Of a stretch of DNA of 64,000 bases, positions 1 to 64,000 are shown in pieces. Position numbers and translations under genes: made by a program. This stretch comes from Oscillospiraceae bacterium (GTDB taxonomy: Bacteria; Bacillota; Clostridia; Oscillospirales; CAG-382). The notes under the pieces were generated by a model. The model made no database searches. It was not told the DNA's origin and worked only from the letters and a program-made list of their open reading frames with translations. The stretch spans positions 47,987 to 111,986 of the forward strand of contig SVRW01000002.1 of assembly GCA_015064625.1 (NCBI GenBank), written 5' to 3'. Numbering within the stretch: position 1 is the stretch's first letter; each line of letters starts with the position of its first letter.

Positions 1-839
1 GTCCTGATGAAGATAAAGAGCTTACTATAGATCTTATAGCAAAGAGAATTGAATCATCTTTCGATATGTTTGTTCTTTTGGAACCTGCTATAAGCGAATT
101 CCCCACAACTACAATGGGCTTTTTGAAGAGCGATGCTCTCCTCAGAGAAAACAAGAATGACGAGCAGCTCGTTTCCATTATTGTTAATGAATATCCTGTT
201 TATGATTTGAATAAACCTATTTATGATGAAAACGGACTTCATAAGATCGATGAGGAAACAGGTAAGCTTCTTTATGAGGAACTTGTAAAACCTGTTATTG
301 ATGAAAAAACAGGTCTTCAGGCTACTGATGAAGATGGCGAACTTCTTTGGGAAAATGTTTACGAATATAAAGTAACGTATACGATCGGTGAAGGCGATAA
401 GGCAAAGAAAATTGAAGATGTTTTGATTCAGCCTACTGAATACCTTGACCTTTATGTATATTGTTCTGATCGTACTTATGCCGAAGAAAATGAAAAAGGT
501 ATTGTTGACAAAGCTTCTGTAAAAGCAACCGTTATTAACAATACGACAAAATATGATTTTATCAACATTTATGTTGTTGAAAATAACCTTATGACAGAAG
601 AAGAAAAAGAGGCTCTTGCTAAGGAAGAAGCCCTCAGAGAATCTGAAGGTAAGGAAAAGAGAGAAGATCTCACAATTCCAAGATGGACTATCGATACAGA
701 AAAATCCACAATGGATAAAATAAATGTAATAACAACAACGGATGTTGCAAATTATATTGCAAATGGCGAAGAAGTTTCGGAAGAATCTTCAATGGTTTCT
801 GAAGTAGTTTCTGAAGAGAGCGTAGACGCTGCAGCATAA
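1..839 (+). CDS. Hypothetical acidic protein, 5'-truncated by the window edge; immediately upstream of the pseudopilin genes
   Basis: Frame 3 is open from nt 3 to the TAA at 837-839. Glu/Asp/Ser-rich C-terminus. No family motif recognised. Confidence 0.5.
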   Translation, partial: PDEDKELTIDLIAKRIESSFDMFVLLEPAISEFPTTTMGFLKSDALLRENKNDEQLVSIIVNEYPVYDLNKPIYDENGLHKIDEETGKLLYEELVKPVIDEKTGLQATDEDGELLWENVYEYKVTYTIGEGDKAKKIEDVLIQPTEYLDLYVYCSDRTYAEENEKGIVDKASVKATVINNTTKYDFINIYVVENNLMTEEEKEALAKEEALRESEGKEKREDLTIPRWTIDTEKSTMDKINVITTTDVANYIANGEEVSEESSMVSEVVSEESVDAAA

Positions 840-961
840 TTAAAATTTAAGAAAATCAAGTTCAAGATTCTCCCATTAGGAGGGTCTTGAACTTGGATAT
901 ATAAAAATTAGTTCAGCTTCATGCTTAAGATGTATTTTGTACCATATAGGGGATGATATTT

Positions 962-2275
962 ATGTGCTTTATGAACAGTCAAAAAAAATTGAATATAAAC
1001 AAAAAAGGCTTTTCTTTGATAGAGCTTCTTGTTGCTGTTGCAATATTTGCCATAATTACTCCTGTATTGGTTGAAGGCTTTATTTATGCTTCTAAGCTTA
1101 ACTATCGTTCCCGTTTGCAGCAGAGAGTTGATTCTGCTGCCAACTCTGTTTACGAAGGCATTTCTTCTGTTAAGTACGAAGATCTCGAACACTATCTTTC
1201 TGAAGAAAATGGGTGGACGGATGTCTTTAAGGACGGGGATGGTAACTATACGGCTTCAAGGGTGCATCAATTGCAGGAAGGTGATACTCTTGACGATTGC
1301 AAGATTACAGTTGCAATTACGAAGTATTCTGAATCTTACGTAGTTCCAAATTTGAACTTAATAGGAGTTAACAGCGATTATCTCACACTTGTAGATGAAA
1401 TAAATGAATCTGACGGTGTTGTAGCTGAAAGAATTGAGCAGTACATAAAAACAAATGAAGGAATAAAAACGAAGATCAAGGAAGATATAAAATCCAAATC
1501 TAACGGAAAAATTACTTCAATAGACCAAATTAAATCTTCAGATATTATTGTTGAGTGCGGAAAAATAAATACAGATATAATTTCGAAACAAACTAATATT
1601 ATACTTGATTTAGAAGAATATAATTACAATGAAGGTATATACAAATTTGTAGTTGATTATAATACCCAGTACAGATATCCTGCTGCAATCGCTAATCCTG
1701 ATTTGGACAGTTCAACTTTGAAGATTCCTTATAGTTATTCTCAAAATCATGGTGGAAAATGGATTTCTCTCAAAGAAGAAGTTGATATTGGTACATTTAC
1801 TTTCCCTGCAAGCTCGGGCGAGATATTTGTTTACACTGATAAAAATGAAGCACAGAATATGTTTATTTATTATAATCCTTTGTCAAGAATGGATTGGGTT
1901 GATATTAAATCAAATGATATAGGTATGAAACATAATGTATTTTTTGTTGAGCAAAACACGTTGGGTGTAGATACTCTTTGCATTGGAGATACTGCAGAAG
2001 AAACAAACAATAACTTTAATTTTACAGATGCAAATAAATCGGATGATGGGCGTTCACCTACAGAATTGCAGCAAGGAAATACGATAGTAAGTATTTATTC
2101 AAATAATAAAAATATCTCGAAAAACGGAATTCCTGATTCAATATATGAATCATCAGAAAAGCAAGAAAATTTATATAGAGTTCAGGTTAACGTTACGTAT
2201 GATTCTTCAATTTTTGCTGAAGTATCAGGCGAATTTAAAGCAGGCGGCGGAACTGTAGGGAATTACGGAAAATAA
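962..2275 (+). CDS. Type IV pilin-like (pseudopilin) protein with prepilin N-terminal cleavage/methylation domain
   Basis: N-terminus ...NKKG/FSLIELLVAVAIFAII is a class III signal (G-F-S-L-I-E plus hydrophobic helix). GGGGA lies 9 nt before ATG 962; the ORF opens at 953, so the start is uncertain. Confidence 0.75.
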   Translation: MCFMNSQKKLNINKKGFSLIELLVAVAIFAIITPVLVEGFIYASKLNYRSRLQQRVDSAANSVYEGISSVKYEDLEHYLSEENGWTDVFKDGDGNYTASRVHQLQEGDTLDDCKITVAITKYSESYVVPNLNLIGVNSDYLTLVDEINESDGVVAERIEQYIKTNEGIKTKIKEDIKSKSNGKITSIDQIKSSDIIVECGKINTDIISKQTNIILDLEEYNYNEGIYKFVVDYNTQYRYPAAIANPDLDSSTLKIPYSYSQNHGGKWISLKEEVDIGTFTFPASSGEIFVYTDKNEAQNMFIYYNPLSRMDWVDIKSNDIGMKHNVFFVEQNTLGVDTLCIGDTAEETNNNFNFTDANKSDDGRSPTELQQGNTIVSIYSNNKNISKNGIPDSIYESSEKQENLYRVQVNVTYDSSIFAEVSGEFKAGGGTVGNYGK

Positions 2276-2330
2276 ATTAGTTTCAAAGCATAGAAAACTA
2301 CTGATAAAGCCGAACAACAGAAGGCAGCTT

Positions 2331-2996
2331 ATGAAAAATATTAAAAAAATTCAGTTTAATAATTTAATAACGAAATCCTCTGACGAGCTCAACGCTTTGA
2401 AGAAAAGCAGAAAATCTGGTTTTACTCTTATTGAGCTTATTGTCGTTGTTGCTGTAATAGCGCTTCTTGTTGCTTTTTCTACAGCTACGTTTGTTTCTGT
2501 TACAAGAAGAAAGGCTACCAGAGTCGGTAAACTTATTGACAGCGAATTAACGTTACTTGCATCTAACACGTATTCAAGAGAAGGACAGTGGAGATTAGTA
2601 TTTGAATACGATCCCAAAGAAAAAGTATACGTTATGATTCAACAATTCAACATCGCTGAAAAACCTAAAGATGATGTCGAAGATGATGATTTGACCGATG
2701 GTCAGGATAACAAAATGAATGATGAATGGAATGACCAGTGGAATGATTTTTCGAGAACTCCTCTTTCGCCATCCGTGGAATTGAGCTTTGGCGATGATGA
2801 TTTTGACGAATCAGATAATAAGGACACTTATTATATTTCATTGTCCAGAGAAAAGGGATGCTATTTATCTGAAGGTGTTTTTGCAGAAGATTCTTTTGAA
2901 GGTGAATTCAATGGAAATATATATGTTCGCTCTGCAAATAAGGTTGTAACGATTCATATGTCGAAAGAATCGGGCGGACATAGAGTTGTTGATTAA
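2331..2996 (+). CDS. Type IV pilin-like (pseudopilin) protein
   Basis: RKSG/FTLIELIVVVAVIALLVAF prepilin motif with Glu5. Acidic central region. Confidence 0.75.
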   Translation: MKNIKKIQFNNLITKSSDELNALKKSRKSGFTLIELIVVVAVIALLVAFSTATFVSVTRRKATRVGKLIDSELTLLASNTYSREGQWRLVFEYDPKEKVYVMIQQFNIAEKPKDDVEDDDLTDGQDNKMNDEWNDQWNDFSRTPLSPSVELSFGDDDFDESDNKDTYYISLSREKGCYLSEGVFAEDSFEGEFNGNIYVRSANKVVTIHMSKESGGHRVVD

Positions 2997-3066
2997 GATT
3001 ATTGAGTTATTATGTATAGCGTAATAAGTAAATTTACGTTTAGGGTCAGGAAAGGCATGAACAGTT

Positions 3067-5871
3067 ATGGCACAAAAGAATTATAAAACTAAAATTATGA
3101 ATCCTGAAAAAATAAAATATTCAAATAGCGTATGGTGTTTTAATAAAAAAGGCTCTTCTCTTATTCTTACGCTTGTTGTTATATCTCTTATTGCCATAAT
3201 TTCCACTCTTGCCCTTGCGTTGTCATTGAATGCATATAAAGCAAGCGTTCAAAATAAGTGGGCTGATGAGGATTTTTATTATTGCGAAGAATGTGTTAAC
3301 GATATTTACGGAATACTTGTTGCTGAAACAAATGATATTTTTCTTGAAAACTATAAACAAGTTCTATCCTTGTTTACGACTGAAACACCTGATTTAATAA
3401 ATGAAGCTTTTCGTGAAGGTGTGAAAAGAAGCTTTGAGTTGAATTTTGGCTCAAATGAAAATTCTTTGATTATTGCATTGAATAGGCATAATGTTGAAGC
3501 GACAGATAATGAGGGGAACGTAATAGGCGAGTTAAATGTCACTTTTGATAGCAACTATCTTGACGAAGAAAGATACGTTTTCAAGGATGTATGTGTTGAG
3601 TTTAAAAACTCTTCCAGATCCGGCGAATCAAGAAAATTTTATGCTTCCATTACAACGGACTTGATTATTGATATTCCGAATCTTGTTCCTTCAATAAGAA
3701 ATGATGGAGAAGGTTCTCTTGAGTATGTATTTGTTTCGGGGAAAGATTTAAAATTTGGCGGAGAGGCTTCAATTACGGGAAATATATACGCAGGTAACAA
3801 TCTTGTTGTAGATTCTACTGCAAAAAACGTTAATTTATTTTCTGATTATATTACTGTTTGCAATCAGTTAGAGAATAATGGCAAACTTTTAGTTTCAGGA
3901 TCATCCACGTCTGCAAACATATGGTGTAAAGATATTGTTCTTAACAATAATGGTTCATTCACAGCAATTTCTGGAAATATGTTTGTGAATGATAACTTGC
4001 AGATAAACGGACAAAACTGCACTGTACAGCTTTCAGGAAAATATTACGGATATGCAGATGGCTCTAAGGAAACGTACTATGATGAATATAAAAGTATGTC
4101 TATTCCTACAAGCAGTGCAATTCTTGTTAACGGACAGGGAACTCGTCTTGATATGACAGGCATTGAAGAGCTTCTTATAAGAGGTCATTCTTTCTTCCCG
4201 CTTGATAGTAATGGTGAAAACTACAGTGGTTCAGAATCCCTTGCAACGATCGTTAGCCAAAGCATGTATATGGTAGATGCTAAATATATTAAAGAAGATC
4301 ATAATAAAGTAACAATTGGAAGTAAATCCATCGGCTTTGAAGACATTATATTTGACGGACAGACTCTTGAAGAGCTTCTTGATAAGGGGTATATATTGGT
4401 TACTGGCGGTGTTAACATTGCTGAAGTATCTGATATAACAGGTATTACAGAAGGTACTTTTGCTTCTGGATATCTTTCAAATACGGAGATAAAAGATAAT
4501 GAAGAAAAAGTTGTTGGTTACGATATAGTCAGATTAAAATGTTTTGATAACAAATATTGCTGTCTCTATTGGAATTTTAATTCATACGATACATTAAAAG
4601 ACCTCGGTTCTGATGTTGTAAGTAGTGAATATATTGCTGACTTGGGTGCAGGTGCAAATATAACCGTTGGCAATAATAAAATAATCAATTTTAACTCAAT
4701 TAAAGTTTATTATGGTGATAAACAGCTTGAAATTAACGATGATGCAATTACGGCTGAAACTATTTTCAATGCACCGGTGGATGGAAGCAACCCAAATGCA
4801 GAGCAAACTTATCAGCTTGTAGATTCTCTTGATAATAAGTATAACTTTAATTACGTATCAGGTAAAAAGCTTCCAAATGATATGTTGTCGTCATTGTCTA
4901 ATTACCTCAATGATTCTGAACCAGTAAGGGCGGTTGTTGTATCGACCAAATCTGACACTAATGACGTATATAATTATGAATTGCGCTTTTACTGGAATTT
5001 TGATTCTGAAAAATTTAAAGACCAAGGTTCTGGTGATAAATTCATTTCTGCTTGTATAGAAGCGGGATTGATTAACGGTTTTCTTGAAAATTTCATGGAT
5101 GGCGGATATATTAAAATCAGTGGTGATGCAAATGTCAGCACGAAAGCAGATCTTTATGAATATATTGCAGACGCTGACGGATATATTGCCCAAAAGTATG
5201 GCGATTTTACAAATTCTTTGTTTGATTCCCCATTTTTTGCCAAGAACTTTTCAGATTCATATAAATGGTATAGGACAACTTTGACACCTAAAAAATATGA
5301 TCCAATTAAAGCACTTCTTCCTTTTGGTGATGATCATAAGATTTCTTCAAAATATTCATTGTTTGAACGTCAGTCATCTTGTTATAACAATTCAACGAAA
5401 AAAGTAGAAGAAGTTAGATATATTGATTTTTCAGAAATAAATGGAATTTCTGGTTATAATGAGATTTCTGCTGATAATTACAAGATTCTTATTGTAAACG
5501 GAGATCTTGAAATTATAAACGGTGTATGGACTTCTGGCGGTAGCATCATTTATCAGGGTGTAGATGCTTTCCACGGTATGATATTTGTTAATGGAAACGT
5601 CAGAATTGATTCGGACATAAAATTCCGTGGAATGATAATATCTGACGGCGAAGTTAATGTTTCCAAAGGTGATTTCGTTTATGATGTTGATATCGTTGAA
5701 GAATGTCTTGAGAACATAAAAAATACTTCGGCAACGGAAGCTCATAGATGGGAGACACTCGTTTCTGATGAATTTTATACACGCAAGAGCGTTGAGATAA
5801 CAGGTTCATCTTCGCTCAATGCAGTTGACTGTATAAGATATGAAAACTGGACAAGAAACAGAGATAAATAG
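3067..5871 (+). CDS. Very large (934 aa) pilus-associated protein with a pilin-like hydrophobic N-terminus lacking Glu5 (GspK/PilX-like minor pilin or tip adhesin)
   Basis: NKKGSSLILTLVVISLIAIISTLALALSL. It sits between canonical pseudopilin genes. There is no Glu at +5, as in GspK-type minor pseudopilins. Confidence 0.55.
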   Translation: MAQKNYKTKIMNPEKIKYSNSVWCFNKKGSSLILTLVVISLIAIISTLALALSLNAYKASVQNKWADEDFYYCEECVNDIYGILVAETNDIFLENYKQVLSLFTTETPDLINEAFREGVKRSFELNFGSNENSLIIALNRHNVEATDNEGNVIGELNVTFDSNYLDEERYVFKDVCVEFKNSSRSGESRKFYASITTDLIIDIPNLVPSIRNDGEGSLEYVFVSGKDLKFGGEASITGNIYAGNNLVVDSTAKNVNLFSDYITVCNQLENNGKLLVSGSSTSANIWCKDIVLNNNGSFTAISGNMFVNDNLQINGQNCTVQLSGKYYGYADGSKETYYDEYKSMSIPTSSAILVNGQGTRLDMTGIEELLIRGHSFFPLDSNGENYSGSESLATIVSQSMYMVDAKYIKEDHNKVTIGSKSIGFEDIIFDGQTLEELLDKGYILVTGGVNIAEVSDITGITEGTFASGYLSNTEIKDNEEKVVGYDIVRLKCFDNKYCCLYWNFNSYDTLKDLGSDVVSSEYIADLGAGANITVGNNKIINFNSIKVYYGDKQLEINDDAITAETIFNAPVDGSNPNAEQTYQLVDSLDNKYNFNYVSGKKLPNDMLSSLSNYLNDSEPVRAVVVSTKSDTNDVYNYELRFYWNFDSEKFKDQGSGDKFISACIEAGLINGFLENFMDGGYIKISGDANVSTKADLYEYIADADGYIAQKYGDFTNSLFDSPFFAKNFSDSYKWYRTTLTPKKYDPIKALLPFGDDHKISSKYSLFERQSSCYNNSTKKVEEVRYIDFSEINGISGYNEISADNYKILIVNGDLEIINGVWTSGGSIIYQGVDAFHGMIFVNGNVRIDSDIKFRGMIISDGEVNVSKGDFVYDVDIVEECLENIKNTSATEAHRWETLVSDEFYTRKSVEITGSSSLNAVDCIRYENWTRNRDK

Positions 5872-5932
5872 TACGAAATTGAGTTCGTTCAACTCGAAAT
5901 CAAATTATTGATTTATGACCAAGGAGCAATTT

Positions 5933-6667
5933 ATGCAAGATACAGTATGCATTAACAATAAAAAAGTGAATAAAAAAGGCTTCACTCTTGTTGAGCTTCT
6001 TGTTTGTGTGGCTATCATGGCCGTGATTGCCTTAACGCTTGCTCAGTTTGTTGCATCCTCTACGGGAGCATATCGTAGAGCATCCGGCATTACTAAAATG
6101 CAAGAGTCATGTCAGGACGCTCTGAATCAGATTTCTAACATTGTCAGAAACTCCACAAGTCTTACAATAACCAAAGAAGCATACGCTGAGACTGGGAAAA
6201 GCAAGATTACTATGACTTCCAAAGGTTATATGGTTGATGGAGTTAGCAAAACAATTCTTCTTGTATACGTTCCTGGGAATGATAAGAAAGATGATTACGG
6301 CAAGATATACGTAGATTATGATTACGATGCTAATGCAGAGGAAAAGTATGACGAGCTTTTGCTGACAGATATGGTAAAGGATTTCAATGTGAGTCTTTCA
6401 ACTTATAAGGATGCAAACGGAGAAATTATTACTCAGAATAGAACTGTCGATATTTTCATCGTTCTTGAAAAGAATGAAAAGGAATATACACAAACGTATA
6501 AAGCCTCCTTGCGCAATTCAAGCTCGGAAGGTCAGACAACGGAATTAAAGATTCAAATAAATGATAAAAATCAAATGAATCCAACTCCCGATTCGGAAAA
6601 AAATGATGGTACGGGTGAAAACAATGAACCTGTCGTTGATGATGAGCAGGTCGAAAATGATGAATAA
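5933..6667 (+). CDS. Type IV pilin-like (pseudopilin) protein
   Basis: NKKG/FTLVELLVCVAIMAV motif. AAGGAG lies 6 nt before ATG 5933; the ORF opens in frame at 5915. Confidence 0.75.
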   Translation: MQDTVCINNKKVNKKGFTLVELLVCVAIMAVIALTLAQFVASSTGAYRRASGITKMQESCQDALNQISNIVRNSTSLTITKEAYAETGKSKITMTSKGYMVDGVSKTILLVYVPGNDKKDDYGKIYVDYDYDANAEEKYDELLLTDMVKDFNVSLSTYKDANGEIITQNRTVDIFIVLEKNEKEYTQTYKASLRNSSSEGQTTELKIQINDKNQMNPTPDSEKNDGTGENNEPVVDDEQVENDE

Positions 6668-6704
6668 ATAAAGGCGCAGGTTTGAACTTAAACAGAGCAA
6701 TAAT

Positions 6705-6733
6705 AAACGGGGCGAAACTGCCCCGTTTATTTC
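6705..6733 (+). terminator. Rho-independent terminator of the pilin operon
   Basis: AAACGGGG (6705-6712) pairs with CCCCGTTT (6721-6728), followed by a T-rich tail. Confidence 0.7.
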
Positions 6734-6883
6734 GTGTAATATGTGTTGTTTCATATTATTTTAGTAAGAAGAAATATAAATAAAGATAATAATATATAAA
6801 TATATAAAATCGAATGTTTGACGGCAAAACTCAGTTGATAATTTCGGTTAACTTTAGTCTTTTTTTGAAAGGAGGTGTGATAT

Positions 6884-7687
6884 ATGGGAATTATCGAGTT
6901 GTTTCACAGTAATAAAAATCAAAGAACGGATGAAATTGATAGAGGCTTACCCCGTGCGGTGGCGTTTGTTGATTATGAGCATTGGTATATATCTTTAAAG
7001 AACAATTTTGGCATGAAGCCAAATATAAAGGGTTGGTTTGAGGATTTGAAGTCCCGTGTGACTTTGACTGAAGCCGTGTTTTTCGCAGACTTTTCGCATA
7101 AAAGTCTTGCTGATGAAATCAAAAGAATAAGATTGTATTCAAACACTATAATTGATACGAGAAATGTGGGAACTAACGTGAAAAAGGATTTTACCGATTT
7201 TATTATTCTTGACCACATTTACCAGAAAGCTCTTTCCGCAAACGATATTGACGTATTTATCTTATTTTCGGGCGACGGGCATTTTAGCTCTGTTGTTTCA
7301 TTCTTGAAAAACTTCCGTGGAAAAGAAGTTGGAATTTACGGAATCAAAGATTCTTTTTCCAGACAGCTTAAAGAAACTGCAAACTGGTTTGTTTCTCTGC
7401 CAACGGAGAGCGACCAATACGGTATGTGTGCAAGCTTGATTTTTGATGCATTGAAGGAAGCACAGTTGTCAAATTCCAAGGTGTTACCAACGTATAAGAA
7501 TATCACGGATAAAATTCTTTCCACAAAGCGTGTAAATGCTCAACGGCTTGAAAGCGTTTTAAAAAAACTTATTTCAGACGGAGTTATCACAGAGCGAAAA
7601 ATTAACCTTACAAAGAAAGACAACGGAAAACCTTGCTTGTTCGTCGATTGGGAAAAAGCAGAACAGTTTATGAACTTCGATGATTGA
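6884..7687 (+). CDS. NYN (LabA-like, PIN-fold) domain protein
   Basis: AVAFVDYEHW ... ILFSGDGHFSSVV matches the NYN/DUF88 acidic-residue layout. Strong GGAGGTG RBS. Confidence 0.6.
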   Translation: MGIIELFHSNKNQRTDEIDRGLPRAVAFVDYEHWYISLKNNFGMKPNIKGWFEDLKSRVTLTEAVFFADFSHKSLADEIKRIRLYSNTIIDTRNVGTNVKKDFTDFIILDHIYQKALSANDIDVFILFSGDGHFSSVVSFLKNFRGKEVGIYGIKDSFSRQLKETANWFVSLPTESDQYGMCASLIFDALKEAQLSNSKVLPTYKNITDKILSTKRVNAQRLESVLKKLISDGVITERKINLTKKDNGKPCLFVDWEKAEQFMNFDD

Positions 7688-7748
7688 AATTTTCACAAAC
7701 GTATGCTCGTTACGTAGAGTCTGAAAGTATATAAAATCAAACAAATTA

Positions 7749-7791
7749 AAGGGATATGGTAAAACGAATTAAATCGTTTACTATATCCCTT
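7749..7791. terminator. Long hairpin between the convergent NYN gene and mutL (bidirectional terminator candidate)
   Basis: AAGGGATAT (7749-7757) pairs with ATATCCCTT (7783-7791). An inner AAACGA/TCGTTT stem is also present. Confidence 0.5.
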
Positions 7792-7823
7792 GATTTTAAT
7801 ATTTTAATTTATTATGTTAAAAA

Positions 7824-9944
7824 CTACCTGTCGAAAAATTTTTCTATTTCTCTTTTTGGAATTTTTTTAACTATAGGTCTGCCATGGGGGCAAAGCTGGA
7901 GGCTTTTGTCGGAGATGAGCTTTTCAACGAGGACTTCAAGCTCTTCATTTTTTGACGGTGGGCCTAACTTAATAGCCGCTTTGCAGGCTAAAGTATACAA
8001 CGCTCTGTCGCAACGCTTGGAGAATGAAAGTCTGTCGCCTAAAGCTAAATTTGCGGCAAATTCGTCAAGGAGTGCTTCGAGCCCGTTTATACCCGTTAAC
8101 GTTGCGGGAATTGCCCTGACCGCAACGGAATCGTTTCCGAAACTGTCAATTTCAAATCCGTAGGATAAAAGAAGTTCACTGTTTTCAAGGAGAATTTCCG
8201 TTGCTTCAACGCCAGGACGAACAACGTGAGGCGATAAGAGAAGCTGTGATTGAGCAGACGTTCTTTTGCTTGCAAGGTCTTCGTAAAGAATTCGTTCGTG
8301 TGCGGCATGCTTGTCAATGAGCAATAAGGCACTTTCCGTCTCCGCTATGATATATCCACCGAAAGCCTCGCCTATAACCTTGAAAGCGGGAAGCTGTGAT
8401 TTAACGTCCTGTTCAAGCTGAACAGCCGTGTTATCAATTGTGAATTGAGTCGGTTGGGCAGGGGAGGAAGTTGACTCAACAGTTTCAAAAGATGATTTTA
8501 ACTCGGCAGTATCTTCTGAGGCAAAATTAGATTTTGCATCGTTTTCGTCTGAAGCTAAGTCAGAAGTTGATTCGGAGTTAGTTTTTGATACAAAATCCGA
8601 TTTTGAATCGTGAACGTTGCTATTTGGAACGCAAGAAAGCTTTGTACCTTTAGCAATTTCTTCTTGTCTTTTTGCTATCTCCTCGGTAAGAGGTCGGGAA
8701 ATAAAATCAGACTCCTTGTTTCTTTCCGCTTTTTTGACTCTTTCTTCAAAGGATTCTTTAAGAGGAACGTTGGGGTCTCTTAAGAAAATATAGCTTCCTT
8801 GGGGTTTTCTGTCTGTATAAATGTCATATGCTAAAGGAGTTGGCTTTTTAGGAATTTTGTTTTCAATGGAAAAAACAGATTCAGACGAACGTTCATTTGA
8901 AGGTTCGGTTATTTTTCCTTTGACAGATGAGTCTTCTGCTACAAAAGAAATATCTGTGGATTCTCCTCTCAAAGCCGTAAGAACGGAAGAATAAACCGCA
9001 TTGAAAATTTTTCTGTCGTCCGCAAATTTTATTTCCGTTTTTGCGGGATGAACGTTAACGTCAACGGATTTTGGCGGAACTTCAATTTTTAAAACAGCCG
9101 CGGGGAAGCGTTTGGGAGGCATATATGACTTGAACGCCTGTTCCAACGCTGCCATTATTTGTGTCGATTGAACAGGTCTGCCGTTTACGAAAAAATACTG
9201 TCCGCTTCTGCTTCCTCTCGATTCACCAGGCTTGGAAATATATCCGCCAACGGTGATTCCATCGTAAACGCTAGCGACGGCTGTAAGAGAATTTGCGAAT
9301 TCTTTTCCCAAAGTTGCGTATATGGCAGAATATAAATCTCCATCCCCTGGGGTTATAAATTTAACAGTTCCGTCGGATACCATTTTGAATGATATTTCGG
9401 GATGTGAAAGAGCGGCTTTTGCAACAACGCTTGTGATAGCGGATGCTTCAGATGTATCCTTACGCATGAATTTTCTTCTGGCGGGAACGTTGTAAAACAA
9501 ATCATTTACAGTAATAACAGTTCCGTCGGGTGAGCCGTCTTCCGTTATTTCAACACCGTTTTCATCTGATGTCAGCTTGTGACCGATGGGAGAGTCTTTC
9601 GTTTTTGAAAGAATTTCAAGGCGTGAAACGGAGGAGATTGCCGCCAACGCTTCACCACGGAATCCCAAGGTCAGAACACCGTCAAGATCGTCTGCGGTAA
9701 GAATTTTACTTGTAGCGTGGGGGAGAATAGCTTTTGGAAGGTCTTCTCCCGAAATACCTTTTCCATCGTCAGTGATTCGGATGAAAACGTTTCCGCCACC
9801 TCTGATTTCACAGCTTATATGGGAAGCATCAGCATCTATTGAATTTTCAAGCATTTCTTTTACAGCGGAGGCAGGTTTTTCCACAACCTCGCCTGCGGCT
9901 ATCATATTAGCCGTTTGGGTATCTAAAATATTTATTATTCCCAC
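7824..9944 (-). CDS. mutL: DNA mismatch repair endonuclease MutL
   Basis: IAAGEVVEKPASAVKEMLENSIDA and GFRGEAL (GHKL ATPase). C-terminal DKHAAHERILYE endonuclease motif. GTG start with an AAGAGG RBS. Confidence 0.95.
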   Translation of the reverse strand: MGIINILDTQTANMIAAGEVVEKPASAVKEMLENSIDADASHISCEIRGGGNVFIRITDDGKGISGEDLPKAILPHATSKILTADDLDGVLTLGFRGEALAAISSVSRLEILSKTKDSPIGHKLTSDENGVEITEDGSPDGTVITVNDLFYNVPARRKFMRKDTSEASAITSVVAKAALSHPEISFKMVSDGTVKFITPGDGDLYSAIYATLGKEFANSLTAVASVYDGITVGGYISKPGESRGSRSGQYFFVNGRPVQSTQIMAALEQAFKSYMPPKRFPAAVLKIEVPPKSVDVNVHPAKTEIKFADDRKIFNAVYSSVLTALRGESTDISFVAEDSSVKGKITEPSNERSSESVFSIENKIPKKPTPLAYDIYTDRKPQGSYIFLRDPNVPLKESFEERVKKAERNKESDFISRPLTEEIAKRQEEIAKGTKLSCVPNSNVHDSKSDFVSKTNSESTSDLASDENDAKSNFASEDTAELKSSFETVESTSSPAQPTQFTIDNTAVQLEQDVKSQLPAFKVIGEAFGGYIIAETESALLLIDKHAAHERILYEDLASKRTSAQSQLLLSPHVVRPGVEATEILLENSELLLSYGFEIDSFGNDSVAVRAIPATLTGINGLEALLDEFAANLALGDRLSFSKRCDRALYTLACKAAIKLGPPSKNEELEVLVEKLISDKSLQLCPHGRPIVKKIPKREIEKFFDR

Positions 9945-9956
9945 TTTTTTACCTCT

Positions 9957-12515
9957 TTATTCAGCATCTGCAATTTTTTTCAGCTCGTAAACTAATCCAA
10001 TTGCTTCAATAGGGGTCAAAGTATTTATATCCGTAGCTTTCAGCTTTGATACTATTTCGTCGTTGGATAAACTGTCAAATGAATAATTCGCTTCTTCTGT
10101 TTTTGGTACAGGAATTGCAACACGAGTGCCTTCTGCGGCTTTCAGATGCTTTTTGGCTGAATTTATTACTTCCTTCGGAAGTCCTGCAAGGCTTCCTACT
10201 TCAATACCGTAACTGCTTGCTGTAGGACCTTTTACGATTTTACGCAAAAACTGTATGGAATCATCCTTCTTTTTTGCGGCAACGTTGAGATTTATAACAC
10301 CATCCACAAGAGCTTCCATGTCCGTAAGCTCGTGATAATGGGTTGCAAACAAGGTTTTTGCCTTGATGTTCTTGACCGTGTACTCTGCAACGGCACGTGC
10401 AATGCTCATACCGTCATAGGTGGAAGTTCCTCTGCCGATTTCATCATATATGATAAAGCTTCTTTCCGTTGCATTTTTGAGAATATATGATACTTCGTTC
10501 ATTTCAACCATAAAGGTGGAATTACCTGAAGCAAGGTCGTCGGATGCGCCAACTCTTGCAAAAATCTTATCAGCAACACCTATTCTCGCTTTTGTTGCAG
10601 GAACGAAGGATCCTATTTGAGCTAAAATTATAATCAATGCATTCTGACGCATATACGTGGATTTACCTGCCATATTAGGCCCTGTAATAATGGCAAGACG
10701 GGATGCGGAAGTCAGATTGCAGTCATTCGGTACGAAATACGTATCTTTTCTTGCCGCTTCAACAACAGGGTGTCTGCCGTTTTCTATATGAAGTACTCCT
10801 GAATAATCCACTTCAGGCTCAACGTAGTTGTTTTCTACAGCGCATTTTGCGAAGGAGCAAATAACGTCAAGAATTGCAAGATTGTCGCAGGTTTTCTGAA
10901 TGCGTCCGCTCTGGTCGAGAATAACGGTTCTGATTTTGGAGAAAATTTCGTATTCCAAAGCCGCATCTCTGTCCTTTGCGGAAAGAACTCTGCCTTCCAT
11001 ATCCTTAAGCTGTTCCGTTATGAATCTTTCTCCGTTTGTGAGCGTCTGACGGCGGATGTAATCATCGGGAACCATATTGAGGAATGAGTTTGAAACCTCT
11101 ATGTAATATCCGAATACCTTGTTATAACCCACTTTGAGCGTACGGATACCCGTACGTTCTTTTTCCTTTGCTTCGATTTTTGAAATCCAGCCTTTTCCGT
11201 CTCTTATAATCTCTCTCAATTCGTCAACGTCTGCATTTGAACCGTCTTTTATAATTTCTCCTTCTCGGAGAGAGAAGGGAGGCTTTTCGGCAATGTTCTG
11301 GTCTATCAACGTGCAGATGTCACCGAGGGTGTCAAGGTTTTCATATATTTCGGAAATCAAAGGCGATTTGAAATTTTCAATACCGCTTTTGATATCGGGA
11401 AGTGAACGGAGCGCACTCTCCAAAGCTCTTAAGTCTCTTGCGTTTGCACTTCCAAAAACGAGACGGGTCATAAGACGTTCTATATCGACTATATTTTTCA
11501 ATTCCGAAGAAAGCTCTCGTCTTGTTATATCAGAAGCAACAAGCTCACGAACGCCTTCAAGCCTTTTCTGGATAACGGAACAGTTCATAGATGGCTTGTC
11601 CAAAAACTTTTTCAGAAGTCTTGCGCCCATAGCGGTTGAGGTTTTGTCTATCGCCCAAAGGAGAGAACCTTTTTTGTCACCCGTTCTCATAGATTCGGAT
11701 ATTTCAAGGCTTCTTCTGGTATTGGCATCCATCTGAAGAAAAGCTTCCTTATCGTAGAAATTCAGCTTGTTCATGTATGACATATCCTGCTTCTGCGTTC
11801 TGATAAGATATGACATCAAGCCTGCAACAGCCTTTACTGCGACAGAGGATTGTTCTGATATTTCAGGGAAACGACGGTATAAAGCCGCCATGGTTTTATC
11901 GTTGTCAAAATCGTTTTTTGATTCAGTTATGAGAGATTTGAATTTCGAAGTGAAATATTCACGTGTACTTTCCGAAAGCTTTTCGGAAACTATAAGCTCC
12001 GCAGGGGAGAATGCTGCGCCTTCTGCCGTGATAAAATCATCGGTGTTGCTACCTGTGTAATCAGTTGCAGAAAGCTCTCCTGTTGATATATCTGCAAAAG
12101 CTATTCCAACCTTTCCGCTTTCAAAATAAATAGAACAAAGATAGTTGTTTTTCGTGTCTTTAAGGAATCCGCCTTCCGTTACAGTACCTGGAGTTATAAC
12201 CCTGACCACGTCACGCTTGACAATTCCTTTCGTAGCCTTTGGGTCTTCAAGCTGTTCGCATATGGCAACCTTGTAGCCCTTCGATATAAGACGGGTTATG
12301 TAGCCTTCTGCACTGTGGAAAGGCACACCGCACATTGGCGCCCTCTCGTTGGCACCGCAGTTTCTCCCTGTAAGCGCAAGCTCCAGCTCTCTTGAAGCCG
12401 TTTCCGCATCCTCGAAAAACATCTCGTAAAAATCTCCGAGACGAAACATAAGAATACAGTCGGTGTAATTCGCTTTTATTTCTTTGTATTGATCAATCAT
12501 GGGAGAACCTGCCAT
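9957..12515 (-). CDS. mutS: DNA mismatch repair protein MutS
   Basis: TPMIDQY-type N-terminus, FYEMFFEDA, Walker A GPNMAGKST, and full-length similarity to the MutS family. Confidence 0.95.
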   Translation of the reverse strand: MAGSPMIDQYKEIKANYTDCILMFRLGDFYEMFFEDAETASRELELALTGRNCGANERAPMCGVPFHSAEGYITRLISKGYKVAICEQLEDPKATKGIVKRDVVRVITPGTVTEGGFLKDTKNNYLCSIYFESGKVGIAFADISTGELSATDYTGSNTDDFITAEGAAFSPAELIVSEKLSESTREYFTSKFKSLITESKNDFDNDKTMAALYRRFPEISEQSSVAVKAVAGLMSYLIRTQKQDMSYMNKLNFYDKEAFLQMDANTRRSLEISESMRTGDKKGSLLWAIDKTSTAMGARLLKKFLDKPSMNCSVIQKRLEGVRELVASDITRRELSSELKNIVDIERLMTRLVFGSANARDLRALESALRSLPDIKSGIENFKSPLISEIYENLDTLGDICTLIDQNIAEKPPFSLREGEIIKDGSNADVDELREIIRDGKGWISKIEAKEKERTGIRTLKVGYNKVFGYYIEVSNSFLNMVPDDYIRRQTLTNGERFITEQLKDMEGRVLSAKDRDAALEYEIFSKIRTVILDQSGRIQKTCDNLAILDVICSFAKCAVENNYVEPEVDYSGVLHIENGRHPVVEAARKDTYFVPNDCNLTSASRLAIITGPNMAGKSTYMRQNALIIILAQIGSFVPATKARIGVADKIFARVGASDDLASGNSTFMVEMNEVSYILKNATERSFIIYDEIGRGTSTYDGMSIARAVAEYTVKNIKAKTLFATHYHELTDMEALVDGVINLNVAAKKKDDSIQFLRKIVKGPTASSYGIEVGSLAGLPKEVINSAKKHLKAAEGTRVAIPVPKTEEANYSFDSLSNDEIVSKLKATDINTLTPIEAIGLVYELKKIADAE

Positions 12516-12579
12516 AATACCCTCCGAAAAAACATAAAATTACATTTTAATTATAACCCCTGAAGCTTTTTTTGTCAAT

Positions 12580-12627
12580 AAAAAATATAAAAAGGTCTGT
12601 AAAAAAACAAAGATTTTTTTACAGACC
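12580..12627 (-). terminator. Rho-independent terminator downstream of nagB
   Basis: Perfect 14-bp stem: GGTCTGTAAAAAAA (12594-12607) pairs with TTTTTTTACAGACC (12614-12627). A U-run follows on the minus strand. Confidence 0.7.
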
Positions 12628-12656
12628 CGATTGATTACAGATGCAAAATGTTTATA

Positions 12657-13379
12657 TTATTTTATAAGCTCTGCGGCTTCTTCGTCGATATAAAATTCGA
12701 CGTCAGGATGAAGCTGGAGGACAGATGCAGGAACGTCAGGAGTTACGTCACCGTAAATAGTTTTCTTTACGATTTCAGCTTTTGCTTTGCCGAGAGCAAT
12801 AATGATGATGCTTTTTGCATTCATAACGGTTTTAATGCCCATGGTTACTGCATGTGTGGGAACGTCGTCAATGGAGGCAAAGAAACGTTTGTTTGCTTCT
12901 CTTGTGGATTCTGTAAGCTCAACCATATGTGTGCTTGAGCCGAAAGGAGTTCCAGGCTCGTTGAATCCGATGTGACCGTTGTTTCCGATGCCGAGAAGTT
13001 GAATATCTATTCCGCCTGCGGCTTCAATTGCCTTGTCGTATGCGGCTGCTGTTTCAGCAGACGTATCAAGACCAGAGGGAACGTTTGTTTTAGATACGTC
13101 TATATCAACCTTTGAGAAAAGGTTTGTGTTCATGAAATAACGGTAAGACTGGTCGTGAGAGCCGTCAAGACCTACGTATTCGTCGAGGTTGAAGGTTGTA
13201 ACGTCTTTGAAGGAAATTTTGCCTTCTTTGTTGAGCTTTACCAGCTCGCCGTAAAGGTCTAAAGGAGTTGAACCTGTAGCGTAGCCCAAAATTGCATCAG
13301 GCTTTTTTGAAAGAAGCTCAACGTATCTGAGGGCTGCTTTCTTTGCAATGTTTTCTCTTGAATCGATGATTATTTTCAT
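12657..13379 (-). CDS. nagB: Glucosamine-6-phosphate deaminase
   Basis: LGIGNNGHIGFNEPG motif. 240 aa. GGAGG RBS. Confidence 0.9.
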   Translation of the reverse strand: MKIIIDSRENIAKKAALRYVELLSKKPDAILGYATGSTPLDLYGELVKLNKEGKISFKDVTTFNLDEYVGLDGSHDQSYRYFMNTNLFSKVDIDVSKTNVPSGLDTSAETAAAYDKAIEAAGGIDIQLLGIGNNGHIGFNEPGTPFGSSTHMVELTESTREANKRFFASIDDVPTHAVTMGIKTVMNAKSIIIIALGKAKAEIVKKTIYGDVTPDVPASVLQLHPDVEFYIDEEAAELIK

Positions 13380-13528
13380 ATCTGTCCTCCGAAAATATAT
13401 TTTGATGTATAATAACTTTAATATTTTGTATGAGCGAAAAGTTTGTTTTCACCCCTTTATTTTACGCATTATATGATATCATGGGCGTTAATTTTTGTCA
13501 AGGACTTTTTACCTTTTCAAAAAAACTA

Positions 13529-13556
13529 TTGACATATTTGAATTTTGCTGTAAAAT
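13529..13556 (+). promoter_or_regulatory. Sigma-A-like promoter
   Basis: TTGACA (13529-13534), 16-bp spacer, TAAAAT (13551-13556). Confidence 0.45.
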
Positions 13557-13583
13557 GTAATTATTATAAGGGGGTGTATTACC

Positions 13584-14390
13584 TTGAATGAAACCCAACA
13601 ATATTCCGACTTCCATTTACATACAGAATATTCCTTTGACAGCAAGGAAAAGCTGGAAAACGTGTGTGCATTTGCCATAGAAAAAGGACTTTCTGCCATA
13701 GCCGTTACAAATCATTATGACCACGACGGTATTGAGGAAGGACTGTACGAAGAATATTTTTTTGAGCGTGATGCGGAAAATATACTTTATGCCAAGGAAA
13801 AATATAAGGATAGATTGCAAATCTTTATGGGCTTGGAGATAGGTCAGCCCCATACGATGAATGACAAAAAGCTTTCGAAAATAGAAGGTATGGAATATGA
13901 GTTTATAATCGGGTCTTTGCATAATTTGAAGAATTGTTTTGATTTCTATTATCTTGATTATAAAAGAACAACTCCCCTTTATGACAGAGCAATATATAAA
14001 AAATACCTGTTTGAGCTTATGGAAATTGCGGATTTGGGATTTATTGATACAATAGGACATATAACGTACCCCGAAAGATATATGAAAGAATGTGGAAAAG
14101 AATTCGTTTATTCGGAATTTGAAGATGAATTTTTTGTTCTCTTTGAAAAAATGGTGAAAAATGGAATCGCTCTGGAAATAAATACGTCAGGACTCAGACA
14201 AGGGCTTTGTCATACCATGCCGAAAACTGATATATTGACCTTGTACAGAAAAGCAGGCGGCGAAAAGGTTACTGTCGGGTCAGACGCTCATTGTGCCTTA
14301 CAGGTTGGAGAAGGGGTAAAAGAAACCTTTGAAAAAATACGTGAATTGGGATTTTTACATATTAACGAAATAAGGAGAAAAACGAAATGA
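13584..14390 (+). CDS. PHP-family histidinol-phosphatase (HisJ/HisK-like)
   Basis: N-terminal DFHLHTEYSFDS metal-binding motif. Later GHITYPE and GSDAH motifs. TTG start after AAGGGGG. Confidence 0.75.
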   Translation: MNETQQYSDFHLHTEYSFDSKEKLENVCAFAIEKGLSAIAVTNHYDHDGIEEGLYEEYFFERDAENILYAKEKYKDRLQIFMGLEIGQPHTMNDKKLSKIEGMEYEFIIGSLHNLKNCFDFYYLDYKRTTPLYDRAIYKKYLFELMEIADLGFIDTIGHITYPERYMKECGKEFVYSEFEDEFFVLFEKMVKNGIALEINTSGLRQGLCHTMPKTDILTLYRKAGGEKVTVGSDAHCALQVGEGVKETFEKIRELGFLHINEIRRKTK

Positions 14391-14866
14391 AAGAATTACT
14401 TGAGCTTTTGGAAAATGAAGGAAATCTGAATCATGAACAGCTTGCCTCCATGCTTGACACTACTCCTGAAATTGTAAGAAAAGAGATTGCAGAATATGAA
14501 TCCGAAGGGATAATTTTAGGATATAAAACCCTTATAGATTGGGATAAAGCGGGAAAAGAATACGTCAGCGCATTTATTGAGCTTAAAGTTTCTCCTCAGA
14601 TAGATGAGGGCTTTGATGCTATAGCTGCCCGTATTTACGAATATCCCGAGGTAAAAAGTGTTTACCTTATGTCTTCTGCCAAGTATGATTTGCTTTTGAA
14701 TATTGAAGGACGCACCTTCAGAGACGTGGCGTACTTTGTTTCTTATAAGCTTGCTCCCCTTGAGAATATTGTATCAACCGCAACCCATTTTGTGCTGAAA
14801 AAATACAAGGATAAGGGAACAGTTTTCGGAAATGAATCGAGAGATGAGCGGGAGAATATAATCTGA
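14387..14866 (+). CDS. Lrp/AsnC family transcriptional regulator
   Basis: N-terminal HTH (LLELLENEGNLNHEQLASMLDTTPEIVRKEIAEYE) plus a C-terminal RAM-like domain. Start overlaps the upstream stop. Confidence 0.8.
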   Translation: MKELLELLENEGNLNHEQLASMLDTTPEIVRKEIAEYESEGIILGYKTLIDWDKAGKEYVSAFIELKVSPQIDEGFDAIAARIYEYPEVKSVYLMSSAKYDLLLNIEGRTFRDVAYFVSYKLAPLENIVSTATHFVLKKYKDKGTVFGNESRDERENII

Positions 14867-16032
14867 TGGATTACACGAAATTATTATCTTCCAAGGCTTG
14901 CGGTATACAACCTTCGGGAATTAGAAAATTTTTCGATCTGCTTGACGGCAGAAAAGACGTTGTTGCGCTTACAGTTGGTCAGCCCGACTTCAAAACTCCT
15001 TGGCATATAAGAGAAGCGGGTATAGACAGCTTGACAAAAGGTAAAACATATTATACTGCAAATAGCGGTATGATGAGCCTTCGAAACGAAATATCTGAAT
15101 ATCTCAACCGCAGATTTTCCCTTTCGTATAACGCTGAAAAGGAAATAATCGTTACTGTTGGCGGAAGTGAAGCTATTGATATAGCGGTACGCGCTATGGT
15201 TGACGTGGGGGATGAGGTTATTATCCCGACTCCAAGCTTCGTTTGTTATGAGCCTATAGTTTCTCTTGCAGGCGGTGTTCCCGTTATTATGGAAACAAAA
15301 AGAGAGGACGATTTCAAAATAAATGCGGAAACGCTGAAAAGTCTTATTACCAATAAGACAAAGCTTTTGATATTGCCTTTTCCTAATAATCCTACGGGAG
15401 CTGTCCTTGACAGGGAAAACCTTGAAGAAATAGCTTCAGTTTTGCGTGATACAAATATAGCCGTACTGTCAGACGAGATATATGCTGAATTGACGTATGA
15501 CCATGTTCATGAGTCTATTGCTTCAATAGAAGGCATGAGAGAACGAACCGTTATTGCAAGCGGATTTTCAAAGGCTTATGCTATGACGGGATGGAGAATG
15601 GGATATTGCGTTGCTCCTGCTCCTATAACAGAGCAAATGTATAAAATACATCAATACGCCATAATGTGCGCTCCCACAGTTAGTCAGTATGCATCCGTTG
15701 AAGCTTTGAAAAACGGTGACGCTGATATAGAAATGATGAAGCGTGAATATAACAGAAGACGCAAATATATCATAAGCGGACTGAGAAATATTGGTATTGA
15801 TTGCTTTGAAGCAAAAGGTGCATTTTACGTTTTTCCCAAAATAGGCGATTTCGGAATGAGCAGTGATGAGTTTTGTGAAAGACTTTTAAATGAAAATGGC
15901 GTTGCTATAGTTCCTGGAACGGCTTTTGGAAAAGGCGGAGAAGGCTTTGCAAGAATTTCATACGCTTATTCTGTAAACCATATAGCAGAGGCTTTGGAAC
16001 GTATAGAGGAATTTATCAAGGACAAGAGGTAG
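14866..16032 (+). CDS. Class I/II PLP-dependent aminotransferase
   Basis: SGFSKAYAMTGWRMGY (PLP lysine) and NPTG motif. Translationally coupled to the Lrp gene. Confidence 0.85.
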   Translation: MDYTKLLSSKACGIQPSGIRKFFDLLDGRKDVVALTVGQPDFKTPWHIREAGIDSLTKGKTYYTANSGMMSLRNEISEYLNRRFSLSYNAEKEIIVTVGGSEAIDIAVRAMVDVGDEVIIPTPSFVCYEPIVSLAGGVPVIMETKREDDFKINAETLKSLITNKTKLLILPFPNNPTGAVLDRENLEEIASVLRDTNIAVLSDEIYAELTYDHVHESIASIEGMRERTVIASGFSKAYAMTGWRMGYCVAPAPITEQMYKIHQYAIMCAPTVSQYASVEALKNGDADIEMMKREYNRRRKYIISGLRNIGIDCFEAKGAFYVFPKIGDFGMSSDEFCERLLNENGVAIVPGTAFGKGGEGFARISYAYSVNHIAEALERIEEFIKDKR

Positions 16033-16035
16033 AAG

Positions 16036-16851
16036 ATGAAAAACGCAAAAGAAAAAATATGTTTTATAGGCGGAGGAAATATGGGCGAGGCTATTATAAA
16101 AGGTCTTGTTCATGGGAAGCTTTGCCTTGGAGAAAATATATTTCTTTATGAAATAGACGAGAAAAAACGCGAAAATTTCAAAAAGACGGGTATCAATATC
16201 GTAAAGACGGCAACTGAAGGAATAAAGCCTGCGGATTTTGTGCTTCTCGCCTTGAAGCCCGCGGTTATAAGAGGCTTTCTTGAAGAAAATAAAGAGGCAT
16301 TGTCGGGGAAAATAATTATTTCTATAGCCGCTTCTCTGCCTATAAGCTTAATCTGTGAGGTTTTAGGAGAAGATACGCCTGCAATCCGTATAATGCCGAA
16401 TACGCCTATGCTTGTAGGAAAAGGTGCTGCGGCTATTTCTTCCAACGAAAACGTTTCCAAAAAGGATTTTCAGTATATATGCAGACTCTTTTCGGGAATC
16501 TCCTTGATGAGTGTTCTTGATGAAGAACAGATGAACAGAGTAATATCTGTCAACGGTTCTTCTCCTGCTTACGTATATGCTTTCATAAGAGCTATGCTTA
16601 AAGGGGCAGAGGAACAGGGGATAAATGAAAAGCAAGCTCTTCCTCTCATATTGAGAACTATAGAAGGCGCTGTGAAAATGGTGGAGAAATCCGACGTTCC
16701 CATCGATACGCTTATCAGCCGTGTTTGTTCCCCTGGGGGAACAACGTTGGCTGCTATGAAGGTGCTTGACGAGAAAGGGTTTGAAGATTCCGTCACAGCC
16801 GCTATGACTGCCTGCACAGCACGTGCGGATGAAATAACCGATAGCTTGTAA
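16036..16851 (+). CDS. proC: Pyrroline-5-carboxylate reductase
   Basis: FIGGGNMGEAII Rossmann motif and C-terminal SPGGTT motif. Confidence 0.9.
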   Translation: MKNAKEKICFIGGGNMGEAIIKGLVHGKLCLGENIFLYEIDEKKRENFKKTGINIVKTATEGIKPADFVLLALKPAVIRGFLEENKEALSGKIIISIAASLPISLICEVLGEDTPAIRIMPNTPMLVGKGAAAISSNENVSKKDFQYICRLFSGISLMSVLDEEQMNRVISVNGSSPAYVYAFIRAMLKGAEEQGINEKQALPLILRTIEGAVKMVEKSDVPIDTLISRVCSPGGTTLAAMKVLDEKGFEDSVTAAMTACTARADEITDSL

Positions 16852-16900
16852 TATATTTTACGTTCTTTGAATATACATCTCCTTGGAGGGATGGTATATT

Positions 16901-17527
16901 ATGAATGAAACGACTAAAAATGACCGTATAAAAGCGCTCGTTCCCATGCTTGACAAAGGGGAAAAGGAAGTTTATTCCGAAGAAGGTGCAGAAGTACGTT
17001 ATCGCAAGAAATCAAAAGAGCATATACTTTATATCAGATTGTATCTTTTTTTCTTCTTCCTTGGAGCTTGTATTTTTGCCTCGAAAAAATGGGGCAGTGA
17101 GGAGCTTTCCTCGGGAATATTGAATTACGTTCTTTCCTTGCCTTCAAGCTTCCCTGATTTTTGTGTGAAATTTGCGCCTGTTGTTTTTGGCTCTTTTCTC
17201 ATTTATGCTTCAGGCTTTACTATGTATGCTCCGCTTTTTACTGTTATATATTCATCGGTGCTTTTTCTGTTTTGCGGACTCGCCTCGGGAAGTCTTGTTT
17301 TTTCTTTCGGGCTTTCTTTGAAAAGCGTATCAGCAATATTGCTTTTCGGTCTTGTATGTGGGATATGTATATTATTCTGCACAGTTACAAAGGGAATAAG
17401 TAAAATAGCCTGCTTTGGAATAGAAAAGCTGACGGTGTCAGACGGTATGTTTTATTCCGCTTTATATATTGTAACTGTTTGCGTACAGTATTATATCATA
17501 AAAGGTATATGTGCTCTTATAGGATAA
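16901..17527 (+). CDS. Polytopic membrane protein, function unknown
   Basis: Several hydrophobic helices. GGAGGG RBS before ATG 16901; the TTG at 16883 lies inside the RBS. Confidence 0.6.
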   Translation: MNETTKNDRIKALVPMLDKGEKEVYSEEGAEVRYRKKSKEHILYIRLYLFFFFLGACIFASKKWGSEELSSGILNYVLSLPSSFPDFCVKFAPVVFGSFLIYASGFTMYAPLFTVIYSSVLFLFCGLASGSLVFSFGLSLKSVSAILLFGLVCGICILFCTVTKGISKIACFGIEKLTVSDGMFYSALYIVTVCVQYYIIKGICALIG

Positions 17528-17623
17528 ACACATAATGTTCTTTAATTTAATTTTTTGTCCCTTTTTTGTTGTATTTCCTTGAAAGATATGTTGCAAAGTA
17601 AAAAAACAGTTACATTTATATAG

Positions 17624-17652
17624 TTGACATTGGTAAAAAAATATGATACAAT
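17624..17652 (+). promoter_or_regulatory. Sigma-A-like promoter with extended -10
   Basis: TTGACA (17624-17629), 17-bp spacer, TGaTACAAT (17644-17652). Confidence 0.55.
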
Positions 17653-17710
17653 TAAAATTCGGTATGATTTTACATTTGTATTTTTGACGTGTAAATAAGA
17701 GGTATAAAAA

Positions 17711-18709
17711 TTGGGAAAATTGTTTGACTTTTTCTCCCCGACTAAAAATAGAAAAGACGAGGGGATAAAGAAAAAAGACCGAATAGTAGATGAAAAATTT
17801 TCCACCAAGTCTTTTTTCAAGCTTCTGAAAAACAGAATTATGAGTCTTTTGACCCTTAACGTTATTTTGACCTTGTTCCTCATTCCCATAATAACGTTTT
17901 TCATGGGCGTTTCGGGTTCGTTTTCTTATTATGACAGAACTCCTGAAAGTAACGTTTTTCTTGTTATGAACGGGATTTCGCACTATGAGGAAGGCGCATA
18001 TATGAACGTGCTTCTCAACGTTTTCGGAGATACGGGTCTTATTTCCAGAAACTCTGTTGCAACCGTGTGGCTTGAACGTTCCATCGTGTTGGAATTCTTG
18101 CTTTTCGGGATGGCAAACGTTGGTTTTGCATATGTTTTAAGGGAAACCGTTCGCTGTAATCCTGTTTTTATATTCAGTGATTTTTTCAGAACCATAAAGA
18201 AAAATATAAAGCAAGCGTTATTGTTCGGTATACTTGATTTTGGCGCAATATTGATACTTATATACGATATTTACGCTTATAATATGAATTCATCCGAATG
18301 GATGTATTTGATGTTTTTCTACCTTTCTATTCTGATGATAGTTATATATTTCATTATGAGAACGTATATCTATCAGATGATGATAACCTTTGATTTACCC
18401 GTTAAAAAGCTGGTAAAGAACGCTTTTTTGTTCACGTTTATCGGTCTGAAACGAAATTTGGCAGGGCTTCTCGGTGTGGCGTTGGTTGTTATTCTCAATT
18501 ATCTTCTTATGAACGTGACGTTCACCTTCTCCGTGTCCCTTATTTTACCATTCGTTCTGACTATAAGCGTTTGCGGACTTATATCCGTTTACTGTGCATA
18601 CCCACAAATTAAAAAACACATGATAGATCCTTATTATGAAAGCATCGGAAAAACCGAGGATGATGAAGACGAGGATGATGAAGAACCCGTTTTCGTTGAT
18701 CAGGGCTGA
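17711..18709 (+). CDS. Membrane protein, YesL/DUF624-like; acidic C-terminal tail
   Basis: TM-rich. The N-terminal region resembles DUF624. C-terminal EDDEDEDDEE tail. TTG start 8 nt after AAGAGG. Confidence 0.45.
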   Translation: MGKLFDFFSPTKNRKDEGIKKKDRIVDEKFSTKSFFKLLKNRIMSLLTLNVILTLFLIPIITFFMGVSGSFSYYDRTPESNVFLVMNGISHYEEGAYMNVLLNVFGDTGLISRNSVATVWLERSIVLEFLLFGMANVGFAYVLRETVRCNPVFIFSDFFRTIKKNIKQALLFGILDFGAILILIYDIYAYNMNSSEWMYLMFFYLSILMIVIYFIMRTYIYQMMITFDLPVKKLVKNAFLFTFIGLKRNLAGLLGVALVVILNYLLMNVTFTFSVSLILPFVLTISVCGLISVYCAYPQIKKHMIDPYYESIGKTEDDEDEDDEEPVFVDQG

Positions 18710-18753
18710 TTTGAAAAATAAGGACAATAATATTGAAAGGCATTTTGCGTTTT

Positions 18754-19998
18754 ATGGAAGATTTTGTAGCATTGAAGAATAAATACGAAGAGATAAAAGG
18801 AAAGAAGCTTTGTCTTGATATGTCAAGAGGAAAACCCGCTTCCGCACAGCTTGATACGGTTGAAGGTATTCTGACTAATATAAAATCAGGGGATGAATGC
18901 ATTCTTTCTTCAGGTCTTGACTGTCGAAATTACGGTGGAGTGGACGGATTGCCACAGATTAAAGCTCTTTTTGCGTCCATCCTTGAGGTTGATGAAAAAG
19001 AATTGATTATAAGCGGAAACTCAAGCCTTAATATAATGTTTGATACTGTAGCAAGAGCTATGATTTTCGGAACCTATGAAGGAGCAACACCTTGGGGAAA
19101 AGCAGGTGAGATATCTTTCCTTTGCCCTGTGCCTGGGTATGATAGACATTTTGCAATTTGCGAAACCTTCGGAATAAAAATGATAAACGTGCCTTATAAG
19201 GCAGACGGACCAGATATGGATTTCATAGAGAATGCCGTATCAAATGATGAAAGCATAAAGGGAATATGGTGCGTTCCAAAGTATTCAAACCCTACGGGAA
19301 TAACGTATTCTGACGATGTTGTCCGCCGCTTTGCAGCCTTGAAGCCGAAGGCTGAGGATTTCAGAGTTTTCTGGGATAATGCATACGTTGTTCATGATCT
19401 TTTTGACGGTGGGGAAAAGCTTCTCAACGTGCTTGAGGAGGCAAAGAAGGTTGGAAATGAGGATATGTTCTACATATTCGCTTCCACGTCCAAAATATCC
19501 TTGGCAGGTGCTGGTATTTCTGCTTTTGCGTCTTCAAAGAAAAATATTGAACACGCTCTATCAAAAATTAAATTCCAGACAATAGGTCCTGATAAGATAA
19601 ATCAGCTCAGACATGCAAAGCTTTATCCTGACATAGACGCTGTTCGCGATCAGATGGAAAAGCATGCACAGATAATAAGACCAAAATTCGAAGCTGTTCT
19701 TGAAGCCTTCGATAAAGAGCTTTCCGACGTGGAAGGTGTTTGGTGGTCGAAACCGAAGGGCGGTTATTTCATAAGCCTCAATCTTCCAAAAGGAAAAGCT
19801 AAATTGGCGGTTTCCATGGCAAAGGAAGCGGGACTTGTTCTGACTTCTGCAGGAGCTTCCTTCCCATACGGCGTTGACCCCGATGATTCAAATATAAGAA
19901 TCGCTCCTACTTTCCCAACTCTCCCCGAACTTAATAAGGCTTTGGATTTGCTTTGTACGGTAATTAAGCTTGTTTGCCATAAAGATTATGAGAACTGA
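18754..19998 (+). CDS. PLP-dependent aminotransferase (class I/II fold)
   Basis: LDMSRGKP near the N-terminus, SNPTG, and ASTSKISLAGAG (PLP lysine). The ORF opens at TTG 18733; ATG 18754 is preferred. Confidence 0.75.
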   Translation: MEDFVALKNKYEEIKGKKLCLDMSRGKPASAQLDTVEGILTNIKSGDECILSSGLDCRNYGGVDGLPQIKALFASILEVDEKELIISGNSSLNIMFDTVARAMIFGTYEGATPWGKAGEISFLCPVPGYDRHFAICETFGIKMINVPYKADGPDMDFIENAVSNDESIKGIWCVPKYSNPTGITYSDDVVRRFAALKPKAEDFRVFWDNAYVVHDLFDGGEKLLNVLEEAKKVGNEDMFYIFASTSKISLAGAGISAFASSKKNIEHALSKIKFQTIGPDKINQLRHAKLYPDIDAVRDQMEKHAQIIRPKFEAVLEAFDKELSDVEGVWWSKPKGGYFISLNLPKGKAKLAVSMAKEAGLVLTSAGASFPYGVDPDDSNIRIAPTFPTLPELNKALDLLCTVIKLVCHKDYEN

Positions 19999-20587
19999 AA
20001 AGCTTAAGAAAGTAAAAAAAATCCTGATTGCCGTTCTCATTTTATTAGCGGTTTTATTGGTAGTTTTCATCGTTCTGAAGCTTTTTTCGCCCAAGGTGAG
20101 CTTTACGGAAAAACGGGACGATATATTTTATTTTCCCGTGGATTATAACGAAAACGCTTATGACGATATCGTTTATATGAGCAAAAACCGTGAGGTGAAG
20201 TTCGATTATTACGGAACGTCTGTGTATATAAACGAGGATAATCTGAAGGAACAATCTCCCGAAGCAAAGTTTTTTTACGATTATATACAGACGGTAATTA
20301 AGGGAGATGCGGAAAAACACAAAAGCTTTTTTCTGAAAAGCTTTTTTGCAAACCATTCAATTCCGAATAAATTCACAATGCAGAAAATATACGATGTGGA
20401 AATTTCTGCAATGACATCCGACGTTAAGGATGGTTTTTCCTATGAAACTTATAAGGTGAGTTATAAAATACAGGAAAACAACGGAACTTTCAGAGCTGAT
20501 GTATCAAGTAACGAAGCCAAACCTGTCGCCATAACTGTGCAGAAGGGTAGGGAGCTTAAAATCAGTTCTATTATACCTATATTATAA
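19988..20587 (+). CDS. Hypothetical N-terminally membrane-anchored protein
   Basis: MRTEKLKKVKKILIAVLILLAVLLVVFIV anchor. The ATG overlaps the upstream stop. Confidence 0.55.
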   Translation: MRTEKLKKVKKILIAVLILLAVLLVVFIVLKLFSPKVSFTEKRDDIFYFPVDYNENAYDDIVYMSKNREVKFDYYGTSVYINEDNLKEQSPEAKFFYDYIQTVIKGDAEKHKSFFLKSFFANHSIPNKFTMQKIYDVEISAMTSDVKDGFSYETYKVSYKIQENNGTFRADVSSNEAKPVAITVQKGRELKISSIIPIL

Positions 20588-20604
20588 GAGTTTATATTTT
20601 TAGG

Positions 20605-20630
20605 AAACGGCGTTTTTCGCCGTTTTCATC
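20605..20630 (+). terminator. Rho-independent terminator
   Basis: AAACGGCG (20605-20612) pairs with CGCCGTTT (20618-20625), followed by a T-run. Confidence 0.7.
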
Positions 20631-20659
20631 ATATTATTTGTTTTGTTTCGGGTGACTTT

Positions 20660-22702
20660 ATGAACGTTGAGATTCTATCTCCCGCAGGGAGCTTTGAGCA
20701 TCTTCGGGCTGCTGTTTACGGCGGAGCTGACGGTGTGTATTTAGGAACAAAAGAATTCAGCGCAAGGCAGAGTGCTTTGAATTTCACCTTGGCGGAGCTT
20801 GAAGAAGCGGTGATTTTCTGCCATGGGAGAGGGGTACGCGTTTATGTTGCCGTAAATACTCTTGTAAAAACCTCTGAGCTTGAAGGAATAGCATCGTTAG
20901 CACGTGAATTTGGACGGATAAACGTGGACGGTGTCATAGTGCAGGATCTTGCCGTGGCAAAAATCTTCAAGGAGGTATGCCCGTCTCTCCCTTTGCATGG
21001 CTCAACACAAATGGCAATCCATAATTTGAGCGGAGCTTTGGCACTGAAAAATATGGGATTTTCGAGAGTTGTCCTTGCCCGTGAGCTGACCTTTTCCGAA
21101 ATAAAGGAAATAACGGAAAAATGTGGTATAGAAACTGAGGTTTTCGTTCATGGAGCCCATTGTATGTCTGCTTCGGGAATTTGTTATATGTCCTCTTTTA
21201 TAGGAGGAAGAAGTGGAAACAGAGGAAGATGCGCACAGCCATGCAGACTTGACTTCAAGGCGGGGAAAAACAGCTTTTGCCTTTCTCTAAAGGATATGTG
21301 CTACGTAAACTACGTAGATGCCTTGAAGGAGGCAGGAGTTTCCTCTTTGAAAATTGAAGGACGTATGAAACGTCCCGAATATGCTTATATTGCATCGAAA
21401 ACCTATAAAAAAGCCCTTTTGGGTGAGAATTTCACCGATGAATTGAGAATGCTAAAAGGCATTTTTTCCAGAAGCGGGTTTACAGACGGATATATTTCGG
21501 GAAAACGTGACGGAAATATGTTTGGTTACAGAAAAAAAGAAGACGTTGAAGCCGCATCACGAGCTATAAAGGAAATAGGGAAAATAGAAGAAAGCTTTAA
21601 AATTCCTGTGACAGCAAACGTTGAAATAAAGAAAAACGAGAAAATAAAACTGACTTTTTCATCGAAGGGAAAAATCGTTTCCGTTTATTCAGACGCAATT
21701 GTGAATGAGAAAACTTACCTTCCGTCAAACGACAGGATAGAATCTGCTTTGAAGAAAACGGGCGGAACACCCTTTTTCGTGGAAAGCGTTTGTATAAATT
21801 CTGACTTTGAGTCTTTTGATTCGGAATCTGCATTTCCCGTATCTTCCCTTAATAAAATGAGGAGAGAAGGGCTTGATAGCCTATTTCTCGCTTTAGCGGA
21901 AAGAAAAAAAAGAGAAATAAACGAATACAGCGTTCCTTCTTTTGAAATAAGAAAAACAAAGAAAATACGCCCCGAGATAAGAATAAGAGTTGAAAAAGCT
22001 TCTCAGATAGGTGACTTCTTTGGAAAAGTTATTATTCCATACAGTGAGGCATCAGATATACCGCCTTCAGTTGATAAGGAATCCGTTATTCTTGAAATCC
22101 CTTTTCTCGTATATCCAATGGATGAAGAAAAAATGAAAGCAGAGCTTTTGGCATTGAAGGGAAAAGGCTTTACAAAGGTTATTTGTGAAAACATTTCTTT
22201 TGTGTCGGCTTTGAAGGAAATGGGTTTTTCCGTTTTCGGCGGTGGATACATGAATATCGTTAATCCTATGTCCCTTTTGGAATATGAAAAAATGGGAGTT
22301 TCCGATATAACCTTATCTCCAGAGATAAATCTTGGGGATTTATCAAGCTTTCAATCAAGGTCGAATATAGGAATTATTTCATATGGGTATCTTCCTGTGA
22401 TGCAATTCCGAAATTGTCCTCTTAAAGCATCCGTAGGATGCGACAAATGCGGTGGGAACGGATATATTACGGACAGGCTGAAAAAGGAATTCCACTTGCT
22501 TTGCCATAATAAAAAATATGTTTCACTTCTAAATACTGTTCCCGTTTCCTTATCGGGAAGGGAAATTTTCGTGGATTTTCAGACACTTTATTTTACAAAT
22601 GAAACTCCAAATCAAGTGAAAAATATAATAAATCAATTTATAAAAGGAAAAGAGCCTGATTATCCTCATACAAAAGGACTTTATTTCAGAAAGGTGCTTT
22701 GA
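20660..22702 (+). CDS. Peptidase U32 family protein, long form (680 aa)
   Basis: U32 signature with a Cys cluster: GAHCMSASGICYMSSFIGGRSGNRGRCAQPCR, and E-G-R-M-K. Confidence 0.8.
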   Translation: MNVEILSPAGSFEHLRAAVYGGADGVYLGTKEFSARQSALNFTLAELEEAVIFCHGRGVRVYVAVNTLVKTSELEGIASLAREFGRINVDGVIVQDLAVAKIFKEVCPSLPLHGSTQMAIHNLSGALALKNMGFSRVVLARELTFSEIKEITEKCGIETEVFVHGAHCMSASGICYMSSFIGGRSGNRGRCAQPCRLDFKAGKNSFCLSLKDMCYVNYVDALKEAGVSSLKIEGRMKRPEYAYIASKTYKKALLGENFTDELRMLKGIFSRSGFTDGYISGKRDGNMFGYRKKEDVEAASRAIKEIGKIEESFKIPVTANVEIKKNEKIKLTFSSKGKIVSVYSDAIVNEKTYLPSNDRIESALKKTGGTPFFVESVCINSDFESFDSESAFPVSSLNKMRREGLDSLFLALAERKKREINEYSVPSFEIRKTKKIRPEIRIRVEKASQIGDFFGKVIIPYSEASDIPPSVDKESVILEIPFLVYPMDEEKMKAELLALKGKGFTKVICENISFVSALKEMGFSVFGGGYMNIVNPMSLLEYEKMGVSDITLSPEINLGDLSSFQSRSNIGIISYGYLPVMQFRNCPLKASVGCDKCGGNGYITDRLKKEFHLLCHNKKYVSLLNTVPVSLSGREIFVDFQTLYFTNETPNQVKNIINQFIKGKEPDYPHTKGLYFRKVL

Positions 22703-22703
22703 G

Positions 22704-23909
22704 ATGGCAGAAATAATAAAAGGTGAGCTGCTTGCTCCGGCAGGCGATATAGAATGTGTCAATACAGCTTTGCATTACGGTGCAGATGCGGTTTACGTAG
22801 GCGGAAGACTTCTTCAGCTTCGTGCCGCAGCCTCTGGATTCACGGATGATAATCTTTTTGAAGCTGTATCGAAGGTTCACGAAAAAAATAAAAAAATATA
22901 CGTTACCGTAAACTGCTTTGCCAAGGACTCGGAATTTGAGCTTCTGCCCGAATATGCAAGGTTTTTGAATGAAAGCGGTGTGGATGCGGTTATAGTTTCG
23001 GATTTGGGTGTGCTTTCATCGATTAAAAGACATTGTCCCGATTTGCAGGTTCATATAAGCACGCAGGCAAACTGTATGAACAGCGAAACGGCTAATGTTT
23101 ATTACAATATGGGGGCAACACGAGTCGTTCTTGCACGTGAGCTGACTCTTGAAGATATTAAAACCTTGAGAGCCAAGACCCCGAAAGAGCTTGAGCTTGA
23201 AGCCTTCGTTCACGGGGCAATGTGTATGGCTCATTCGGGAAGATGCCTTATCAGCTCATATCTTACAAACAGAAGCGCAAACAGAGGAGCTTGCTCCCAG
23301 CCTTGCCGTTGGAGCTATTATCTTGTGGAAAAAACAAGGCCTGGTGTTTATATTCCAATAGAACAGGATGGGGAAGCTACTCAAATATTGAGTTCCCACG
23401 ATTTGAACTGCGTAAGTATTCTTAAAGAAATTGAAGAAGCAGGAGTTTGTTCCTTTAAAATTGAGGGAAGAATGAAAACAGCGTATTACGTTGCTTCTGT
23501 TATTAACGCCTACAGACGTGTTATGGACGGAGTTATGTCTGTAAAGGAAGCGGAAGAAGAATTGACTCTTATGACCCATAGACCATACTCAACGGGATTC
23601 TATTACGGAGCAGTGAAAAAAGAGCCGTTCAACGATGGACTTTATCATCATAGCGGTATGTTTATCGCAACGGTTAAAGAAAAAACGTCGGATGGCGTTT
23701 ACGTTCAGATGCGAAACCGCTTCGCTGTAGGGGATACCTTGGAGCTTATGTCAAGAGAAAAGGGAATTGTACCTTTCAATGTTGAAAGAATTGAAGGTGA
23801 AGAAGGCGACAAAAATGAAGCCGTTTTTCCTATGGAAATTATTAAAATAAATTGTCCCGAATGTGCGTCTGCGGGGGATATGATACGCAAACGTGTCAAA
23901 GGATGTTAG
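22704..23909 (+). CDS. Peptidase U32 family protein (YrrO/TrhP-like size)
   Basis: GAMCMAHSGRCLISSYLTNRSANRGACSQPCR and KIEGRMK. The start is 2 nt after the upstream stop. Confidence 0.8.
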   Translation: MAEIIKGELLAPAGDIECVNTALHYGADAVYVGGRLLQLRAAASGFTDDNLFEAVSKVHEKNKKIYVTVNCFAKDSEFELLPEYARFLNESGVDAVIVSDLGVLSSIKRHCPDLQVHISTQANCMNSETANVYYNMGATRVVLARELTLEDIKTLRAKTPKELELEAFVHGAMCMAHSGRCLISSYLTNRSANRGACSQPCRWSYYLVEKTRPGVYIPIEQDGEATQILSSHDLNCVSILKEIEEAGVCSFKIEGRMKTAYYVASVINAYRRVMDGVMSVKEAEEELTLMTHRPYSTGFYYGAVKKEPFNDGLYHHSGMFIATVKEKTSDGVYVQMRNRFAVGDTLELMSREKGIVPFNVERIEGEEGDKNEAVFPMEIIKINCPECASAGDMIRKRVKGC

Positions 23910-23922
23910 TTAAGGAGAAATT

Positions 23923-24216
23923 ATGATTACAACAAAACAAAGGGCTTACTTGAGAGGGCTTGCAAACGGAATTGATTCAATTATACAAATGGGTAAAGGT
24001 GAAGTTTCGGAAAATTGGCTCAAAACCGTTTCCGATGCGTTGGAAGCAAGAGAGCTTGTGAAAATCACCGTCCTCGAAACCTGTGCATATACTCCCAGAG
24101 AGTTGTCTGATGCATTATGCCAACTCCTCGAATGTGATGCGGTTCAGACTATAGGCAGAAAAATAGTTCTTTACCGTGAAAGCAAGGAAAATAAAAAGAT
24201 ATTTTTACCAAAATAA
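23923..24216 (+). CDS. yhbY: Ribosome assembly RNA-binding protein YhbY (CRM domain)
   Basis: TKQRAYLRGLANGIDSIIQMGKGEVSENWLKTVSDALEARELVKI. 97 aa. AAGGAG RBS. Confidence 0.85.
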   Translation: MITTKQRAYLRGLANGIDSIIQMGKGEVSENWLKTVSDALEARELVKITVLETCAYTPRELSDALCQLLECDAVQTIGRKIVLYRESKENKKIFLPK

Positions 24217-24222
24217 AAAAAG

Positions 24223-24678
24223 ATGTCAGGATTTAAAATGCATACAATAAGAAAAATAAAAACAGAAGACACTTCTATGGTTGTGGAGATGATGAGAGAG
24301 TTTTATTCTTCTCCCGCTGTGTTGAGTAACGGCTCTGATGAAATATTTTACGCTGATGTGGAAGCGTGCGTTGGCGATAACCCTTTCCTTGAGGGATATG
24401 TTTTTGAAACCGAGGGTAAAATATCTGGCTACGCAATGATATCAAAGGGATTTTCCACTGAATCGGGAAAAAATCGAATCTGGATTGAGGATCTGTATAT
24501 AAAAAAGGAGTTCCGAGGTCTTGGAGTCGGTGACAAATTTCTTAAATATATTTCAGAAAAGTATAAAGAATGCGTTATTCGTCTTGAGGTGGAGGAAGAA
24601 AACGTATCCGCTTTATCTCTTTACAAAAAGAACGGATTTGAAGTTTTACCGTATATGGAAATGATAAAAAATAGTTGA
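24223..24678 (+). CDS. GNAT family N-acetyltransferase
   Basis: Acetyl-CoA motif region FRGLGVGDKFLKYI ... LYKKNGFE. The start could instead be ATG 24238. Confidence 0.75.
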   Translation: MSGFKMHTIRKIKTEDTSMVVEMMREFYSSPAVLSNGSDEIFYADVEACVGDNPFLEGYVFETEGKISGYAMISKGFSTESGKNRIWIEDLYIKKEFRGLGVGDKFLKYISEKYKECVIRLEVEEENVSALSLYKKNGFEVLPYMEMIKNS

Positions 24679-24683
24679 TGTTG

Positions 24684-24711
24684 TCCCGCTGCCTGCCAGC
24701 GGGATTTTTTT
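24684..24711 (+). terminator. Rho-independent terminator
   Basis: TCCCGCTG (24684-24691) pairs with CAGCGGGA (24697-24704), followed by T7. Confidence 0.8.
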
Positions 24712-24741
24712 ATTTACCCCAAATATTTTGTTTCTAAACCA

Positions 24742-24770
24742 TTGACAAATAAGATATAATAGTATAAAAT
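24742..24770 (+). promoter_or_regulatory. Sigma-A-like promoter
   Basis: TTGACA (24742-24747), 17-bp spacer, TAAAAT (24765-24770). Confidence 0.5.
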
Positions 24771-24809
24771 GTATTATAGAAAATCTAATGTGCTATTGGA
24801 GGGCAAATT

Positions 24810-26501
24810 ATGAAAAAATCAATAAAAGTAGCCTTACTTTCAGTTCTTGCCGTAGTTGTTGTTTTGGGCGTTCTCGCTTTTTTGTTCTGGGACAACATAA
24901 TCAACTTTACTGCAAAAACTCTTAAAACTCCCGAGGAGTATTATGTTTATGTTGAAGAAGCAAATCTTGAAAAAACTGCTTCCTCGATTTATGCTTTGCT
25001 TAACGTTGATGAACTTACAAAAGATTATAAAATTGGAACAAATGGTTCTTTCAAGGTTGAAACAGGTGAGGGAATGGCTGATGTTTACAAGCTCTTGTTT
25101 GGTTCTGCTTCTGAGCTTGAATGGCTCAAGAGCGTTGAATTCAAGCTTGAATCAAACGGTTCTAAAGAAATTTCCGACGGTAAGCTTTCAGGCTTGCTTA
25201 ACGGAACAGAAATAATTTCTGCCAATTTTGTTGTGGATTCTAAAAATGAGAATATGTATTTTTCAGTTCCTCTTTTAACCGATAAGGTTATAAAAATATC
25301 TTCTGAGGATATGGAAGACCTTTATGGAACAGACCTTGAAGACATAGTAGATTCTGCTACGGGTTCTGTAGGCTCAACTTCCGTTTTCGGAAACGAAAGC
25401 ATGGAAAAATTGGTTGCCGCTATTCCTTCCGAAGAAGTTTTCACGAAGATTCTTTCTCATTACATTGATGTTGCAGTAAAGAATATTGACGGCGTTGAAA
25501 AAACCTCCGAGACCCTTACAATAAACGGAGTAACTCAATCATGCACGGTTATTTCCTATGAATTGGACGAAGCTGATTTCAGAAAGATTGCAAAAGCGGT
25601 TTTGATTGAAGTTGAAAAGGATAAGGATATAGAAAAAATCATAAAGGATTTTGCTAAAGCTCTTGGTGAAGATGAAAACGAAACATATGAGAGCTTTGCA
25701 AAGGCTGTTGAAGAAGCTATAGCAGAGCTTGAAAACGTTGTTGAGCATCGTTTGACCAGAGAGAAGACCGTTATCAGAAACTATGTTGGCGGAAGCGGTA
25801 AGGTTGTTGCAAGACAGATAAAGGACGACACGAGTGAATTCTTCATTGGTAACGTCAGAAAAGGCTCTGACGTTGCAACGGAAATTCGTTTTGTGGACGA
25901 ATTTGCAGACGAAGAAGAAAGCTTTAAATTCTCAGGAAAAGGCATTATTAAATCAAATAAGCTTTATGGAAGTTACACAATATACGAAAACGATGACGAA
26001 CTCTTGAAAATTGGCGTTGATAAATTCGATCTTAAAGCTCTTGATACTGAAGGAAAATTTAGTGGAGAATTTTCTGTTTCCGCTGGCGGTAGAATCGATA
26101 AACTTTTGGATGGAATGGATAAAAAAGTAGCTTCTTTTGTAGAGTCTTTGAAAATAAAATTCATCGCTGGAGATAATAGCGGTGCTTTGGAAATCTATTC
26201 CAAGGATAAGCTTTGTGTGAAATTTGCTGTGAAAGCAGAAGAAAAGGCTTATAAGGCTCCAGTTCTCCCCGATGAAAGCAAGGTTATTTCTGTATCAGAC
26301 GAAGAAGCGCTTGTAAAGGCTCTTGAAAACTTCGACCCACAGACTTTGATTGATAAACTTAAAGAAGCGGGTCTTCCCGAAGATTTGTTTGGAGGAATGG
26401 GCGGTTCTGCCGATTCTGATGATTCAGACATTTTTGAAGATTATGAAGACCTTGAAAGTGTTGAGGCTCTCAGCGTTTTTGATGACCAATTTGTAGCTTA
26501 A
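24810..26501 (+). CDS. Hypothetical membrane-anchored or secreted acidic protein (563 aa)
   Basis: N-terminal anchor KVALLSVLAVVVVLGVLAFLF. GGAGGG RBS. No family recognised. Confidence 0.6.
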   Translation: MKKSIKVALLSVLAVVVVLGVLAFLFWDNIINFTAKTLKTPEEYYVYVEEANLEKTASSIYALLNVDELTKDYKIGTNGSFKVETGEGMADVYKLLFGSASELEWLKSVEFKLESNGSKEISDGKLSGLLNGTEIISANFVVDSKNENMYFSVPLLTDKVIKISSEDMEDLYGTDLEDIVDSATGSVGSTSVFGNESMEKLVAAIPSEEVFTKILSHYIDVAVKNIDGVEKTSETLTINGVTQSCTVISYELDEADFRKIAKAVLIEVEKDKDIEKIIKDFAKALGEDENETYESFAKAVEEAIAELENVVEHRLTREKTVIRNYVGGSGKVVARQIKDDTSEFFIGNVRKGSDVATEIRFVDEFADEEESFKFSGKGIIKSNKLYGSYTIYENDDELLKIGVDKFDLKALDTEGKFSGEFSVSAGGRIDKLLDGMDKKVASFVESLKIKFIAGDNSGALEIYSKDKLCVKFAVKAEEKAYKAPVLPDESKVISVSDEEALVKALENFDPQTLIDKLKEAGLPEDLFGGMGGSADSDDSDIFEDYEDLESVEALSVFDDQFVA

Positions 26502-26520
26502 TTTTTCAATTAAATAATTC

Positions 26521-26545
26521 AAGCCCGCCAGAACGGCGGGCTTTT
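26521..26545. terminator. Bidirectional terminator between convergent genes
   Basis: AAGCCCGCC (26521-26529) pairs with GGCGGGCTT (26535-26543), followed by a T-run. Confidence 0.7.
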
Positions 26546-26616
26546 GCTTTTGGTTCCAAACAAATTGTCTTTTTGGACAAATTATTTGTTTTATCTGTTT
26601 TTTTAACTTTGGTTTA

Positions 26617-27147
26617 TCAGTCAAACGCCTTTGTTCTGTCCATGTCGAAACTGGGGTTGAAGGCGTAGAAATTTTTGTAATCCAAGTTATCCTGAACTAT
26701 ACGGAGTGCATCGCCAAAGCGTTGGAAATGTACCAATTCGCGTTCTCTGAGGAAACGGATAGGGTCTATTACGTCGGGGTCCTGAGCAAAACGAAGAATA
26801 TTGTCGTAAGTTTTTCTTGCTTTTTGCTCTGCCGCCAAGTCCTCGTGGAGATCTGCAAAGGTATCACCTGTGCTTTGAATATATGATGCTGTCCAAGGAA
26901 TACCGCCTGCGGAAGCAGGGTAGATTCCTGCGGTGTGATCAACGAAATAGGCTTCCAAGCCTGCTTCTTTGATTTGTTCCATCGTCATGTTGCGTGTAAG
27001 CTGATGGATTATAGCGGCTACAATTTCCATGTGCGCCAATTCTTCCGTACCAATGTCCGTGAGTAAGCCAACAACTTCCTTGTATGGCATGGTGTATCTT
27101 TGGTTGAGATAACGCATGGAAGCACCAAGCTCACCGTCAGGACCACC
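26617..27147 (-). pseudogene. cotJC: cotJC 3' segment (Mn-catalase family spore-coat protein), separated from its 5' segment by the element
   Basis: Translates ...GGPDG-ELGASMRYLNQRYTMPYKEVVGLLTDIGTEELAHMEIVAAI..., which matches CotJC/Mn catalase from about residue 30 onward. No start or RBS of its own at the family N-terminus. Confidence 0.9.
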
Positions 27148-27167
27148 AGACGGCTTTTTATTATAAT
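27134..27167. repeat. Left attachment junction (attL-like): 14-bp core plus 19-bp element arm
   Basis: Core CCGTCAGGACCACC (27134-27147) is identical to 35754-35767. The arm GACGGCTTTTTATTATAAT (27149-27167) is the exact reverse complement of 35740-35758. Confidence 0.85.
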
Positions 27168-27169
27168 GT

Positions 27170-28633
27170 TCAAGTTGAAAAATAAACAGCCACAGATTTA
27201 GTGGATTTCAGGTATACTACTTTACTTACTACTGTTCTGACGGCTTCGTTCTTTGATTTCGCTGTAACGTCTGCACGTTTAATATATTGCAGTATGCTAC
27301 GGACTTTTTCTGTATAAGCATTTAGATCTAAGATTTGCCCGTTGGCTTCGCTCTGCATCAGAGCGTTGAGCTCGTTTATTCGTGCGGTGATATCCTCTTT
27401 GTTCTTTGCGTATTGTTCGATGGAATCGATTTCTGAAAGATATGCGGCCTTCGCTCGTTCCAACTTGCGTTTCTCGATTGCTATAAGCTTTTCGTAATCG
27501 GGGGTATCCTTCACGTTGGAGTCGGGCTTCTGCGGTTCTACGTTGAATATTTGGTGTTTTACAGAATCCTCCAGGGCTTGAAGGAATGCTTCTTCAAGTT
27601 TTGGAATCGTAACCGAGTGGGAGACGTGGCAGGATCCGCGAGAGTAATTACAGCACTGCATACTTCTTGCCCCGTTCTTAGTCGTTGCGCTACTCATTGC
27701 CAAAGTTGCCCCGCATGCGCTACAACGTACTATTCCTTTAAGCATATACTCCACAGGCTGATCTCTTTTAGCGTATGGGGGATATGCTTTTTTTTGCGCC
27801 TCGATTCGCTTCTGCACAGTTTCCCACAGTTCCTCTGATATGAGCGGTTCGTGGTGCCCCGACACTGTCATTATATTTTGGTTTGTATAATCTCTTTTGG
27901 AAACTGCACGTGCGCCTTCCAAGCTCCAACGGATCTTCCCGATGTAGCAAGGGTTATTAAGGATATATTTTATCCATCGGTTTTCAGGCGTTTTTCCGCT
28001 TTTGGTTCTTATCCCGCGTTCTCCCAAGCTTATGGCGATTTCACGTTCTGCTTCTCCTGCGGCGTATCTTCGGAAGATCTCACGAACTATATCTGCGGGC
28101 CCGCTTTCATCAGGGTAGTATTTCTTTTCTTTCATCACGTAGCCGTAAGGCGGGGCACAGGTGGGCTCTCCGCGTGAAGCCTTTTCTGTCATTCCTCTGG
28201 TTACCTCTGCGCCCAGGTTGATTAAATAGAATTCATCCATCCATTCTATTATACGCTCTATCAGAGTTCCGAAGTGGCCTTCGGGTATTGGCTCTGACAC
28301 GGAGACAACGGCAACGTTCTTTTTGCGAAGCAGGTTCTTATAGACCATGCTCTCTTCCTGATTTCTTGCAAAACGTGAGAACTTCCAAACGTATATTACC
28401 TCAAAAGGATGCTCCTTCTCCTTCGCCATGGCGATCATGCGGTTGAATTCCGTTCTGCGCTTTGCACTCTTGGCTGAAATACCGTCATCGTAGAATACGT
28501 ATTCATCGGGAATGAGGTATCCTTCCTTGGCGGCGTATTCTCTTGTTTTCTTCAGCTGACTATCTGGGCTGTATTCGTCCTGGCGTTCATCTGATACGCG
28601 GATATACGCAGCTGCTATTTTAAGTGGTATCAT
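27170..28633 (-). CDS. Large serine recombinase (resolvase/invertase N-domain, recombinase domain, zinc ribbon, coiled coil)
   Basis: AAYIRVSDERQ catalytic-Ser motif; CSACGATL...CCNYSRGSC zinc ribbon. 487 aa. The stop is 22 nt from the att core. GGAG RBS. Confidence 0.9.
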   Translation of the reverse strand: MIPLKIAAAYIRVSDERQDEYSPDSQLKKTREYAAKEGYLIPDEYVFYDDGISAKSAKRRTEFNRMIAMAKEKEHPFEVIYVWKFSRFARNQEESMVYKNLLRKKNVAVVSVSEPIPEGHFGTLIERIIEWMDEFYLINLGAEVTRGMTEKASRGEPTCAPPYGYVMKEKKYYPDESGPADIVREIFRRYAAGEAEREIAISLGERGIRTKSGKTPENRWIKYILNNPCYIGKIRWSLEGARAVSKRDYTNQNIMTVSGHHEPLISEELWETVQKRIEAQKKAYPPYAKRDQPVEYMLKGIVRCSACGATLAMSSATTKNGARSMQCCNYSRGSCHVSHSVTIPKLEEAFLQALEDSVKHQIFNVEPQKPDSNVKDTPDYEKLIAIEKRKLERAKAAYLSEIDSIEQYAKNKEDITARINELNALMQSEANGQILDLNAYTEKVRSILQYIKRADVTAKSKNEAVRTVVSKVVYLKSTKSVAVYFST

Positions 28634-28662
28634 TCGGATCTCCTTTCTCGGAAATTTGAGGT

Positions 28663-28679
28663 GTTCGGAAATTCCGAAC
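28663..28679. promoter_or_regulatory. Perfect 17-bp palindrome in the recombinase 5' leader (operator candidate)
   Basis: GTTCGGAA-A-TTCCGAAC lies 30 nt upstream of the recombinase ATG. A related half-site, TCGGAAATTT, is at 28649-28658. Confidence 0.5.
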
Positions 28680-28705
28680 AGTTGGATATTTTATATAAAA
28701 AAGTG

Positions 28706-28734
28706 TTGACGATTATAAAATGACATGATATAAT
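28706..28734 (+). promoter_or_regulatory. Near-consensus sigma-A promoter for the DUF4160/DUF2442 pair
   Basis: TTGACG (28706-28711), 17-bp spacer, TATAAT (28729-28734). Confidence 0.65.
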
Positions 28735-28764
28735 GTATTCAGAAAGACGAGAGGAGATTTACTC

Positions 28765-29016
28765 ATGCCTGAAATTACAAGATTTTATGGAATTATTATC
28801 AAGATATTCTTCACGCGGGAGCATAACCCGCCTCATTTTCATGCTGTATACGGAGAATACAATGGCACGTTTGAAATATCAACGTTGGAAATGATTGAAG
28901 GCGATTTGCCGAATAAAGCACAAGCTCTTGTTAAAGAGTGGGCTGCACAGTATATTGATGATATTATGAAAATGTGGGATACTAAAACATTGAAGAAATT
29001 GCCACCGCTTGAATAA
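28765..29016 (+). CDS. DUF4160 family protein
   Basis: MPEITRFYGIIIKIFFTREHNPPHFHAVYGEY is the typical DUF4160 N-terminus. GAGGAG RBS. Confidence 0.75.
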   Translation: MPEITRFYGIIIKIFFTREHNPPHFHAVYGEYNGTFEISTLEMIEGDLPNKAQALVKEWAAQYIDDIMKMWDTKTLKKLPPLE

Positions 29017-29043
29017 GGCTATTTTAAAAAATAAGGGGGTGTT

Positions 29044-29304
29044 TTGGTGAGTTTGTCAATCAGAGTAAAAGACGTTAAACCGTTGGAAGATATGTGCTTA
29101 TTGGTACACTTTGAAAATGAAATCGTAAAAAAGTACGATATTAAACAATTATTGGCACAGTTCCCCATATACGAAAGATTAAAAAATGAAGAATTATTCA
29201 AGCTGGTCAAGGTAGACTGCGGTGGTTGTGCGGTTGCCTGGAACGAGGATATAGACATTTCGGAAGTTGAACTATGGGAAGGCGGCACCGAGGTGTTCGT
29301 ATAG
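29044..29304 (+). CDS. DUF2442 family protein
   Basis: VKDVKPLEDMCLLVHFENE ... AVAWNEDIDISEVELW pattern. It is the usual partner of DUF4160. The start is TTG 29044 or GTG 29047. Confidence 0.7.
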   Translation: MVSLSIRVKDVKPLEDMCLLVHFENEIVKKYDIKQLLAQFPIYERLKNEELFKLVKVDCGGCAVAWNEDIDISEVELWEGGTEVFV

Positions 29305-29371
29305 AATTTAATAACGTTCAAAATCAAGGGCTTATCCTATTAGGGTAGGCTCTTTTTTTATTGGTATAAAA

Positions 29372-29406
29372 TCGGCAGATTTAACGGTTTGTTTGAAATC
29401 TGCCGA
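29372..29406. terminator. Strong hairpin (11-bp perfect stem), bidirectional terminator candidate
   Basis: TCGGCAGATTT (29372-29382) pairs with AAATCTGCCGA (29396-29406). T-rich on both flanks. Confidence 0.55.
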
Positions 29407-29473
29407 ATATTTATTCTTATTTGGCTGATGGGACGATTTGTTGACGTCAGCAAAACGTTATTACCTTTTTCAG

Positions 29474-29497
29474 CATTTTGCCAACGTTGGCAAAATG
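29474..29497. repeat. Perfect 24-bp palindrome
   Basis: CATTTTGCCAAC|GTTGGCAAAATG. Confidence 0.8.
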
Positions 29498-29524
29498 GTA
29501 GCGGACTATCAACGCTTTCGGCAG

Positions 29525-29564
29525 CTTGTGCATTTTTTGCACAAGTTGAATTTTTTTGTTTTTT
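29525..29564 (+). terminator. Hairpin plus T-tract; its sequence resembles the immunity-region operator
   Basis: CTTGTGCA (29525-29532) pairs with TGCACAAG (29538-29545), followed by TTGAATTTTTTTGTTTTTT. Contains TGCATTTTTTGCA. Confidence 0.55.
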
Positions 29565-29589
29565 CAGTTTGTGCAGAATTTGCACGAAC

Positions 29590-30933
29590 TTACGCAAAAT
29601 GTTTAAATGCGCGTCTGAAGCCAGCTTCTTCTGCTTCTTTTACAGTCATAGCAAAAAACTCTCCAGGTGCATCGATTTTTGTAGCATCATATTGCTGATC
29701 AAAGGGAAGATGATATATTTTTGTTTTTTCTCCTGCTTCGCCTTTACCTATATTACATTTAATGCAAGGATATTCCCCTTTGGCGTAATTTGTTTTATGT
29801 TTTATTTTTAGAAAGTCTGCCATTTTTAATGCTGTTTCAGAAAGTTTTGTGTTTGTAACAAGAACGCCTGTAACGTTTTTAACATCAATGTTTTTCTCTA
29901 TACAGTAACTAATCATAGTTCCATAGAGTTGGGCTATATGTTTTTCGTGTATTGTTTTTTCTTGACTCCAATATTTACATTGAACAATAAGTGTTTTATT
30001 ATCTTTTCTTGCAATTAGATCTCTTCCTAAATCCTCTAATCCCATATAAGATCCGAAATAATCTACGGAATATCCTTGCTGTGAATATTGATATCCCACA
30101 TATAGTTCATAATCTCTCCCTATTTGCCATTTCGTTTTGTTGTGAGATTCTTTGTATCTGTCAAGGGCGAGTTGATTTCGTTCAATGCTACTAAGATTTT
30201 TATATTCTTCCTTGCTGAGCCAATCTCTTGTTCGGTCATATTCAGATATTTTGGTTGCGTCAATTATCGGAAGATCTTTGTAGTCTGTTTCGATAACGTC
30301 GTTGAGCGAAGGAAAAAGATTTAAAAGATATTCCAACTGATACTTTGCTTCAAGATTTTTTTCTACCATTGCTTTCGCGTCTTGCCTGATCTCGCGTATA
30401 GACTTGACTTTTTCAAGCCTTTTGATTGCTCTACCCCAGTCTAAATTGCACGCAAGAATTTCCAGGGAATGAGTTTCGTAATCTGAAATTATAGATGCCA
30501 TATATGGAATTGCAGTTAAATTTGATTTAGTAGATTCGAAAAAGCGAATTTGTTCTCTAAGCATGTTGATTTCTTTTTCAAGAGATTCTTTCTCATGCTT
30601 AAATTGTATAGAATATTTTTGTGAAAGAACTTCTATTTCCTTCTTTAACGCTTTTTTTTCTTCGTTATGATAGTAATTGGAAAAAACATGGGAGGCATCC
30701 AGAAATCCTTTTAGTTCTCTAAGTTTGCTTTCAAGGTTTTTTATTTTTACTTTGGAGTGGTCGAGTTGTGCTTTAAGGGAATTATTGTTCTCGTTAAGGC
30801 GAGAAAGCTGATTTTGGAGATTTTTGTTCGTTCTATTCAATTGTGCAATCTCTTTTTCTGTGCCTCTATTAACAAGGGTTTTAAGAAACATGAATATACA
30901 TATAATTGATAAAGCAATGAGTGCTTCTTTCAT
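29590..30933 (-). CDS. Membrane-anchored coiled-coil protein with a C-terminal Mrr-cat-type restriction endonuclease domain
   Basis: N-terminal TM helix (ALIALSIICIFMFL), then about 200 aa of heptad-rich sequence. The nuclease core is GRDYELYVGYQY...GLEDLGRDLIARKDNKTLIVQCKYW (D...D/E-x-K). The C-terminal tail is IYHLPFDQQY...AEEAGFRRA. Confidence 0.65.
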   Translation of the reverse strand: MKEALIALSIICIFMFLKTLVNRGTEKEIAQLNRTNKNLQNQLSRLNENNNSLKAQLDHSKVKIKNLESKLRELKGFLDASHVFSNYYHNEEKKALKKEIEVLSQKYSIQFKHEKESLEKEINMLREQIRFFESTKSNLTAIPYMASIISDYETHSLEILACNLDWGRAIKRLEKVKSIREIRQDAKAMVEKNLEAKYQLEYLLNLFPSLNDVIETDYKDLPIIDATKISEYDRTRDWLSKEEYKNLSSIERNQLALDRYKESHNKTKWQIGRDYELYVGYQYSQQGYSVDYFGSYMGLEDLGRDLIARKDNKTLIVQCKYWSQEKTIHEKHIAQLYGTMISYCIEKNIDVKNVTGVLVTNTKLSETALKMADFLKIKHKTNYAKGEYPCIKCNIGKGEAGEKTKIYHLPFDQQYDATKIDAPGEFFAMTVKEAEEAGFRRAFKHFA

Positions 30934-30945
30934 TAGGTGAGTCCC

Positions 30946-31572
30946 CTACTCTATATCGTATTTTCCGGATAAGACTTTGCCGAGAATACGAACTCGGTCA
31001 AGCTCAGCTCCTTGGAATCGTGTTGGCTTATATAAAGGATTTTCGGGTACGAGGGTGAGGATTTTGTTTTCTCTGTCAAAATAGATTCGTTTTACGGTTG
31101 CTGAATCGTCTATAAGAACTACGGCGATTTCGCCATTTTCTACAGTGGGTTGGGAACGGATAAACAAAATATCTCCTTCAAAGATTCGTGCATTTATCAT
31201 GCTATCTCCTTGTGCGGTGAGACAAAAATCAGCGTGGATATTATCATCCTCGTCAACATATACTTCGTGGAGTTCTTCAGCGAAGATCGGCTCTCCACAC
31301 GCTACGTTCCCAAGGAGGGGGAATCGTTTCACTGATAGAGGACGAAAATTGTCAGGAATTGTTGGGTCGGGTTCTTCCCAGCCCATAAGATATGCGGGAG
31401 TTGTTTTTAAGGCGTTGGCGATGGGAATTAAAACATCAACAGGGAGCTTTTCAATGTCCCCCTTTTCATATCTGAAAATAGTAGATCTATCTTTTCCGAT
31501 GAGTGCGCCCAATTCCTCTGCAGTAATATTTAGTTCTTTTCTTCGTCTCTTAATGCGTTCTCCGACTGTCAT
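30946..31572 (-). CDS. Phage CI/LexA-like repressor (XRE HTH plus S24 peptidase)
   Basis: HTH is GERIKRRRKELNITAEELGALIGKDRSTIFRYEKG. Autocleavage elements are VACGEP, GDSM (Ser) and VKR (Lys). ATG 31572 is preferred over the ORF opening at 31626. Confidence 0.85.
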   Translation of the reverse strand: MTVGERIKRRRKELNITAEELGALIGKDRSTIFRYEKGDIEKLPVDVLIPIANALKTTPAYLMGWEEPDPTIPDNFRPLSVKRFPLLGNVACGEPIFAEELHEVYVDEDDNIHADFCLTAQGDSMINARIFEGDILFIRSQPTVENGEIAVVLIDDSATVKRIYFDRENKILTLVPENPLYKPTRFQGAELDRVRILGKVLSGKYDIE

Positions 31573-31621
31573 TTTTCTACCTCCCCATAAATAGTATTTT
31601 TGATAATTATATAAATAGTGG

Positions 31622-31705
31622 TGCAAAAATGCAATACTAAAATATTAACAAATTGTAAATGTTGCAAAAATGCAAAAAAGCAGCTTGACAAATCGCATTT
31701 TTGCG
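31622..31705. promoter_or_regulatory. Operator array of the CI/Cro switch
   Basis: TGCAAAAATGCA occurs at 31622-31633 and 31663-31674. The inverted variant CGCATTTTTGCG is at 31694-31705, inside the rightward promoter spacer. Confidence 0.6.
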
Positions 31706-31712
31706 GTATAAT
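31685..31712 (+). promoter_or_regulatory. Rightward (Cro-side) sigma-A promoter
   Basis: TTGACA (31685-31690), 16-bp spacer, TATAAT (31707-31712). Confidence 0.65.
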
Positions 31713-31750
31713 GAAATAAAAATCGCATAAACGCAACAAAGGAGAGAGAA

Positions 31751-31954
31751 ATGGAAAAGGAATCATTGACTGAGCTCATCAATAAGAGCGAGAGAACTCG
31801 TGAGGCGTTGGCAGAAATGCTATCAATAGACCGAGCAACATTGTATCGTAAGATGAAAGACCCACAAAAATTCACTGTAGGAGAGGCTCGAAAACTTAAA
31901 GAGCAATTAAATCTTACACAAGCTCAGGCTTCGTATGTTTTTTTTGGGGATTGA
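31751..31954 (+). CDS. Small Cro-like HTH protein
   Basis: 67 aa, divergent from the repressor. HTH is RTREALAEMLSIDRATLYRKMKD. AAGGAG RBS. Confidence 0.65.
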   Translation: MEKESLTELINKSERTREALAEMLSIDRATLYRKMKDPQKFTVGEARKLKEQLNLTQAQASYVFFGD

Positions 31955-32024
31955 GTCGCATTTGTGCAAATTTAAAAAATAAAAAAATCTCCTGCAGGAG
32001 CAGGAGGAGATAAGGGAGGATGTT

Positions 32025-32498
32025 ATGGTTAACCCTAAAAAGCCAGAGGGTGTAGAGTTTTCAATAGAAGACTGTATTGCTGTGCTTGAAAACATAAAAG
32101 GACGTGCAAAGCATTATGACGAGATGTATCCGCACTTTCCCAAGGAATATTGCGAGGAACTTGCAGGGATGGATTGTTTAGTAATAGATACGGTTATTTC
32201 AGTACTTCGAAAAACCAAAAAAGAGCTGGCGATTGCCAACTCCATAGAGGTATTAACGCATTTGAGTTCTATTTTGAGGAAGGACGGATCCGTTGACGAA
32301 TGCTTCGGCGGTTGGCTTTCGTATTATCCTTCGATTAAGAATCCGTCATTTGCGGTAAGGTATGAATACGCGTCTGAGCTTAAGTTTGTTATGGAGTATT
32401 TAGCGGACGAAAGAGAAGAAGCGGAAAAGGTTTTGAACGTTGCCGACTCCATAGATATATTAGCTGATTTAAGTACCGCTCAGAAAGGAAAGAAATGA
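32025..32498 (+). CDS. Hypothetical phage protein
   Basis: GGGAGG RBS. 157 aa. No motif recognised. Confidence 0.5.
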   Translation: MVNPKKPEGVEFSIEDCIAVLENIKGRAKHYDEMYPHFPKEYCEELAGMDCLVIDTVISVLRKTKKELAIANSIEVLTHLSSILRKDGSVDECFGGWLSYYPSIKNPSFAVRYEYASELKFVMEYLADEREEAEKVLNVADSIDILADLSTAQKGKK

Positions 32499-32806
32499 AT
32501 ACATATAAACTCAATCTTCAGCATTTTGCTGAACCCAACACCAACGTAACCACCGACTCCGGTTTGTCAGTGGAGATGAAAACTCTGTATGACGATGCGC
32601 TCATTGATGAAGCGAGCCCTATGCTCGTACATGATCAATTTGGTCAGAAAAGACCTATTCCCAAAGGAAAAGGCAAAAAAATAGAATTCAGAAAATATGC
32701 TTCTCTTCCCAAAGCAACCACGCCTTTAACCGAAGGTGTTACCCCTAACGGAAGCAAATTGTCCGTTACAGCTATTGAAGCTGAGGTAACCCTAAATATT
32801 TTGTAG
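32495..32806 (+). pseudogene. Truncated phage major capsid protein (N4-gp56-like), N-terminal ~100 aa only
   Basis: LNLQHFAE... LIDEASPMLVHDQFGQKRPIPKGKGKKIEFRKYASLPKATTPLTEGVTPNG is the conserved capsid N-terminus. The ORF stops where homologues continue for more than 200 aa. Confidence 0.65.
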
Positions 32807-32808
32807 AT

Positions 32809-34095
32809 TTGAGAAGATTTTTCAATCTATCGAAAAAAATACCTTTGAGAGCGTACAGGGCGCTTAATGCGGATTGGGAAGAAGCGAAGAAATACGCTCC
32901 CATTGCATTGGTTAAAGAATACGGAGGATTTGACGTTGGTTCGAGCAACGGAAGCAAGAATCTTTTTAGACCCAAAAAACGTTCCGAAAAGTTTTCGGAT
33001 ATAATTGGCGGTTTCCCCGGTTTTATGGATAAGGTGGGCTGGACATCGATTTGGCGAGCGGTCAGACGGGAAGTAGCAGAAGATCACAAGGTAAATGCCA
33101 AGGATATAAACGAGGCGTTCATGGAAAAATACGGTCAAGAATGTGCAGATCGTTTCACGGAAATTATACATAAGTCTCAGGTATATGACTCTGTGTTCTC
33201 GCGCAGTGAGTTAATGCGGTCAAAGTCACAAGCTGCGCAGATATTAACGATGTTCAAGGGCGAATCCACCAAGATATTGACGATGACGTGGACGACCTAT
33301 ATAGAAGCTCTCAGACTTAAAAAAAGCGAAGGTATTATAGCTGCTTCGAAAAAAATCGTATCGTTTGTTGCTGCGTTTACTTTGTCACAGGCGCTTAACT
33401 CTGCTCTCAAGTCTTTGGTTAATGCGGGTATGGATGACGACGAGGACGAAACGTGGACAGAGAAATATATTCAAGCTTTTGCGGATGATTTCGATTCAAA
33501 CACGGGAATAGATGGATTTTTACAGCTGTTCCCCGGAATAAGCGAATTGGTTTCAAAATGGAACGGATACAGGCTTAAAAGAATTGAATTCGCATTGTTT
33601 GAAAATCTTATAGATTCCATCCAAGGTTTTGACAACGAGCGTAAATCCGAAACAGAGAAATGGATGGATCTCGCCTTCTCTGTGTCGGCTTTGTTAGGTT
33701 TCCCTGCGGAGAACGTATACAAAGATACCCAAGGTATAGCCAACTCGGTTCAGACGATAATAAAAGACGTTGCCAACAAAGACGAAACAACGTTTGCGGA
33801 AGCGAAGGATGCCTTTATGGAAGGCTGGACAGGCGAAGATCAATCAAAAAAAGAACCTAAGGAAAGCTATTCTGAAAGGGCTTATGCAATTATTGCGGAA
33901 TTTGAGGAAGGCAACAACGAAGAGGCGAAGAAAAGAATAAAGTCTTTAGTTGATGATAAGAGAAAAGCACGAAAAGGACCAAAAGGGAATCCAAGAAGAA
34001 CAAACGTTGATCATCTATGGGCTACTTGCCTGCCTCAAGGGGTTGAAAGAGCAGGGCTGCAACGGACCTGTCACGGAAGCTATAGGAAAAATTGA
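32809..34095 (+). pseudogene. Phage structural/head-associated protein fragment with no credible start
   Basis: The frame opens only with a TTG 2 nt after the truncated capsid ORF and has no RBS. The charged C-terminus looks frame-disturbed. Confidence 0.4.
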
Positions 34096-34141
34096 AAAAC
34101 ATCTTAATCAGAAAGCACACAAAAGCTAAGGAGGTGGTCAT

Positions 34142-34537
34142 ATGTCATACGATATTGAACTGAAAAATCAAACGGGAGAATCGATTATATACAATGAAAT
34201 TGGAGAGATATCGATTCCGCTCGCTGACAAATCAGGAGAGGGAACTTTTGCTGCACGACATACGGTAACTTATGATTTACATGAACAGTTTCAAAAGCAA
34301 GGTGGAGACACATGCGCATTCGGGGTTGACTTTGTGGCTGTTATTTATACAGAAGGGACTGTTCTCATTCCTGGTGATGCAGGAATTGAAGTCTACATAG
34401 GAGGTGCAATGATTACTTTGTTTGAGGATTCAACAGCGACTGATAGTGCGACAATAAAAAGAAGCACTAATCAGCTGATTATTAAGCTGCCCGGTAATAT
34501 TATAACGGGAGATGTTTTAATAAGCGTGGAGGTGTGA
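34142..34537 (+). CDS. Hypothetical phage protein
   Basis: AAGGAGG RBS. 131 aa. Coupled to the amidase gene. Confidence 0.5.
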   Translation: MSYDIELKNQTGESIIYNEIGEISIPLADKSGEGTFAARHTVTYDLHEQFQKQGGDTCAFGVDFVAVIYTEGTVLIPGDAGIEVYIGGAMITLFEDSTATDSATIKRSTNQLIIKLPGNIITGDVLISVEV

Positions 34538-34538
34538 T

Positions 34539-35405
34539 ATGATAATAACCATTGATGCAGGTCATACGAAAAATACGAACGCAGGGATTATAAAAGGGTA
34601 TTACGAGGGCAACGCCATGTTTATCCTTGCCAACTACTTGCGTGAGGAATTGTTGAGATACAAGGACGTTGGGGTTGTCCTCACGAGAGACGAAGACGAT
34701 AACCCCACGCTTTCCGACCGTGGAAGCCTCGCTATAAACAGCAAAAGTAAAATCTTCATTTCCCTTCATTCCAACGCAGTAAGTAATGCTGAATCTGCCG
34801 CCTACGTTTGCGGATTTTACAGCGTTAAAAGGGAAGTTTCAAAGGAACTTTGTCAAAAACTTGTTTCTGCGGTAACTGACGTCATGAAAGAAGAAACGGA
34901 CGCCTGGAACAGAGGCGCACTTACGAAGAAAAATTCCGCAGGGTCAGATTATTACGGAGTTATCAGAAGCTCTGTTGCGGGTAAAAGCGAAGTGGAATAT
35001 TCCTTTATTATAGAACACGGTTTTCATACAAACAAAAAAGAATGTGAATTCTTGATGGATGATAAAAACCTTCGGAAAATAGCAGAAGCAGAAGTGAAGG
35101 TTTTGGCAGAGTATTTCGATTTGAAACTACGAAATGCTAAGATATATAACGTTGAAATCGGTCCTTTTAAAGGAGAAACCAGGGCTGAGGAAGTGGTTGA
35201 AAAGGTTAAGCAAGCGGGTTTTTCAAATGCTCGCATAATCGAAGCAGCCACGCTAAAGACTGTGGAAGATTTCGCCAAAGAAATCATTGACGGAAAATGG
35301 GGACTGGGACATGCTATGAGAGAAGCGAAATTGAAAGAAGCAGGATGGCTTGAGCTCTATACATATGAAGAAATAAGAATCAAAGTAAATGAGATTTACA
35401 AATAG
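34539..35405 (+). CDS. N-acetylmuramoyl-L-alanine amidase (Amidase_3) endolysin with a C-terminal binding region
   Basis: IDAGHTKN, SLHSNA and IIEHGFHTN zinc-ligand motifs. A SPOR-like segment YNVEIGPFKGETRAEEVVEKVKQAGF. Confidence 0.8.
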   Translation: MIITIDAGHTKNTNAGIIKGYYEGNAMFILANYLREELLRYKDVGVVLTRDEDDNPTLSDRGSLAINSKSKIFISLHSNAVSNAESAAYVCGFYSVKREVSKELCQKLVSAVTDVMKEETDAWNRGALTKKNSAGSDYYGVIRSSVAGKSEVEYSFIIEHGFHTNKKECEFLMDDKNLRKIAEAEVKVLAEYFDLKLRNAKIYNVEIGPFKGETRAEEVVEKVKQAGFSNARIIEAATLKTVEDFAKEIIDGKWGLGHAMREAKLKEAGWLELYTYEEIRIKVNEIYK

Positions 35406-35417
35406 GAGGAAAAGGAT

Positions 35418-35675
35418 ATGGAAATGTTAAACGGTTATATTGTGCCTGTGACCCTTGTAGTATGCTTGTGCGTTGGGTACATAGTCAAACACTATATCCC
35501 AACGGATAAAATCAACAAGTTTATCCCGTTAATTGTTGGATTGCTTGGTGTGATCATTACAGCATGGAATTCAGATTGGGTAATCAATCCTGATATTCTT
35601 GCAATTGGCTTGGTGAGTGGGCTCGCGTCAACGGGACTGCACGAGTTGTTCAGACAATTTATAGACAAGAACTAA
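35418..35675 (+). CDS. Phage holin
   Basis: 85 aa with two TM helices, directly after the endolysin. AGGAGG RBS. Confidence 0.65.
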   Translation: MEMLNGYIVPVTLVVCLCVGYIVKHYIPTDKINKFIPLIVGLLGVIITAWNSDWVINPDILAIGLVSGLASTGLHELFRQFIDKN

Positions 35676-35683
35676 GGAAAATA

Positions 35684-35711
35684 TTGCTTTTGGTGAAAAA
35701 TATGGTATAAT
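35684..35711 (+). promoter_or_regulatory. Outward-facing promoter-like element at the right end of the element
   Basis: TTGCTT (35684-35689), 16-bp spacer, TGgTATAAT (35703-35711). It points across attR, antisense to cotJC/cotJB. Confidence 0.45.
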
Positions 35712-35739
35712 GAATGTCAAATAGCATTGTGTGAAATGA

Positions 35740-35767
35740 ATTATAATAAAAAGCCGTCAGGACCACC
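35740..35767. repeat. Right attachment junction (attR-like): 19-bp element arm plus 14-bp core
   Basis: ATTATAATAAAAAGCCGTC (35740-35758) is the reverse complement of 27149-27167. The core CCGTCAGGACCACC is at 35754-35767. Confidence 0.85.
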
Positions 35768-35854
35768 GAGCTGACTCATGATGAGTTTCGCCATTGCTGG
35801 GTCGGGATTTTTAATGTTTACAGGGTATTGAAGTTTTTTATCGTATGTCCACAT
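35741..35854 (-). pseudogene. cotJC: cotJC 5' segment (codons 1-34), running into element DNA and stopping after 3 foreign codons
   Basis: MWTYDKKLQYPVNIKNPDPAMAKLIMSQLGGPDG|FLL*. This matches the B. subtilis CotJC N-terminus (MWVYEKKLQYPV...). The ATG is 1 nt after the cotJB stop. Confidence 0.9.
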
Positions 35855-35855
35855 A

Positions 35856-36098
35856 TTAGTATACCTCCCAAGGCCAAGGCTGATTTATCCAACTCCACGA
35901 ATCCCCTTTTACTTCACCTGCGGTGAGAGGGCCGTATTTTGATGTGAATTCATCGTAAGCGGCTTTTACCTGGCTTTGCATATTTTTGTAATATTCCATA
36001 GCCTGCGTGCAATTTGGATGTCCGTCTAAATATAAAACTGTTTCGTGTAGTGCAAACTGTAATGCTTGAAGCTTTCTTAAATCCTTTGCTCTGTTCAT
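35856..36098 (-). CDS. cotJB: Spore coat protein CotJB
   Basis: LRKLQALQFALHETVLYLDGHPNC..A..YY is the CotJB signature. 80 aa. Overlaps cotJA by 4 nt. Confidence 0.85.
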   Translation of the reverse strand: MNRAKDLRKLQALQFALHETVLYLDGHPNCTQAMEYYKNMQSQVKAAYDEFTSKYGPLTAGEVKGDSWSWINQPWPWEVY

Positions 36099-36322
36099 CT
36101 TCTGTGCCCCTTTCCATATCCTAAAAAAGGTTTATCCAAGTCTGCAAAAAGCGTTCCCGCACCAAAAGCATCATCTACGTCATAGATGTTCTGCCAACGC
36201 TGAAAAGGAACGTACGCCATTGCAAGAGATATGTTTTCAGGGAAAAGGGATGCGCTGTCGTTTTGAACTTCCCTTGGGTTTCTGCAAAAATTGCAGAAAA
36301 CTTCTTCTTCGTGTTTGAGCAT
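36095..36322 (-). CDS. cotJA: Spore coat-associated protein CotJA
   Basis: AMAYVPFQRWQNIYDVDDAFGAGTLFADLDKPF is the CotJA core. The start codon is uncertain because there is no clear RBS. Confidence 0.75.
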   Translation of the reverse strand: MLKHEEEVFCNFCRNPREVQNDSASLFPENISLAMAYVPFQRWQNIYDVDDAFGAGTLFADLDKPFLGYGKGHRR

Positions 36323-36495
36323 CGCATTTTCGCAAAAACAGTATTCCGTTTTTGCTTTTTCTCCTTGTTTATTTGAAAACCGTCAAATTTCTTCGTCGGC
36401 TTCAATATCATTATATGTAAGATGTAGGAGATTGTGCGTTGATATTGAGATGAAAAACAGCCCACGTTGTGAGCTGTTTTAAGGTGTTATGATTA

Positions 36496-37086
36496 TTACT
36501 CTTTACCGGAAAGTTTTGCATAAAAATGGGAAGTAAACGCGGATGCGATACAGAAAAAGGCGGAAAGTGTGATTCCCCATATGAAGTGCTTAATGCTTTG
36601 TATGGATGAAAGTTCGTAATGTAACCAACCCCAAACGTATGCGATGAGTGTAATTGAAAAAGTGATAAATGATGAAAAGGCGGAAAAAGCTTTTTTTGAG
36701 GAATAAAGCCTTACAAAATACCAATTTACAAGAGAAAGCATAAATCCTGTGGCGGGAATAACGAGATTAAGCGCCCATAGTCCGTTTACAAGCCCTGTAG
36801 GTGTGGCGGCTTCTTCACGAACTCCGAAGGCGATGAGAACAAAGGATAAAAACATTACTACAGACTGCAGAATAGATGCTTTCCACAAATTTATTTTGGT
36901 TGTTTTTTTCTTGGATTCAATTTTTTGAGGATTGTTATACTTTTCGCTCCATTTGCACATCCTTTCATAATCCATATTGCAATCTTTACATGATTTTAAA
37001 TGTTTTTCAACTTCCACAGTCGTTTCTTCAGAACAGCATTTGTCAATATACAAGGGGATAAGGTCTTTAATAACATTACAATCCAT
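36496..37086 (-). CDS. Anti-sigma factor (zf-HC2) membrane protein
   Basis: The N-terminus MDCNVIKDLIPLYIDKCCSEETTVEVEKHLKSCKDCN has the H-x3-C-x2-C motif. It has 4-5 TM helices and lies downstream of the ECF sigma gene. Confidence 0.75.
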   Translation of the reverse strand: MDCNVIKDLIPLYIDKCCSEETTVEVEKHLKSCKDCNMDYERMCKWSEKYNNPQKIESKKKTTKINLWKASILQSVVMFLSFVLIAFGVREEAATPTGLVNGLWALNLVIPATGFMLSLVNWYFVRLYSSKKAFSAFSSFITFSITLIAYVWGWLHYELSSIQSIKHFIWGITLSAFFCIASAFTSHFYAKLSGKE

Positions 37087-37110
37087 TTAATAATACCTCT
37101 TTTCTTTAAT

Positions 37111-37602
37111 TTATAAATCTAATATTTCAGAGAGCTTCTGTCTCCCACGGTAAAACGTAACTCTTGCCCAGCTTTCACTTTTTCCAAAGGTTTCGCTTAT
37201 TTCTTTCATAGTCATATTTCCCATAACGTGAAGAATGAAAACTTCTTTGTAAGGTTCTTCAAGATGACTTAAAGCGTCGTAAAGATCATTTGAAAGCTCT
37301 TTTTGCAAAAACTCGTTTTCAGGATCGGTGAGAGACTTGAGATTTTGGCTTCCTTCGAGATTTTCAAGGGAATATAGGTTTTTATTTTGGTTGTACCAAG
37401 AAAAATAACAGTTTTTTGCAATCTGGCACAACCAAACGGATGCAGCGTTTTCACTTCTCAAATTTGATATATTCATATATGCACGAAAAAAGGTTTCCTG
37501 CGTGAGCTCTTCCGCAAGGCTTTCGTCTTTGCATATTTTCATAAGAAATTTGAATATAAAAACCTGCTTTTCCTTATATAGCTTTTCAAAGTCTGCCATT
37601 TC
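37111..37602 (-). CDS. ECF-type RNA polymerase sigma-70 family factor
   Basis: Region 2 is LAEELTQETFFRAY. Region 4 HTH is MTMKEISETFGKSESWARVTFYRGRQKL. ATG 37602 is preferred; the ORF opens at 37623. Confidence 0.8.
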   Translation of the reverse strand, partial: EMADFEKLYKEKQVFIFKFLMKICKDESLAEELTQETFFRAYMNISNLRSENAASVWLCQIAKNCYFSWYNQNKNLYSLENLEGSQNLKSLTDPENEFLQKELSNDLYDALSHLEEPYKEVFILHVMGNMTMKEISETFGKSESWARVTFYRGRQKLSEILDL

Positions 37603-37694
37603 CTCACCGCCCTTTCTGTCCATTAGATAATAAAAAAGCTGAAACGTTACAAAATAAATTTAAAAGCGGAGAAAAATCTCCGCTTGTATGAGAA

Positions 37695-38492
37695 TTATTG
37701 CATTTTACTTAATAGCTCTTGAGCTTCAATAACACGGTGAAGGCTTTTCCCACGATTTTCGACTAAGGATAAATAAAGCTTTGCTTTTTCATAATCTCCC
37801 AGTTCAAAATACGCCTTTCCGCATATGAAGTCCATTTCAACGTCAGCTTTGGGCGTTTTTTGTTCAAGAGCTGAATAATGGCGTAAAACGTGGAAAAGTC
37901 CGTTTGTATCGTTACGGATAATACATTTGTTTGCGTTTGTAAAGAGCAAAAATGATTCATAGTTATTTATCAAATTTTGATTTTTAAACGTTGAGATATG
38001 CTGGTCAAGCTTTTGACTCCAAATTTCTGCTTGAGGATAAAGATTCAAGAGGATGCATATATCTGTAAGATTATTATAATATATTATCTTTGTTGAGGGG
38101 AGTGTTGAGGAAAATTTATCTATGTTAATGTTGGATAAAATAGAGTAAGCTTTTTCGTATTCCCCCAATTCCCTTAAAGCAACGCTGTAGTTCAATAAAA
38201 CGATAGTGTTATACTTCTCGGGCAAATCAAACGAAAGTATCTCTTCGCTTAGCTTTAACAGAGGATATGGGTCACAGTTATCGAGCTTCTTAGCGGCTGA
38301 TATAGTTAGCCTTTGAGATGCTCCCATAACCCAAACGTAAGATATCCAATACCATATAAGAAAAAGAATTGCAAAAGTTACATACGTTTTCCAAAGCAAA
38401 AAAACGAATGAAAAAATAAAGCTCATAAAAAGAGGTATTATAATTCGTGCCAATTTCCAATTTTTGCACATCCATAAATCTGCCTTTGTCAT
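37695..38492 (-). CDS. Membrane protein with a TPR-like C-terminal domain
   Basis: Two N-terminal TM helices, then repeated LGEYEKA / LGDYEKA TPR-like motifs. Confidence 0.55.
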   Translation of the reverse strand: MTKADLWMCKNWKLARIIIPLFMSFIFSFVFLLWKTYVTFAILFLIWYWISYVWVMGASQRLTISAAKKLDNCDPYPLLKLSEEILSFDLPEKYNTIVLLNYSVALRELGEYEKAYSILSNINIDKFSSTLPSTKIIYYNNLTDICILLNLYPQAEIWSQKLDQHISTFKNQNLINNYESFLLFTNANKCIIRNDTNGLFHVLRHYSALEQKTPKADVEMDFICGKAYFELGDYEKAKLYLSLVENRGKSLHRVIEAQELLSKMQ

Positions 38493-38551
38493 AAACTTCG
38501 CTCCTTTGGATTTTAAAATGTTGCATTGACATTTGTTTATAACTGTATTCG

Positions 38552-38580
38552 ATTATATCACTCTTTTGTATGAAAATCAA
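38552..38580 (-). promoter_or_regulatory. Sigma-A promoter with extended -10 for the TPR/ECF operon
   Basis: Minus strand: TTGATT (38580-38575), 17-bp spacer, TGATATAAT (38560-38552). Confidence 0.6.
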
Positions 38581-38609
38581 GGGGAGAAAGCTCAATTGAA
38601 ATGAAACAC

Positions 38610-38804
38610 TGCCGAAGTCGGATTCGCGGGCTCGGTCAGGGTCGGCTCTGACTTGCCCCCGGCAAGTCATTCACTACCGACACTTCGAATCCTTTCAAAT
38701 ATTTGCCGAAGTCGGATTCGCTCTCGCCTGCGGGCTCGGTCAGGGGGCGGAAAAAGTGTCCACTGGACACTTTTTTAACACGCACCCGTTCGAATCCTTT
38801 CAAA
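38610..38804. repeat. Two tandem diverged ~95-bp units containing tRNA 3'-end-like modules
   Basis: Shared modules are TGCCGAAGTCGGATTCGC (38610-38627 and 38704-38721), GGGCTCGGTCAGGG (38628-38641 and 38732-38745), and TTCGAATCCTTTCAAA (38684-38699 and 38789-38804). Confidence 0.75.
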
Positions 38805-38807
38805 AGC

Positions 38808-38844
38808 AAAATAAAACAGACACCATACGGTGTCTGTTTTATTT
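38808..38844 (-). terminator. Terminator hairpin directly after tRNA-Gln
   Basis: AAAATAAAACAGACACC, loop ATAC, then GGTGTCTGTTTTATTTT (17-bp stem). Confidence 0.75.
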
Positions 38845-38918
38845 TGGCTGCCGAAGAAGGATTCGAACCCTCACATACAGAGTCAGAGTCTGCTGTGCTA
38901 CCATTACACAATTCGGCA
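38845..38918 (-). tRNA. tRNA-Gln (anticodon CUG)
   Basis: Minus strand: TGCCGAA-TT-GTGT-AATGGTA-GCAC-A-GCAGA-CTCTGAC-TCTGT-ATGT-GAGGG-TTCGAAT-CCTTC-TTCGGCA-G-CCA. It folds as a cloverleaf with an encoded CCA. Confidence 0.85.
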
Positions 38919-39199
38919 ACGAACATATTCGTTTGTTTGCGAGAGAAATTATAGCACATGAAATTGTGTTTGTCAATAGTTTTTTTGAAAAAAGCTGAAA
39001 AATTCAAAAAAAGATTTTTTTGTAAAATAGAACAACTGTGTATAATAATTGATATTGATGAGAAAACTCAAAAAGACGTAACTTGTCTTGGATTTTTCAA
39101 ACAGGGTTTTATTTCCCGATTGAATATTGTTGGAATAGTTTGTCGAGATAGGGCAAAAATATATTTAACAATAATGGCGAAATAAAGGAGGTTTACCTT

Positions 39200-40465
39200 A
39201 TGAAAATTAGCAAAATATTATCTCTTGTTCTCGCATTGGTTTTGTTTGTTTCTTGTCTGACGTCTTGCGGAAGAAATGAAGAAAATTCTACAGCTTCAAA
39301 TGTATCTTCCGGCGGTTCTTCAAACGACCTTTCGGGAACTTACAACGTTACTTTGTGGGTTTCTGAAAAAGAGGGTGTTGCGGACTTAACTAAAAAGCAG
39401 ATATCCGAGTTTATGAAAGCGAACCCTGGAATCGTTATAAACGCATCTGTTGAGGGCGTGGCAGAAGGTGATGCGGCATCTAAAATTGTTGCAGACGTTT
39501 CATCAGCTCCTGATATTTATTGCTTTGCACAGGATCAGCTTGCAAGACTCGTTCAGGCGGCAGCTCTTGTAGCTCCAGGGGTTAAAACACAGGAATATAT
39601 AAGAGAAAACAATGATGAAGGCTCTGTTTCAGCCGCAACCGTTGGGAATAAAATATGGGCGTATCCGTTGACAAGCGATAACGGATATTATATGTATTAC
39701 GACAAAAGCATAATTTCCGAAGAAGATGCGGAAAGTATGGAAAAGCTTATAGAGGCTTGCGAAAAAAATAACAAAAAATTCCGTTTTGCTCTTGAAAACG
39801 CATGGTATACCGCTTCTTTCTTCTTTGCTACGGGATGTAAATCCAACTGGACTTTGAATGATGCTGGGGGATTTGTTTCCGTTGACGATACCTTTAATTC
39901 TCCCGAAGGGCTTATTGCGATGAAGGGAATGCAAAAGCTTGCAAAATCAAGCGCATATGACAGTGATGCGGATAACTTTATAGACGCGGGTGTTATCATT
40001 ACAGGCATATGGAACGCAAAAGCGGCAGAGAATCATTTTGGGAAAAACATGGGGGCTACTGATTTACCTTCTTTTGAAATTGATGGTAAATCATATCATT
40101 TAGGCTCTTTTGCAGGGTATAAGCTTATGGGAGTTAAACCTCAGAACGATGGTAAAAAAGCGGCAGTTCTCTCACTTCTTGCACAGTATCTTACAAACGA
40201 GGAATGTCAATCCCAGAGAGCGCAGAGCTTTGAGTGGGGACCCACTAATAAAAAAGCTCAATCTTCAAGCGAGGTCTTGGAAAACGTTTCTCTTGTAGCG
40301 TTAAAAAAGCAGCGTGAGCATAGTGTCCTTCAGGGTCAGATTCACGGTTCTTGGTGGGATATTGCAAGAGTTTTGGGCGCGGATGCAAAAGCCGCAAAGA
40401 GCGACGAAGAACTTCAGAAAGCTCTTGAAAACTATAAAAAAGCCGTTTACGGATTGATCAAATAA
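39200..40465 (+). CDS. Carbohydrate ABC transporter substrate-binding lipoprotein (CUT1 family)
   Basis: Lipobox LVLFVSCLTS-C-G. Size and composition fit a family 1 SBP. AAGGAGG RBS. Confidence 0.8.
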   Translation: MKISKILSLVLALVLFVSCLTSCGRNEENSTASNVSSGGSSNDLSGTYNVTLWVSEKEGVADLTKKQISEFMKANPGIVINASVEGVAEGDAASKIVADVSSAPDIYCFAQDQLARLVQAAALVAPGVKTQEYIRENNDEGSVSAATVGNKIWAYPLTSDNGYYMYYDKSIISEEDAESMEKLIEACEKNNKKFRFALENAWYTASFFFATGCKSNWTLNDAGGFVSVDDTFNSPEGLIAMKGMQKLAKSSAYDSDADNFIDAGVIITGIWNAKAAENHFGKNMGATDLPSFEIDGKSYHLGSFAGYKLMGVKPQNDGKKAAVLSLLAQYLTNEECQSQRAQSFEWGPTNKKAQSSSEVLENVSLVALKKQREHSVLQGQIHGSWWDIARVLGADAKAAKSDEELQKALENYKKAVYGLIK

Positions 40466-40534
40466 TAAACTGCTGACTTTCACGGAAAAGCGAAAAAGTT
40501 CAGAGTCATATTAAAAAAAGAGGTAGTTTTTTCA

Positions 40535-42100
40535 ATGAAACAATTGACTGATTTGGAATATTTAAAGCTTAATAGAAATCAGGCTTTTTGGTATAAGCTG
40601 AAACTGTTCTTTTTCGCTGTTCCACAACTGTTTTTGTCTTTTGGGAAAAGTATTTTGCTGTTTTTCAAAAAAATAGGACTTTATTTTAAGGATGAAACAA
40701 AAGACCTTATTTATACATTTTCAAAGGGGAATTTTGCCGTAAAGCTTTCTTTTTTTGTTTTTGGATTCGGAAGCTTTTTTTATGGGCAGATAATGAGAGG
40801 TATTCTTTTTCTGCTTTTTGAGGTTGTTTTCTTCACATATATGCTTTTGCCAAGCGGTGGAATATACTGGCTGTCAAAATGTAATTGGTTTCAGACGGGA
40901 AAAACTGTTGGGAACGTTCATGGAAGATACGAATACGACCCTTTGTACGATACTGAAGTATGGGTGTCAGGGGATGATTCCGTCAAGGTTTTATTGTACG
41001 GTCTGCTTTCTGTTATTTTTATTATCGCATTTATTTATACGTGGCGGCTTCAGATCAAACAATGCCGTATTTGTATGGAAATAACCGAAAGCGGTAAAAA
41101 GGTGAAATCGGGTAAAGATGATTTGAAATCTCTTCTTGATGATCAGTTTCATAAAACCCTTTTATCTCTTCCCCTTGCTGGTATACTCATTTTTACAGTT
41201 CTGCCCATTATTTATATGGTTCTTATAGCATTTACAAGCTACGATGCTAACCACGACGGTTATTCAAACCTGTTCAGTTGGGTAGGGCTGGAGCATTTTA
41301 ATCAGCTTTTCAATTTTGGAAAAGGCGGAGTGGGTCTTGCCTTCGGTGAGATTCTTTCCTGGACGCTTATGTGGGCATTTTTCGCAACGTTTACCAACTA
41401 TTTCCTTGGAATGTTTGTTGCGATTATGATAAACAAAAAAGGAATCAAGTTTAAAAAAGTATGGAGAACTGTTCTTGTTTTGACTATCGCTATTCCGCAG
41501 TTCGTGTCTTTGCTTTACGTTTCAAGACTTTTCAATTCAACGGGTATTATAGGAAAAATGCTTATTGAATGGGGAATGCTTCCCGATTCGCTCCTTGAAA
41601 CCAAAAGATCTCTTTGGGAAAATCCAACAACGGCAAAAATACTTCTCGTTCTCGTCAATGTCTGGATAGGTATTCCCCATATGATGCTTATGGCAACTGG
41701 AATTTTGATGAATATTCCTGATGATTTGTATGAATCTTCGAAAATAGACGGAGCAAACGTATTCAAACAGTATACGAAAATAACGTTACCATATATGATT
41801 TTTGTAACAGGACCTTATCTGCTTACCAGCTTTGTAGGCAATCTCAATAACTTCAACGTTATTTATCTGCTTACCAACGGAAACCCGCTTAATACAGACG
41901 TAGGTACAGCGGGTGGCGTTTCCGTGGGACATACGGATCTGCTCATAACGTGGCTTCACCGAATGACTCTCGGAAGCTCTGATACTCAGTATTATATGGC
42001 ATCTGTCGTGGGTATAATGGTGTTTTTAGTTGTTGCTGTCCTTTCTCTTATTATTTACAATGTAATCCCATCAACCAAGAATGAGGAGGATTACAGATGA
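40535..42100 (+). CDS. Carbohydrate ABC transporter permease (MalF-like, N-terminally extended)
   Basis: EAA-loop region ESSKIDGANVFKQYTKITLP. Multiple TM helices. Confidence 0.8.
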   Translation: MKQLTDLEYLKLNRNQAFWYKLKLFFFAVPQLFLSFGKSILLFFKKIGLYFKDETKDLIYTFSKGNFAVKLSFFVFGFGSFFYGQIMRGILFLLFEVVFFTYMLLPSGGIYWLSKCNWFQTGKTVGNVHGRYEYDPLYDTEVWVSGDDSVKVLLYGLLSVIFIIAFIYTWRLQIKQCRICMEITESGKKVKSGKDDLKSLLDDQFHKTLLSLPLAGILIFTVLPIIYMVLIAFTSYDANHDGYSNLFSWVGLEHFNQLFNFGKGGVGLAFGEILSWTLMWAFFATFTNYFLGMFVAIMINKKGIKFKKVWRTVLVLTIAIPQFVSLLYVSRLFNSTGIIGKMLIEWGMLPDSLLETKRSLWENPTTAKILLVLVNVWIGIPHMMLMATGILMNIPDDLYESSKIDGANVFKQYTKITLPYMIFVTGPYLLTSFVGNLNNFNVIYLLTNGNPLNTDVGTAGGVSVGHTDLLITWLHRMTLGSSDTQYYMASVVGIMVFLVVAVLSLIIYNVIPSTKNEEDYR

Positions 42101-42957
42101 TGCAAAAAAGACTTGGCGCAAAAGCAAGCAGAAGGCTTGGAAACACCGTTATTTATTTAATTCTTGTGGTTATGACTGTTGTATGGCTTTTTCCCTTTTT
42201 TGGAATACTTCTTGAATCCTTCAGGGTTGAAAGTCCAATGCAACAGGGATATCTCATTCCGAAGAAGTTTGGCTTTGATAACTATATAAAGCTTTTTAAC
42301 GAAACGGATTTCCCGAAATGGTTTTTAAATACGGGTTTTATGGGTGTTGCTACTGCCTTTTTGCAAACGTTTTTTATCCTTTCCATGAGTTACACGTTGT
42401 CAAGACTTCGTTTCAGGGGAAGAAAGCTTCTTATGAATTTTATGCTCATTCTTGGAATGTTCCCCGGTTTTCTGACAATGATTCTTATATATAAGGTGTT
42501 TCACGATATAGGACTTACTATGAGCAGAGCTCCTCTTGGGCTGATTATAGTTTATAGTGCAAGTAGTGCTATGGGGTATTACGTTTCAAAGGGCTTTTTT
42601 GATACAATACCTAAAAGTCTTGACGAGGCGGCAAGAGTTGACGGAGCAACGCGCTGGCAAGTGTTTTACAAGGTGATAATGCCCCTTTCAAAGCCTATAA
42701 TTATATATACCGTTCTTATGGGCTTTATGGCTCCTTGGGGAGAGTTTATGCTTTCTTCATATCTCATCCACGAAAACAGCGATGGAATGAGCGTTGCCGT
42801 CGGTATGTATGAATGGCTTTCAAGAACCAATATGAATACGCATTATACAATGTTCTGCTCTGCGGGGGTAGTCGTTGCTATTCCTGTAACTACCGTTTTT
42901 TTGCTGTTACAAAGGTATTATGTTGAAGGCGTTACGGGCGGTGCGGTAAAAGGATAA
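42097..42957 (+). CDS. Carbohydrate ABC transporter permease (MalG-like)
   Basis: EAA loop DEAARVDGATRWQVFYKVIMPLSKP. Overlaps the upstream gene by 4 nt. Confidence 0.85.
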   Translation: MMQKRLGAKASRRLGNTVIYLILVVMTVVWLFPFFGILLESFRVESPMQQGYLIPKKFGFDNYIKLFNETDFPKWFLNTGFMGVATAFLQTFFILSMSYTLSRLRFRGRKLLMNFMLILGMFPGFLTMILIYKVFHDIGLTMSRAPLGLIIVYSASSAMGYYVSKGFFDTIPKSLDEAARVDGATRWQVFYKVIMPLSKPIIIYTVLMGFMAPWGEFMLSSYLIHENSDGMSVAVGMYEWLSRTNMNTHYTMFCSAGVVVAIPVTTVFLLLQRYYVEGVTGGAVKG

Positions 42958-42967
42958 AGGAGAAAAA

Positions 42968-44092
42968 ATGGCTCGAGTAAAATTGACTGACGTTAAGAAG
43001 GTGTATGGGAAGGATACCGTTGCGGTAAGCGATTTCAATCTTGATATTGCGGATAAGGAATTTATAGTTTTCGTCGGGCCGTCTGGGTGCGGAAAATCCA
43101 CAACTCTGCGTATGATTGCGGGACTTGAAGAAATTTCAGGCGGTACTGTTGAAATTGACGGTGTTGTCGTGAACGATTTGCAACCTCGTGACCGTGATAT
43201 TGCAATGGTTTTTCAGAATTATGCTCTTTATCCTCACCTTACTGTTTTTGAAAATATGGCTTTCAGTCTCAGACTCAAAAAAATTCCTCAAAAAATAGTT
43301 TACGAAAAGGTGACGCAGGCGGCTGAAATACTGGGAATTACCGAATATCTGACGAGAAAGCCTCGTGCTTTGTCGGGAGGACAGCGACAGCGTGTTGCAA
43401 TTGGGCGTGCTATGGTACGTGACAGTAAAATATTCCTTATGGACGAACCTCTCTCGAATCTTGATGCAAAATTGAGGAATCAGATGAGAGCGGAAATAAT
43501 TCTTCTTCGTCAGAAAATAAATACAACGTTTATATACGTTACCCATGACCAGACCGAAGCCATGACTTTGGGTGACCGTATAGTTATTATGAAGGACGGA
43601 TTTATTCAACAAGTTGGGACGCCTACCGAGGTTTTTGAAATGCCTGTAAACGTTTTCGTTGCGGAATTTATCGGTGCGCCTAAAATGAATATTTTCAAAA
43701 CGGATTTGGTTTTGGAAAACGGAAAGTATTACGTTACCCCTTTCGGTGCTAAAATCCAAATAACGGGAAAAAAGGGTGAGATGCTTAAAGAAAAAGGGGT
43801 GGAATCAAGAAAAATTCTCCTCGGTGTTCGTCCTGAACATTTTATCCTTTCAAACGAACATGATAAAAAGGCAATACCTTGTAAAATATCGGTAAACGAA
43901 ATGATGGGAAGCGAGCTTCATATTCACGGTGTTGAGCCTGACGGGGAAAGTATAGTAGTACGTATTCCAACAATAACTCTTGAGGATGATAGACGTAAAA
44001 CGCTGACTATGGGAAACACTATTTACGTTACCTTCGAAAGTAAGGTAATGCATCTTTTTGATGATGATACTGAAAGAAATATTCTGCTTTAA
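42968..44092 (+). CDS. Sugar ABC transporter ATP-binding protein (MsmX/MalK/UgpC type)
   Basis: Walker A GPSGCGKST, signature LSGGQRQR, Walker B IFLMDEPLS, and a C-terminal TOBE-like domain. Confidence 0.9.
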   Translation: MARVKLTDVKKVYGKDTVAVSDFNLDIADKEFIVFVGPSGCGKSTTLRMIAGLEEISGGTVEIDGVVVNDLQPRDRDIAMVFQNYALYPHLTVFENMAFSLRLKKIPQKIVYEKVTQAAEILGITEYLTRKPRALSGGQRQRVAIGRAMVRDSKIFLMDEPLSNLDAKLRNQMRAEIILLRQKINTTFIYVTHDQTEAMTLGDRIVIMKDGFIQQVGTPTEVFEMPVNVFVAEFIGAPKMNIFKTDLVLENGKYYVTPFGAKIQITGKKGEMLKEKGVESRKILLGVRPEHFILSNEHDKKAIPCKISVNEMMGSELHIHGVEPDGESIVVRIPTITLEDDRRKTLTMGNTIYVTFESKVMHLFDDDTERNILL

Positions 44093-44140
44093 AAGTGGGT
44101 GCTGTTGCAGATGTGACAGCACCTTTGCGTTTGTGAAAAA
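44042..44140 (+). repeat. Left copy of the ~100-bp direct repeat (3' end of the ATPase gene plus its terminator)
   Basis: AAGGTAATGCATCTTTTTGA...GGTGCTGTTGCAGATGTGACAGCACCTTTGCGTTTGTGAAAAA matches 48616-48715 with about 8 substitutions. Confidence 0.85.
44098..44133 (+). terminator. Rho-independent terminator of the ABC transporter operon
   Basis: GGTGCTGT (44098-44105) pairs with ACAGCACC (44116-44123), followed by TTTGCGTTTG. Confidence 0.65.
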
Positions 44141-44340
44141 TGTTGACATTTCGTAAAATTCGTGGTAAAATACGCATGTTGAAGTTTTATCAGTCCAATA
44201 TCAGATTCACTTGAAAAACTGTTAATTAAACAATAAAATGATTCTTTTCCCATTTTGTTTTATTCTTATCCAAAAGTGGGAAATGCTTTTAATTTTGGAA
44301 AATATTGAAAAATTAATATTTATAAAAAGCAAAAAAGGTA

Positions 44341-44367
44341 TTGACACACAAAAAAATGTGATAAAAT
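44341..44367 (+). promoter_or_regulatory. Promoter-like element with extended -10 in the island
   Basis: TTGACA (44341-44346) and TGaTAAAAT (44359-44367). The spacer is short at 15 bp. Confidence 0.4.
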
Positions 44368-44435
44368 GGAAAAAGTGATAGCAATTGTACAATGTTGCAC
44401 GAAAAATTTATCAACAAATTGTCTTAGGAGGAAAA

Positions 44436-45218
44436 ATGAGACTAAAAAAAATATTAGCTACGTTGATTTTGGCGGTTACATTAGCATCTTCTTTTTGTTT
44501 GGGAGCAAACGCAACTGAAGTGACGAAATACGGAATAACTTATGATAATGCCGTTTATAATGCAAGGTTCTCTGTGGCGCGTGATTTGATTACAAGGAAC
44601 CCTTCAGACGGAATTGTATTGGGAATAATGACTTATCAAATTGGTCAATTGGAAAGCGAAACTAAGGTTTCGGGAAACACGAATGAACAGGTTATTGTTG
44701 TGAAAATGATTATGGAACCTCAAAAGAATTATAGTAAAAGCGTGTTCGGAGTGTCTGAATATCTTAGGTGTTCTATGTCATTGCCATCAACAAGTGTTAA
44801 TACTTGGCAACCAACTAACGATGCACCTACTGACAATTGGACATTTGGAATAGGGGCAGAATTTGGCAAAGGAAGTGGAGTTGCTGGAAATGTAAGTGTT
44901 TCTACAACAGTTGAAAGGGAGAGGTTGGATGTTGAAGCTGATGTCCGTCCGAGTTCTCGAAGAGCAATTTTCAATTATGATTATAAGCCATACAAGACGT
45001 TGAATTTTAGTAAAACAAAGAACAAGTATTTTAGAAATTCCAGTATTCAATATTGTGTGATAAGCGTGAACGCTAATAGCTATAATTCAATGTATTTTGA
45101 CTTTGGTGCCAATTTTACTTATTCTCGCGAACAGTACGCAAAACCTGGTCATGTTATTTTTGGTTCTCACCAAGGTACTACTACATACGAATGGACATTA
45201 TCGTCAAAGATACACTAA
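44436..45218 (+). CDS. Secreted protein of unknown function with a Gly-rich amphipathic central segment
   Basis: Signal peptide MRLKKILATLILAVTLASSFCLGANA. AGGAGG RBS. The central segment is WTFGIGAEFGKGSGVAGNVSVSTTVE. Confidence 0.65.
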   Translation: MRLKKILATLILAVTLASSFCLGANATEVTKYGITYDNAVYNARFSVARDLITRNPSDGIVLGIMTYQIGQLESETKVSGNTNEQVIVVKMIMEPQKNYSKSVFGVSEYLRCSMSLPSTSVNTWQPTNDAPTDNWTFGIGAEFGKGSGVAGNVSVSTTVERERLDVEADVRPSSRRAIFNYDYKPYKTLNFSKTKNKYFRNSSIQYCVISVNANSYNSMYFDFGANFTYSREQYAKPGHVIFGSHQGTTTYEWTLSSKIH

Positions 45219-45279
45219 AGGAAAGGTTGTTTTAAAAAACGTGCCTGGAAATCAGAAAGAGAACTAATGGAGGCTGGAT

Positions 45280-45907
45280 ATGAAATCAAAGTCAAAGAAT
45301 CTCAAAAAAATAATAGTTGTAATGATATCGATAGTAGTTGCGGTTGTATTGCTGTTTTTAGCTATTAAGTTTACGACATTGTCAACCTTGTTTTTTTCTA
45401 ATGATGAATATGTGTATGGCGATTCATATGATGAAGCCATCGACACGATGAATAATAAATTGCCTACGGATATATTTGTTATTGGCGAAGATATGCCATT
45501 CCGTGAAGGTGTGAACTATAAAAAAATAGATCATATTGACAATGAGACTTTGTCTGGGGAAAAAAAATTTTTCCGTTCTAATCATTAGCGATCTATCAGG
45601 CTCTTTGGCTATTAGTGAAGAAGAATATAAGTTTTTAAAAGAAAAAATAAAGGATTATAATTTTTATCTGTATTATTGTGGAACAGATAAGATAAATAAT
45701 CTTATTGATAACGAGGTGTTTGATGAAGGCATTTATATGAATGGGGATCTTTGCAGTGCGTTCGTTACGTTTGAAGGCGATAGAACAAGTTATGGCGGTA
45801 TATATACCGAGGAAATTAAAAAGATTGATGATAAATTCGGAAACGAGGAAGGGTTGAGTGAATTGCTGTTCACGAATTTGCTTAGATGCTATAAATCGAA
45901 CAATTAA
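45280..45907 (+). pseudogene. Membrane-anchored protein gene interrupted by a frameshift at an A8 tract
   Basis: ORF 45280-45588 and ORF 45536-45907 overlap in adjacent frames at A8T5 (45560-45572). Removing one A gives a continuous ~208-aa ORF. The second ORF has no RBS. Confidence 0.6.
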
Positions 45908-45958
45908 TAGTTAAAAAGGCATTAATCCGAACAATTAATAGTTTAAAAGGCAGTAATC
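45897..45958 (+). repeat. 31-bp tandem duplication (2 copies, 2 mismatches)
   Basis: CGAACAATTAATAGTTAAAAAGGCATTAATC and CGAACAATTAATAGTTTAAAAGGCAGTAATC. Copy 1 includes the stop codon of the preceding gene. Confidence 0.85.
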
Positions 45959-45976
45959 TAATTATTGCCTTTTTTC

Positions 45977-46004
45977 ATCGTTGTAATTGAATCGTTGTAA
46001 TTGA
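45977..46004 (+). repeat. 14-bp perfect tandem duplication
   Basis: ATCGTTGTAATTGA x2. Confidence 0.85.
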
Positions 46005-46033
46005 GAATAATATATTATTGGTTGGGTGAAAAA

Positions 46034-48550
46034 ATGATTAAATGTATCGGCATATCTAAGATTTATTCTACGGGAAACAATATAGTAAAAGCTATAGATA
46101 ACACCGATTTGGAGTTAAACAGTAATGAGCTTGTTTGTTTAGTTGGACCGAGTGGCTCAGGGAAAACTACGTTGTTGAACGTAATGTGCGGGTTGGACTG
46201 CGTAGATAAAGGGGATATTTTTTTTGAAGACAAAAAAATAACCGAACTTTCGCAAAAAGAATTAGATGAATTCAGAAGAAAAAATGTAGGAATTGTGTTT
46301 CAAAGTTTTAATCTTTTGGAGGAATATAATGTTTATGACAACGTTGCTCTTCCTTTGAGAATATTGGGTGTGGATAAAGAAACTATTCGTTCTTGTGTTT
46401 TACAATCATTGAAATGCGTAAACCTTGAAAATTATGAGAAAAGAAAAATTAGTGAATTAAGCGGTGGTCAAAAACAACGAGTTGCAATAGCAAGGGCTAT
46501 TGTTAAAAAGCCACAAATTTTGTTTTTAGATGAGCCAACGGGAAATCTTGATGAGAGTAATACGATAGCTATTTTTGAATTGATTAAACAAATAAGCAAG
46601 AATTGTCTCGTTGTGGTTGTATCACACGATATAAAAAATGCCTGTGGATTTGCTGATAAAATTATTAATATAGTTGACGGAAAGCTGGATAGTGTCAGGG
46701 AAGGCAATGGTCATCATAAAAAAATCACAAAAATCTCAATTTGTGACTTGAATAATGAAAAAATATATATTGCAAAGGAAAGTGAGTCAATAAACGATTT
46801 AATTAATCGAATTGTTGAGGTTTATGACAAAAAAGACGTTAAGCTTAAATTGTCGGTTGATGTAAATAGATCAGATTCGGAAGAATCGCAACTTTTAATC
46901 AAACCCAACGATTTTCAATGTAGTAGCGGTAAGGCGGGCTTATCTCTTTTAGATAAAGTACGTTTGTCTTTGTTCAATTATCGTGTTCAAAAAGTTCGTC
47001 TAATTATAACATTCTTGCTTTTTGTGTTTACATCTACATACGCTTTGTTAATGTATACAGTTTCCACATATGACCATAAAGAATCATTGATATCTTATAT
47101 CCAAAAACAAAATATTCAAGAGGTGGAAATATATAAGACCAGTGAATATGTAAATATTTTTGGGGAAACAGTAACAGAGCAAACAAATGTTGGAGAAAAT
47201 CTGATTAACACGATTTCTTCAGCAATTGATAAAAAATACATTACGAAAACAATATGTATTGAAGAACTGGCTAACGGTGATTTGGAAGAAAGAGCCTCTT
47301 ATATTACTGCAAAGGTGATTAATTCGGAAAACGATAATTATTATAAAGTTGTTTTAGGAAAATTGCCACAAGACGAAAAGGAAATTGTATTAAGCGATTA
47401 TTTGGCTTTGGTGCTGTTTCCCAACGTGGAATTTAACGAAGTTCTAGGAAAAACCGTTTTAAATATTGATGTTAATTTTACTGTATGCGGTATAGTTGAA
47501 AGTGGTTGCTTTGAGGATAAAGGAATAGTAGATTCCGATACATTGATGAGCAAGTATGGGTTTGCTATCTTGAATGAAAAATACATTGAATCGTTTAAAA
47601 AACAACCTGTAATTAATGTGTCTGCTGGAGATATTACCTGCTCTAACTCTCTTTCCTCGTATGTTTCATCTAATGCCTATATATGTTCAATAGAAGACAT
47701 TGAGCCGTCTCTACTTATTGCGGGACGAATGCCAAACAATAAAAACGAGGTTCTTATTAGCTCATATTTGGCTGACCATATAGGCTTTGAGTATGAATCT
47801 TTATGCGAGATCACATATTCACTATTAGATATAAAGTCCGGGCAGTACAATGGTGCATATGATAAAATTAATTTGTATGACCTTTTTCCCAGTGAAAAAG
47901 TGCATATAGTTGGTGTTTTTGAAGCGGAAAATACCGATATGTTTTCTTATGCCAATATAGCATTAGATGAGACGATATTTAATGAAATTTGCGAAAAGCA
48001 CGGTCTTTATTATTGCTATAATGCTATTTACGTAAGATGCGAAGATGTCACAGAGGTTATACGGCAGTTTGATTTGCTTGATGTGAAAATTAATGAAAAT
48101 GGATGCCAAACAATATATATGTTTAAAGATACGATTGAAAATATCCAGAGCTTTTTGTATGTATTACTCGCTTTATCGGTCGCTATTTTTATATTCTTCC
48201 TCGTGTCATACGTTAGTTATTCAATAAGCGACAGGTCAAAGCAAATAGGAATAATGAGAAGCTTTGGAATACCTAAAAAAAACATAGTAGCCATTTTTGT
48301 TATTAATATAATCTTGCTATCTTTCGCTACGATACCTATAGTTATTGGGGGATTCGGCGGTTTGATAGGATATTTGAATCAAGTATTTGATAGTCACTAT
48401 ATGAATAATATTGGCTTTGATATTATTGTAGTAAACAAAATAGCGATTTTTATAATAGAATTGATCGTTTTAGCTTTAAGCTACATTTTTTCTTTGATAC
48501 CTATATTAAATATGTCAAAACGTTCTCCGAATGAACTACTAAATAAGTAA
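46034..48550 (+). CDS. Fused ABC ATPase / FtsX-family permease (MacB-like)
   Basis: Walker A GPSGSGKTT, signature LSGGQKQR, Walker B ILFLDEPTG. A TM helix and large extracytoplasmic domain follow, then C-terminal FtsX-type helices. ATG 46034 is preferred. Confidence 0.8.
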   Translation: MIKCIGISKIYSTGNNIVKAIDNTDLELNSNELVCLVGPSGSGKTTLLNVMCGLDCVDKGDIFFEDKKITELSQKELDEFRRKNVGIVFQSFNLLEEYNVYDNVALPLRILGVDKETIRSCVLQSLKCVNLENYEKRKISELSGGQKQRVAIARAIVKKPQILFLDEPTGNLDESNTIAIFELIKQISKNCLVVVVSHDIKNACGFADKIINIVDGKLDSVREGNGHHKKITKISICDLNNEKIYIAKESESINDLINRIVEVYDKKDVKLKLSVDVNRSDSEESQLLIKPNDFQCSSGKAGLSLLDKVRLSLFNYRVQKVRLIITFLLFVFTSTYALLMYTVSTYDHKESLISYIQKQNIQEVEIYKTSEYVNIFGETVTEQTNVGENLINTISSAIDKKYITKTICIEELANGDLEERASYITAKVINSENDNYYKVVLGKLPQDEKEIVLSDYLALVLFPNVEFNEVLGKTVLNIDVNFTVCGIVESGCFEDKGIVDSDTLMSKYGFAILNEKYIESFKKQPVINVSAGDITCSNSLSSYVSSNAYICSIEDIEPSLLIAGRMPNNKNEVLISSYLADHIGFEYESLCEITYSLLDIKSGQYNGAYDKINLYDLFPSEKVHIVGVFEAENTDMFSYANIALDETIFNEICEKHGLYYCYNAIYVRCEDVTEVIRQFDLLDVKINENGCQTIYMFKDTIENIQSFLYVLLALSVAIFIFFLVSYVSYSISDRSKQIGIMRSFGIPKKNIVAIFVINIILLSFATIPIVIGGFGGLIGYLNQVFDSHYMNNIGFDIIVVNKIAIFIIELIVLALSYIFSLIPILNMSKRSPNELLNK

Positions 48551-48615
48551 TAAAATTTAGAGGTCACGACATTGTACGTGTTTAACAGGGGATGGTTCTA
48601 AACCACTGAAAAAGC

Positions 48616-48715
48616 AAGGTCATGCATCTTTTTGACATTGACACTGAAAGAAATATTCTGCTTTAAAAGTAGGTGCTGTTGCAGATGTGACAGCACCTTT
48701 GCGTTTGTGAAAAAA
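48616..48715 (+). repeat. Right copy of the direct repeat (decayed 3' end of the ATPase gene plus a terminator copy)
   Basis: Encodes the remnant KVMHLFDIDTERNILL* compared with KVMHLFDDDTERNILL* at 44045-44092. The terminator hairpin at 48672-48697 is identical. Confidence 0.85.
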
Positions 48716-48792
48716 TATTTTGGTTTGAAAACATTGAATTGTATCTCTTTTTATGGTATCATTGTTTATAAATTACATTTGGAGAATGAATT

Positions 48793-49692
48793 ATGAAGCT
48801 ATATGCCCCAAAATATTATAAAGAATTTACATGCATTGCAGACAAGTGTAAACATAGTTGCTGTATCGGGTGGGAGATAGACGTTGACGAAGAAGCTTTG
48901 GAAAAATATGCAACTCTTGAAAATGGATACGGAAAAAAGATAATAAAAAGTATTGATTTTGAAGAAACGCCCCATTTCAAGCTTTTGAAAAATGACAGGT
49001 GTCCCCATCTTGACAGTACAGGTCTTTGCAAAATAATAAAGAACTTTGGAGAAGGGTATTTGTGTCACATATGCCGTGAACATCCGCGCTTTTACAATCA
49101 AATTGGAGATAGAATGGAGGTTGGACTTGGAATATCCTGCGAGGAAGCTTGCAGAATAATTTTGAACACGGACGAATATGACGTCATAACAGAGATAGGA
49201 GAAATATGCCAAGAAGCAGAAGCTGTAGACTTTGATTCGGCATTGCATCGAAAGGAAATTTACCGCATACTTTCAAGAAAAGACGTTGATTATAAAAGTA
49301 AACTTGAAATCATATATGAAAAGTTTGGCGTATATCCTTCTGTATGCACTGACGAGGAGTGGCGTGGGCTTATAGATTCTCTTGAATATCTTGATGCTTC
49401 TCATAAAAAGCTTTTTTTGAATTATTCTTTTGAGTTGCGCGAAAATGAAAAAAATGAAAAATATTCAGAGCGTGTGTTAGCGTATTTTATTTACAGACAT
49501 TGCAGTAAAGCATGGGATGAGACAGAATTCCGTGAATGGCTTGGATTTTGTCTGTTTTGCGAAAGACTTTTCGCTTCAGCTGTAATGGTATCTAAAGAAA
49601 GCGTTTTTGAAATTGCAAGAATTATTTCAGAGGAAATAGAGTATTCCGAAGATAACACCAATGAAATTACTGCTATGTATTTTGAAAAATGA
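48793..49692 (+). CDS. FliB-family (flagellin lysine-N-methylase-like) Cys-rich protein
   Basis: N-terminal PKYYKEFTCIADKCKHSCCIGWEIDVDEEALEKY and CPHLDSTGLCKI motifs typical of the family. Confidence 0.55.
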   Translation: MKLYAPKYYKEFTCIADKCKHSCCIGWEIDVDEEALEKYATLENGYGKKIIKSIDFEETPHFKLLKNDRCPHLDSTGLCKIIKNFGEGYLCHICREHPRFYNQIGDRMEVGLGISCEEACRIILNTDEYDVITEIGEICQEAEAVDFDSALHRKEIYRILSRKDVDYKSKLEIIYEKFGVYPSVCTDEEWRGLIDSLEYLDASHKKLFLNYSFELRENEKNEKYSERVLAYFIYRHCSKAWDETEFREWLGFCLFCERLFASAVMVSKESVFEIARIISEEIEYSEDNTNEITAMYFEK

Positions 49693-49792
49693 TTAAAATA
49701 CTGTTGTGGTCGAGAATTTCTTGACTATTGCTTCAATTCTTTTGAAATATATCTCTGCGGAAATTTATTCTACATAAAACGCAATATTTAAT

Positions 49793-49823
49793 AACCGCCG
49801 TGGATTTCGGCGGTTCGTTTTTG
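49793..49823 (+). terminator. Rho-independent terminator
   Basis: AACCGCCG (49793-49800) pairs with CGGCGGTT (49808-49815), followed by CGTTTTTG. Confidence 0.6.
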
Positions 49824-49846
49824 CAAAAAATAAATTAAAAAAGATA

Positions 49847-49875
49847 TTGCATTGAGAGTTAATTTGTGGTAAAAT
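49847..49875 (+). promoter_or_regulatory. Sigma-A promoter with extended -10 upstream of tadA
   Basis: TTGCAT (49847-49852), 17-bp spacer, TGgTAAAAT (49867-49875). Confidence 0.55.
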
Positions 49876-49896
49876 ATCAGAAAAGCGAAAATTAGC

Positions 49897-50400
49897 ATGG
49901 GAGAGCGTATGGATCAGCCTTTGTTGGATGAATTTTTCATGAAGAAAGCAATAGTTCGTGCTAAAACCGCCGCAAAGCATGGGGAGGTTCCCGTGGGTGC
50001 TGTTGTTGTTAAAGATGGCGTTGTTATTGCGGATGGGCGCAATATGCGTGAAGGTAAAGAAAACGCTTTGGCTCATGCGGAAATTATTGCTATTGAACGC
50101 GCTTGCAAGAAGCTGGGCAGGTGGCGACTTCACGATTGCCAGCTTTACGTGACCTTGGAGCCTTGCCCCATGTGTGCAGGAGCGATTGTAAATTCGAGAA
50201 TAAAGCGGGTTGTGTTCGGTGCTTTTGATAAAAAAGCAGGAGCTTACGGAAGTGTTTTTGATATGAGTCAATTCCCGCTGAATCATTTTCCTGAGGTTGT
50301 GGGCGGTGTCTCAGAGGATAAATGCGCTTTGCTTCTGTCGGATTTTTTCAAAGAATTAAGAGAGAAGAAAAAAGAGCAAAAGCGTAAGGAATCAGAATAA
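49897..50400 (+). CDS. tadA: tRNA adenosine(34) deaminase
   Basis: HAEIIAIE and PCPMCAGA zinc motifs. The start may instead be ATG 49909. Confidence 0.9.
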   Translation: MGERMDQPLLDEFFMKKAIVRAKTAAKHGEVPVGAVVVKDGVVIADGRNMREGKENALAHAEIIAIERACKKLGRWRLHDCQLYVTLEPCPMCAGAIVNSRIKRVVFGAFDKKAGAYGSVFDMSQFPLNHFPEVVGGVSEDKCALLLSDFFKELREKKKEQKRKESE

Positions 50401-50458
50401 AAAGGCGTTTTATGGAAAAAATATCCTTGAATTCATTTTTTTGAAGAGAGGGATATTT

Positions 50459-51274
50459 ATGTTCATGTATGAAGCTGAAAGAGAATTCCTTAACGCACGT
50501 ATTAAGAAATCGAAGAAAATATGCTTCCATGCATTGAGGAGCAACTTCGGAATCCTCCTTCTTTGTTGGTTTATAACGGCTGTTGTAACCTTCGCTTCCT
50601 GGGGTGTTTACGTTTTTATTGATTTTGCGGGATTTTTTTTGGATATCCCTTTGGACTTTATTTCGGCAGGTGTGGGAATAGCCATTGTGCTTCCCCTTGC
50701 TTTCGGTAACGTAAGCGTTGCAAGAGCGGTTATAAAGGGAAGAAAAGCCGATATTTATTTGCTTTTTGACGGATATTTCAATTTGAAACGATTTTGGAAA
50801 TGGGTTTCTTTTTACGTTATTTCACAAGCTCCTGGGTGGATAAGTGTTTTGGCGGTGGGGGCGGTTTCGAATAACGTGCAAAGACTTTTTCCTTTCTTCA
50901 AAGGCAAATGGGCGTTTTATATTGAACTTGTTTTTGAAGTCTTTACCCTCGTTTTGCTTTTCATCAATCTTTGCAAAAGTCTTTATTTTTTGTCTCTTTA
51001 CAGAATAGACGAAGATACGTCGGAATTTTTTGAAAAGGCTGAAAAACGCTATATAAAAAGAAAGAAATATTTCAGAAAATATATCCTTTCCAATCTTCAT
51101 TATATTGTAATACTGATTTTGGCAAGAGCTTTTCCACTTTATGCGGAGGCGTTATTCTTTACGTTTATTTTAGGATATTTTTCTTTGCTTGTTGTTTCTT
51201 ATTCGGAAGGGTTTGAAATTAAATTTAAAAAATATAAATTTGGGAGGTCAGAAAAGAGATATGAAAAAAGGTAA
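50459..51274 (+). CDS. Integral membrane protein (DUF975-like)
   Basis: Multiple TM helices. AGAGGG RBS before ATG 50459. The 3' end overlaps metG by 14 nt. Confidence 0.5.
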   Translation: MFMYEAEREFLNARIKKSKKICFHALRSNFGILLLCWFITAVVTFASWGVYVFIDFAGFFLDIPLDFISAGVGIAIVLPLAFGNVSVARAVIKGRKADIYLLFDGYFNLKRFWKWVSFYVISQAPGWISVLAVGAVSNNVQRLFPFFKGKWAFYIELVFEVFTLVLLFINLCKSLYFLSLYRIDEDTSEFFEKAEKRYIKRKKYFRKYILSNLHYIVILILARAFPLYAEALFFTFILGYFSLLVVSYSEGFEIKFKKYKFGRSEKRYEKR

Positions 51275-52826
51275 CGAAAAATTTTATATCACTACTGCCA
51301 TTGCTTATGCATCAAGAAAACCACACATTGGAAACGTTTACGAAATAATACTTACGGACGCCATTGCAAGATACAAGAGAATGACGGGTAAGGACGTGTT
51401 TTTCCTTACAGGTACAGATGAACACGGTCTGAAGATCCAACAGCTTGCAGAAGGAGCAAACAAAAGTCCGAAGGAATACGTTGACGGTGTTGCAGGGGAG
51501 ATAAAAGAGCTTTGGGATATGTTCAATATCTCCTATGATAAATTTATCCGTACTACAGATGATGATCACGTTAAAGCGGTTCAGAATATTTTCAAGAAGC
51601 TTTACGAAAAAGGCGATATATACAAGGGCGCATACGAAGGAATGTATTGCACTCCCTGCGAATCATTCTGGACGGAATCCCAGCTCAAAGAAGGGTGCTG
51701 TCCCGATTGCGGCGGCAAGGTTAACCCTGCGAAAGAGGATGCATATTTCCTTAAGCTTTCAAAATACGCTGATCAGTTAGTAGCTTATTATGAAGCTAAT
51801 CCCGATTTTATAGTTCCTCAATCCCGCAAAAATGAAATGCTTAATAATTTTATAAAACCAGGACTGCAGGACCTTTGCGTTTCAAGAAGTACGTTCACTT
51901 GGGGTGTTCCTGTTCCTGTTGACAATGGTCACGTTGTATACGTATGGCTTGATGCACTTGCAAACTATATAACCGCATTGGGCTACGATACAGAGGAAAA
52001 TTCTGACCTTTACAGAAAAAACTGGCCTGCTGAGCTTCACGTTGTGGGCAAGGATATAGTCCGTTTCCATACGATTTATTGGCCTATTATACTTATGGCT
52101 TTGGGCGAACCGCTTCCTAAACAGGTCCTTGGACATCCATGGCTTCTCTCGGGCGATGACAAGATGAGCAAATCAAAGGGCAACGTTTTGTATGGTGACG
52201 ACCTTATTAAGCTTTTCGGACTTGATGCGGTTCGTTATTATCTTCTTTCCGAAATGTCCTTCGGAAACGATGGAAGCATTACTTACGAAGCTCTTATCAA
52301 CCGTTTCAATTCAGATCTTGCAAACACCTTGGGTAATCTTGTAAGCCGTACGGTTTCCATGATACAAAAGTATTTTGGCGGCGTTATCCCTGCTGTGACG
52401 GTAGAGGATGAAGAACCCGAAAAGACGCTTAAAAAGGCTATTATGGAAGGTAAAGCCGCAATGATGGAGCATATGGAAGGTTACAGGACCTCGGATGCTC
52501 TTGACGATATTTTCACCTTTGTAAAAGCTCTTAACAAATACATTGATGAAACAATGCCTTGGGCGTTGGCAAAGGATGAGGAAAAGAAGCCCCGCCTTGC
52601 CGCGGTTATGGCAAACCTTGTAGAAGGTATTCGCTTTGCTGCAACGTTGCTTTCACCCTTTATGCCCGATACGTCAAAGAAAATAGGGGAGATATATGCG
52701 TTCTCTGATGACGAGATGACTTTGGAATCCCTTGAAATGACTTATCCTGCAACAAACAGAGAAACAAACAAGGGCGAAATTCTTTTCGCACGCATCGACG
52801 AAAAGAAATTTTTTGAACAGCTTTAA
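51261..52826 (+). CDS. metG: Methionine--tRNA ligase (short form)
   Basis: HIGH-type motif PHIGNVYE, KMSKS motif, and a CPDCGG zinc knuckle. GGGAGG RBS. Confidence 0.95.
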   Translation: MKKGNEKFYITTAIAYASRKPHIGNVYEIILTDAIARYKRMTGKDVFFLTGTDEHGLKIQQLAEGANKSPKEYVDGVAGEIKELWDMFNISYDKFIRTTDDDHVKAVQNIFKKLYEKGDIYKGAYEGMYCTPCESFWTESQLKEGCCPDCGGKVNPAKEDAYFLKLSKYADQLVAYYEANPDFIVPQSRKNEMLNNFIKPGLQDLCVSRSTFTWGVPVPVDNGHVVYVWLDALANYITALGYDTEENSDLYRKNWPAELHVVGKDIVRFHTIYWPIILMALGEPLPKQVLGHPWLLSGDDKMSKSKGNVLYGDDLIKLFGLDAVRYYLLSEMSFGNDGSITYEALINRFNSDLANTLGNLVSRTVSMIQKYFGGVIPAVTVEDEEPEKTLKKAIMEGKAAMMEHMEGYRTSDALDDIFTFVKALNKYIDETMPWALAKDEEKKPRLAAVMANLVEGIRFAATLLSPFMPDTSKKIGEIYAFSDDEMTLESLEMTYPATNRETNKGEILFARIDEKKFFEQL

Positions 52827-52837
52827 GGGAGAAAGTC

Positions 52838-53599
52838 ATGTTTGATTCCCACGCACATTATGATGACAGAAAATTCGATGGAGACAGAGAACAGCTTTTG
52901 CGTTCTCTGTCTTTCAGAGGTGTGAAGGGCGTAGTCAACGCAGGATGCTGTATTCCTTCGTCATATCGTTCCTTGGAGCTTGCTGAAAAGTACGATTTTG
53001 TTTACGCTACGGCGGGCATTCATCCTAACGATTGCTTGAAAACGGGCGAGGGCTATCTCTCGGAGTTGGAAAAATTGCTTTCCCATGAAAAAGTTGTTGC
53101 TTTGGGCGAAATTGGTTTGGATTATCATTGGCAGACTGTTTCGAAAGACGTGCAACGAAAGTTCTTCCATGAACAGCTAAAGCTTGCGCAAGGTCTTGAC
53201 GTGCCCGTGGTTATTCACGCAAGAGAAGCTGTGGGAGAATGTGTTGAAGCGGTTCTTTCTTATAAAGGATTGAGAGGGATTTTTCATAGCTTTTCGGGGA
53301 GCAAGGAGATAGGTAAACGCCTTCAGAATGCAGGCTGGTATCTTTCCTTTTCTGGACCGTGCACGTTTTCTAACGCCTCCAATCTTAAAGAAGTTATAAA
53401 GGAATGCGATATAAATCTCTTTTTGACGGAAACGGATTCTCCATATCTGACGCCACACCCGTTCAGAGGAAAACGAAATGATTCGTCTTATATAAAGTAT
53501 ATAATAGAGCAGATTGCTTCCGTAAGAAATATGACTTTTGAAGAAGTTGAAAAAATAACGGAAGAAAACGCCTTCAAAATCTACAATATAAATATATAA
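52838..53599 (+). CDS. TatD family metal-dependent DNase/hydrolase
   Basis: FDSHAHYDD (HxH), GEIGLDYHW, and the SFSG...ETDSPYL pattern. Confidence 0.9.
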   Translation: MFDSHAHYDDRKFDGDREQLLRSLSFRGVKGVVNAGCCIPSSYRSLELAEKYDFVYATAGIHPNDCLKTGEGYLSELEKLLSHEKVVALGEIGLDYHWQTVSKDVQRKFFHEQLKLAQGLDVPVVIHAREAVGECVEAVLSYKGLRGIFHSFSGSKEIGKRLQNAGWYLSFSGPCTFSNASNLKEVIKECDINLFLTETDSPYLTPHPFRGKRNDSSYIKYIIEQIASVRNMTFEEVEKITEENAFKIYNINI

Positions 53600-53684
53600 T
53601 TCGAGAAAAAACGTTGGGAAAAGCCTTATCCCAAAATTGCTTTTTTAATACAATAAATTTTCACAACTTTTTTCCTAAAACCTA

Positions 53685-53713
53685 TTGACAAAAAGGGCTG
53701 TTTGGTTTATAAT
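53685..53713 (+). promoter_or_regulatory. Consensus sigma-A promoter of the rpmG-secE-nusG cluster
   Basis: TTGACA (53685-53690), 17-bp spacer, TATAAT (53708-53713). Confidence 0.75.
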
Positions 53714-53786
53714 AGGTCTACTTACGATTATGAAATAGAAAGGACGAGTGCTTTTTTTACGAAAGGCACTATTTTGGTGAGCAAAA

Positions 53787-53936
53787 ATGAGAGTTAAAAT
53801 CACAATGGTTTGCACAGAATGCAAGCAGAGAAACTACGACACAATGAAAAACAAGAAAAACGATCCCGACAGACTCGAAATGAACAAATACTGCCGTTTC
53901 TGCCGTAAGCACACACCTCACAAGGAAAGCAAATAA
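53787..53936 (+). CDS. rpmG: 50S ribosomal protein L33
   Basis: Read directly from the sequence; it is below the ORF-track size cutoff. [49 protein letters not shown]. Confidence 0.9.
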
Positions 53937-53991
53937 TAGTTTAATTTGTCGTTCTTTGTAAAGTAGTCAGATTTTTGAAAGGACATTTAAT

Positions 53992-54660
53992 ATGGAAAAG
54001 AAAAAGTCCCCCGGTGCTATTAGCTTGGGCGGTTTCGTTCTTGGTATAGCGGGTATAATTGTATCCATGGTAGGTATTGGTAAACTTCCCTTCAGCGGAA
54101 ACATTCTCAGTATGCCAACAAGCTTATTCCTTCTTTATTTAGGATTTGCTATTATGGTTATTGGTTCTGCTCTCTGGACTCTTGGCGTTGTTAAGGGTTG
54201 GGATGACGTTCCCGAAGATAAGGGATGCGCAGGACTCAGAGTTTTTGGTGCGTTGCCTTTTGTTACGGGTATTATAACCCTTTTGGGCGGCGTAAGAGAC
54301 AGAAGTGGAAAAATTATTAGCTTGGTTGCAGGCTCTAACGAAGAGTTCATGAACGCAAAATTGTTCCTCATCCTTTTGGGCGCAATTATAGCTGTTGTTG
54401 GATTTGCTATCTGGGGAATCGGTTTCCTCAAGAGCAAGGTTAAAACAACTATTTTGCTCAGAGGCAGTTGCACACGTGCAAAATTGCTCAGAGATCTTAA
54501 GAGTGAACTTAAAAAGATTTCCTGGTTGTCATGGCGTGATACCTACAAACAGTCTGGAATCGTTTTAGTTACCCTTATCATATTTGCAATTGTTGTAGGC
54601 GTTCTTGACTTGTTGTTCAATATGACACTCAATGAATGGGTTCTTAATTTGCTTAAGTAA
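53992..54660 (+). CDS. secE: Preprotein translocase subunit SecE with a ~160-aa N-terminal membrane extension
   Basis: The C-terminal ~60 aa (LKSELKKISWLSWRDTYKQSGIVLVTLIIFAIVVGVLDLLFN) is a canonical SecE. It occupies the conserved position between rpmG and nusG. Confidence 0.75.
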   Translation: MEKKKSPGAISLGGFVLGIAGIIVSMVGIGKLPFSGNILSMPTSLFLLYLGFAIMVIGSALWTLGVVKGWDDVPEDKGCAGLRVFGALPFVTGIITLLGGVRDRSGKIISLVAGSNEEFMNAKLFLILLGAIIAVVGFAIWGIGFLKSKVKTTILLRGSCTRAKLLRDLKSELKKISWLSWRDTYKQSGIVLVTLIIFAIVVGVLDLLFNMTLNEWVLNLLK

Positions 54661-54674
54661 TTGGAGCGATTATT

Positions 54675-55223
54675 GTGAATATTAAAAGAGAAGATACACC
54701 ATATTGGTACGTTATCCATACTTATTCGGGTTATGAAAATAAAGTAATGACCAGTATACAGAACGTAATAGAAAACCGTGGCCTTCAGGACAAGATTCTT
54801 GCGGTTACTATTCCTACCACCACTGTTGAGGAGGTAAAGGACGGAGTAGTTAAAAAGGTTGAGCAGAAGCTCTTCCCTGCATACGTTTTTGTTAAAATGG
54901 TTATGAACGATGAGATGTGGCATTTTATCCGCAACATTATCGGTGCAACGGGATTTGTAGGTCCTGGATCTGAGCCTGTTCGTCTTTCTAAAGCAGAAGT
55001 TGAACAGTTCCAGATAGAAGAAAAAGAACCCGAAATCATTACTATCAACCTTAACTATGAGGTTGGAGATCAGGTTAAAATCTGCGAAGGAAGCTTTGAA
55101 GGCTTCATCGGTATTGTCAGAGAAATTTCTGAAGACAAAACCAAGGTTGTTGTTACAACCTCCATGTTCGGCAGAGAAACCAAAGTTGATTTACCCTCTA
55201 CTTCCGTTACAGCTCTTGATTAA
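54675..55223 (+). CDS. nusG: Transcription termination/antitermination factor NusG
   Basis: WYVIHTYSGYENKV NGN domain and a KOW motif (GDQVKICEGSFEGFIGIV). GTG start. Confidence 0.95.
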   Translation: MNIKREDTPYWYVIHTYSGYENKVMTSIQNVIENRGLQDKILAVTIPTTTVEEVKDGVVKKVEQKLFPAYVFVKMVMNDEMWHFIRNIIGATGFVGPGSEPVRLSKAEVEQFQIEEKEPEIITINLNYEVGDQVKICEGSFEGFIGIVREISEDKTKVVVTTSMFGRETKVDLPSTSVTALD

Positions 55224-55275
55224 GAGTGAAACGAAGCAGGGTTAAATAAAAAAACGCTCCAAAAGAGCAATTAGT

Positions 55276-55302
55276 GGGAGGAAGCTTGCCAAGGCTTCCG
55301 AC
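55276..55302 (+). promoter_or_regulatory. Candidate L1-binding autoregulatory leader of the L11-L1 operon
   Basis: GGGAG-GAAGC(loop)GCTTC-CGAC hairpin lies 27-53 nt before the rplK ATG. The resemblance to the GGGAG/GAC L1 stalk mimic is from memory. Confidence 0.3.
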
Positions 55303-55328
55303 AAATTCACCACAAGGAGGAAAAAAAC

Positions 55329-55754
55329 ATGGCAAAGAAAATCGTAGCGTACGTTAAGCTTCAGTTGCCCGCAGGCAAGGCAATGCCCGGTCCCCCTGTT
55401 GGACCTGCCCTCGGTGCACACGGTGTTGCAATTCCCTTGTTCACAAAGGAATTCAACGAAAGAACAAAGAAAGATATCGGTCTTATCATTCCTGTAGTTA
55501 TTACAATCTATGCTGACCGTACTTTCACATTCATCACAAAAACTCCCCCTGCCGCAGTTCTTATTAAGAAGGCTTGTGGACTCGAAAGCGGTTCTGGCGC
55601 TCCTAACAAGACTAAGGTTGCTCAGATCACAAAGGCTCAGGTTAAGCAGATTGCTGAACAGAAAATGCCTGACCTCAACGCAGCATCTCTTGAGACTGCT
55701 ATGAGCATGATCGCAGGTACAGCGCGTAGCATGGGCGTTGTAGTTGTAGACTAA
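55329..55754 (+). CDS. rplK: 50S ribosomal protein L11
   Basis: [29 protein letters not shown]. Confidence 0.97.
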
Positions 55755-55767
55755 TGGAGGTGTTACG

Positions 55768-56466
55768 ATGAAAAAAGGAAAGAATTATATTGAAGCATCA
55801 AAGCTTGTTGACAAAACAAAGCTTTATGATGGTGATGAAGCATTTAAATTGGTTTGCGAAATCGCAAAATCCAAGTTCGACGAAACAGTAGAAGCTCACT
55901 TCCGTCTTGGCGTTGACTCCCGTCACGCTGACCAGCAGGTTAGAGGCGCTGTTGTTCTCCCCAACGGAACAGGTAAAAAAGTTAGAACTCTCGTTTTTGC
56001 TAAAGGCGATAAAGCTGAAGCAGCTGCAGCTGCAGGTTCTGATTACGTTGGCGCACAGGAACTCGTTGAAAAAATTCAGAAAGAAAACTGGTTTGATTTT
56101 GACGTTGTTATCGCAACTCCCGATATGATGGGTGTTATCGGCCGTCTTGGTAAGGTTCTCGGTCCTAAAGGACTTATGCCTAACCCCAAAGCAGGTACTG
56201 TTACAATGGACGTTGCTAAGGCTGTTCAGGAAGCTAAGGCAGGTAAAATCGAATACAGACTTGATAAAACTAACATTATTCACTGTCCTATCGGTAAGGT
56301 TTCCTTTGGCAAAGAAAAGCTTCAGGAGAACTTTGCAACGCTTCTCGGTGCTATCATCAAGGCAAAGCCCGCTGCAGCTAAGGGTCAGTATATGAAGAGC
56401 TGTGTTATCGCAACAACAATGAGCCCTGGAATCAAAATTAACACAGGTTCCTTCAAAGTTGACTAA
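55768..56466 (+). CDS. rplA: 50S ribosomal protein L1
   Basis: [36 protein letters not shown]. Confidence 0.97.
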
Positions 56467-56494
56467 TAAAAGTCGATAAATCAAATATGATTTT

Positions 56495-56528
56495 AAAACC
56501 TCAGAGCATTAACTGCTTTGAGGTTTTT
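56495..56528 (+). terminator. Rho-independent terminator after rplA
   Basis: AAAACCTCAGAGC (56495-56507) pairs with GCTTTGAGGTTTT (56515-56527), with one G-U pair. Confidence 0.75.
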
Positions 56529-56671
56529 CAAAATCATATAAATAGATAAAAAAATATAAACAAAGTTTGAAACACATTGACTTTTTTTTGATGTAGTGAT
56601 ATACTTTTTGGTAGATATAGTTTAAAATAAGCTATGCTTTTTTAAAAATTATACGATTCTTGGAGGAAAAA

Positions 56672-58573
56672 ATGAGCAGAAAAGGAATTCCCGTCTTTTT
56701 GGCTACTTGTATTCTTTTTTCTATGTTTTCAGCATCTGTATTTGCTTACGGTGATATTGCTGTTGACATAGTTGGTGCATCATCAGGAACTTGCGGTGAT
56801 ACTGCTTCCTGGACATTGTCGGACGGTGGTTTGCTGACAATTTCGGGCGCAGGTGATATGACCGACTTCGAGGATGAACATGAAGTTCCATGGAAGGATT
56901 CAAAAAATAGTATTCTTAGCGTCGTTGTTCAGAGCGGTATTACACACATTGGAACATTCTCGTTCTACGGTTGTGAAAACGTTAAAACAATAACCTTTGG
57001 TAAGGATGTTGCTACCATAGGTGATAATGCGCTTTTTGCTTGTTCTTCCCTTACTGCTATAGACGTTCATGCAAGTAATGAAGTTTATAAGTCAGCATCA
57101 GGTGTTCTTTATTCAAAGGACGGAAAAACATTGGTAAGCTGTCCCAACGGAAAAAGTGGCGAATTTATAGTTGGAGACGCTGTTGAAACAATTGGCGACC
57201 ATGCTTTTTACGGATGTACAAAGATTACGAAAATTGATACCAAAAATGCTTCCACTATCGAAAGAGGTGCATTTTCTGCTTGCCAGATTCTTTCAACCAT
57301 TATTATAGGTAAAAACGTTACGTCTATTGGAGATAGTGTTTTTGCAAACTGTGTTTCTTTGAAAGGTATTGACGTAAACGCACAAAACAGCACGTTCAAA
57401 TCTATCGATGGAATCGTTTATTCTAAAGACGAAAAAACTCTCGTTTGTTGCCCTTATGGAAAGGGTGGAGATATTGTTATATCTGCTACAACGGAAAACA
57501 TTGAAAGATATGCTTTTTACAAATGTAATCTTATAACATCCGTTGTTATCCCTGATAACGTTAAATCTATCGGTGAATACGCATTCGGCTCTTGTGAAGG
57601 ATTGACATCCGTTAAAATCGGAAAAGGTATAACAACTATTCCCAAAGAAGCATTTTCTCATTGTATCGTTCTTACGGACGTTACAATAGGTGAAAACGTT
57701 GAAGTTGTTGGTGACTACGCTTTCCATAGCTGTGAAGGTCTCAAAAAGATTGTGATTCCCAATTCTGTTACAAAAATTGGTCAATCTGCCTTCCAGAGAT
57801 GCTACAAGCTCAGAGAGGTTGTTTTTGGAAAGAATGTAAAAGATATCGCAAGATACGCTTTCTGCCAATGTAACCAGCTTTTATCTGTAAAAATCCCTGA
57901 ATCAGTAACGAATATAGGCTTCAGAGCTTTAGGATATACCGTTAAAGGATCTGCTTATACTTATTACGTTGTAGAAGGCTTTAAAATATACGGTGTAGAA
58001 GGCAGTGCGGCACAAACATATGCTACGAAACACAAATTTGCGTTTTCGGCATTCGTTCCCGAACCTGATCCAGAACCTACTCCTGATCCAGAACCTACTC
58101 CTGATCCAGAACCTACTCCTGATCCAGAACCTACTCCTGATCCTAAACCCGATATCACTACTCTTCCTGAACACGATTTTTATTTGAATACATCAGATGG
58201 TACAATGCCTAACGTTGTTGCAAAAACAACTGTCTCACAGCTTATTTCAGGACTTGCAGAGTTTAATGTAACTGTTCAGGTTAAAGATACAAACGGAAAT
58301 GTAATACCTGCTGATAAGTATGTTACAACAGGAAGTACTGTTATCGATTCTAACGGAAAAAAATATACAGTTATTATATGTGGTGACGTAGACGGTTCAG
58401 GTGTTGTTGATGCAACTGACTACTTGCAGGTGAAGAAGTTTTTCCTTAAAGAACTTACTCTTGAAGGAATATACTTCAAATCTGCTGATGCAAACAACGA
58501 CGGTGTAATAAACGGCACTGACTATCTCAGAATCAAGAACTATTTCCTTGGAACTCTCGACCTTTACGCATGA
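56672..58573 (+). CDS. Secreted BspA-type leucine-rich-repeat protein with a Pro/Glu/Thr linker and C-terminal dockerin
   Basis: Signal peptide. Repeated IGDxAFxxCxxL LRR_5 units. PDPEPT x4 linker. Dockerin duplicated Ca-binding loops GDVDGSGVVDATDYLQVKK and DANNDGVINGTDYLRIKN. Confidence 0.85.
   Translation: MSRKGIPVFLATCILFSMFSASVFAYGDIAVDIVGASSGTCGDTASWTLSDGGLLTISGAGDMTDFEDEHEVPWKDSKNSILSVVVQSGITHIGTFSFYGCENVKTITFGKDVATIGDNALFACSSLTAIDVHASNEVYKSASGVLYSKDGKTLVSCPNGKSGEFIVGDAVETIGDHAFYGCTKITKIDTKNASTIERGAFSACQILSTIIIGKNVTSIGDSVFANCVSLKGIDVNAQNSTFKSIDGIVYSKDEKTLVCCPYGKGGDIVISATTENIERYAFYKCNLITSVVIPDNVKSIGEYAFGSCEGLTSVKIGKGITTIPKEAFSHCIVLTDVTIGENVEVVGDYAFHSCEGLKKIVIPNSVTKIGQSAFQRCYKLREVVFGKNVKDIARYAFCQCNQLLSVKIPESVTNIGFRALGYTVKGSAYTYYVVEGFKIYGVEGSAAQTYATKHKFAFSAFVPEPDPEPTPDPEPTPDPEPTPDPEPTPDPKPDITTLPEHDFYLNTSDGTMPNVVAKTTVSQLISGLAEFNVTVQVKDTNGNVIPADKYVTTGSTVIDSNGKKYTVIICGDVDGSGVVDATDYLQVKKFFLKELTLEGIYFKSADANNDGVINGTDYLRIKNYFLGTLDLYA
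58064..58135 (+). repeat. Perfect 18-bp tandem repeat x4 (plus a diverged fifth unit) encoding PDPEPT
   Basis: CCTGATCCAGAACCTACT repeated without any substitution. Confidence 0.95.
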
Positions 58574-58652
58574 GATAAAACTAACGCACTTTTAATAAAC
58601 TACATTATTGCGGTTGTATAATGTAAAAGCGTATAAATAGCCAAATAATACG

Positions 58653-58692
58653 AAATAGCTATTCTTCAAAATAATGGAGAATAGCTATTTTT
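58653..58692. terminator. 13-bp perfect-stem hairpin between convergent genes
   Basis: AAATAGCTATTCT (58653-58665) pairs with AGAATAGCTATTT (58678-58690), followed by T's. Confidence 0.7.
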
Positions 58693-58716
58693 AGTAGTGT
58701 TTTGATTCTTTTTGTT

Positions 58717-58992
58717 CTATTTATCTTTTTTTATTGTAGTATCTGGAAAAACAGATAATTTCAATAGATCGGATGGATCAATTTCAAGAGCATCTGCTAT
58801 ATTGAAAAAAACTTGCAACGAAAAACTATGTGCCATATTCGGTGCTTCAATAGCACTTAATAAAGAGCGACTTATTCCTGCTTCTTCGGATAATTTATCC
58901 TGAGACATTCCTCTTATTCTTCTTAATGTGGATATTGCAATGCCCAGCTGTATAAAACGGTCTCGATTTTTAAACTCTACATCTTTACTCAT
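58717..58992 (-). CDS. XRE-family HTH transcriptional regulator
   Basis: LGIAISTLRRIRGMSQDKLSEEAGISRSLLSAIE helix-turn-helix. 91 aa. Confidence 0.75.
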   Translation of the reverse strand: MSKDVEFKNRDRFIQLGIAISTLRRIRGMSQDKLSEEAGISRSLLSAIEAPNMAHSFSLQVFFNIADALEIDPSDLLKLSVFPDTTIKKDK

Positions 58993-59159
58993 GTTTAACT
59001 ACCTTTTGCAGAATTTTAGTAAATAATAGTATATCTACACATAAGTATATCCCATTTGTTAAATTTAATCAGTATATATTAGAAAGCAATTGACTAAAAT
59101 AGAATGCAATAGTATAATATTATAAACTTTTGCTAACAAAAAAGATGGGATGTGGATTT

Positions 59160-59615
59160 ATGAGATATTATACTATTAGTTTATTTGGGCACAGAGAAAT
59201 TTATGAACATGATTTAATCGAGGAAAGGTTAAAAGAGATATTAAGAGAAAAGATAGCAAACTATGATTTTATTGAAATACTGATGGGCAGAAACGGGGAA
59301 TTTGATGAATATGCAGCCTCTATAATCAAAAGAATACAAAAGGAAGCATATGGAGAGAAAATAGAATTGACGCTCGTATTGCCATATGAAATTGCTAACA
59401 TGGAAGATCTTGAAAAATATTATGATAGAATCATTATCCCAGAGGAATTTAATAAAATTCATCCCAAGGCGGCGATAGGTTTAAGGAATAAATATATGGT
59501 GGATCATTCAGATATTGTTGTAGTATATGTAAACCAGAGCGGTGGGGCATATAATGCATTAAAGTATGCCCGAAAATCCTTAAAAGAAACGGTAAATATA
59601 GCTGATATATTATAA
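59160..59615 (+). CDS. SLOG-fold protein, YpsA/DUF1273-like
   Basis: The N-terminus MRYYTISLFGHRE, then ILMGRNGEFD and VVYVNQSGGAYNALKYA, match the DUF1273 layout. The ORF opens earlier, at 59130. Confidence 0.55.
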   Translation: MRYYTISLFGHREIYEHDLIEERLKEILREKIANYDFIEILMGRNGEFDEYAASIIKRIQKEAYGEKIELTLVLPYEIANMEDLEKYYDRIIIPEEFNKIHPKAAIGLRNKYMVDHSDIVVVYVNQSGGAYNALKYARKSLKETVNIADIL

Positions 59616-59620
59616 ACAAA

Positions 59621-59657
59621 ACAACTGCGCTGATTGTTCAGGCGCAGTTGTTTTTTA
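59621..59657. terminator. Bidirectional terminator between the SLOG gene and the transglutaminase gene
   Basis: ACAACTGCGC (59621-59630) pairs with GCGCAGTTGT (59642-59651). An A-run precedes it and a T-run follows. Confidence 0.75.
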
Positions 59658-60992
59658 CTAAAATCCTTTAAGCATGAGATGCTTTATAGAAATATAATCT
59701 GTTGCATCTATTGTGGAATCGTGGTTATAGTCTGCCGCTTCTGTAAAAAGTTTGTCGAAATGGAAGAGTCCCAAAAATGCGGATTTAATTCGTAGATAGT
59801 CTGTAGCGGATATATCGCCGTCACCGTCTGTATCACCCGAAACGTAAGCCCAATATATGCTGTGAAGCTCTGAATTGATTATATCTCCCGTTCCAATATA
59901 GCCGATTGATTTAACGATTCCGTCTTTATCAGTTATAAATGCACTTTCATCGTCAAGCAAGGCTTTGACGTTTTCCACTTCTGTTTTAGGCGGGCATTGA
60001 TAGAGATTCACTGCTTCAATATGGAAAACTGAACTTGAAGTATGTTCTCCGTCAGTTGCGTCGACCAATACGGAGTATTCTCCCGAATCGTTGAGGGATA
60101 TGTTGATTTCCTCGCTTTTTAAATTCGTTCCTAAACAGTTACCTTTTCTAATTTCCGTTTCAGTGTCATAACGTCCACTTATAATGTAAACGCTGTACGT
60201 TATGCCGTTTTGTGCTTGAGAAATGTCGGGGAGCAAAGTCACTGCACCACCTGAATAAACGTAAATTGTGTTTCCGTCTGAAATTCCATTAAGCAAAGGG
60301 GCGTGTACTCCTTCGATTTGGAATCCTCCAAATTCTGCCATGTCTTCCACTCGGTTGAAGCCCTTTATTTTTCCTGAAAGCTGGGAATCGGTTTTGCAGA
60401 AACGGTATGTTCCCACAACTTTGTTGGCGGTTCTGTTTGTGATATTATCTTCAACCTGCGGATCAAAATTATACCATACATCGTTTATAAGTACGCTTAC
60501 CCAAGTGTGACCCGTCCATCCGCCACTTACGGTACTTGTCTTTCCCGTCACTGTGTATGCTTCCAATCCTATGGCACGGAGCATTATCATAAAAAGGGAC
60601 GAATAATAAGTACAAGCTCCAAGCTTTAAATCAAGAATTCTTAATGCTCTGAAAACCTCGTATGCATCATCGGTAGATTTATATGGAACAACGTTCAGAA
60701 TAGGGTAGATATCCTTGTTTATGTGGATAAGATAGGAATTATCGTATTCAAAGGTTTCCACCATGTATTTATATAAATACCAGACCTTATCGTATGTACT
60801 CATTCCCGCCGTGAAGCCTTTGGCAAAAATTTCTTCAATTTGCTGATCAAGGGATTTATATCCCGTTTTTATGGGATTAAGCTCTGAGGAGTTGATAATT
60901 TCCTCTGCGGTTAGAGCTTTTACCTCGTTTTTCGGAAAGGTGGAAAGAGAAATGACGATAGCAAGAGTAAAAAATAAAATTTTCTTAAACAT
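59658..60992 (-). CDS. Secreted transglutaminase-like cysteine protease-fold protein with C-terminal dockerin
   Basis: Signal peptide MFKKILFFTLAIVISL. The Cys-His-Asp core is LGACTYYSSLFMIMLRAIGLEAY...GHTWVSVLINDVWYNFDP. The dockerin loops are GDTDGDGDISATDYLRIK and DYNHDSTIDATDYISIK. Confidence 0.8.
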   Translation of the reverse strand: MFKKILFFTLAIVISLSTFPKNEVKALTAEEIINSSELNPIKTGYKSLDQQIEEIFAKGFTAGMSTYDKVWYLYKYMVETFEYDNSYLIHINKDIYPILNVVPYKSTDDAYEVFRALRILDLKLGACTYYSSLFMIMLRAIGLEAYTVTGKTSTVSGGWTGHTWVSVLINDVWYNFDPQVEDNITNRTANKVVGTYRFCKTDSQLSGKIKGFNRVEDMAEFGGFQIEGVHAPLLNGISDGNTIYVYSGGAVTLLPDISQAQNGITYSVYIISGRYDTETEIRKGNCLGTNLKSEEINISLNDSGEYSVLVDATDGEHTSSSVFHIEAVNLYQCPPKTEVENVKALLDDESAFITDKDGIVKSIGYIGTGDIINSELHSIYWAYVSGDTDGDGDISATDYLRIKSAFLGLFHFDKLFTEAADYNHDSTIDATDYISIKHLMLKGF

Positions 60993-61812
60993 ATCTTTCA
61001 TTGTAAAACAAAAACTGTTGAGCAATTCCTGCGTATTTGCCGAAGTATTCAGGAGTGAAGCCTTCACCATAATATTTTGATACAACCCTCTTTATCCAGA
61101 CATCAACAGGGAATGCTTCTGTGAATCCAAGCCCGAAAAGCAATGCACAATCAGCGACCTTTGGGCCGACGCCTTTTATTTTCATGAGTTGTTTTTTTGC
61201 CGTTTCATAATCAGATTTTCTGAGAGAATCAAAGTCCGTCTCACCGTTTACAACTGATTCTGCGGCACTTATGATATATTTTGCACGAAAGCCGCTTTTT
61301 ATTGGAGCAAGTCCATCAACGCCAAGGGAGTAAACCGCTTGTGCAGTTGGAAACGCTTTCATATTGCATCCATCAACTTTTTCACCGCATAATTCGCATA
61401 ATGCGGATACTATTTTCTTTATCCTTGGAATGTTGTTGTTCTGGGAAATTATGAAGGAACAAAGAGCTTCCCAAGGCTCTTGATTCAAAACCCTTATTCC
61501 AATGGAACGAGAAAGGGAATCCTTTACCGTTTTATCAAAAACAAGAGATGAAATGATTTCTTCGTAGTTCATATCAAAGGCAAAAAAAGATATAAACTTG
61601 TCTTTAAACTCATTTTCCGACATATTGGGTATGAAAATATCACCATTTTCCAAGGATTCAAATCTTAAGTATTTGCCAAATGCAACACCGTGAAAAACGT
61701 TGTTTTCATCCTTGTCAAATCTGAAGCATTGACCGCAATCAAGAGTTCGCTCCACATCAAAAAATGGAGAATGGCGGATGATAACTCCGCCGTCTTTAAA
61801 TATGTAATCCAT
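60985..61812 (-). CDS. ogg: 8-oxoguanine DNA glycosylase / HhH-GPD family (Ogg-like)
   Basis: OGG_N motif TLDCGQCFRF. HhH-GPD motif IKGVGPKVADCALLFGLGFTEAFPVDVWIKR. Confidence 0.8.
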   Translation of the reverse strand: MDYIFKDGGVIIRHSPFFDVERTLDCGQCFRFDKDENNVFHGVAFGKYLRFESLENGDIFIPNMSENEFKDKFISFFAFDMNYEEIISSLVFDKTVKDSLSRSIGIRVLNQEPWEALCSFIISQNNNIPRIKKIVSALCELCGEKVDGCNMKAFPTAQAVYSLGVDGLAPIKSGFRAKYIISAAESVVNGETDFDSLRKSDYETAKKQLMKIKGVGPKVADCALLFGLGFTEAFPVDVWIKRVVSKYYGEGFTPEYFGKYAGIAQQFLFYNERYV

Positions 61813-61915
61813 AACAACACAGCAGAATGTCAGTCTGCATTCTCCTTAATTTGTAATTATTTATATTGAACCTTATTCGAGATTATGAAAGGTATTCTGT
61901 CATAAAGGTAGCCTT

Positions 61916-62620
61916 TTATTTTTTTGTTTTTATTCTGTAGTCTTCAGAAGTAAGCAAGGCAATTATGCGCTCGATAGAATCCTTTGAATTACCCCAGGGC
62001 AAATCGTCAAATCTGTAATCAAACTTTTTTATAAACAGACTAACGTCCTCGTATAAAGAGTCCATAGATGAAAAAAGGATTGACTGTGCCGTTTTTTCAA
62101 GCTCTGCTTTCATATCCTTGTTTATGCTTTTGGATGCTTCCAAAAGACGTTTATAGTGTGGAAGGCAGAAGGTTTTCTGCTTTTCAAACTTATTTCTGAA
62201 ATCCTTTTCTTCCTCGTAAAGATAAACCGCGGTCAAAAACATAGCTGAAAGATTATTTTCTATTCTATCGCATATATAACAGCTTTCTTCAAGCCTTGAG
62301 ATGTTTTTTACGGGTCTTGCAGAATGGTCGCGGGACAAAAAACCACCTTGCTTCACATCTTTTTTTACTTCTTCAAGATGACTCTGAAGCATAAGAGCAA
62401 TTCCCAATCTGTTTTTGCGTGGAAGCATTTTACCGAAATGATAGGTGCAGAACCCTTTTTTGTTTGTTTCGATTCTGACGTCGGGCTCCATCATTGAAGC
62501 ACCAAGAATCAAATCAAGCTCGTTTTCCTCGAGCTTTCTGTATAGAGAACAGAAAGGGCAATCGTCCCCCGAATTATCAAAGGCTTCATTAACGGGGATT
62601 GTATAAATATGTTCTCTCAT
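61916..62620 (-). CDS. Hypothetical Cys-rich protein
   Basis: CPFC, FCTYH, CYIC and FCLPH motifs. It starts 2 nt after the icd stop. No family confidently recognised. Confidence 0.5.
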   Translation of the reverse strand: MREHIYTIPVNEAFDNSGDDCPFCSLYRKLEENELDLILGASMMEPDVRIETNKKGFCTYHFGKMLPRKNRLGIALMLQSHLEEVKKDVKQGGFLSRDHSARPVKNISRLEESCYICDRIENNLSAMFLTAVYLYEEEKDFRNKFEKQKTFCLPHYKRLLEASKSINKDMKAELEKTAQSILFSSMDSLYEDVSLFIKKFDYRFDDLPWGNSKDSIERIIALLTSEDYRIKTKK

Positions 62621-62622
62621 AA

Positions 62623-63771
62623 TTAAAGCTTCTCTATAATTTTAGCACCAAATTCAACGTTTGTTGCACCGTCTTCTCTGCCGGTCATTTTAACTTCACT
62701 CATGCATTCATCAATTGCTTTATCGAGCTTTGAGGCTTTATCCTGCATACCGATATGATTGAGAAGCATAACAACAGCTCTGAGCATTGAGCATGGGTCG
62801 GCGTAAATAGCTCTGCCCTCTGTAACCATTCTTGGAGCTGAACCGTGAATAGCCTCAAACATGGCGTAACGCTTACCAATATTTGCGCTTCCTGCTGTAC
62901 CGACACCGCCTTGAAGCTCTGCCGCTTCATCTGTAATGATGTCACCGTAAAGGTTAGGAAGAATAACTACCTTAAAATCTCTTCTGCGTTTTTCGTCAAC
63001 CAGCTTTGCGGTCATTATATCGATATACCAATCATCTACAGTTATATCGGGATATTCTTCGGCAACTGCCTTACAGATTTTCAAGAATTTTCCGTCAGTA
63101 GTTTTGATAACGTTTGCCTTTGTAACTATGGTTACACGGTCATAACCGTTGTTTTTTGCGTATTCAAAAGCAAGTCTTGCAATACGCTCTGTTCCTTCTG
63201 TTGTTGTAACGGTGAAGTCGAGGGAAAGGTCATCGCTTACGTGGATTCCCTTGCTTCCCACAGCGTATGCTCCCTCTGTATTTTCTCTGAAGAATGTCCA
63301 GTCTATTCCTTCAGCAGGAATTTTTACAGGACGGAGGTTTGCAAAAAGGTCAAGAGCCTTTCTCATTGCAACGTTTGCACTTTCAATGTTAGGCCAGGGG
63401 TCACCAGCTCTGGGAGTGGTTGTAGGGCCTTTGAGAATAACGTGGCAGGCTTTGAGTTCTTCCATAACGTCATCGGGAATGGCTTTGTTCGCCGCCGCTC
63501 TGTTTTCAATGGTAAGTCCGTCTATGTTTCTTATCTCAACTTTTCCGCTTTTTATTTCGCTTTCAAGCATATGCTCCAAAACGGTCTTTGCAACTGCGGA
63601 AATATAGGGACCGATTCCGTCCCCGCCACAAACGCCTATGATTATTTTATCGAGTTTTTTGAAATCAACGAAATCTTTCGTTTTTTTGATGTTTTCTGCT
63701 CTGTCGAGCTGTTCGTTCAGCAATGCTTGAAATTTTGCTGTTGCTTCGTTTATGTACGTGTTTCTATCCAT
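62623..63771 (-). CDS. Isocitrate/isopropylmalate dehydrogenase family protein (probable NAD-dependent isocitrate dehydrogenase)
   Basis: NLYGDIITDEAAELQGGVGTAGSANIG signature and FRENTEG motif. Confidence 0.8.
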   Translation of the reverse strand: MDRNTYINEATAKFQALLNEQLDRAENIKKTKDFVDFKKLDKIIIGVCGGDGIGPYISAVAKTVLEHMLESEIKSGKVEIRNIDGLTIENRAAANKAIPDDVMEELKACHVILKGPTTTPRAGDPWPNIESANVAMRKALDLFANLRPVKIPAEGIDWTFFRENTEGAYAVGSKGIHVSDDLSLDFTVTTTEGTERIARLAFEYAKNNGYDRVTIVTKANVIKTTDGKFLKICKAVAEEYPDITVDDWYIDIMTAKLVDEKRRRDFKVVILPNLYGDIITDEAAELQGGVGTAGSANIGKRYAMFEAIHGSAPRMVTEGRAIYADPCSMLRAVVMLLNHIGMQDKASKLDKAIDECMSEVKMTGREDGATNVEFGAKIIEKL

Positions 63772-63786
63772 TTTTTTCCTCTTTCT

Positions 63787-64000
63787 TTACGCTTTTTTAA
63801 GCGGATTTATTCTTGCTGTTGCATATGCATTCAAAGTAAGTGCTTTTTTTTCGTCTAAAATTGGCTCATAGAAGCCTTGTGCTGCTATCATCGCCGCATT
63901 GTCTCCACAAAGGGAAAGGGGAGGCTGATAAAGCACAGCACCATATTTTTCCGTAGTTTCTTTGAGAGCTTTCCTCAAATGAGAGTTTGCCGCAACGCCA
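63787..64000 (-). CDS. tsaD: tRNA N6-adenosine threonylcarbamoyltransferase TsaD, C-terminal part (runs off the window)
   Basis: GVAANSHLRKAL...PPLSLCGDNAAMIAAQG is the conserved TsaD C-terminus. The frame is open to the window end. Confidence 0.85.
   Translation of the reverse strand, partial: GVAANSHLRKALKETTEKYGAVLYQPPLSLCGDNAAMIAAQGFYEPILDEKKALTLNAYATARINPLKKA

Follow-up and report, generated by a model that had tools for sequence, protein, structure and literature searches.

The cotJ locus analyzed here raises the question of how a spore-coat gene came to be split by foreign DNA, and whether the gene can be restored. In the window (the whole 64-kb stretch of DNA that was analyzed), cotJA and cotJB are followed directly, on the same minus strand, by 34 codons of cotJC, which open with an ATG and MWTYDKKLQYPVNIKNPDPAMAKLIMSQLGGPDG and then run into FLL-stop, with 35741 as the last position of the stop. 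The other part of cotJC (ELGASMRYLNQ...) resumes 8,620 bp away. The 14-mer CCGTCAGGACCACC is present exactly twice in the window, at the two break points, and joining the pieces at this core produces an exactly in-frame ORF of 205 aa that matches Pfam Mn_catalase (2.7e-56). The initial annotation had described this arrangement, and the coordinates of the three genes, the premature stop and the exact join are all confirmed (Table 1). In the integrated state, the cotJC 5' ORF runs on through the core to reach the FLL-stop.

Comparison with relatives, which the initial annotation had suggested, revealed uninterrupted cotJABC at loci L001 and L158-L163. The healed locus is colinear with these across the junction (81-84% nucleotide identity), and the joined 205-aa product is 97% identical to the uninterrupted CotJC of related MAGs, with amino acid identity of up to 98.5% across the locus. 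Neither cotJC half contains stops or frameshifts; compared with intact orthologues, they give a dN/dS of about 0.02. The same 14-bp core is found as an empty attB in the intact cotJC of related MAGs, for example at L158. This attB DNA encodes a conserved Gly-Gly-Pro-Asp-Gly-Glu, which we take to include the first manganese ligand of the Mn-catalase. Precise excision would restore the reading frame.

The two core copies are annotated as those of attL and attR (Table 1). About 7 pairs of 14-bp repeats are expected in 64 kb from length alone (our own arithmetic), and it is the placement of this repeat, rather than its presence, that exceeds chance. A 46-nt degenerate att pattern matches at the two att places only, where shuffled sequences lead one to expect 0 matches. 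The reconstructed attP is a near-perfect palindrome, with 19 of 22 positions symmetric about a GG dinucleotide, and the crossover positions predicted in Table 1 were taken from this symmetry centre. The ends of the element form an inverted repeat of 22 nt (27146-27167 and 35740-35761) that is 95% complementary. As the initial annotation had noted, the gene for a large serine recombinase (LSR) stops 22 nt short of the left core. The LSR is full length and keeps the catalytic motif YIRVSDERQ; it deviates, conservatively, at 3 of 206 family-invariant columns, compared to 1-8 in its relatives, and so apparently is intact and free of decay. It lies far from the integrases of isolated phages, the best match, at 37% identity, being in a metagenome-derived record.

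Table 1. Features of the split cotJC locus and of the element within it (window positions)
Feature	Position	Strand	Basis or remark
Bidirectional terminator-like hairpin, after cotJC	26521..26543		
cotJC 3' segment, codons 35-205 + stop	26617..27133	-	
attR core, 14-bp direct repeat	27134..27147		Predicted crossover dinucleotide 27143-27144
Intervening element body	27148..35753		8,620 bp with one core copy counted
Large serine recombinase (integrase), 487 aa	27170..28633	-	Resolvase, Recombinase, Zn_ribbon_recom domains; phrog_95 integrase 9e-101
17-bp palindrome GTTCGGAATTTCCGAAC, operator-like	28663..28679		Just upstream of recombinase ribosome-binding site
DUF4160 (DhiT-like toxin) + DUF2442 gene pair	28765..29304	+	Pfam; NCBIfam toxin_DhiT 8e-27
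Coiled coil + Mrr_cat nuclease-domain protein (cargo)	29590..30933	-	Pfam Mrr_cat 7.8e-10; NCBIfam sunset domain
CI/LexA-like repressor, HTH_3 + Peptidase_S24	30946..31626	-	Domain matches
Cro-like HTH protein	31751..31954	+	
orf157, early-region orphan, candidate directionality factor	32025..32498	+	3 partial homologues only
Major head protein gene, truncated, 103 aa; matches the N-terminal part of the profile	32495..32806	+	phrog_1357 3.5e-20, profile positions 11-110 of 356
orf428, giant phage protein fragment, pseudogene remnant	32809..34095	+	phrog_22978 positions 2862-3183 of 3513
orf131, without recognisable relatives	34142..34537	+	Homology searches
Endolysin, Amidase_3 + CW_7 repeat	34539..35405	+	Domain matches
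Holin	35418..35675	+	Pfam Phage_holin_5_2 4.5e-13; phrog_1129
attL core, 14-bp direct repeat	35754..35767		Predicted crossover dinucleotide 35763-35764
cotJC 5' segment, codons 1-29 before core	35768..35854	-	tblastn with CotJC residues 1-36
cotJB	35856..36098	-	Pfam CotJB 3e-27
cotJA	36095..36322	-	Pfam CotJA 1.6e-17
Motif resembling a sigmaK promoter (AC-16 nt-CATATAAT); lies ~88 nt upstream of cotJA	36410..36435	-	Motif match only

LSR homologues (33-81% identity) occur in many prophages of gut Clostridia, where they adjoin cotJC at the same Gly-Gly-Pro-Asp-Gly-Glu codons. The LSRs of L164 (81% identity) and L083 (69%) abut the gene there, as do those of IMG/VR loci with LSRs that are 37-65% identical, and 12 further IMG/VR prophage contigs, found by way of cotJB, combine this gene with a 31-37-residue stump of cotJC and a convergently oriented LSR (33-66% identity). 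In free-phage contigs of the same clade, which are in the attP form, the attP sites are palindromes with GGnGGnCC, or its complement, at the centre, and their cores match. Both insertion orientations are present within the family, and in other contigs cotJC is broken at a second site, after TDIGTEE. The homologous LSRs at the same codons, together with the free-phage attP cores, argue that the element belongs, in decayed form, to a large cotJC-targeting family, whose phage contigs are about 40-45 kb long as against the 8.6 kb of the remnant in the window.

The gene content agrees, and the 8,620-bp insert is almost certainly a defective prophage of this LSR phage family. Besides the truncated head protein gene, the remnant orf428 is related to part of a 3,107-aa MuF/SNF2 protein at L165, and one of the partial homologues of orf157 lies in the early region of a prophage in GCA_045593705.1. 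The DUF4160/DUF2442 pair is probably a toxin-antitoxin module, judging from its domains; the toxin_DhiT match scores 93.7 bits, below the cut-off of 100. The remaining element genes could be intact merely through recent decay.

The window seems to derive from an uncultured organism whose nearest relatives are MAGs, and for this reason the junction might be thought a chimera in which metagenome mis-assembly joined phage DNA to cotJC. This is extremely improbable, because independent contigs, obtained from different samples with different assemblers, carry attR in 11 cases and attL in 5, and the same type of junction occurs in many other genomes. Mis-assembly of the phage-cotJC junction is ruled out by these 16 contigs. 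Most of them are 99.8-100% identical to the window, and two of those with attL depart from it within the element. No allele but the split one was seen for the species in these contigs, which come from at least 10 metagenome samples, and among 15 billion proteins the exact joined CotJC does not occur. The attB and attP junctions of the species are absent from the scanned collections, where the attR positive control is equally absent. In conspecific strains (L176 and L177) this cotJC site is occupied by other, related elements, a finding as compatible with ordinary prophage turnover as with domestication.

In our reading of this history, the ancestor was a temperate phage of gut Clostridia, some 40-45 kb in length, whose LSR recombines a palindromic attP, adjoining the integrase gene, with the conserved attB inside cotJC. 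The genes for replication, packaging, head and tail were later lost through internal deletions, leaving what precise reversal should need, namely attL and attR in cis and an undecayed integrase in trans. A crossover at the central GG predicted within the core would then release an 8.6-kb circle and restore the 205-aa CotJC. By analogy with skin and SPbeta, excision would take place in the terminally differentiating mother cell, the site of cotJ transcription, and the forespore would retain the element. We consider this scheme the most likely biology of the element, and a decayed cotJC-targeting prophage that is reversible in the manner of skin and SPbeta is, at slightly better than an even chance, our best explanation of the locus as a whole. 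We infer that the element probably remains competent for excision. That excision is specific to the mother cell is a conjecture drawn from the known systems, to which we give somewhat less than an even chance.

A contrary view, which we regard as unlikely, is that the insertion is a dead end: the directionality factor and other functions would have been lost, excision would be impossible, and cotJC would be permanently disrupted. The cell could bear the loss if cotJC were dispensable or had a paralogue elsewhere in reserve, and the integrase and att sites would be intact only since time has been too short. Indeed, no recombination directionality factor was recognised among the element proteins. 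None of the small proteins is conserved beside related integrases, orf157 and orf131 being near-orphans, and the factor may have gone with the deleted phage genes. Furthermore, in a motif scan neither the LSR gene nor any small ORF of the element was preceded by a sigmaE- or sigmaK-type motif. The structural genes have plainly been truncated or lost, and Mn-catalase paralogues lie next to the split cotJC of L083. The failure to find an empty site or circle also agrees with a dead end, although the attR control was missing from the same junction scans. B. subtilis cotJ mutants still sporulate, and so selection to restore cotJC may be weak. Against a dead end, the integrase is as well conserved as those of intact phages, the cores are identical, the attP arms are highly complementary and the gene halves are clean. 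The apparent fixation of a split allele, in a coat gene that is under strong purifying selection in relatives, is also easier to understand if its function is recoverable.

A second alternative accepts excision and places it under phage-type control, either through cleavage of the LexA-like CI after DNA damage or stochastically as in active lysogeny, so that cotJC restoration would be a by-product without mother-cell timing. We consider this quite improbable. The element does retain an intact CI/Cro switch, in which the repressor (HTH plus S24 peptidase) is 46-50% identical to repressors adjoining homologous integrases, a perfect sigma-70 promoter (TTGACA-16-TATAAT, 31685-31712) goes with the Cro-like gene, and repeated operator-like sites accompany the switch. 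Its relatives are ordinary temperate phages, both integrated and free, and there is a precedent in SPbeta, which reacts to stress and to sporulation alike (PMC4191935, PMC6957869). However, SOS excision would be of no benefit to a defective element, which dividing cells would lose; no cured allele was seen in the at least 10 samples, and the toxin-antitoxin pair would penalise loss of the element in vegetative cells.

For the host operon, the sigmaK-like motif upstream of cotJA has 16 matches in the 64-kb window when both strands are counted, from which about 0.02 would be expected in the 173-nt intergenic region upstream of cotJA in the same orientation. Its -10 box is identical to that reported for C. 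difficile sigK P2, and the cotJ-like operons of C. difficile are sigmaK-dependent (PMC3789822). Among the 20 host ORFs scanned in the window, there are no further sporulation genes.

Excision has precedents in elements that interrupt sigK, spsM, spoVFB, spoVR, gerE and yabG (PMC4191935, PMC5595907, PMC10747680, PMC5025042). The initial annotation had likened the locus to skin and SPbeta, and the architecture is of that type: a mother-cell coat gene split by a prophage-like element with an LSR gene beside att. Like skin (B. subtilis sigK, SpoIVCA with Skr) and skinCd (C. difficile, CD1231 with CD1234), the element is a defective prophage in a mother-cell sporulation gene, with the LSR gene at one end by att, short direct repeats, an ORF that precise excision would restore, and cargo and lysis genes; its 8.6 kb falls within the 2.6-48 kb reported for skin elements. 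The target here is a coat-protein gene rather than a sigma factor of late sporulation, and so excision would not gate the sporulation program. A further difference is that neither a Skr- or CD1234-type factor nor a sigmaE-dependent promoter was found here.

SPbeta in spsM (SprA with SprB), along with its degenerate descendants in B. amyloliquefaciens, likewise uses one attB in a spore-envelope gene; its integrase adjoins att, and a series leads from active phage to remnant (PMC4191935). The present case differs in host class (Clostridia), target gene, integrase clade and attP, and no sprB-like gene lies beside the integrase. The yin element in yabG of Clostridium botulinum is also clostridial and prophage-like, with a serine recombinase and a target gene for mother-cell coat maturation; for yin, in contrast, circle excision was shown by experiment, and a candidate factor, whose promoter resembles those of sigmaK, has been put forward (PMC10747680).

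The initial annotation had left it to be seen whether elements in cotJC had been described before. They had been listed: cotJC is given as a target of phage or transposon insertion by Abe et al. 2013, as cited in bioRxiv 10.1101/2021.11.22.469490, and Table S3 of bioRxiv 10.1101/2022.02.25.481979 records a skin-like element that interrupts cotJC in Laceyella sacchari FBKL4.010. Within the portion of the literature that was searched, no experimental characterisation of any cotJC element was found. The Laceyella element interrupts the same gene with a gap of similar size (about 8.1 kb). In that case the host belongs to the Bacilli and the 5' piece is about 77 codons long, which puts the break near the second site, after TDIGTEE, and away from GGPDGE. 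Interruption of cotJC is thus already on record from in silico work.

The third gene of the cotJ operon, cotJC, is split within its coding sequence by the 8,620-bp element. The coordinates and reading frames that the initial annotation had assigned to cotJA, cotJB and the two pieces of cotJC, including the FLL-stop that ends the 5' piece, are all found in the sequence (see the table), as is the large serine recombinase (LSR) gene that it had placed 22 nt from the left core. It had further claimed that two identical 14-bp cores would join the halves in frame to encode 205 aa, and this is borne out: the 14-mer CCGTCAGGACCACC occurs in the window solely at 27134-27147 and 35754-35767, and joining these flanking direct repeats restores an intact in-frame gene whose product matches Pfam Mn_catalase at 2.7e-56. 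A 14-bp repeat alone is unremarkable in 64 kb, and its placement is the telling part. The joined protein is 97-98.5% identical to intact orthologues, contains both the GGPDGE and the EELAH motif, and has the Mn-catalases 6j42 and 1jku as its nearest solved structures. Encoded 3' of cotJA and cotJB, it is classed as a CotJC of the Mn-catalase family, with a predicted catalase activity. Both pieces are free of lesions, with a dN/dS of about 0.02 against intact orthologues.

Features of the split cotJ operon and of the element that interrupts it (window coordinates)
Feature	Position	Strand	Description
cotJA	36322-36095	minus	start of the cotJA-cotJB-cotJC operon
cotJB	36098-35856	minus	followed by the ATG of cotJC
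cotJC 5' piece	ATG at 35854	minus	opens MWTYDKKLQYPVNIKNPDPAMAKLIMSQLGGPDG, then FLL-stop
cotJC 3' piece	27133 to 26617	minus	reads ELGASMRYLNQ...
LSR, 487 aa	27170-28633	minus	Resolvase, Recombinase and Zn-ribbon domains; 22 nt from left core
DUF4160/DUF2442 pair	28765-29304	plus	adjoins integrase; DUF2442 directly after DUF4160
Cargo protein, 447 aa	29590-30933	minus	N-terminal coiled coil, Mrr_cat nuclease domain, C-terminal 'sunset' domain
CI/LexA-type repressor			HTH and S24 peptidase; divergent from Cro-like HTH gene
Cro-like HTH gene			perfect TTGACA-16-TATAAT promoter, repeated operator-like sites
orf157, 157 aa			orphan ORF
Major head protein gene stump			first 103 codons; matches 11-110 of 356-position phrog_1357
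orf428, 428 aa			matches solely 2862-3183 of a 3,513-position giant-protein profile
orf131, 131 aa			orphan ORF
Endolysin, then holin			endolysin of Amidase_3/CW_7 type

Intact cotJABC is present in related MAGs, colinear over the healed junction at 81-84% nucleotide identity, with CotJC proteins that differ from the joined product at 3-14 of the 205 residues. At the empty site of locus L158 the 14-bp core is identical to that of the window. Synteny with the related MAGs reaches an ECF sigma and anti-sigma pair; this pair (36496-37623, minus strand, with a zf-HC2 anti-sigma) lies directly upstream of cotJA and is kept in L160-L162, loci of related species with intact cotJC. The nearest intact alleles, with 3-6 amino acid differences, have only 82-84% nucleotide identity and so belong to other species, and the joined 205-aa CotJC had no exact match in a collection of 15 billion proteins. 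The split allele is the sole allele seen for the window's species.

The junctions are not an assembly artefact. Eleven contigs contain attR (core 27134-27147) and match the window at 99.8-100% identity, 5 contain attL (core 35754-35767), two of them diverging inside the element, and the contigs stem from at least 10 metagenome samples. The organism occurs in the JGI samples 3300018493-95, 3300022660, 3300024268-72 and 3300029705 and in ENA ERZ27248306, ERZ27248351 and ERZ27248436. Three independent assemblies (L168, L169 and L170) all begin at window position 27224, which is 77 nt past the core and within the 3' end of the integrase gene; the break may be a graph branch that arose because those samples also contain related integrase genes, and is no evidence for excision. 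Two conspecific loci were compared over window 34539-36825, where their host flanks are 99-100% identical to the window. L176 is identical in flank and holin and 92% identical in the amidase, after which its content diverges, with a second holin in place of orf131. In L177, the host flank is about 99% identical and the lysis genes 84-86%, and the core carries a synonymous GGT-to-GGC change on the host side of the predicted crossover. An old insertion co-diverging vertically with its host was considered for L177 (93% nucleotide identity overall) and rejected, because the mismatches cluster in the phage genes (14-16%) and identity stays at about 99% in the host flank; L177 instead carries a different, related phage in the same site. 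Conspecific strains hold different related elements at this cotJC site, which is ordinary prophage turnover and mosaicism, and such turnover weakens any argument from the apparent fixation of the split allele.

Members of the LSR class are taken here to have an N-terminal resolvase domain with a serine nucleophile, a recombinase domain, a zinc ribbon and a C-terminal coiled-coil region in a protein of 450-700 aa. The recombinase of the element matches Pfam Resolvase (2.4e-26), Recombinase (2.6e-21) and Zn_ribbon_recom (4.6e-08), contains the motif YIRVSDERQ that is invariant across the family alignment, and is assigned to the LSRs as a predicted integrase of the phage type. It is full length, and of the 206 columns that do not vary among 12 relatives it deviates at 3, each time conservatively (the relatives themselves deviate at 1-8). 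The attP of a serine integrase is expected to be an imperfect palindrome around a central dinucleotide. Joining the element ends reconstructs an attP with symmetry between its arms at 19 of 22 positions, centred on a GG at core positions 4-5, and a terminal inverted repeat of 22 nt (95% complementary) was independently reported by a repeat finder. The symmetry about GG predicts crossover at 27143-27144 and 35763-35764. An attP for an LSR is typically about 40-50 bp long, shows imperfect dyad symmetry about a central dinucleotide that is not palindromic, and resembles attB over a short stretch only. The reconstructed site fits this description, although in many LSR systems the attP/attB identity is shorter than the 14 bp seen here. 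On the gene strand, attB (the predicted rejoined junction) is CATCATGAGTCAGCTC-GGTGGTCCTGACGG-TGAGCTTGGTGCTTCC and attP (the predicted circle junction) is TAATAAAAAGCCGTCT-GGTGGTCCTGACGG-CTTTTTATTATAATTC. The recombinase gene lies next to its att site. Sequence and comparison together establish that the element's own serine integrase inserted it at cotJC and that this step is, at the sequence level, exactly reversible.

Homologues of the LSR number 7,471 database proteins at E <= 1e-30, the best 120 being 65-81% identical, and many reside on contigs of 40-45 kb. This clade is very large and uncharacterised; the nearest record in one set of deposited phage genomes is an only 37% identical integrase, itself derived from a metagenome. 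Wherever host DNA can be seen beside the homologues, it consists of cotJC interrupted at these same codons, as in L164 and L083, loci with integrases 81% and 69% identical, respectively. At 11 IMG/VR loci (37-65% identity), CotJC continues from residue 28-30 or so directly past the integrase stop, at two more IMG/VR loci the integrase is followed by CotJC residues 1-33 encoded on the other strand, and in 12 of 28 further IMG/VR prophage contigs, found via cotJB, that gene precedes 31-37 residues of truncated CotJC and a convergent integrase (33-66% identical). IMG/VR contigs derived from isolate genomes (UViG_2585427807_000004, 2534682211_000001, 2571042307_000004 and 2883526296_000003) contain cotJB with a truncated cotJC and an LSR. 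When the flanks of IMG/VR prophages from isolate genomes were compared with the named genome loci, no match exceeded 77%. Contigs in the free-phage configuration have the order integrase, attP, lysis genes, and their attP sites are palindromic and built like that of the window, with a centre GGnGGnCC or its complement that corresponds to Gly-Gly-Pro codons. Both insertion orientations exist within the integrase clade (L086, L090, L098 and L165 versus L087 and L097); between close relatives, such as L097 (attR) and L098 (attP), the attP arms are shared and the Gly-Gly-Pro core of about 8 bp is inverted, an inversion that reverses the orientation of integration. A prophage in GCA_045593705.1 has both the closest integrase (L164) and, in its early region (L209), the sole sizeable homologue of orf157, a combination that fits the origin of the element as a deletion derivative of such a phage. 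The element is thus one decayed member of a temperate phage family that uses the GGPDGE-coding site of cotJC as attB.

A second att site within cotJC is evident in 13 IMG/VR loci (L181-L184, L186, L187, L196-L200, L204 and L207), where the gene breaks after TDIGTEE, at about residue 65. This is the region of the EExxH metal motif, and in L207 the break follows TDIG. The adjoining integrases, where visible, are just 23-27% identical to the window LSR; cotJC is thus struck at no fewer than two sites by different serine-integrase lineages. A second Mn-catalase paralogue of 220 aa, 35% identical to CotJC, is convergent with and adjacent to the split cotJC of L083, another lysogen (12070-12732; GCA_017451735.1), and such paralogues could compensate for a lost CotJC.

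The element has no terminase, portal, tail or replication gene, which makes it a defective prophage, and the gene stumps in it are the product of two or more internal deletions. The DUF4160 protein scores 93.7 bits against the NCBIfam toxin DhiT, slightly below the cut-off of 100. Its DUF2442 partner has a weak match to a PHROG 'excisionase' (2.6e-05), but the pair was rejected as a directionality factor because of that DhiT-like toxin, and is read as a toxin-antitoxin pair, probably an addiction module through which the element would be stabilised. The integrase of L134, 37% identical, has a similar pair nearby. No relative of the 447-aa cargo protein occurs in the other integrase loci; its gene may act in defence, and PADLOC reported no defence system above noise. 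Both orf157 and orf131 are near-orphans for which scans of viral contigs came back empty; a homology search with orf157 gave three partial matches, and its few homologues cover just 54-57% of it. This partial cover, taken with an internal 35-nt direct repeat (32233-32267 and 32440-32474, 80% identity), suggests an internal duplication in orf157. Scans of 26000-37000 for tRNA and Rfam families were empty, and the 20 host ORFs of the window that were scanned for sporulation genes included none, being of housekeeping type (MutS, MutL, MetRS, ABC transporters).

The timing of any excision bears on the proposal of the initial annotation that the element is a candidate for removal during sporulation. 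An AC-16-CATATAAT motif precedes cotJA, and in scans for sigmaE- and sigmaK-type motifs this was the only match in a meaningful place. In C. difficile, AC-16-CATATAAT is the type of motif reported for sigmaK, and cotJ-like operons are sigmaK-dependent (PMC3789822). [quoted passage not shown] A perfect 17-bp palindrome, GTTCGGAATTTCCGAAC, unique in the window, lies just upstream of the integrase ribosome-binding site (28663-28679); it is unlike the CI operator-like repeats (TGCAAAAATGCA) at 31620-31730, and is possibly an operator for a regulator acting on the integrase. An extended -10 promoter-like site, TTGCTT-16-TGGTATAAT (35685-35712, plus strand), points out through attL at the right end of the element, in antisense orientation relative to cotJC, cotJB and cotJA; its -10 region and that of the cro promoter are alike (repeat D9, 79% over 24 nt).

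The element probably still excises: the LSR is full length, the cores are identical, the cotJC pieces are clean, only the split allele is seen, and a sigmaK-type motif precedes cotJA, all of which favour retained function. The failure to recognise a directionality factor, or a sigmaE- or sigmaK-type motif before the integrase, weighs on the other side. A dead-end insertion from which the directionality factor has been deleted is a live but less probable rival. No such factor was recognised among the element genes, and tblastn with all element proteins against about 85 integrase loci disclosed no small gene recurring next to related integrases, only CI, a giant-protein fragment and the amidase; to our knowledge, directionality factors are generally not recognisable by homology. 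Excision timed to the mother cell, as proposed by analogy with skin, SPbeta, vfbin, vrin, gin and yin, we tentatively put at somewhat under an even chance. Excision under CI/SOS rather than developmental control, the other live rival, is improbable; the element does encode a CI/LexA-type repressor. Rejoined and circular junctions were sought in metagenome_contigs and viral_contigs with a degenerate 46-nt attB/attP/attL/attR pattern and then with plain attB-side and attP patterns, and no match was obtained; the known integrated junction of locus L081 was missing as well, so these collections lack this species and the empty search says nothing either way. A broader scheme, which we consider unlikely as a whole, is that a large clade of temperate phages of gut Clostridia and their decayed remnants, this one included, exploit the metal-ligand motifs of cotJC (at least two sites, two integrase lineages and both orientations), that mother-cell excision routinely gates the coat catalase across uncultured gut spore-formers, and that the remnant is a fixed, domesticated developmental switch in this ruminant-gut species.

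Programmed DNA rearrangement in bacteria has a classic example in the elements that are excised from sporulation genes during development. We know of only a handful that have been tested, nearly all in Bacillus, C. difficile or C. botulinum. The present loci, from ruminant-gut MAGs and gut-derived viral contigs, make cotJC a recurrent landing site for serine-integrase phages of gut Clostridia, and provide a new serine-integrase clade with a compact, highly conserved target containing a 14-bp core. They also offer a defined set of attB, attP and integrase for asking whether restoration of a coat gene is phage-gated in anaerobic gut spore-formers, and a natural gradation, from active phages down to an 8.6-kb remnant, in which to ask what the domestication of such elements retains. 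Follow-up would be tractable given a cultured lysogen; the finding itself is no conceptual surprise. A skin-like element in cotJC is listed for Laceyella sacchari, with pieces of about 77 and 117 codons some 8.1 kb apart (Table S3 of bioRxiv 10.1101/2022.02.25.481979), and bioRxiv 10.1101/2021.11.22.469490 cites Abe et al. 2013 for cotJC as a target of phage or transposon insertion. The searchable literature, in which Abe et al. 2013 is represented by that citing paper only, yielded no experimental study of any cotJC element. The kind of element and its target gene are already known, and the concept is unchanged. New here are the host group, the integrase clade and the precise attB, and the phage family may so far be undescribed in its breadth; the Laceyella sacchari gene is broken near the TDIGTEE site, whereas the element of the window resides at the GGPDGE site.

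Follow-up and report, generated by a model that had tools for sequence, protein, structure and literature searches.

Probable attL and attR sites of a serine-integrase prophage remnant within the spore-coat gene cotJC of an Oscillospiraceae bacterium

The direct repeats and inverted arms located in the 64,000-nt stretch of DNA analysed here (the window) are most likely attL and attR, the hybrid attachment sites of an 8,620-bp defective prophage that a large serine recombinase (LSR) inserted into the GGPDG codons of the spore-coat gene cotJC; the element is probably still competent for excision and maintained as a switch of the skin/SPβ type.

The interrupted cotJC gene and its junctions

The features of the junctions and of the host gene are as follows.

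26617-27147, minus strand: 3' fragment of cotJC (codons 30-205 plus stop), Mn_catalase family
27120-27167, no strand: left junction, a hybrid att site of about 48 bp, comprising the cotJC-side half (27120-27142), the centre (27143-27144) and the element-side half (27145-27167, including the arm 27149-27167)
27134-27147, no strand: left 14-bp identity segment ("core"), inside the cotJC 3' fragment
27143-27144, no strand: predicted left crossover dinucleotide, CC on the plus strand and GG on the cotJC/int strand, placed by the attP symmetry centre, the register of relatives and integrated/free pairs
27145-35764, no strand: inserted element of 8,620 bp, a temperate phage reduced by deletion
35740-35787, no strand: right junction, a hybrid att site of about 48 bp, comprising the element-side half (35740-35762, including the arm 35740-35758), the centre (35763-35764) and the cotJC-side half (35765-35787)
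35754-35767, no strand: right 14-bp identity segment, at the end of the cotJC 5' fragment
35754-35854, minus strand: 5' fragment of cotJC (codons 1-34), which in the integrated state reads into the element and stops after GFLL
35763-35764, no strand: predicted right crossover dinucleotide, on the same evidence as the left
35856-36098: cotJB, directly upstream of the cotJC 5' fragment
36095-36322: cotJA, directly upstream with cotJB

The insertion point lies in the conserved GGPDG codons of cotJC, a gene of a cotJA-cotJB-cotJC operon, whose homologues in B. subtilis and C. difficile are known to be expressed in the mother cell. Judged by what characterises an LSR attP/attB pair, a short identity (14 bp) is combined with conservative joining: in-silico removal of the element and one core copy yields an in-frame 205-aa Mn_catalase/CotJC protein, collinear with uninterrupted orthologues, and the syntenic cotJC genes of sister lineages (97% protein identity) read straight across the insertion site.

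The window contains just two copies of the 14-mer CCGTCAGGACCACC (27134-27147 and 35754-35767), a count that does not change when one mismatch is allowed, and the neighbouring bases differ between the copies on either side (a/g before, a/g after), so that the identity is exactly 14 bp, as the initial annotation had stated. On the coding (minus) strand the left copy reads GGTGGTCCTGACGG and specifies Gly30-Gly31-Pro32-Asp33-Gly34. The perfectly inverted 19-bp arms of that annotation were likewise recovered: GACGGCTTTTTATTATAAT (27149-27167) is matched base for base by the reverse complement of 35740-35758, with no further pairing on the outer side, and the right arm shares 5 nt with the start of the right core copy. 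Even at up to three mismatches the 19-nt arm is confined to these two places in the window, and an inverted-repeat search returned the arms as the best inverted repeat of the 10-kb region (22 nt, 95%). By arithmetic, some 7-8 pairs of 14-bp exact direct repeats are expected by chance in 64 kb (2x10^9 pairs x 4^-14) and about 0.015 perfect 19-bp inverted repeats window-wide; the core by itself is therefore no proof. The repeat pair is convincing because the cores are the break points of a single split frame, the arms abut the cores, and 2 nt separate the left arm from the stop codon of the serine recombinase gene (int). The 14-bp core is simply the segment in which attP and attB coincide; the chemistry is expected to take place at a 2-bp central dinucleotide.

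The integrase, the rejoined sites and the predicted crossover

The sole recombinase of the element is encoded at its left edge.

27170-28633, minus strand: large serine recombinase (integrase), 487 aa, with Resolvase, Recombinase and Zn_ribbon_recom domains; phrog_95 integrase

Its domains are PF00239 (residues 7-156, E 2.4e-26), PF07508 (180-278) and PF13408 (297-354), and a coiled-coil insert is assumed to follow residue 360. An alignment places the YIRVS14 motif against the catalytic domains of 3g13 and TP901-1, and similarity to the closest solved structures is confined to that domain; among GenBank phage records, the best integrase match is 37%. Of the 93 columns with at least 90% conservation among 70 relatives, the integrase retains every one, including Arg12 and Ser14, and the zinc-ribbon residues Cys304, Cys307, Cys327 and Cys335 are conserved.

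Upon in-silico rejoining, attP is a 48-bp near-palindrome that reads ATTATAATAAAAAGCCGTCTGGT-GG-TCCTGACGGCTTTTTATTATAAT on the int/cotJC strand, symmetric at 21 of the 23 positions of each half-site about a non-palindromic centre, with mismatches at -1 and -4 only. The centre is CC on the plus strand (27143-27144 / 35763-35764), corresponding to the GG of the cotJC Gly31 codon. The half-site extent of 23 nt was defined by the end of symmetry, and it is similar to that of the SPβ minimal sites (about 52 and 44 bp) (Abe 2014, PMC4191935; Abe 2017, PMC5499854). The rejoining reproduces the circle junction that the initial annotation had written out, and the size and shape of the near-palindrome, which are those expected of a site for an LSR dimer, bear out its proposal that the repeats are att sites of a serine integrase. 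Its description of two 19-bp arms round a 10-bp centre holds for the arms, which are perfect, but is refined by the symmetry, which runs on into those 10 bp. The weak AGCTC/GAGCT symmetry ascribed to attB is also present; as it is centred 3.5 bp off the attP centre, about which attB is symmetric at only 5 of 15 positions, it is probably coincidental and irrelevant.

Crossover is predicted at the central GG/CC, on the strength of attP symmetry and of the relatives rather than of the window element itself. This placement follows from the sequences of integrated and free relatives, which diverge at that dinucleotide: an integrated element (L004) and a free one (L005) are 99% identical through int, with homology ending exactly past the central CC, and the members of another pair (L150 and L151) part immediately past the GG. 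In relatives for which both ends are available, the core measures 5 bp (GGAGG, L059) and 21 bp (L076), and GGNGG is all that these have in common with the 14-bp core of the window.

Related integrases and alternative readings of the repeats

About 90 related integrases have an att site in the same register directly after the stop codon, either as a free palindromic attP (about 40) or as a cotJC junction in either orientation (about 57). On genome contigs, the sequence after the integrase gene consists of cotJC codons from about 30 on in 23 relatives, of the reverse complement of codons 1-33 in 21, and of a free palindromic attP with matching register in about 10; on viral contigs, about 31 relatives are accompanied by a free attP, symmetric at 17-23 of 26 positions about GG/CC, and about 13 by a cotJC junction. 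One relative (L060) possesses perfect 24-nt arms around CC, and free phage-sized genomes with both arms joined round the same centre also exist. On the integrase tree, the two insertion orientations (classes A and B) are interleaved at least six times.

The window element itself recurs on 11 further metagenome contigs from 11 samples, with an identical junction beside the same integrase or cotJC fragment, and all are in the integrated state. Searches of JGI metagenome contigs and IMG/VR returned neither its attP junction nor a free form, all matches being attributable to chance; the rejoined 205-aa CotJC of this lineage was not found in a 15-billion-protein collection, and no empty site was seen in that collection or on the 11 other contigs. 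A tentative reading, which we consider possible but somewhat short of probable, is that gut Oscillospiraceae/Eubacteriales harbour a large and so far undescribed family of phage integrases, of which the element may be a domesticated member and all of which target the cotJC GGPDG codons through near-perfect palindromic attPs. The orientation of insertion might have flipped repeatedly in evolution, since attP is asymmetric at its central GG/CC alone, and in the lineage of the window the phage might have shrunk to a fixed recombination unit of 8.6 kb that serves as a mother-cell or SOS switch for a spore-coat catalase.

These relatives also bear on two other interpretations of the junctions. Inverted repeats at the ends of an element, flanked by direct repeats, are the classic signature of a transposon, with the 19-bp arms as terminal inverted repeats and the 14-bp repeat as a target-site duplication; this origin is nevertheless extremely improbable, given that the element encodes an LSR as its only recombinase and no DDE transposase, that 5 nt of the right "duplication" belong to the right arm as well, that some 57 related elements occupy the same cotJC codons (a site specificity foreign to transposons), that relatives occur as free genomes of phage size in which the arms are joined round the same centre, and that core length ranges from 5 to 21 bp among relatives where a duplication would be of fixed length. 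Somewhat less remote, yet still improbable, is a crossover elsewhere in the 14-bp core, for instance at the first GG or within TCCTGACGG, the palindrome centre not being the cleavage site. The window sequence alone is compatible with any position in the 14 identical bp, and its proximal arms (GCCGTC) are unlike the family consensus (CAaTt), so recognition could differ in detail. However, characterised LSRs all cleave at the attP symmetry centre (SprA; gin discussion), the roughly 40 free attPs of relatives have one common centre, the integrated/free pairs bracket the central dinucleotide from both sides, and the L059 core consists of GGAGG only.

Excision, directionality and known systems

If the central GG/CC is the crossover site, the established LSR mechanism would have one integrase dimer bind each site and two dimers synapse, whereupon cuts staggered by 2 nt would sever all four strands at the central GG/CC (plus strand 27143-27144 and 35763-35764), the subunits would rotate by 180 degrees, and the ends would be religated. 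Excision would release a circular element bearing attP and leave an intact cotJC bearing attB, with polarity set solely by the non-palindromic GG. Integration (attP x attB) would need the integrase only, and excision (attL x attR) a directionality factor in addition; the ready-made att pair that had been proposed for this integrase is thus reasonable for attP x attB, whereas attL x attR is expected to depend on such a factor. Restoration of cotJC may take place in the mother cell during sporulation and possibly also upon SOS induction via the LexA-like repressor. The other genes of the element are as follows.

28765-29304, plus strand: DUF4160/DUF2442 pair
29590-30933, minus strand: Mrr_cat nuclease
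30946-31626, minus strand: LexA-like S24+HTH repressor
31751-31954, plus strand: Cro-like HTH protein
32495-32806, plus strand: N-terminal fragment of a major head protein (truncated capsid gene)
32809-34095, plus strand: fragment of a giant phage protein
34539-35405, plus strand: amidase endolysin (lysis cassette)
35418-35675, plus strand: holin (lysis cassette)

None of the element's small ORFs has a counterpart next to a related integrase, and they furnished no directionality-factor candidate; across the relatives, the LexA-like repressor alone accompanies the integrase, with no conserved small ORF. DUF2442 gives a weak "excisionase" PHROG match (E 2.6e-5), the DUF4160/DUF2442 pair is described as toxin-antitoxin-like and looks like toxin-antitoxin cargo, and the papers searched on recombination directionality factors make no mention of these domains. 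Upstream of int, no convincing mother-cell promoter was recognised, and the corresponding regions of relatives are not conserved.

The sites might alternatively be fossils, genuine LSR sites of a remnant that has lost its directionality factor or regulation and left cotJC permanently split, a condition that could be tolerated because CotJC-type catalases are often redundant; in C. difficile, coat formation is reported not to require the cotJC paralogues. Most of the phage has been deleted, with the capsid and giant protein reduced to fragments, the search for a directionality factor came up empty, neither a rejoined cotJC nor attP was found in public assemblies, and 11 of the 11 other contigs are in the integrated state. 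We nonetheless regard this outcome as unlikely: excision products confined to the mother cell are not expected in assemblies of vegetative-cell DNA, and the element has been kept identical across 11 samples. The integrase ORF is intact at 93 of 93 family-conserved positions. Moreover, the 19-nt arms and the cores are still perfect despite the decay of neighbouring phage genes, a contrast that points to selection acting on the recombination unit. An element competent for excision remains the preferred reading.

With cotJC as its target, the element falls in a known class of sporulation-gene intervening elements (skin, SPβ/spsM, vfbin, vrin, gin, yin), which it resembles in lying inside the coding sequence of a sporulation gene whose ORF is restored on in-silico excision; as a new instance of the skin/SPβ type it is clean but unremarkable. 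In skin, the sites consist of a 5-bp core and imperfect 21-bp repeats. Like the window element, skin (SpoIVCA/sigK; B. subtilis, C. difficile) is a defective prophage that resides in a sporulation gene and carries its LSR gene at the element edge, by one gene fragment; excision rebuilds the ORF (PMC5025042). It differs in that sigK encodes a regulator and cotJC a structural or enzymatic coat protein, and in that its directionality factor (CD1234) and its sigma-E/SpoIIID control are known (Serrano 2016, PMC5025042).

The closest known system is SprA/spsM of SPβ in B. subtilis (with SprB), where an LSR-borne phage element likewise splits a mother-cell sporulation gene. SprA acts by central-dinucleotide cleavage on sites with a 16-bp core, a 16-bp perfect inverted repeat and 25-bp symmetric halves with 3 mismatches, as compared with 14 bp, 19 bp and 23-bp halves with 2 mismatches plus the centre in the window (PMC4191935; PMC5499854). 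The two systems differ in target (spsM versus cotJC), in central dinucleotide (AA versus the predicted GG), in integrase (unrelated to SprA beyond family level), in size (an active 134-kb phage versus an 8.6-kb remnant) and in host (Bacillus versus gut Clostridia), and no SprB-like factor was identified in the window element. The gin element (GirC-GirX/gerE; B. cereus) is likewise an LSR element, small rather than phage-sized, that occupies a sporulation gene; it is devoid of phage genes, whereas the window element keeps repressor, capsid-fragment and lysis genes, and its directionality factor, GirX, adjoins the recombinase, with no recognisable equivalent in the window element (PMC5595907).

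Elements that interrupt cotJC itself have been reported from Bacilli: in Laceyella sacchari, cotJC is interrupted by a skin-like element (preprint of Galperin et al. 2022), and a preprint cites Abe et al. in this connection; the available text of these reports lists such elements without att-site anatomy. Among the papers found on sporulation-gene elements, none describes a large Oscillospiraceae/Eubacteriales cotJC family inserted in both orientations. The boundary-based logic applied here is that of the LSR/att pairs of Durrant et al. 2022, the available text of which derives att sites from element boundaries, predicts a dinucleotide core and describes many distant LSRs that converge on one conserved coding site, the examples named there being a Mg-chelatase-like gene and a prolyl isomerase rather than cotJC (PMC10083194).

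Break points of the split cotJC gene

The spore-coat gene cotJC is divided by the 8,620-bp element, a decayed prophage whose left and right junctions are designated attL and attR, into two fragments that lie in the following setting.

Features of the split gene and its operon
26617-27147, minus strand: cotJC 3' fragment, codons 30-205
35754-35854, minus strand: cotJC codons 1-34, directly after cotJA and cotJB
35856-36098: cotJB, adjoining the cotJC 5' fragment
36095-36322: cotJA, upstream in the cotJ operon

When the element and a single copy of the core (the segment identical at both junctions), 8,620 bp in all, are removed in silico, the two fragments join in frame to encode 205 aa; the product belongs to the Mn_catalase/CotJC family (E 2.7e-56), and the core encodes Gly30-Gly31-Pro32-Asp33-Gly34 (GGPDG). 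Neither a second cotJC nor a second serine recombinase was found in the window, and the chromosome around the element is ordinary (mutS, mutL, aminotransferases, and ABC transporters). In sister lineages, cotJC is uninterrupted (protein 97% identical, DNA ~83% identical), passes through the insertion site without an indel, and has the same neighbourhood of a sigma factor, a zf-HC2 anti-sigma factor, cotJA, and cotJB. In one such locus (L085:8600-15950, compared with window 26501-26617), ~7 kb of additional genes, including EamA, several HTH_3 regulators, PNPOx, and DUF6054, separate cotJC from a conserved 563-aa gene that lies ~115 bp from it in the window.

The 14-bp core and the exact 19-nt inverted arms described in the initial annotation were both confirmed. 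A window scan allowing up to 1 mismatch places the core (CCGTCAGGACCACC) only at 27134-27147 and 35754-35767, and the identity is exactly 14 bp, the adjoining bases differing at either side. The left arm (GACGGCTTTTTATTATAAT, 27149-27167) and 35740-35758 are exact reverse complements, with the match ending at the outer ends; the pair is the top inverted repeat of the region, and no further copy of the arm occurs in the window with up to 3 mismatches allowed. By our own arithmetic, 64 kb is expected to hold ~7-8 chance 14-bp direct repeats, which are thus not rare, and ~0.015 perfect 19-bp inverted repeats, which are. The repeats are significant because a single gene is split where the two cores lie, with the arms abutting them, and a chance origin was rejected. 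A transposon was likewise rejected, given that the sole recombinase is a large serine recombinase (LSR), the same cotJC codons are hit across relatives, and the core length varies. The reading of these repeats as serine-integrase att sites is supported, with corrections concerning the crossover, the symmetry of attB, and an excision cofactor.

Read on the int/cotJC strand, attP (the joined ends of the element) is ATTATAATAAAAAGCCGTCTGGT-GG-TCCTGACGGCTTTTTATTATAAT over 48 bp, or ACATTATAATAAAAAGCCGTCTGGT-GG-TCCTGACGGCTTTTTATTATAATTC when written out at 52 bp. Counting outward from the centre, each 19-nt arm spans positions 5-23, and the symmetry extends to positions 2 and 3; with only positions 1, 4, and the central GG departing from it, the dyad matches at 21 of 23 positions. 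The rejoined cotJC site (attB) reads ...ATCATGAGTCAGCTCGGT-GG-TCCTGACGGTGAGCTTGGTGC... (CTCATCATGAGTCAGCTCGGT-GG-TCCTGACGGTGAGCTTGGTGCTT at ~46 bp), with the 14-bp identity spanning -3 to +9 around the centre, and the junction strings expected after excision are GAGTCAGCTCGGTGGTCCTGACGGTGAGCTTGG for attB and AAAAAGCCGTCTGGTGGTCCTGACGGCTTTTT for attP. Only 5 of 15 attB positions are symmetric about the predicted crossover centre. The AGCTC/GAGCT symmetry previously noted in attB does exist, but it is centred 3.5 bp from the att centre and hence not about the predicted crossover; with a GTCAG/CTGAC pair also centred 2 bp off, both are probably by-products of the coding sequence. A shift scan for an offset of the zinc-ribbon motif (in attB, 5 bp nearer the centre compared with attP) peaked at -1, +2, and +5, a 3-periodicity stemming from ATN-ATN Ile codons.

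Integrase relatives and the predicted crossover

Searching the integrase against one genome per species returned 79 loci at 38-70% full-length identity, nearly all in Oscillospiraceae, Eubacteriales, or other Clostridia MAGs. The int stop is followed within ~25 nt by cotJC codons from ~30 onward in 23 loci (class A, the orientation of the window), by the reverse complement of cotJC codons 1-33 in 21 (class B), and by a free attP, a palindrome uniting both arms, in ~10. IMG/VR supplied 72 further loci, many on 38-45 kb contigs, of which ~31 have a free attP (17-23 of 26 positions symmetric) and ~13 a cotJC junction. Without exception, the second Gly codon supplies the central GG, which becomes CC in inverted elements; around CC, L060 carries perfect 24-nt arms. 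Among closer relatives, the integrase-proximal arm shows conservation (consensus ATtATcATAAAaa.CAaTt.GG; window ATTATAATAAAAAGCCGTCTGG).

Pairs of relatives help to place the predicted crossover. Homology between L004 (integrated) and L005 (free), which are 99% identical over 2.1 kb, stops exactly after the central CC, and L150 (free) and L151 (integrated) diverge right after GG. Where relatives retain both junctions, the core measures 5 bp (GGAGG, L059) or 21 bp (L076), and only GGNGG is common to these and the 14 bp of the window. SprA of SPβ, the analogue studied in most detail, cleaves its symmetric attP centrally (Abe 2014, PMC4191935; Abe 2017, PMC5499854). Taken together, these comparisons predict a 2-nt overlap at the central GG, on the window plus strand at 27143-27144 and 35763-35764. 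The crossover so predicted lies in the 14-bp core but is confined to the central GG rather than occupying the whole core.

Classes A and B are interleaved at least six times on a neighbour-joining integrase tree (e.g., L003 of class B with L030 of class A, the window and L002 of class A beside L001 and L031 of class B, and L060 of class B beside L044 of class A). Such interleaving fits a site whose polarity depends on two bases, and it suggests that the central dinucleotide of a palindromic attP flipped repeatedly.

Several loci are of separate note. In one MAG (L059:7400-16200), cotJC is broken twice, by a 3.9-kb mini-element of the same integrase family at the GGPDG site and by a ~4.3 kb insertion near codon 62-65 that encodes a further two serine recombinases, of 487 and 613 aa. 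An apparent tandem array in cotJC (L071:4650-13530) runs from the cotJC 5' fragment through an element with int, an attP-like joint (17/26 symmetric), and a ~4.2 kb segment to the cotJC 3' fragment. In L034 and L037 (47% identity), the insertion is not at GGPDG; int converges with the 3' end of a cotJC collinear over codons ~16-197, and this sub-lineage may use a different insertion site. An outgroup clade at 37-40% identity lies outside cotJC (L066, L069-L074, L077-L079, L142, L157, L158, and L160); its junction continues into the C-terminal portion of a protein that has a ...QWGSCSLGEQGYSPIEILRYFYG... motif, a peptidoglycan-binding domain, and weak SleB-type cortex-lytic matches (E 2.5e-8), which may be another spore-related target.

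Relation to known sporulation-gene insertions

Prophage-derived elements that are edged by an LSR and split sporulation genes are well known (skin/sigK, SPβ/spsM, vfbin, vrin, gin/gerE, and yin/yabG), and cotJC has been named as a target before, in Laceyella sacchari (Galperin et al. 2022, preprint) and, according to a preprint that cites them, by Abe et al. 2013. The window element is closest in anatomy to SPβ, which has a 16-bp core and a 16-bp perfect inverted repeat, its halves differing by three mismatches (Abe 2014, PMC4191935; Abe 2017, PMC5499854); the 48-bp attP of the window compares with an experimental minimal attP of 52 bp and attB of 44 bp for SPβ. The SPβ attP was called uniquely symmetric in 2017 (Abe 2017, PMC5499854), and the predicted sites of the present integrase family show that such symmetry is not unique to it.

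Nothing here overturns current understanding; the gain is a cotJC-targeting family that is large and has apparently changed insertion orientation repeatedly. With cotJC, uncultured gut Clostridia would add to the sporulation genes that bear excisable prophage remnants. For the uncharacterised integrase, attP and attB are now fully specified and the crossover is predicted at GG; its best identity is at most 70% over its full length among the species-representative genomes and at most 37% among GenBank phage records. Orthogonal integrases serve genome engineering, highly symmetric attP sites like that of SPβ are good material on polarity set by the central dinucleotide alone, and the ~90 relatives form a natural att-site series (free, in both integrated orientations, tandem, and nested) for studying integrase-site coevolution.

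Gene content, excision, and control

The insert is a decayed temperate phage. Its 487-aa integrase has Resolvase, Recombinase, and Zn_ribbon_recom domains, with a stop codon 2 nt from the left arm; a LexA-like S24 and HTH repressor stands opposite a Cro-like gene, with a perfect sigma-70 consensus promoter between them, and an amidase endolysin and a holin are also encoded. Of the major head protein only the first third persists (a 103-aa ORF matching positions 11-110 of a 356-position profile), and of a giant phage protein one slice (a 428-aa ORF matching positions 2862-3183 of 3513); these cut-down structural genes at 32495-34095 mark the internal deletion that made the remnant. Repressor and int are adjacent in many relatives, unlike in the window, where the element has gained, between them at 28765-30933, a DUF4160/DUF2442 pair, toxin-antitoxin-like according to the literature, and a 447-aa coiled-coil/Mrr_cat nuclease. 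Both are absent from all 79 related loci and are probably addiction or defence cargo.

The full model, in which the element is still excision-competent, is considered reasonably likely. The integrase has the consensus residue at all 93 columns conserved at ≥90% in 70 relatives, the arms and cores are perfect although the surrounding phage is largely deleted, and the identical junction recurs on eleven more contigs from eleven samples (samples carrying this lineage include JGI 3300024270, 3300024268, 3300024269, and 3300018493 and ENA ERZ27248436). Weighed against these points, searches of public assemblies recovered neither the rejoined gene nor the attP of this lineage: an exact core and arm scan of JGI metagenome contigs gave 4 matches, all unrelated high-GC chance ones; IMG/VR scans gave 0 for the attP centre, 0 for the degenerate full attP, and 20 for arm plus centre, all chance; and the exact rejoined CotJC is absent from the protein collection searched. 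On the same side stand a directionality factor and a convincing sporulation promoter, both sought without success. That the element is a fossil appears unlikely.

Excision (attL x attR) by a competent element would need a directionality factor besides the integrase; the ready-made att pair of the initial annotation is reasonable for attP x attB recombination. In a tblastn comparison of all element ORFs with the 79 related loci, nothing proved shared except the LexA-like repressor and some pieces of lysis or structural genes; PHROGs and PADLOC gave nothing decisive, and the L059 mini-element has nothing recognisable that corresponds to the small ORFs of the window element. Candidates are 31751-31954, 32025-32498, 34142-34537, and the DUF4160/DUF2442 pair. 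As for promoters, a sigma-70 scan gave 22 sites versus 23 expected from shuffled sequence, the int upstream regions of 30 relatives have no common motif, and a sigma-K-like AC-N16-CATATAAT upstream of cotJA is a by-eye match without statistical support. We infer that excision may be triggered by sporulation and/or by SOS via the LexA-like repressor.

Two further sites were observed. At ~28655-28675 (minus strand), a perfect 8-1-8 palindrome (GTTCGGAA-T-TTCCGAAC) lies shortly before the int ribosome-binding site, with a promoter-like region on one side and the start codon on the other, and could be an operator controlling int. At 35685-35727, ~30 nt inside the right arm, a promoter-like site with an extended -10 (TTGCTT-N16-TGGTATAAT) faces outward over attR, in the antisense direction relative to cotJB and the cotJC 5' fragment. 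Its -10 and the 24 nt that follow duplicate, at 79%, the early promoter of perfect consensus at 31685-31712 (window 31685-31728).
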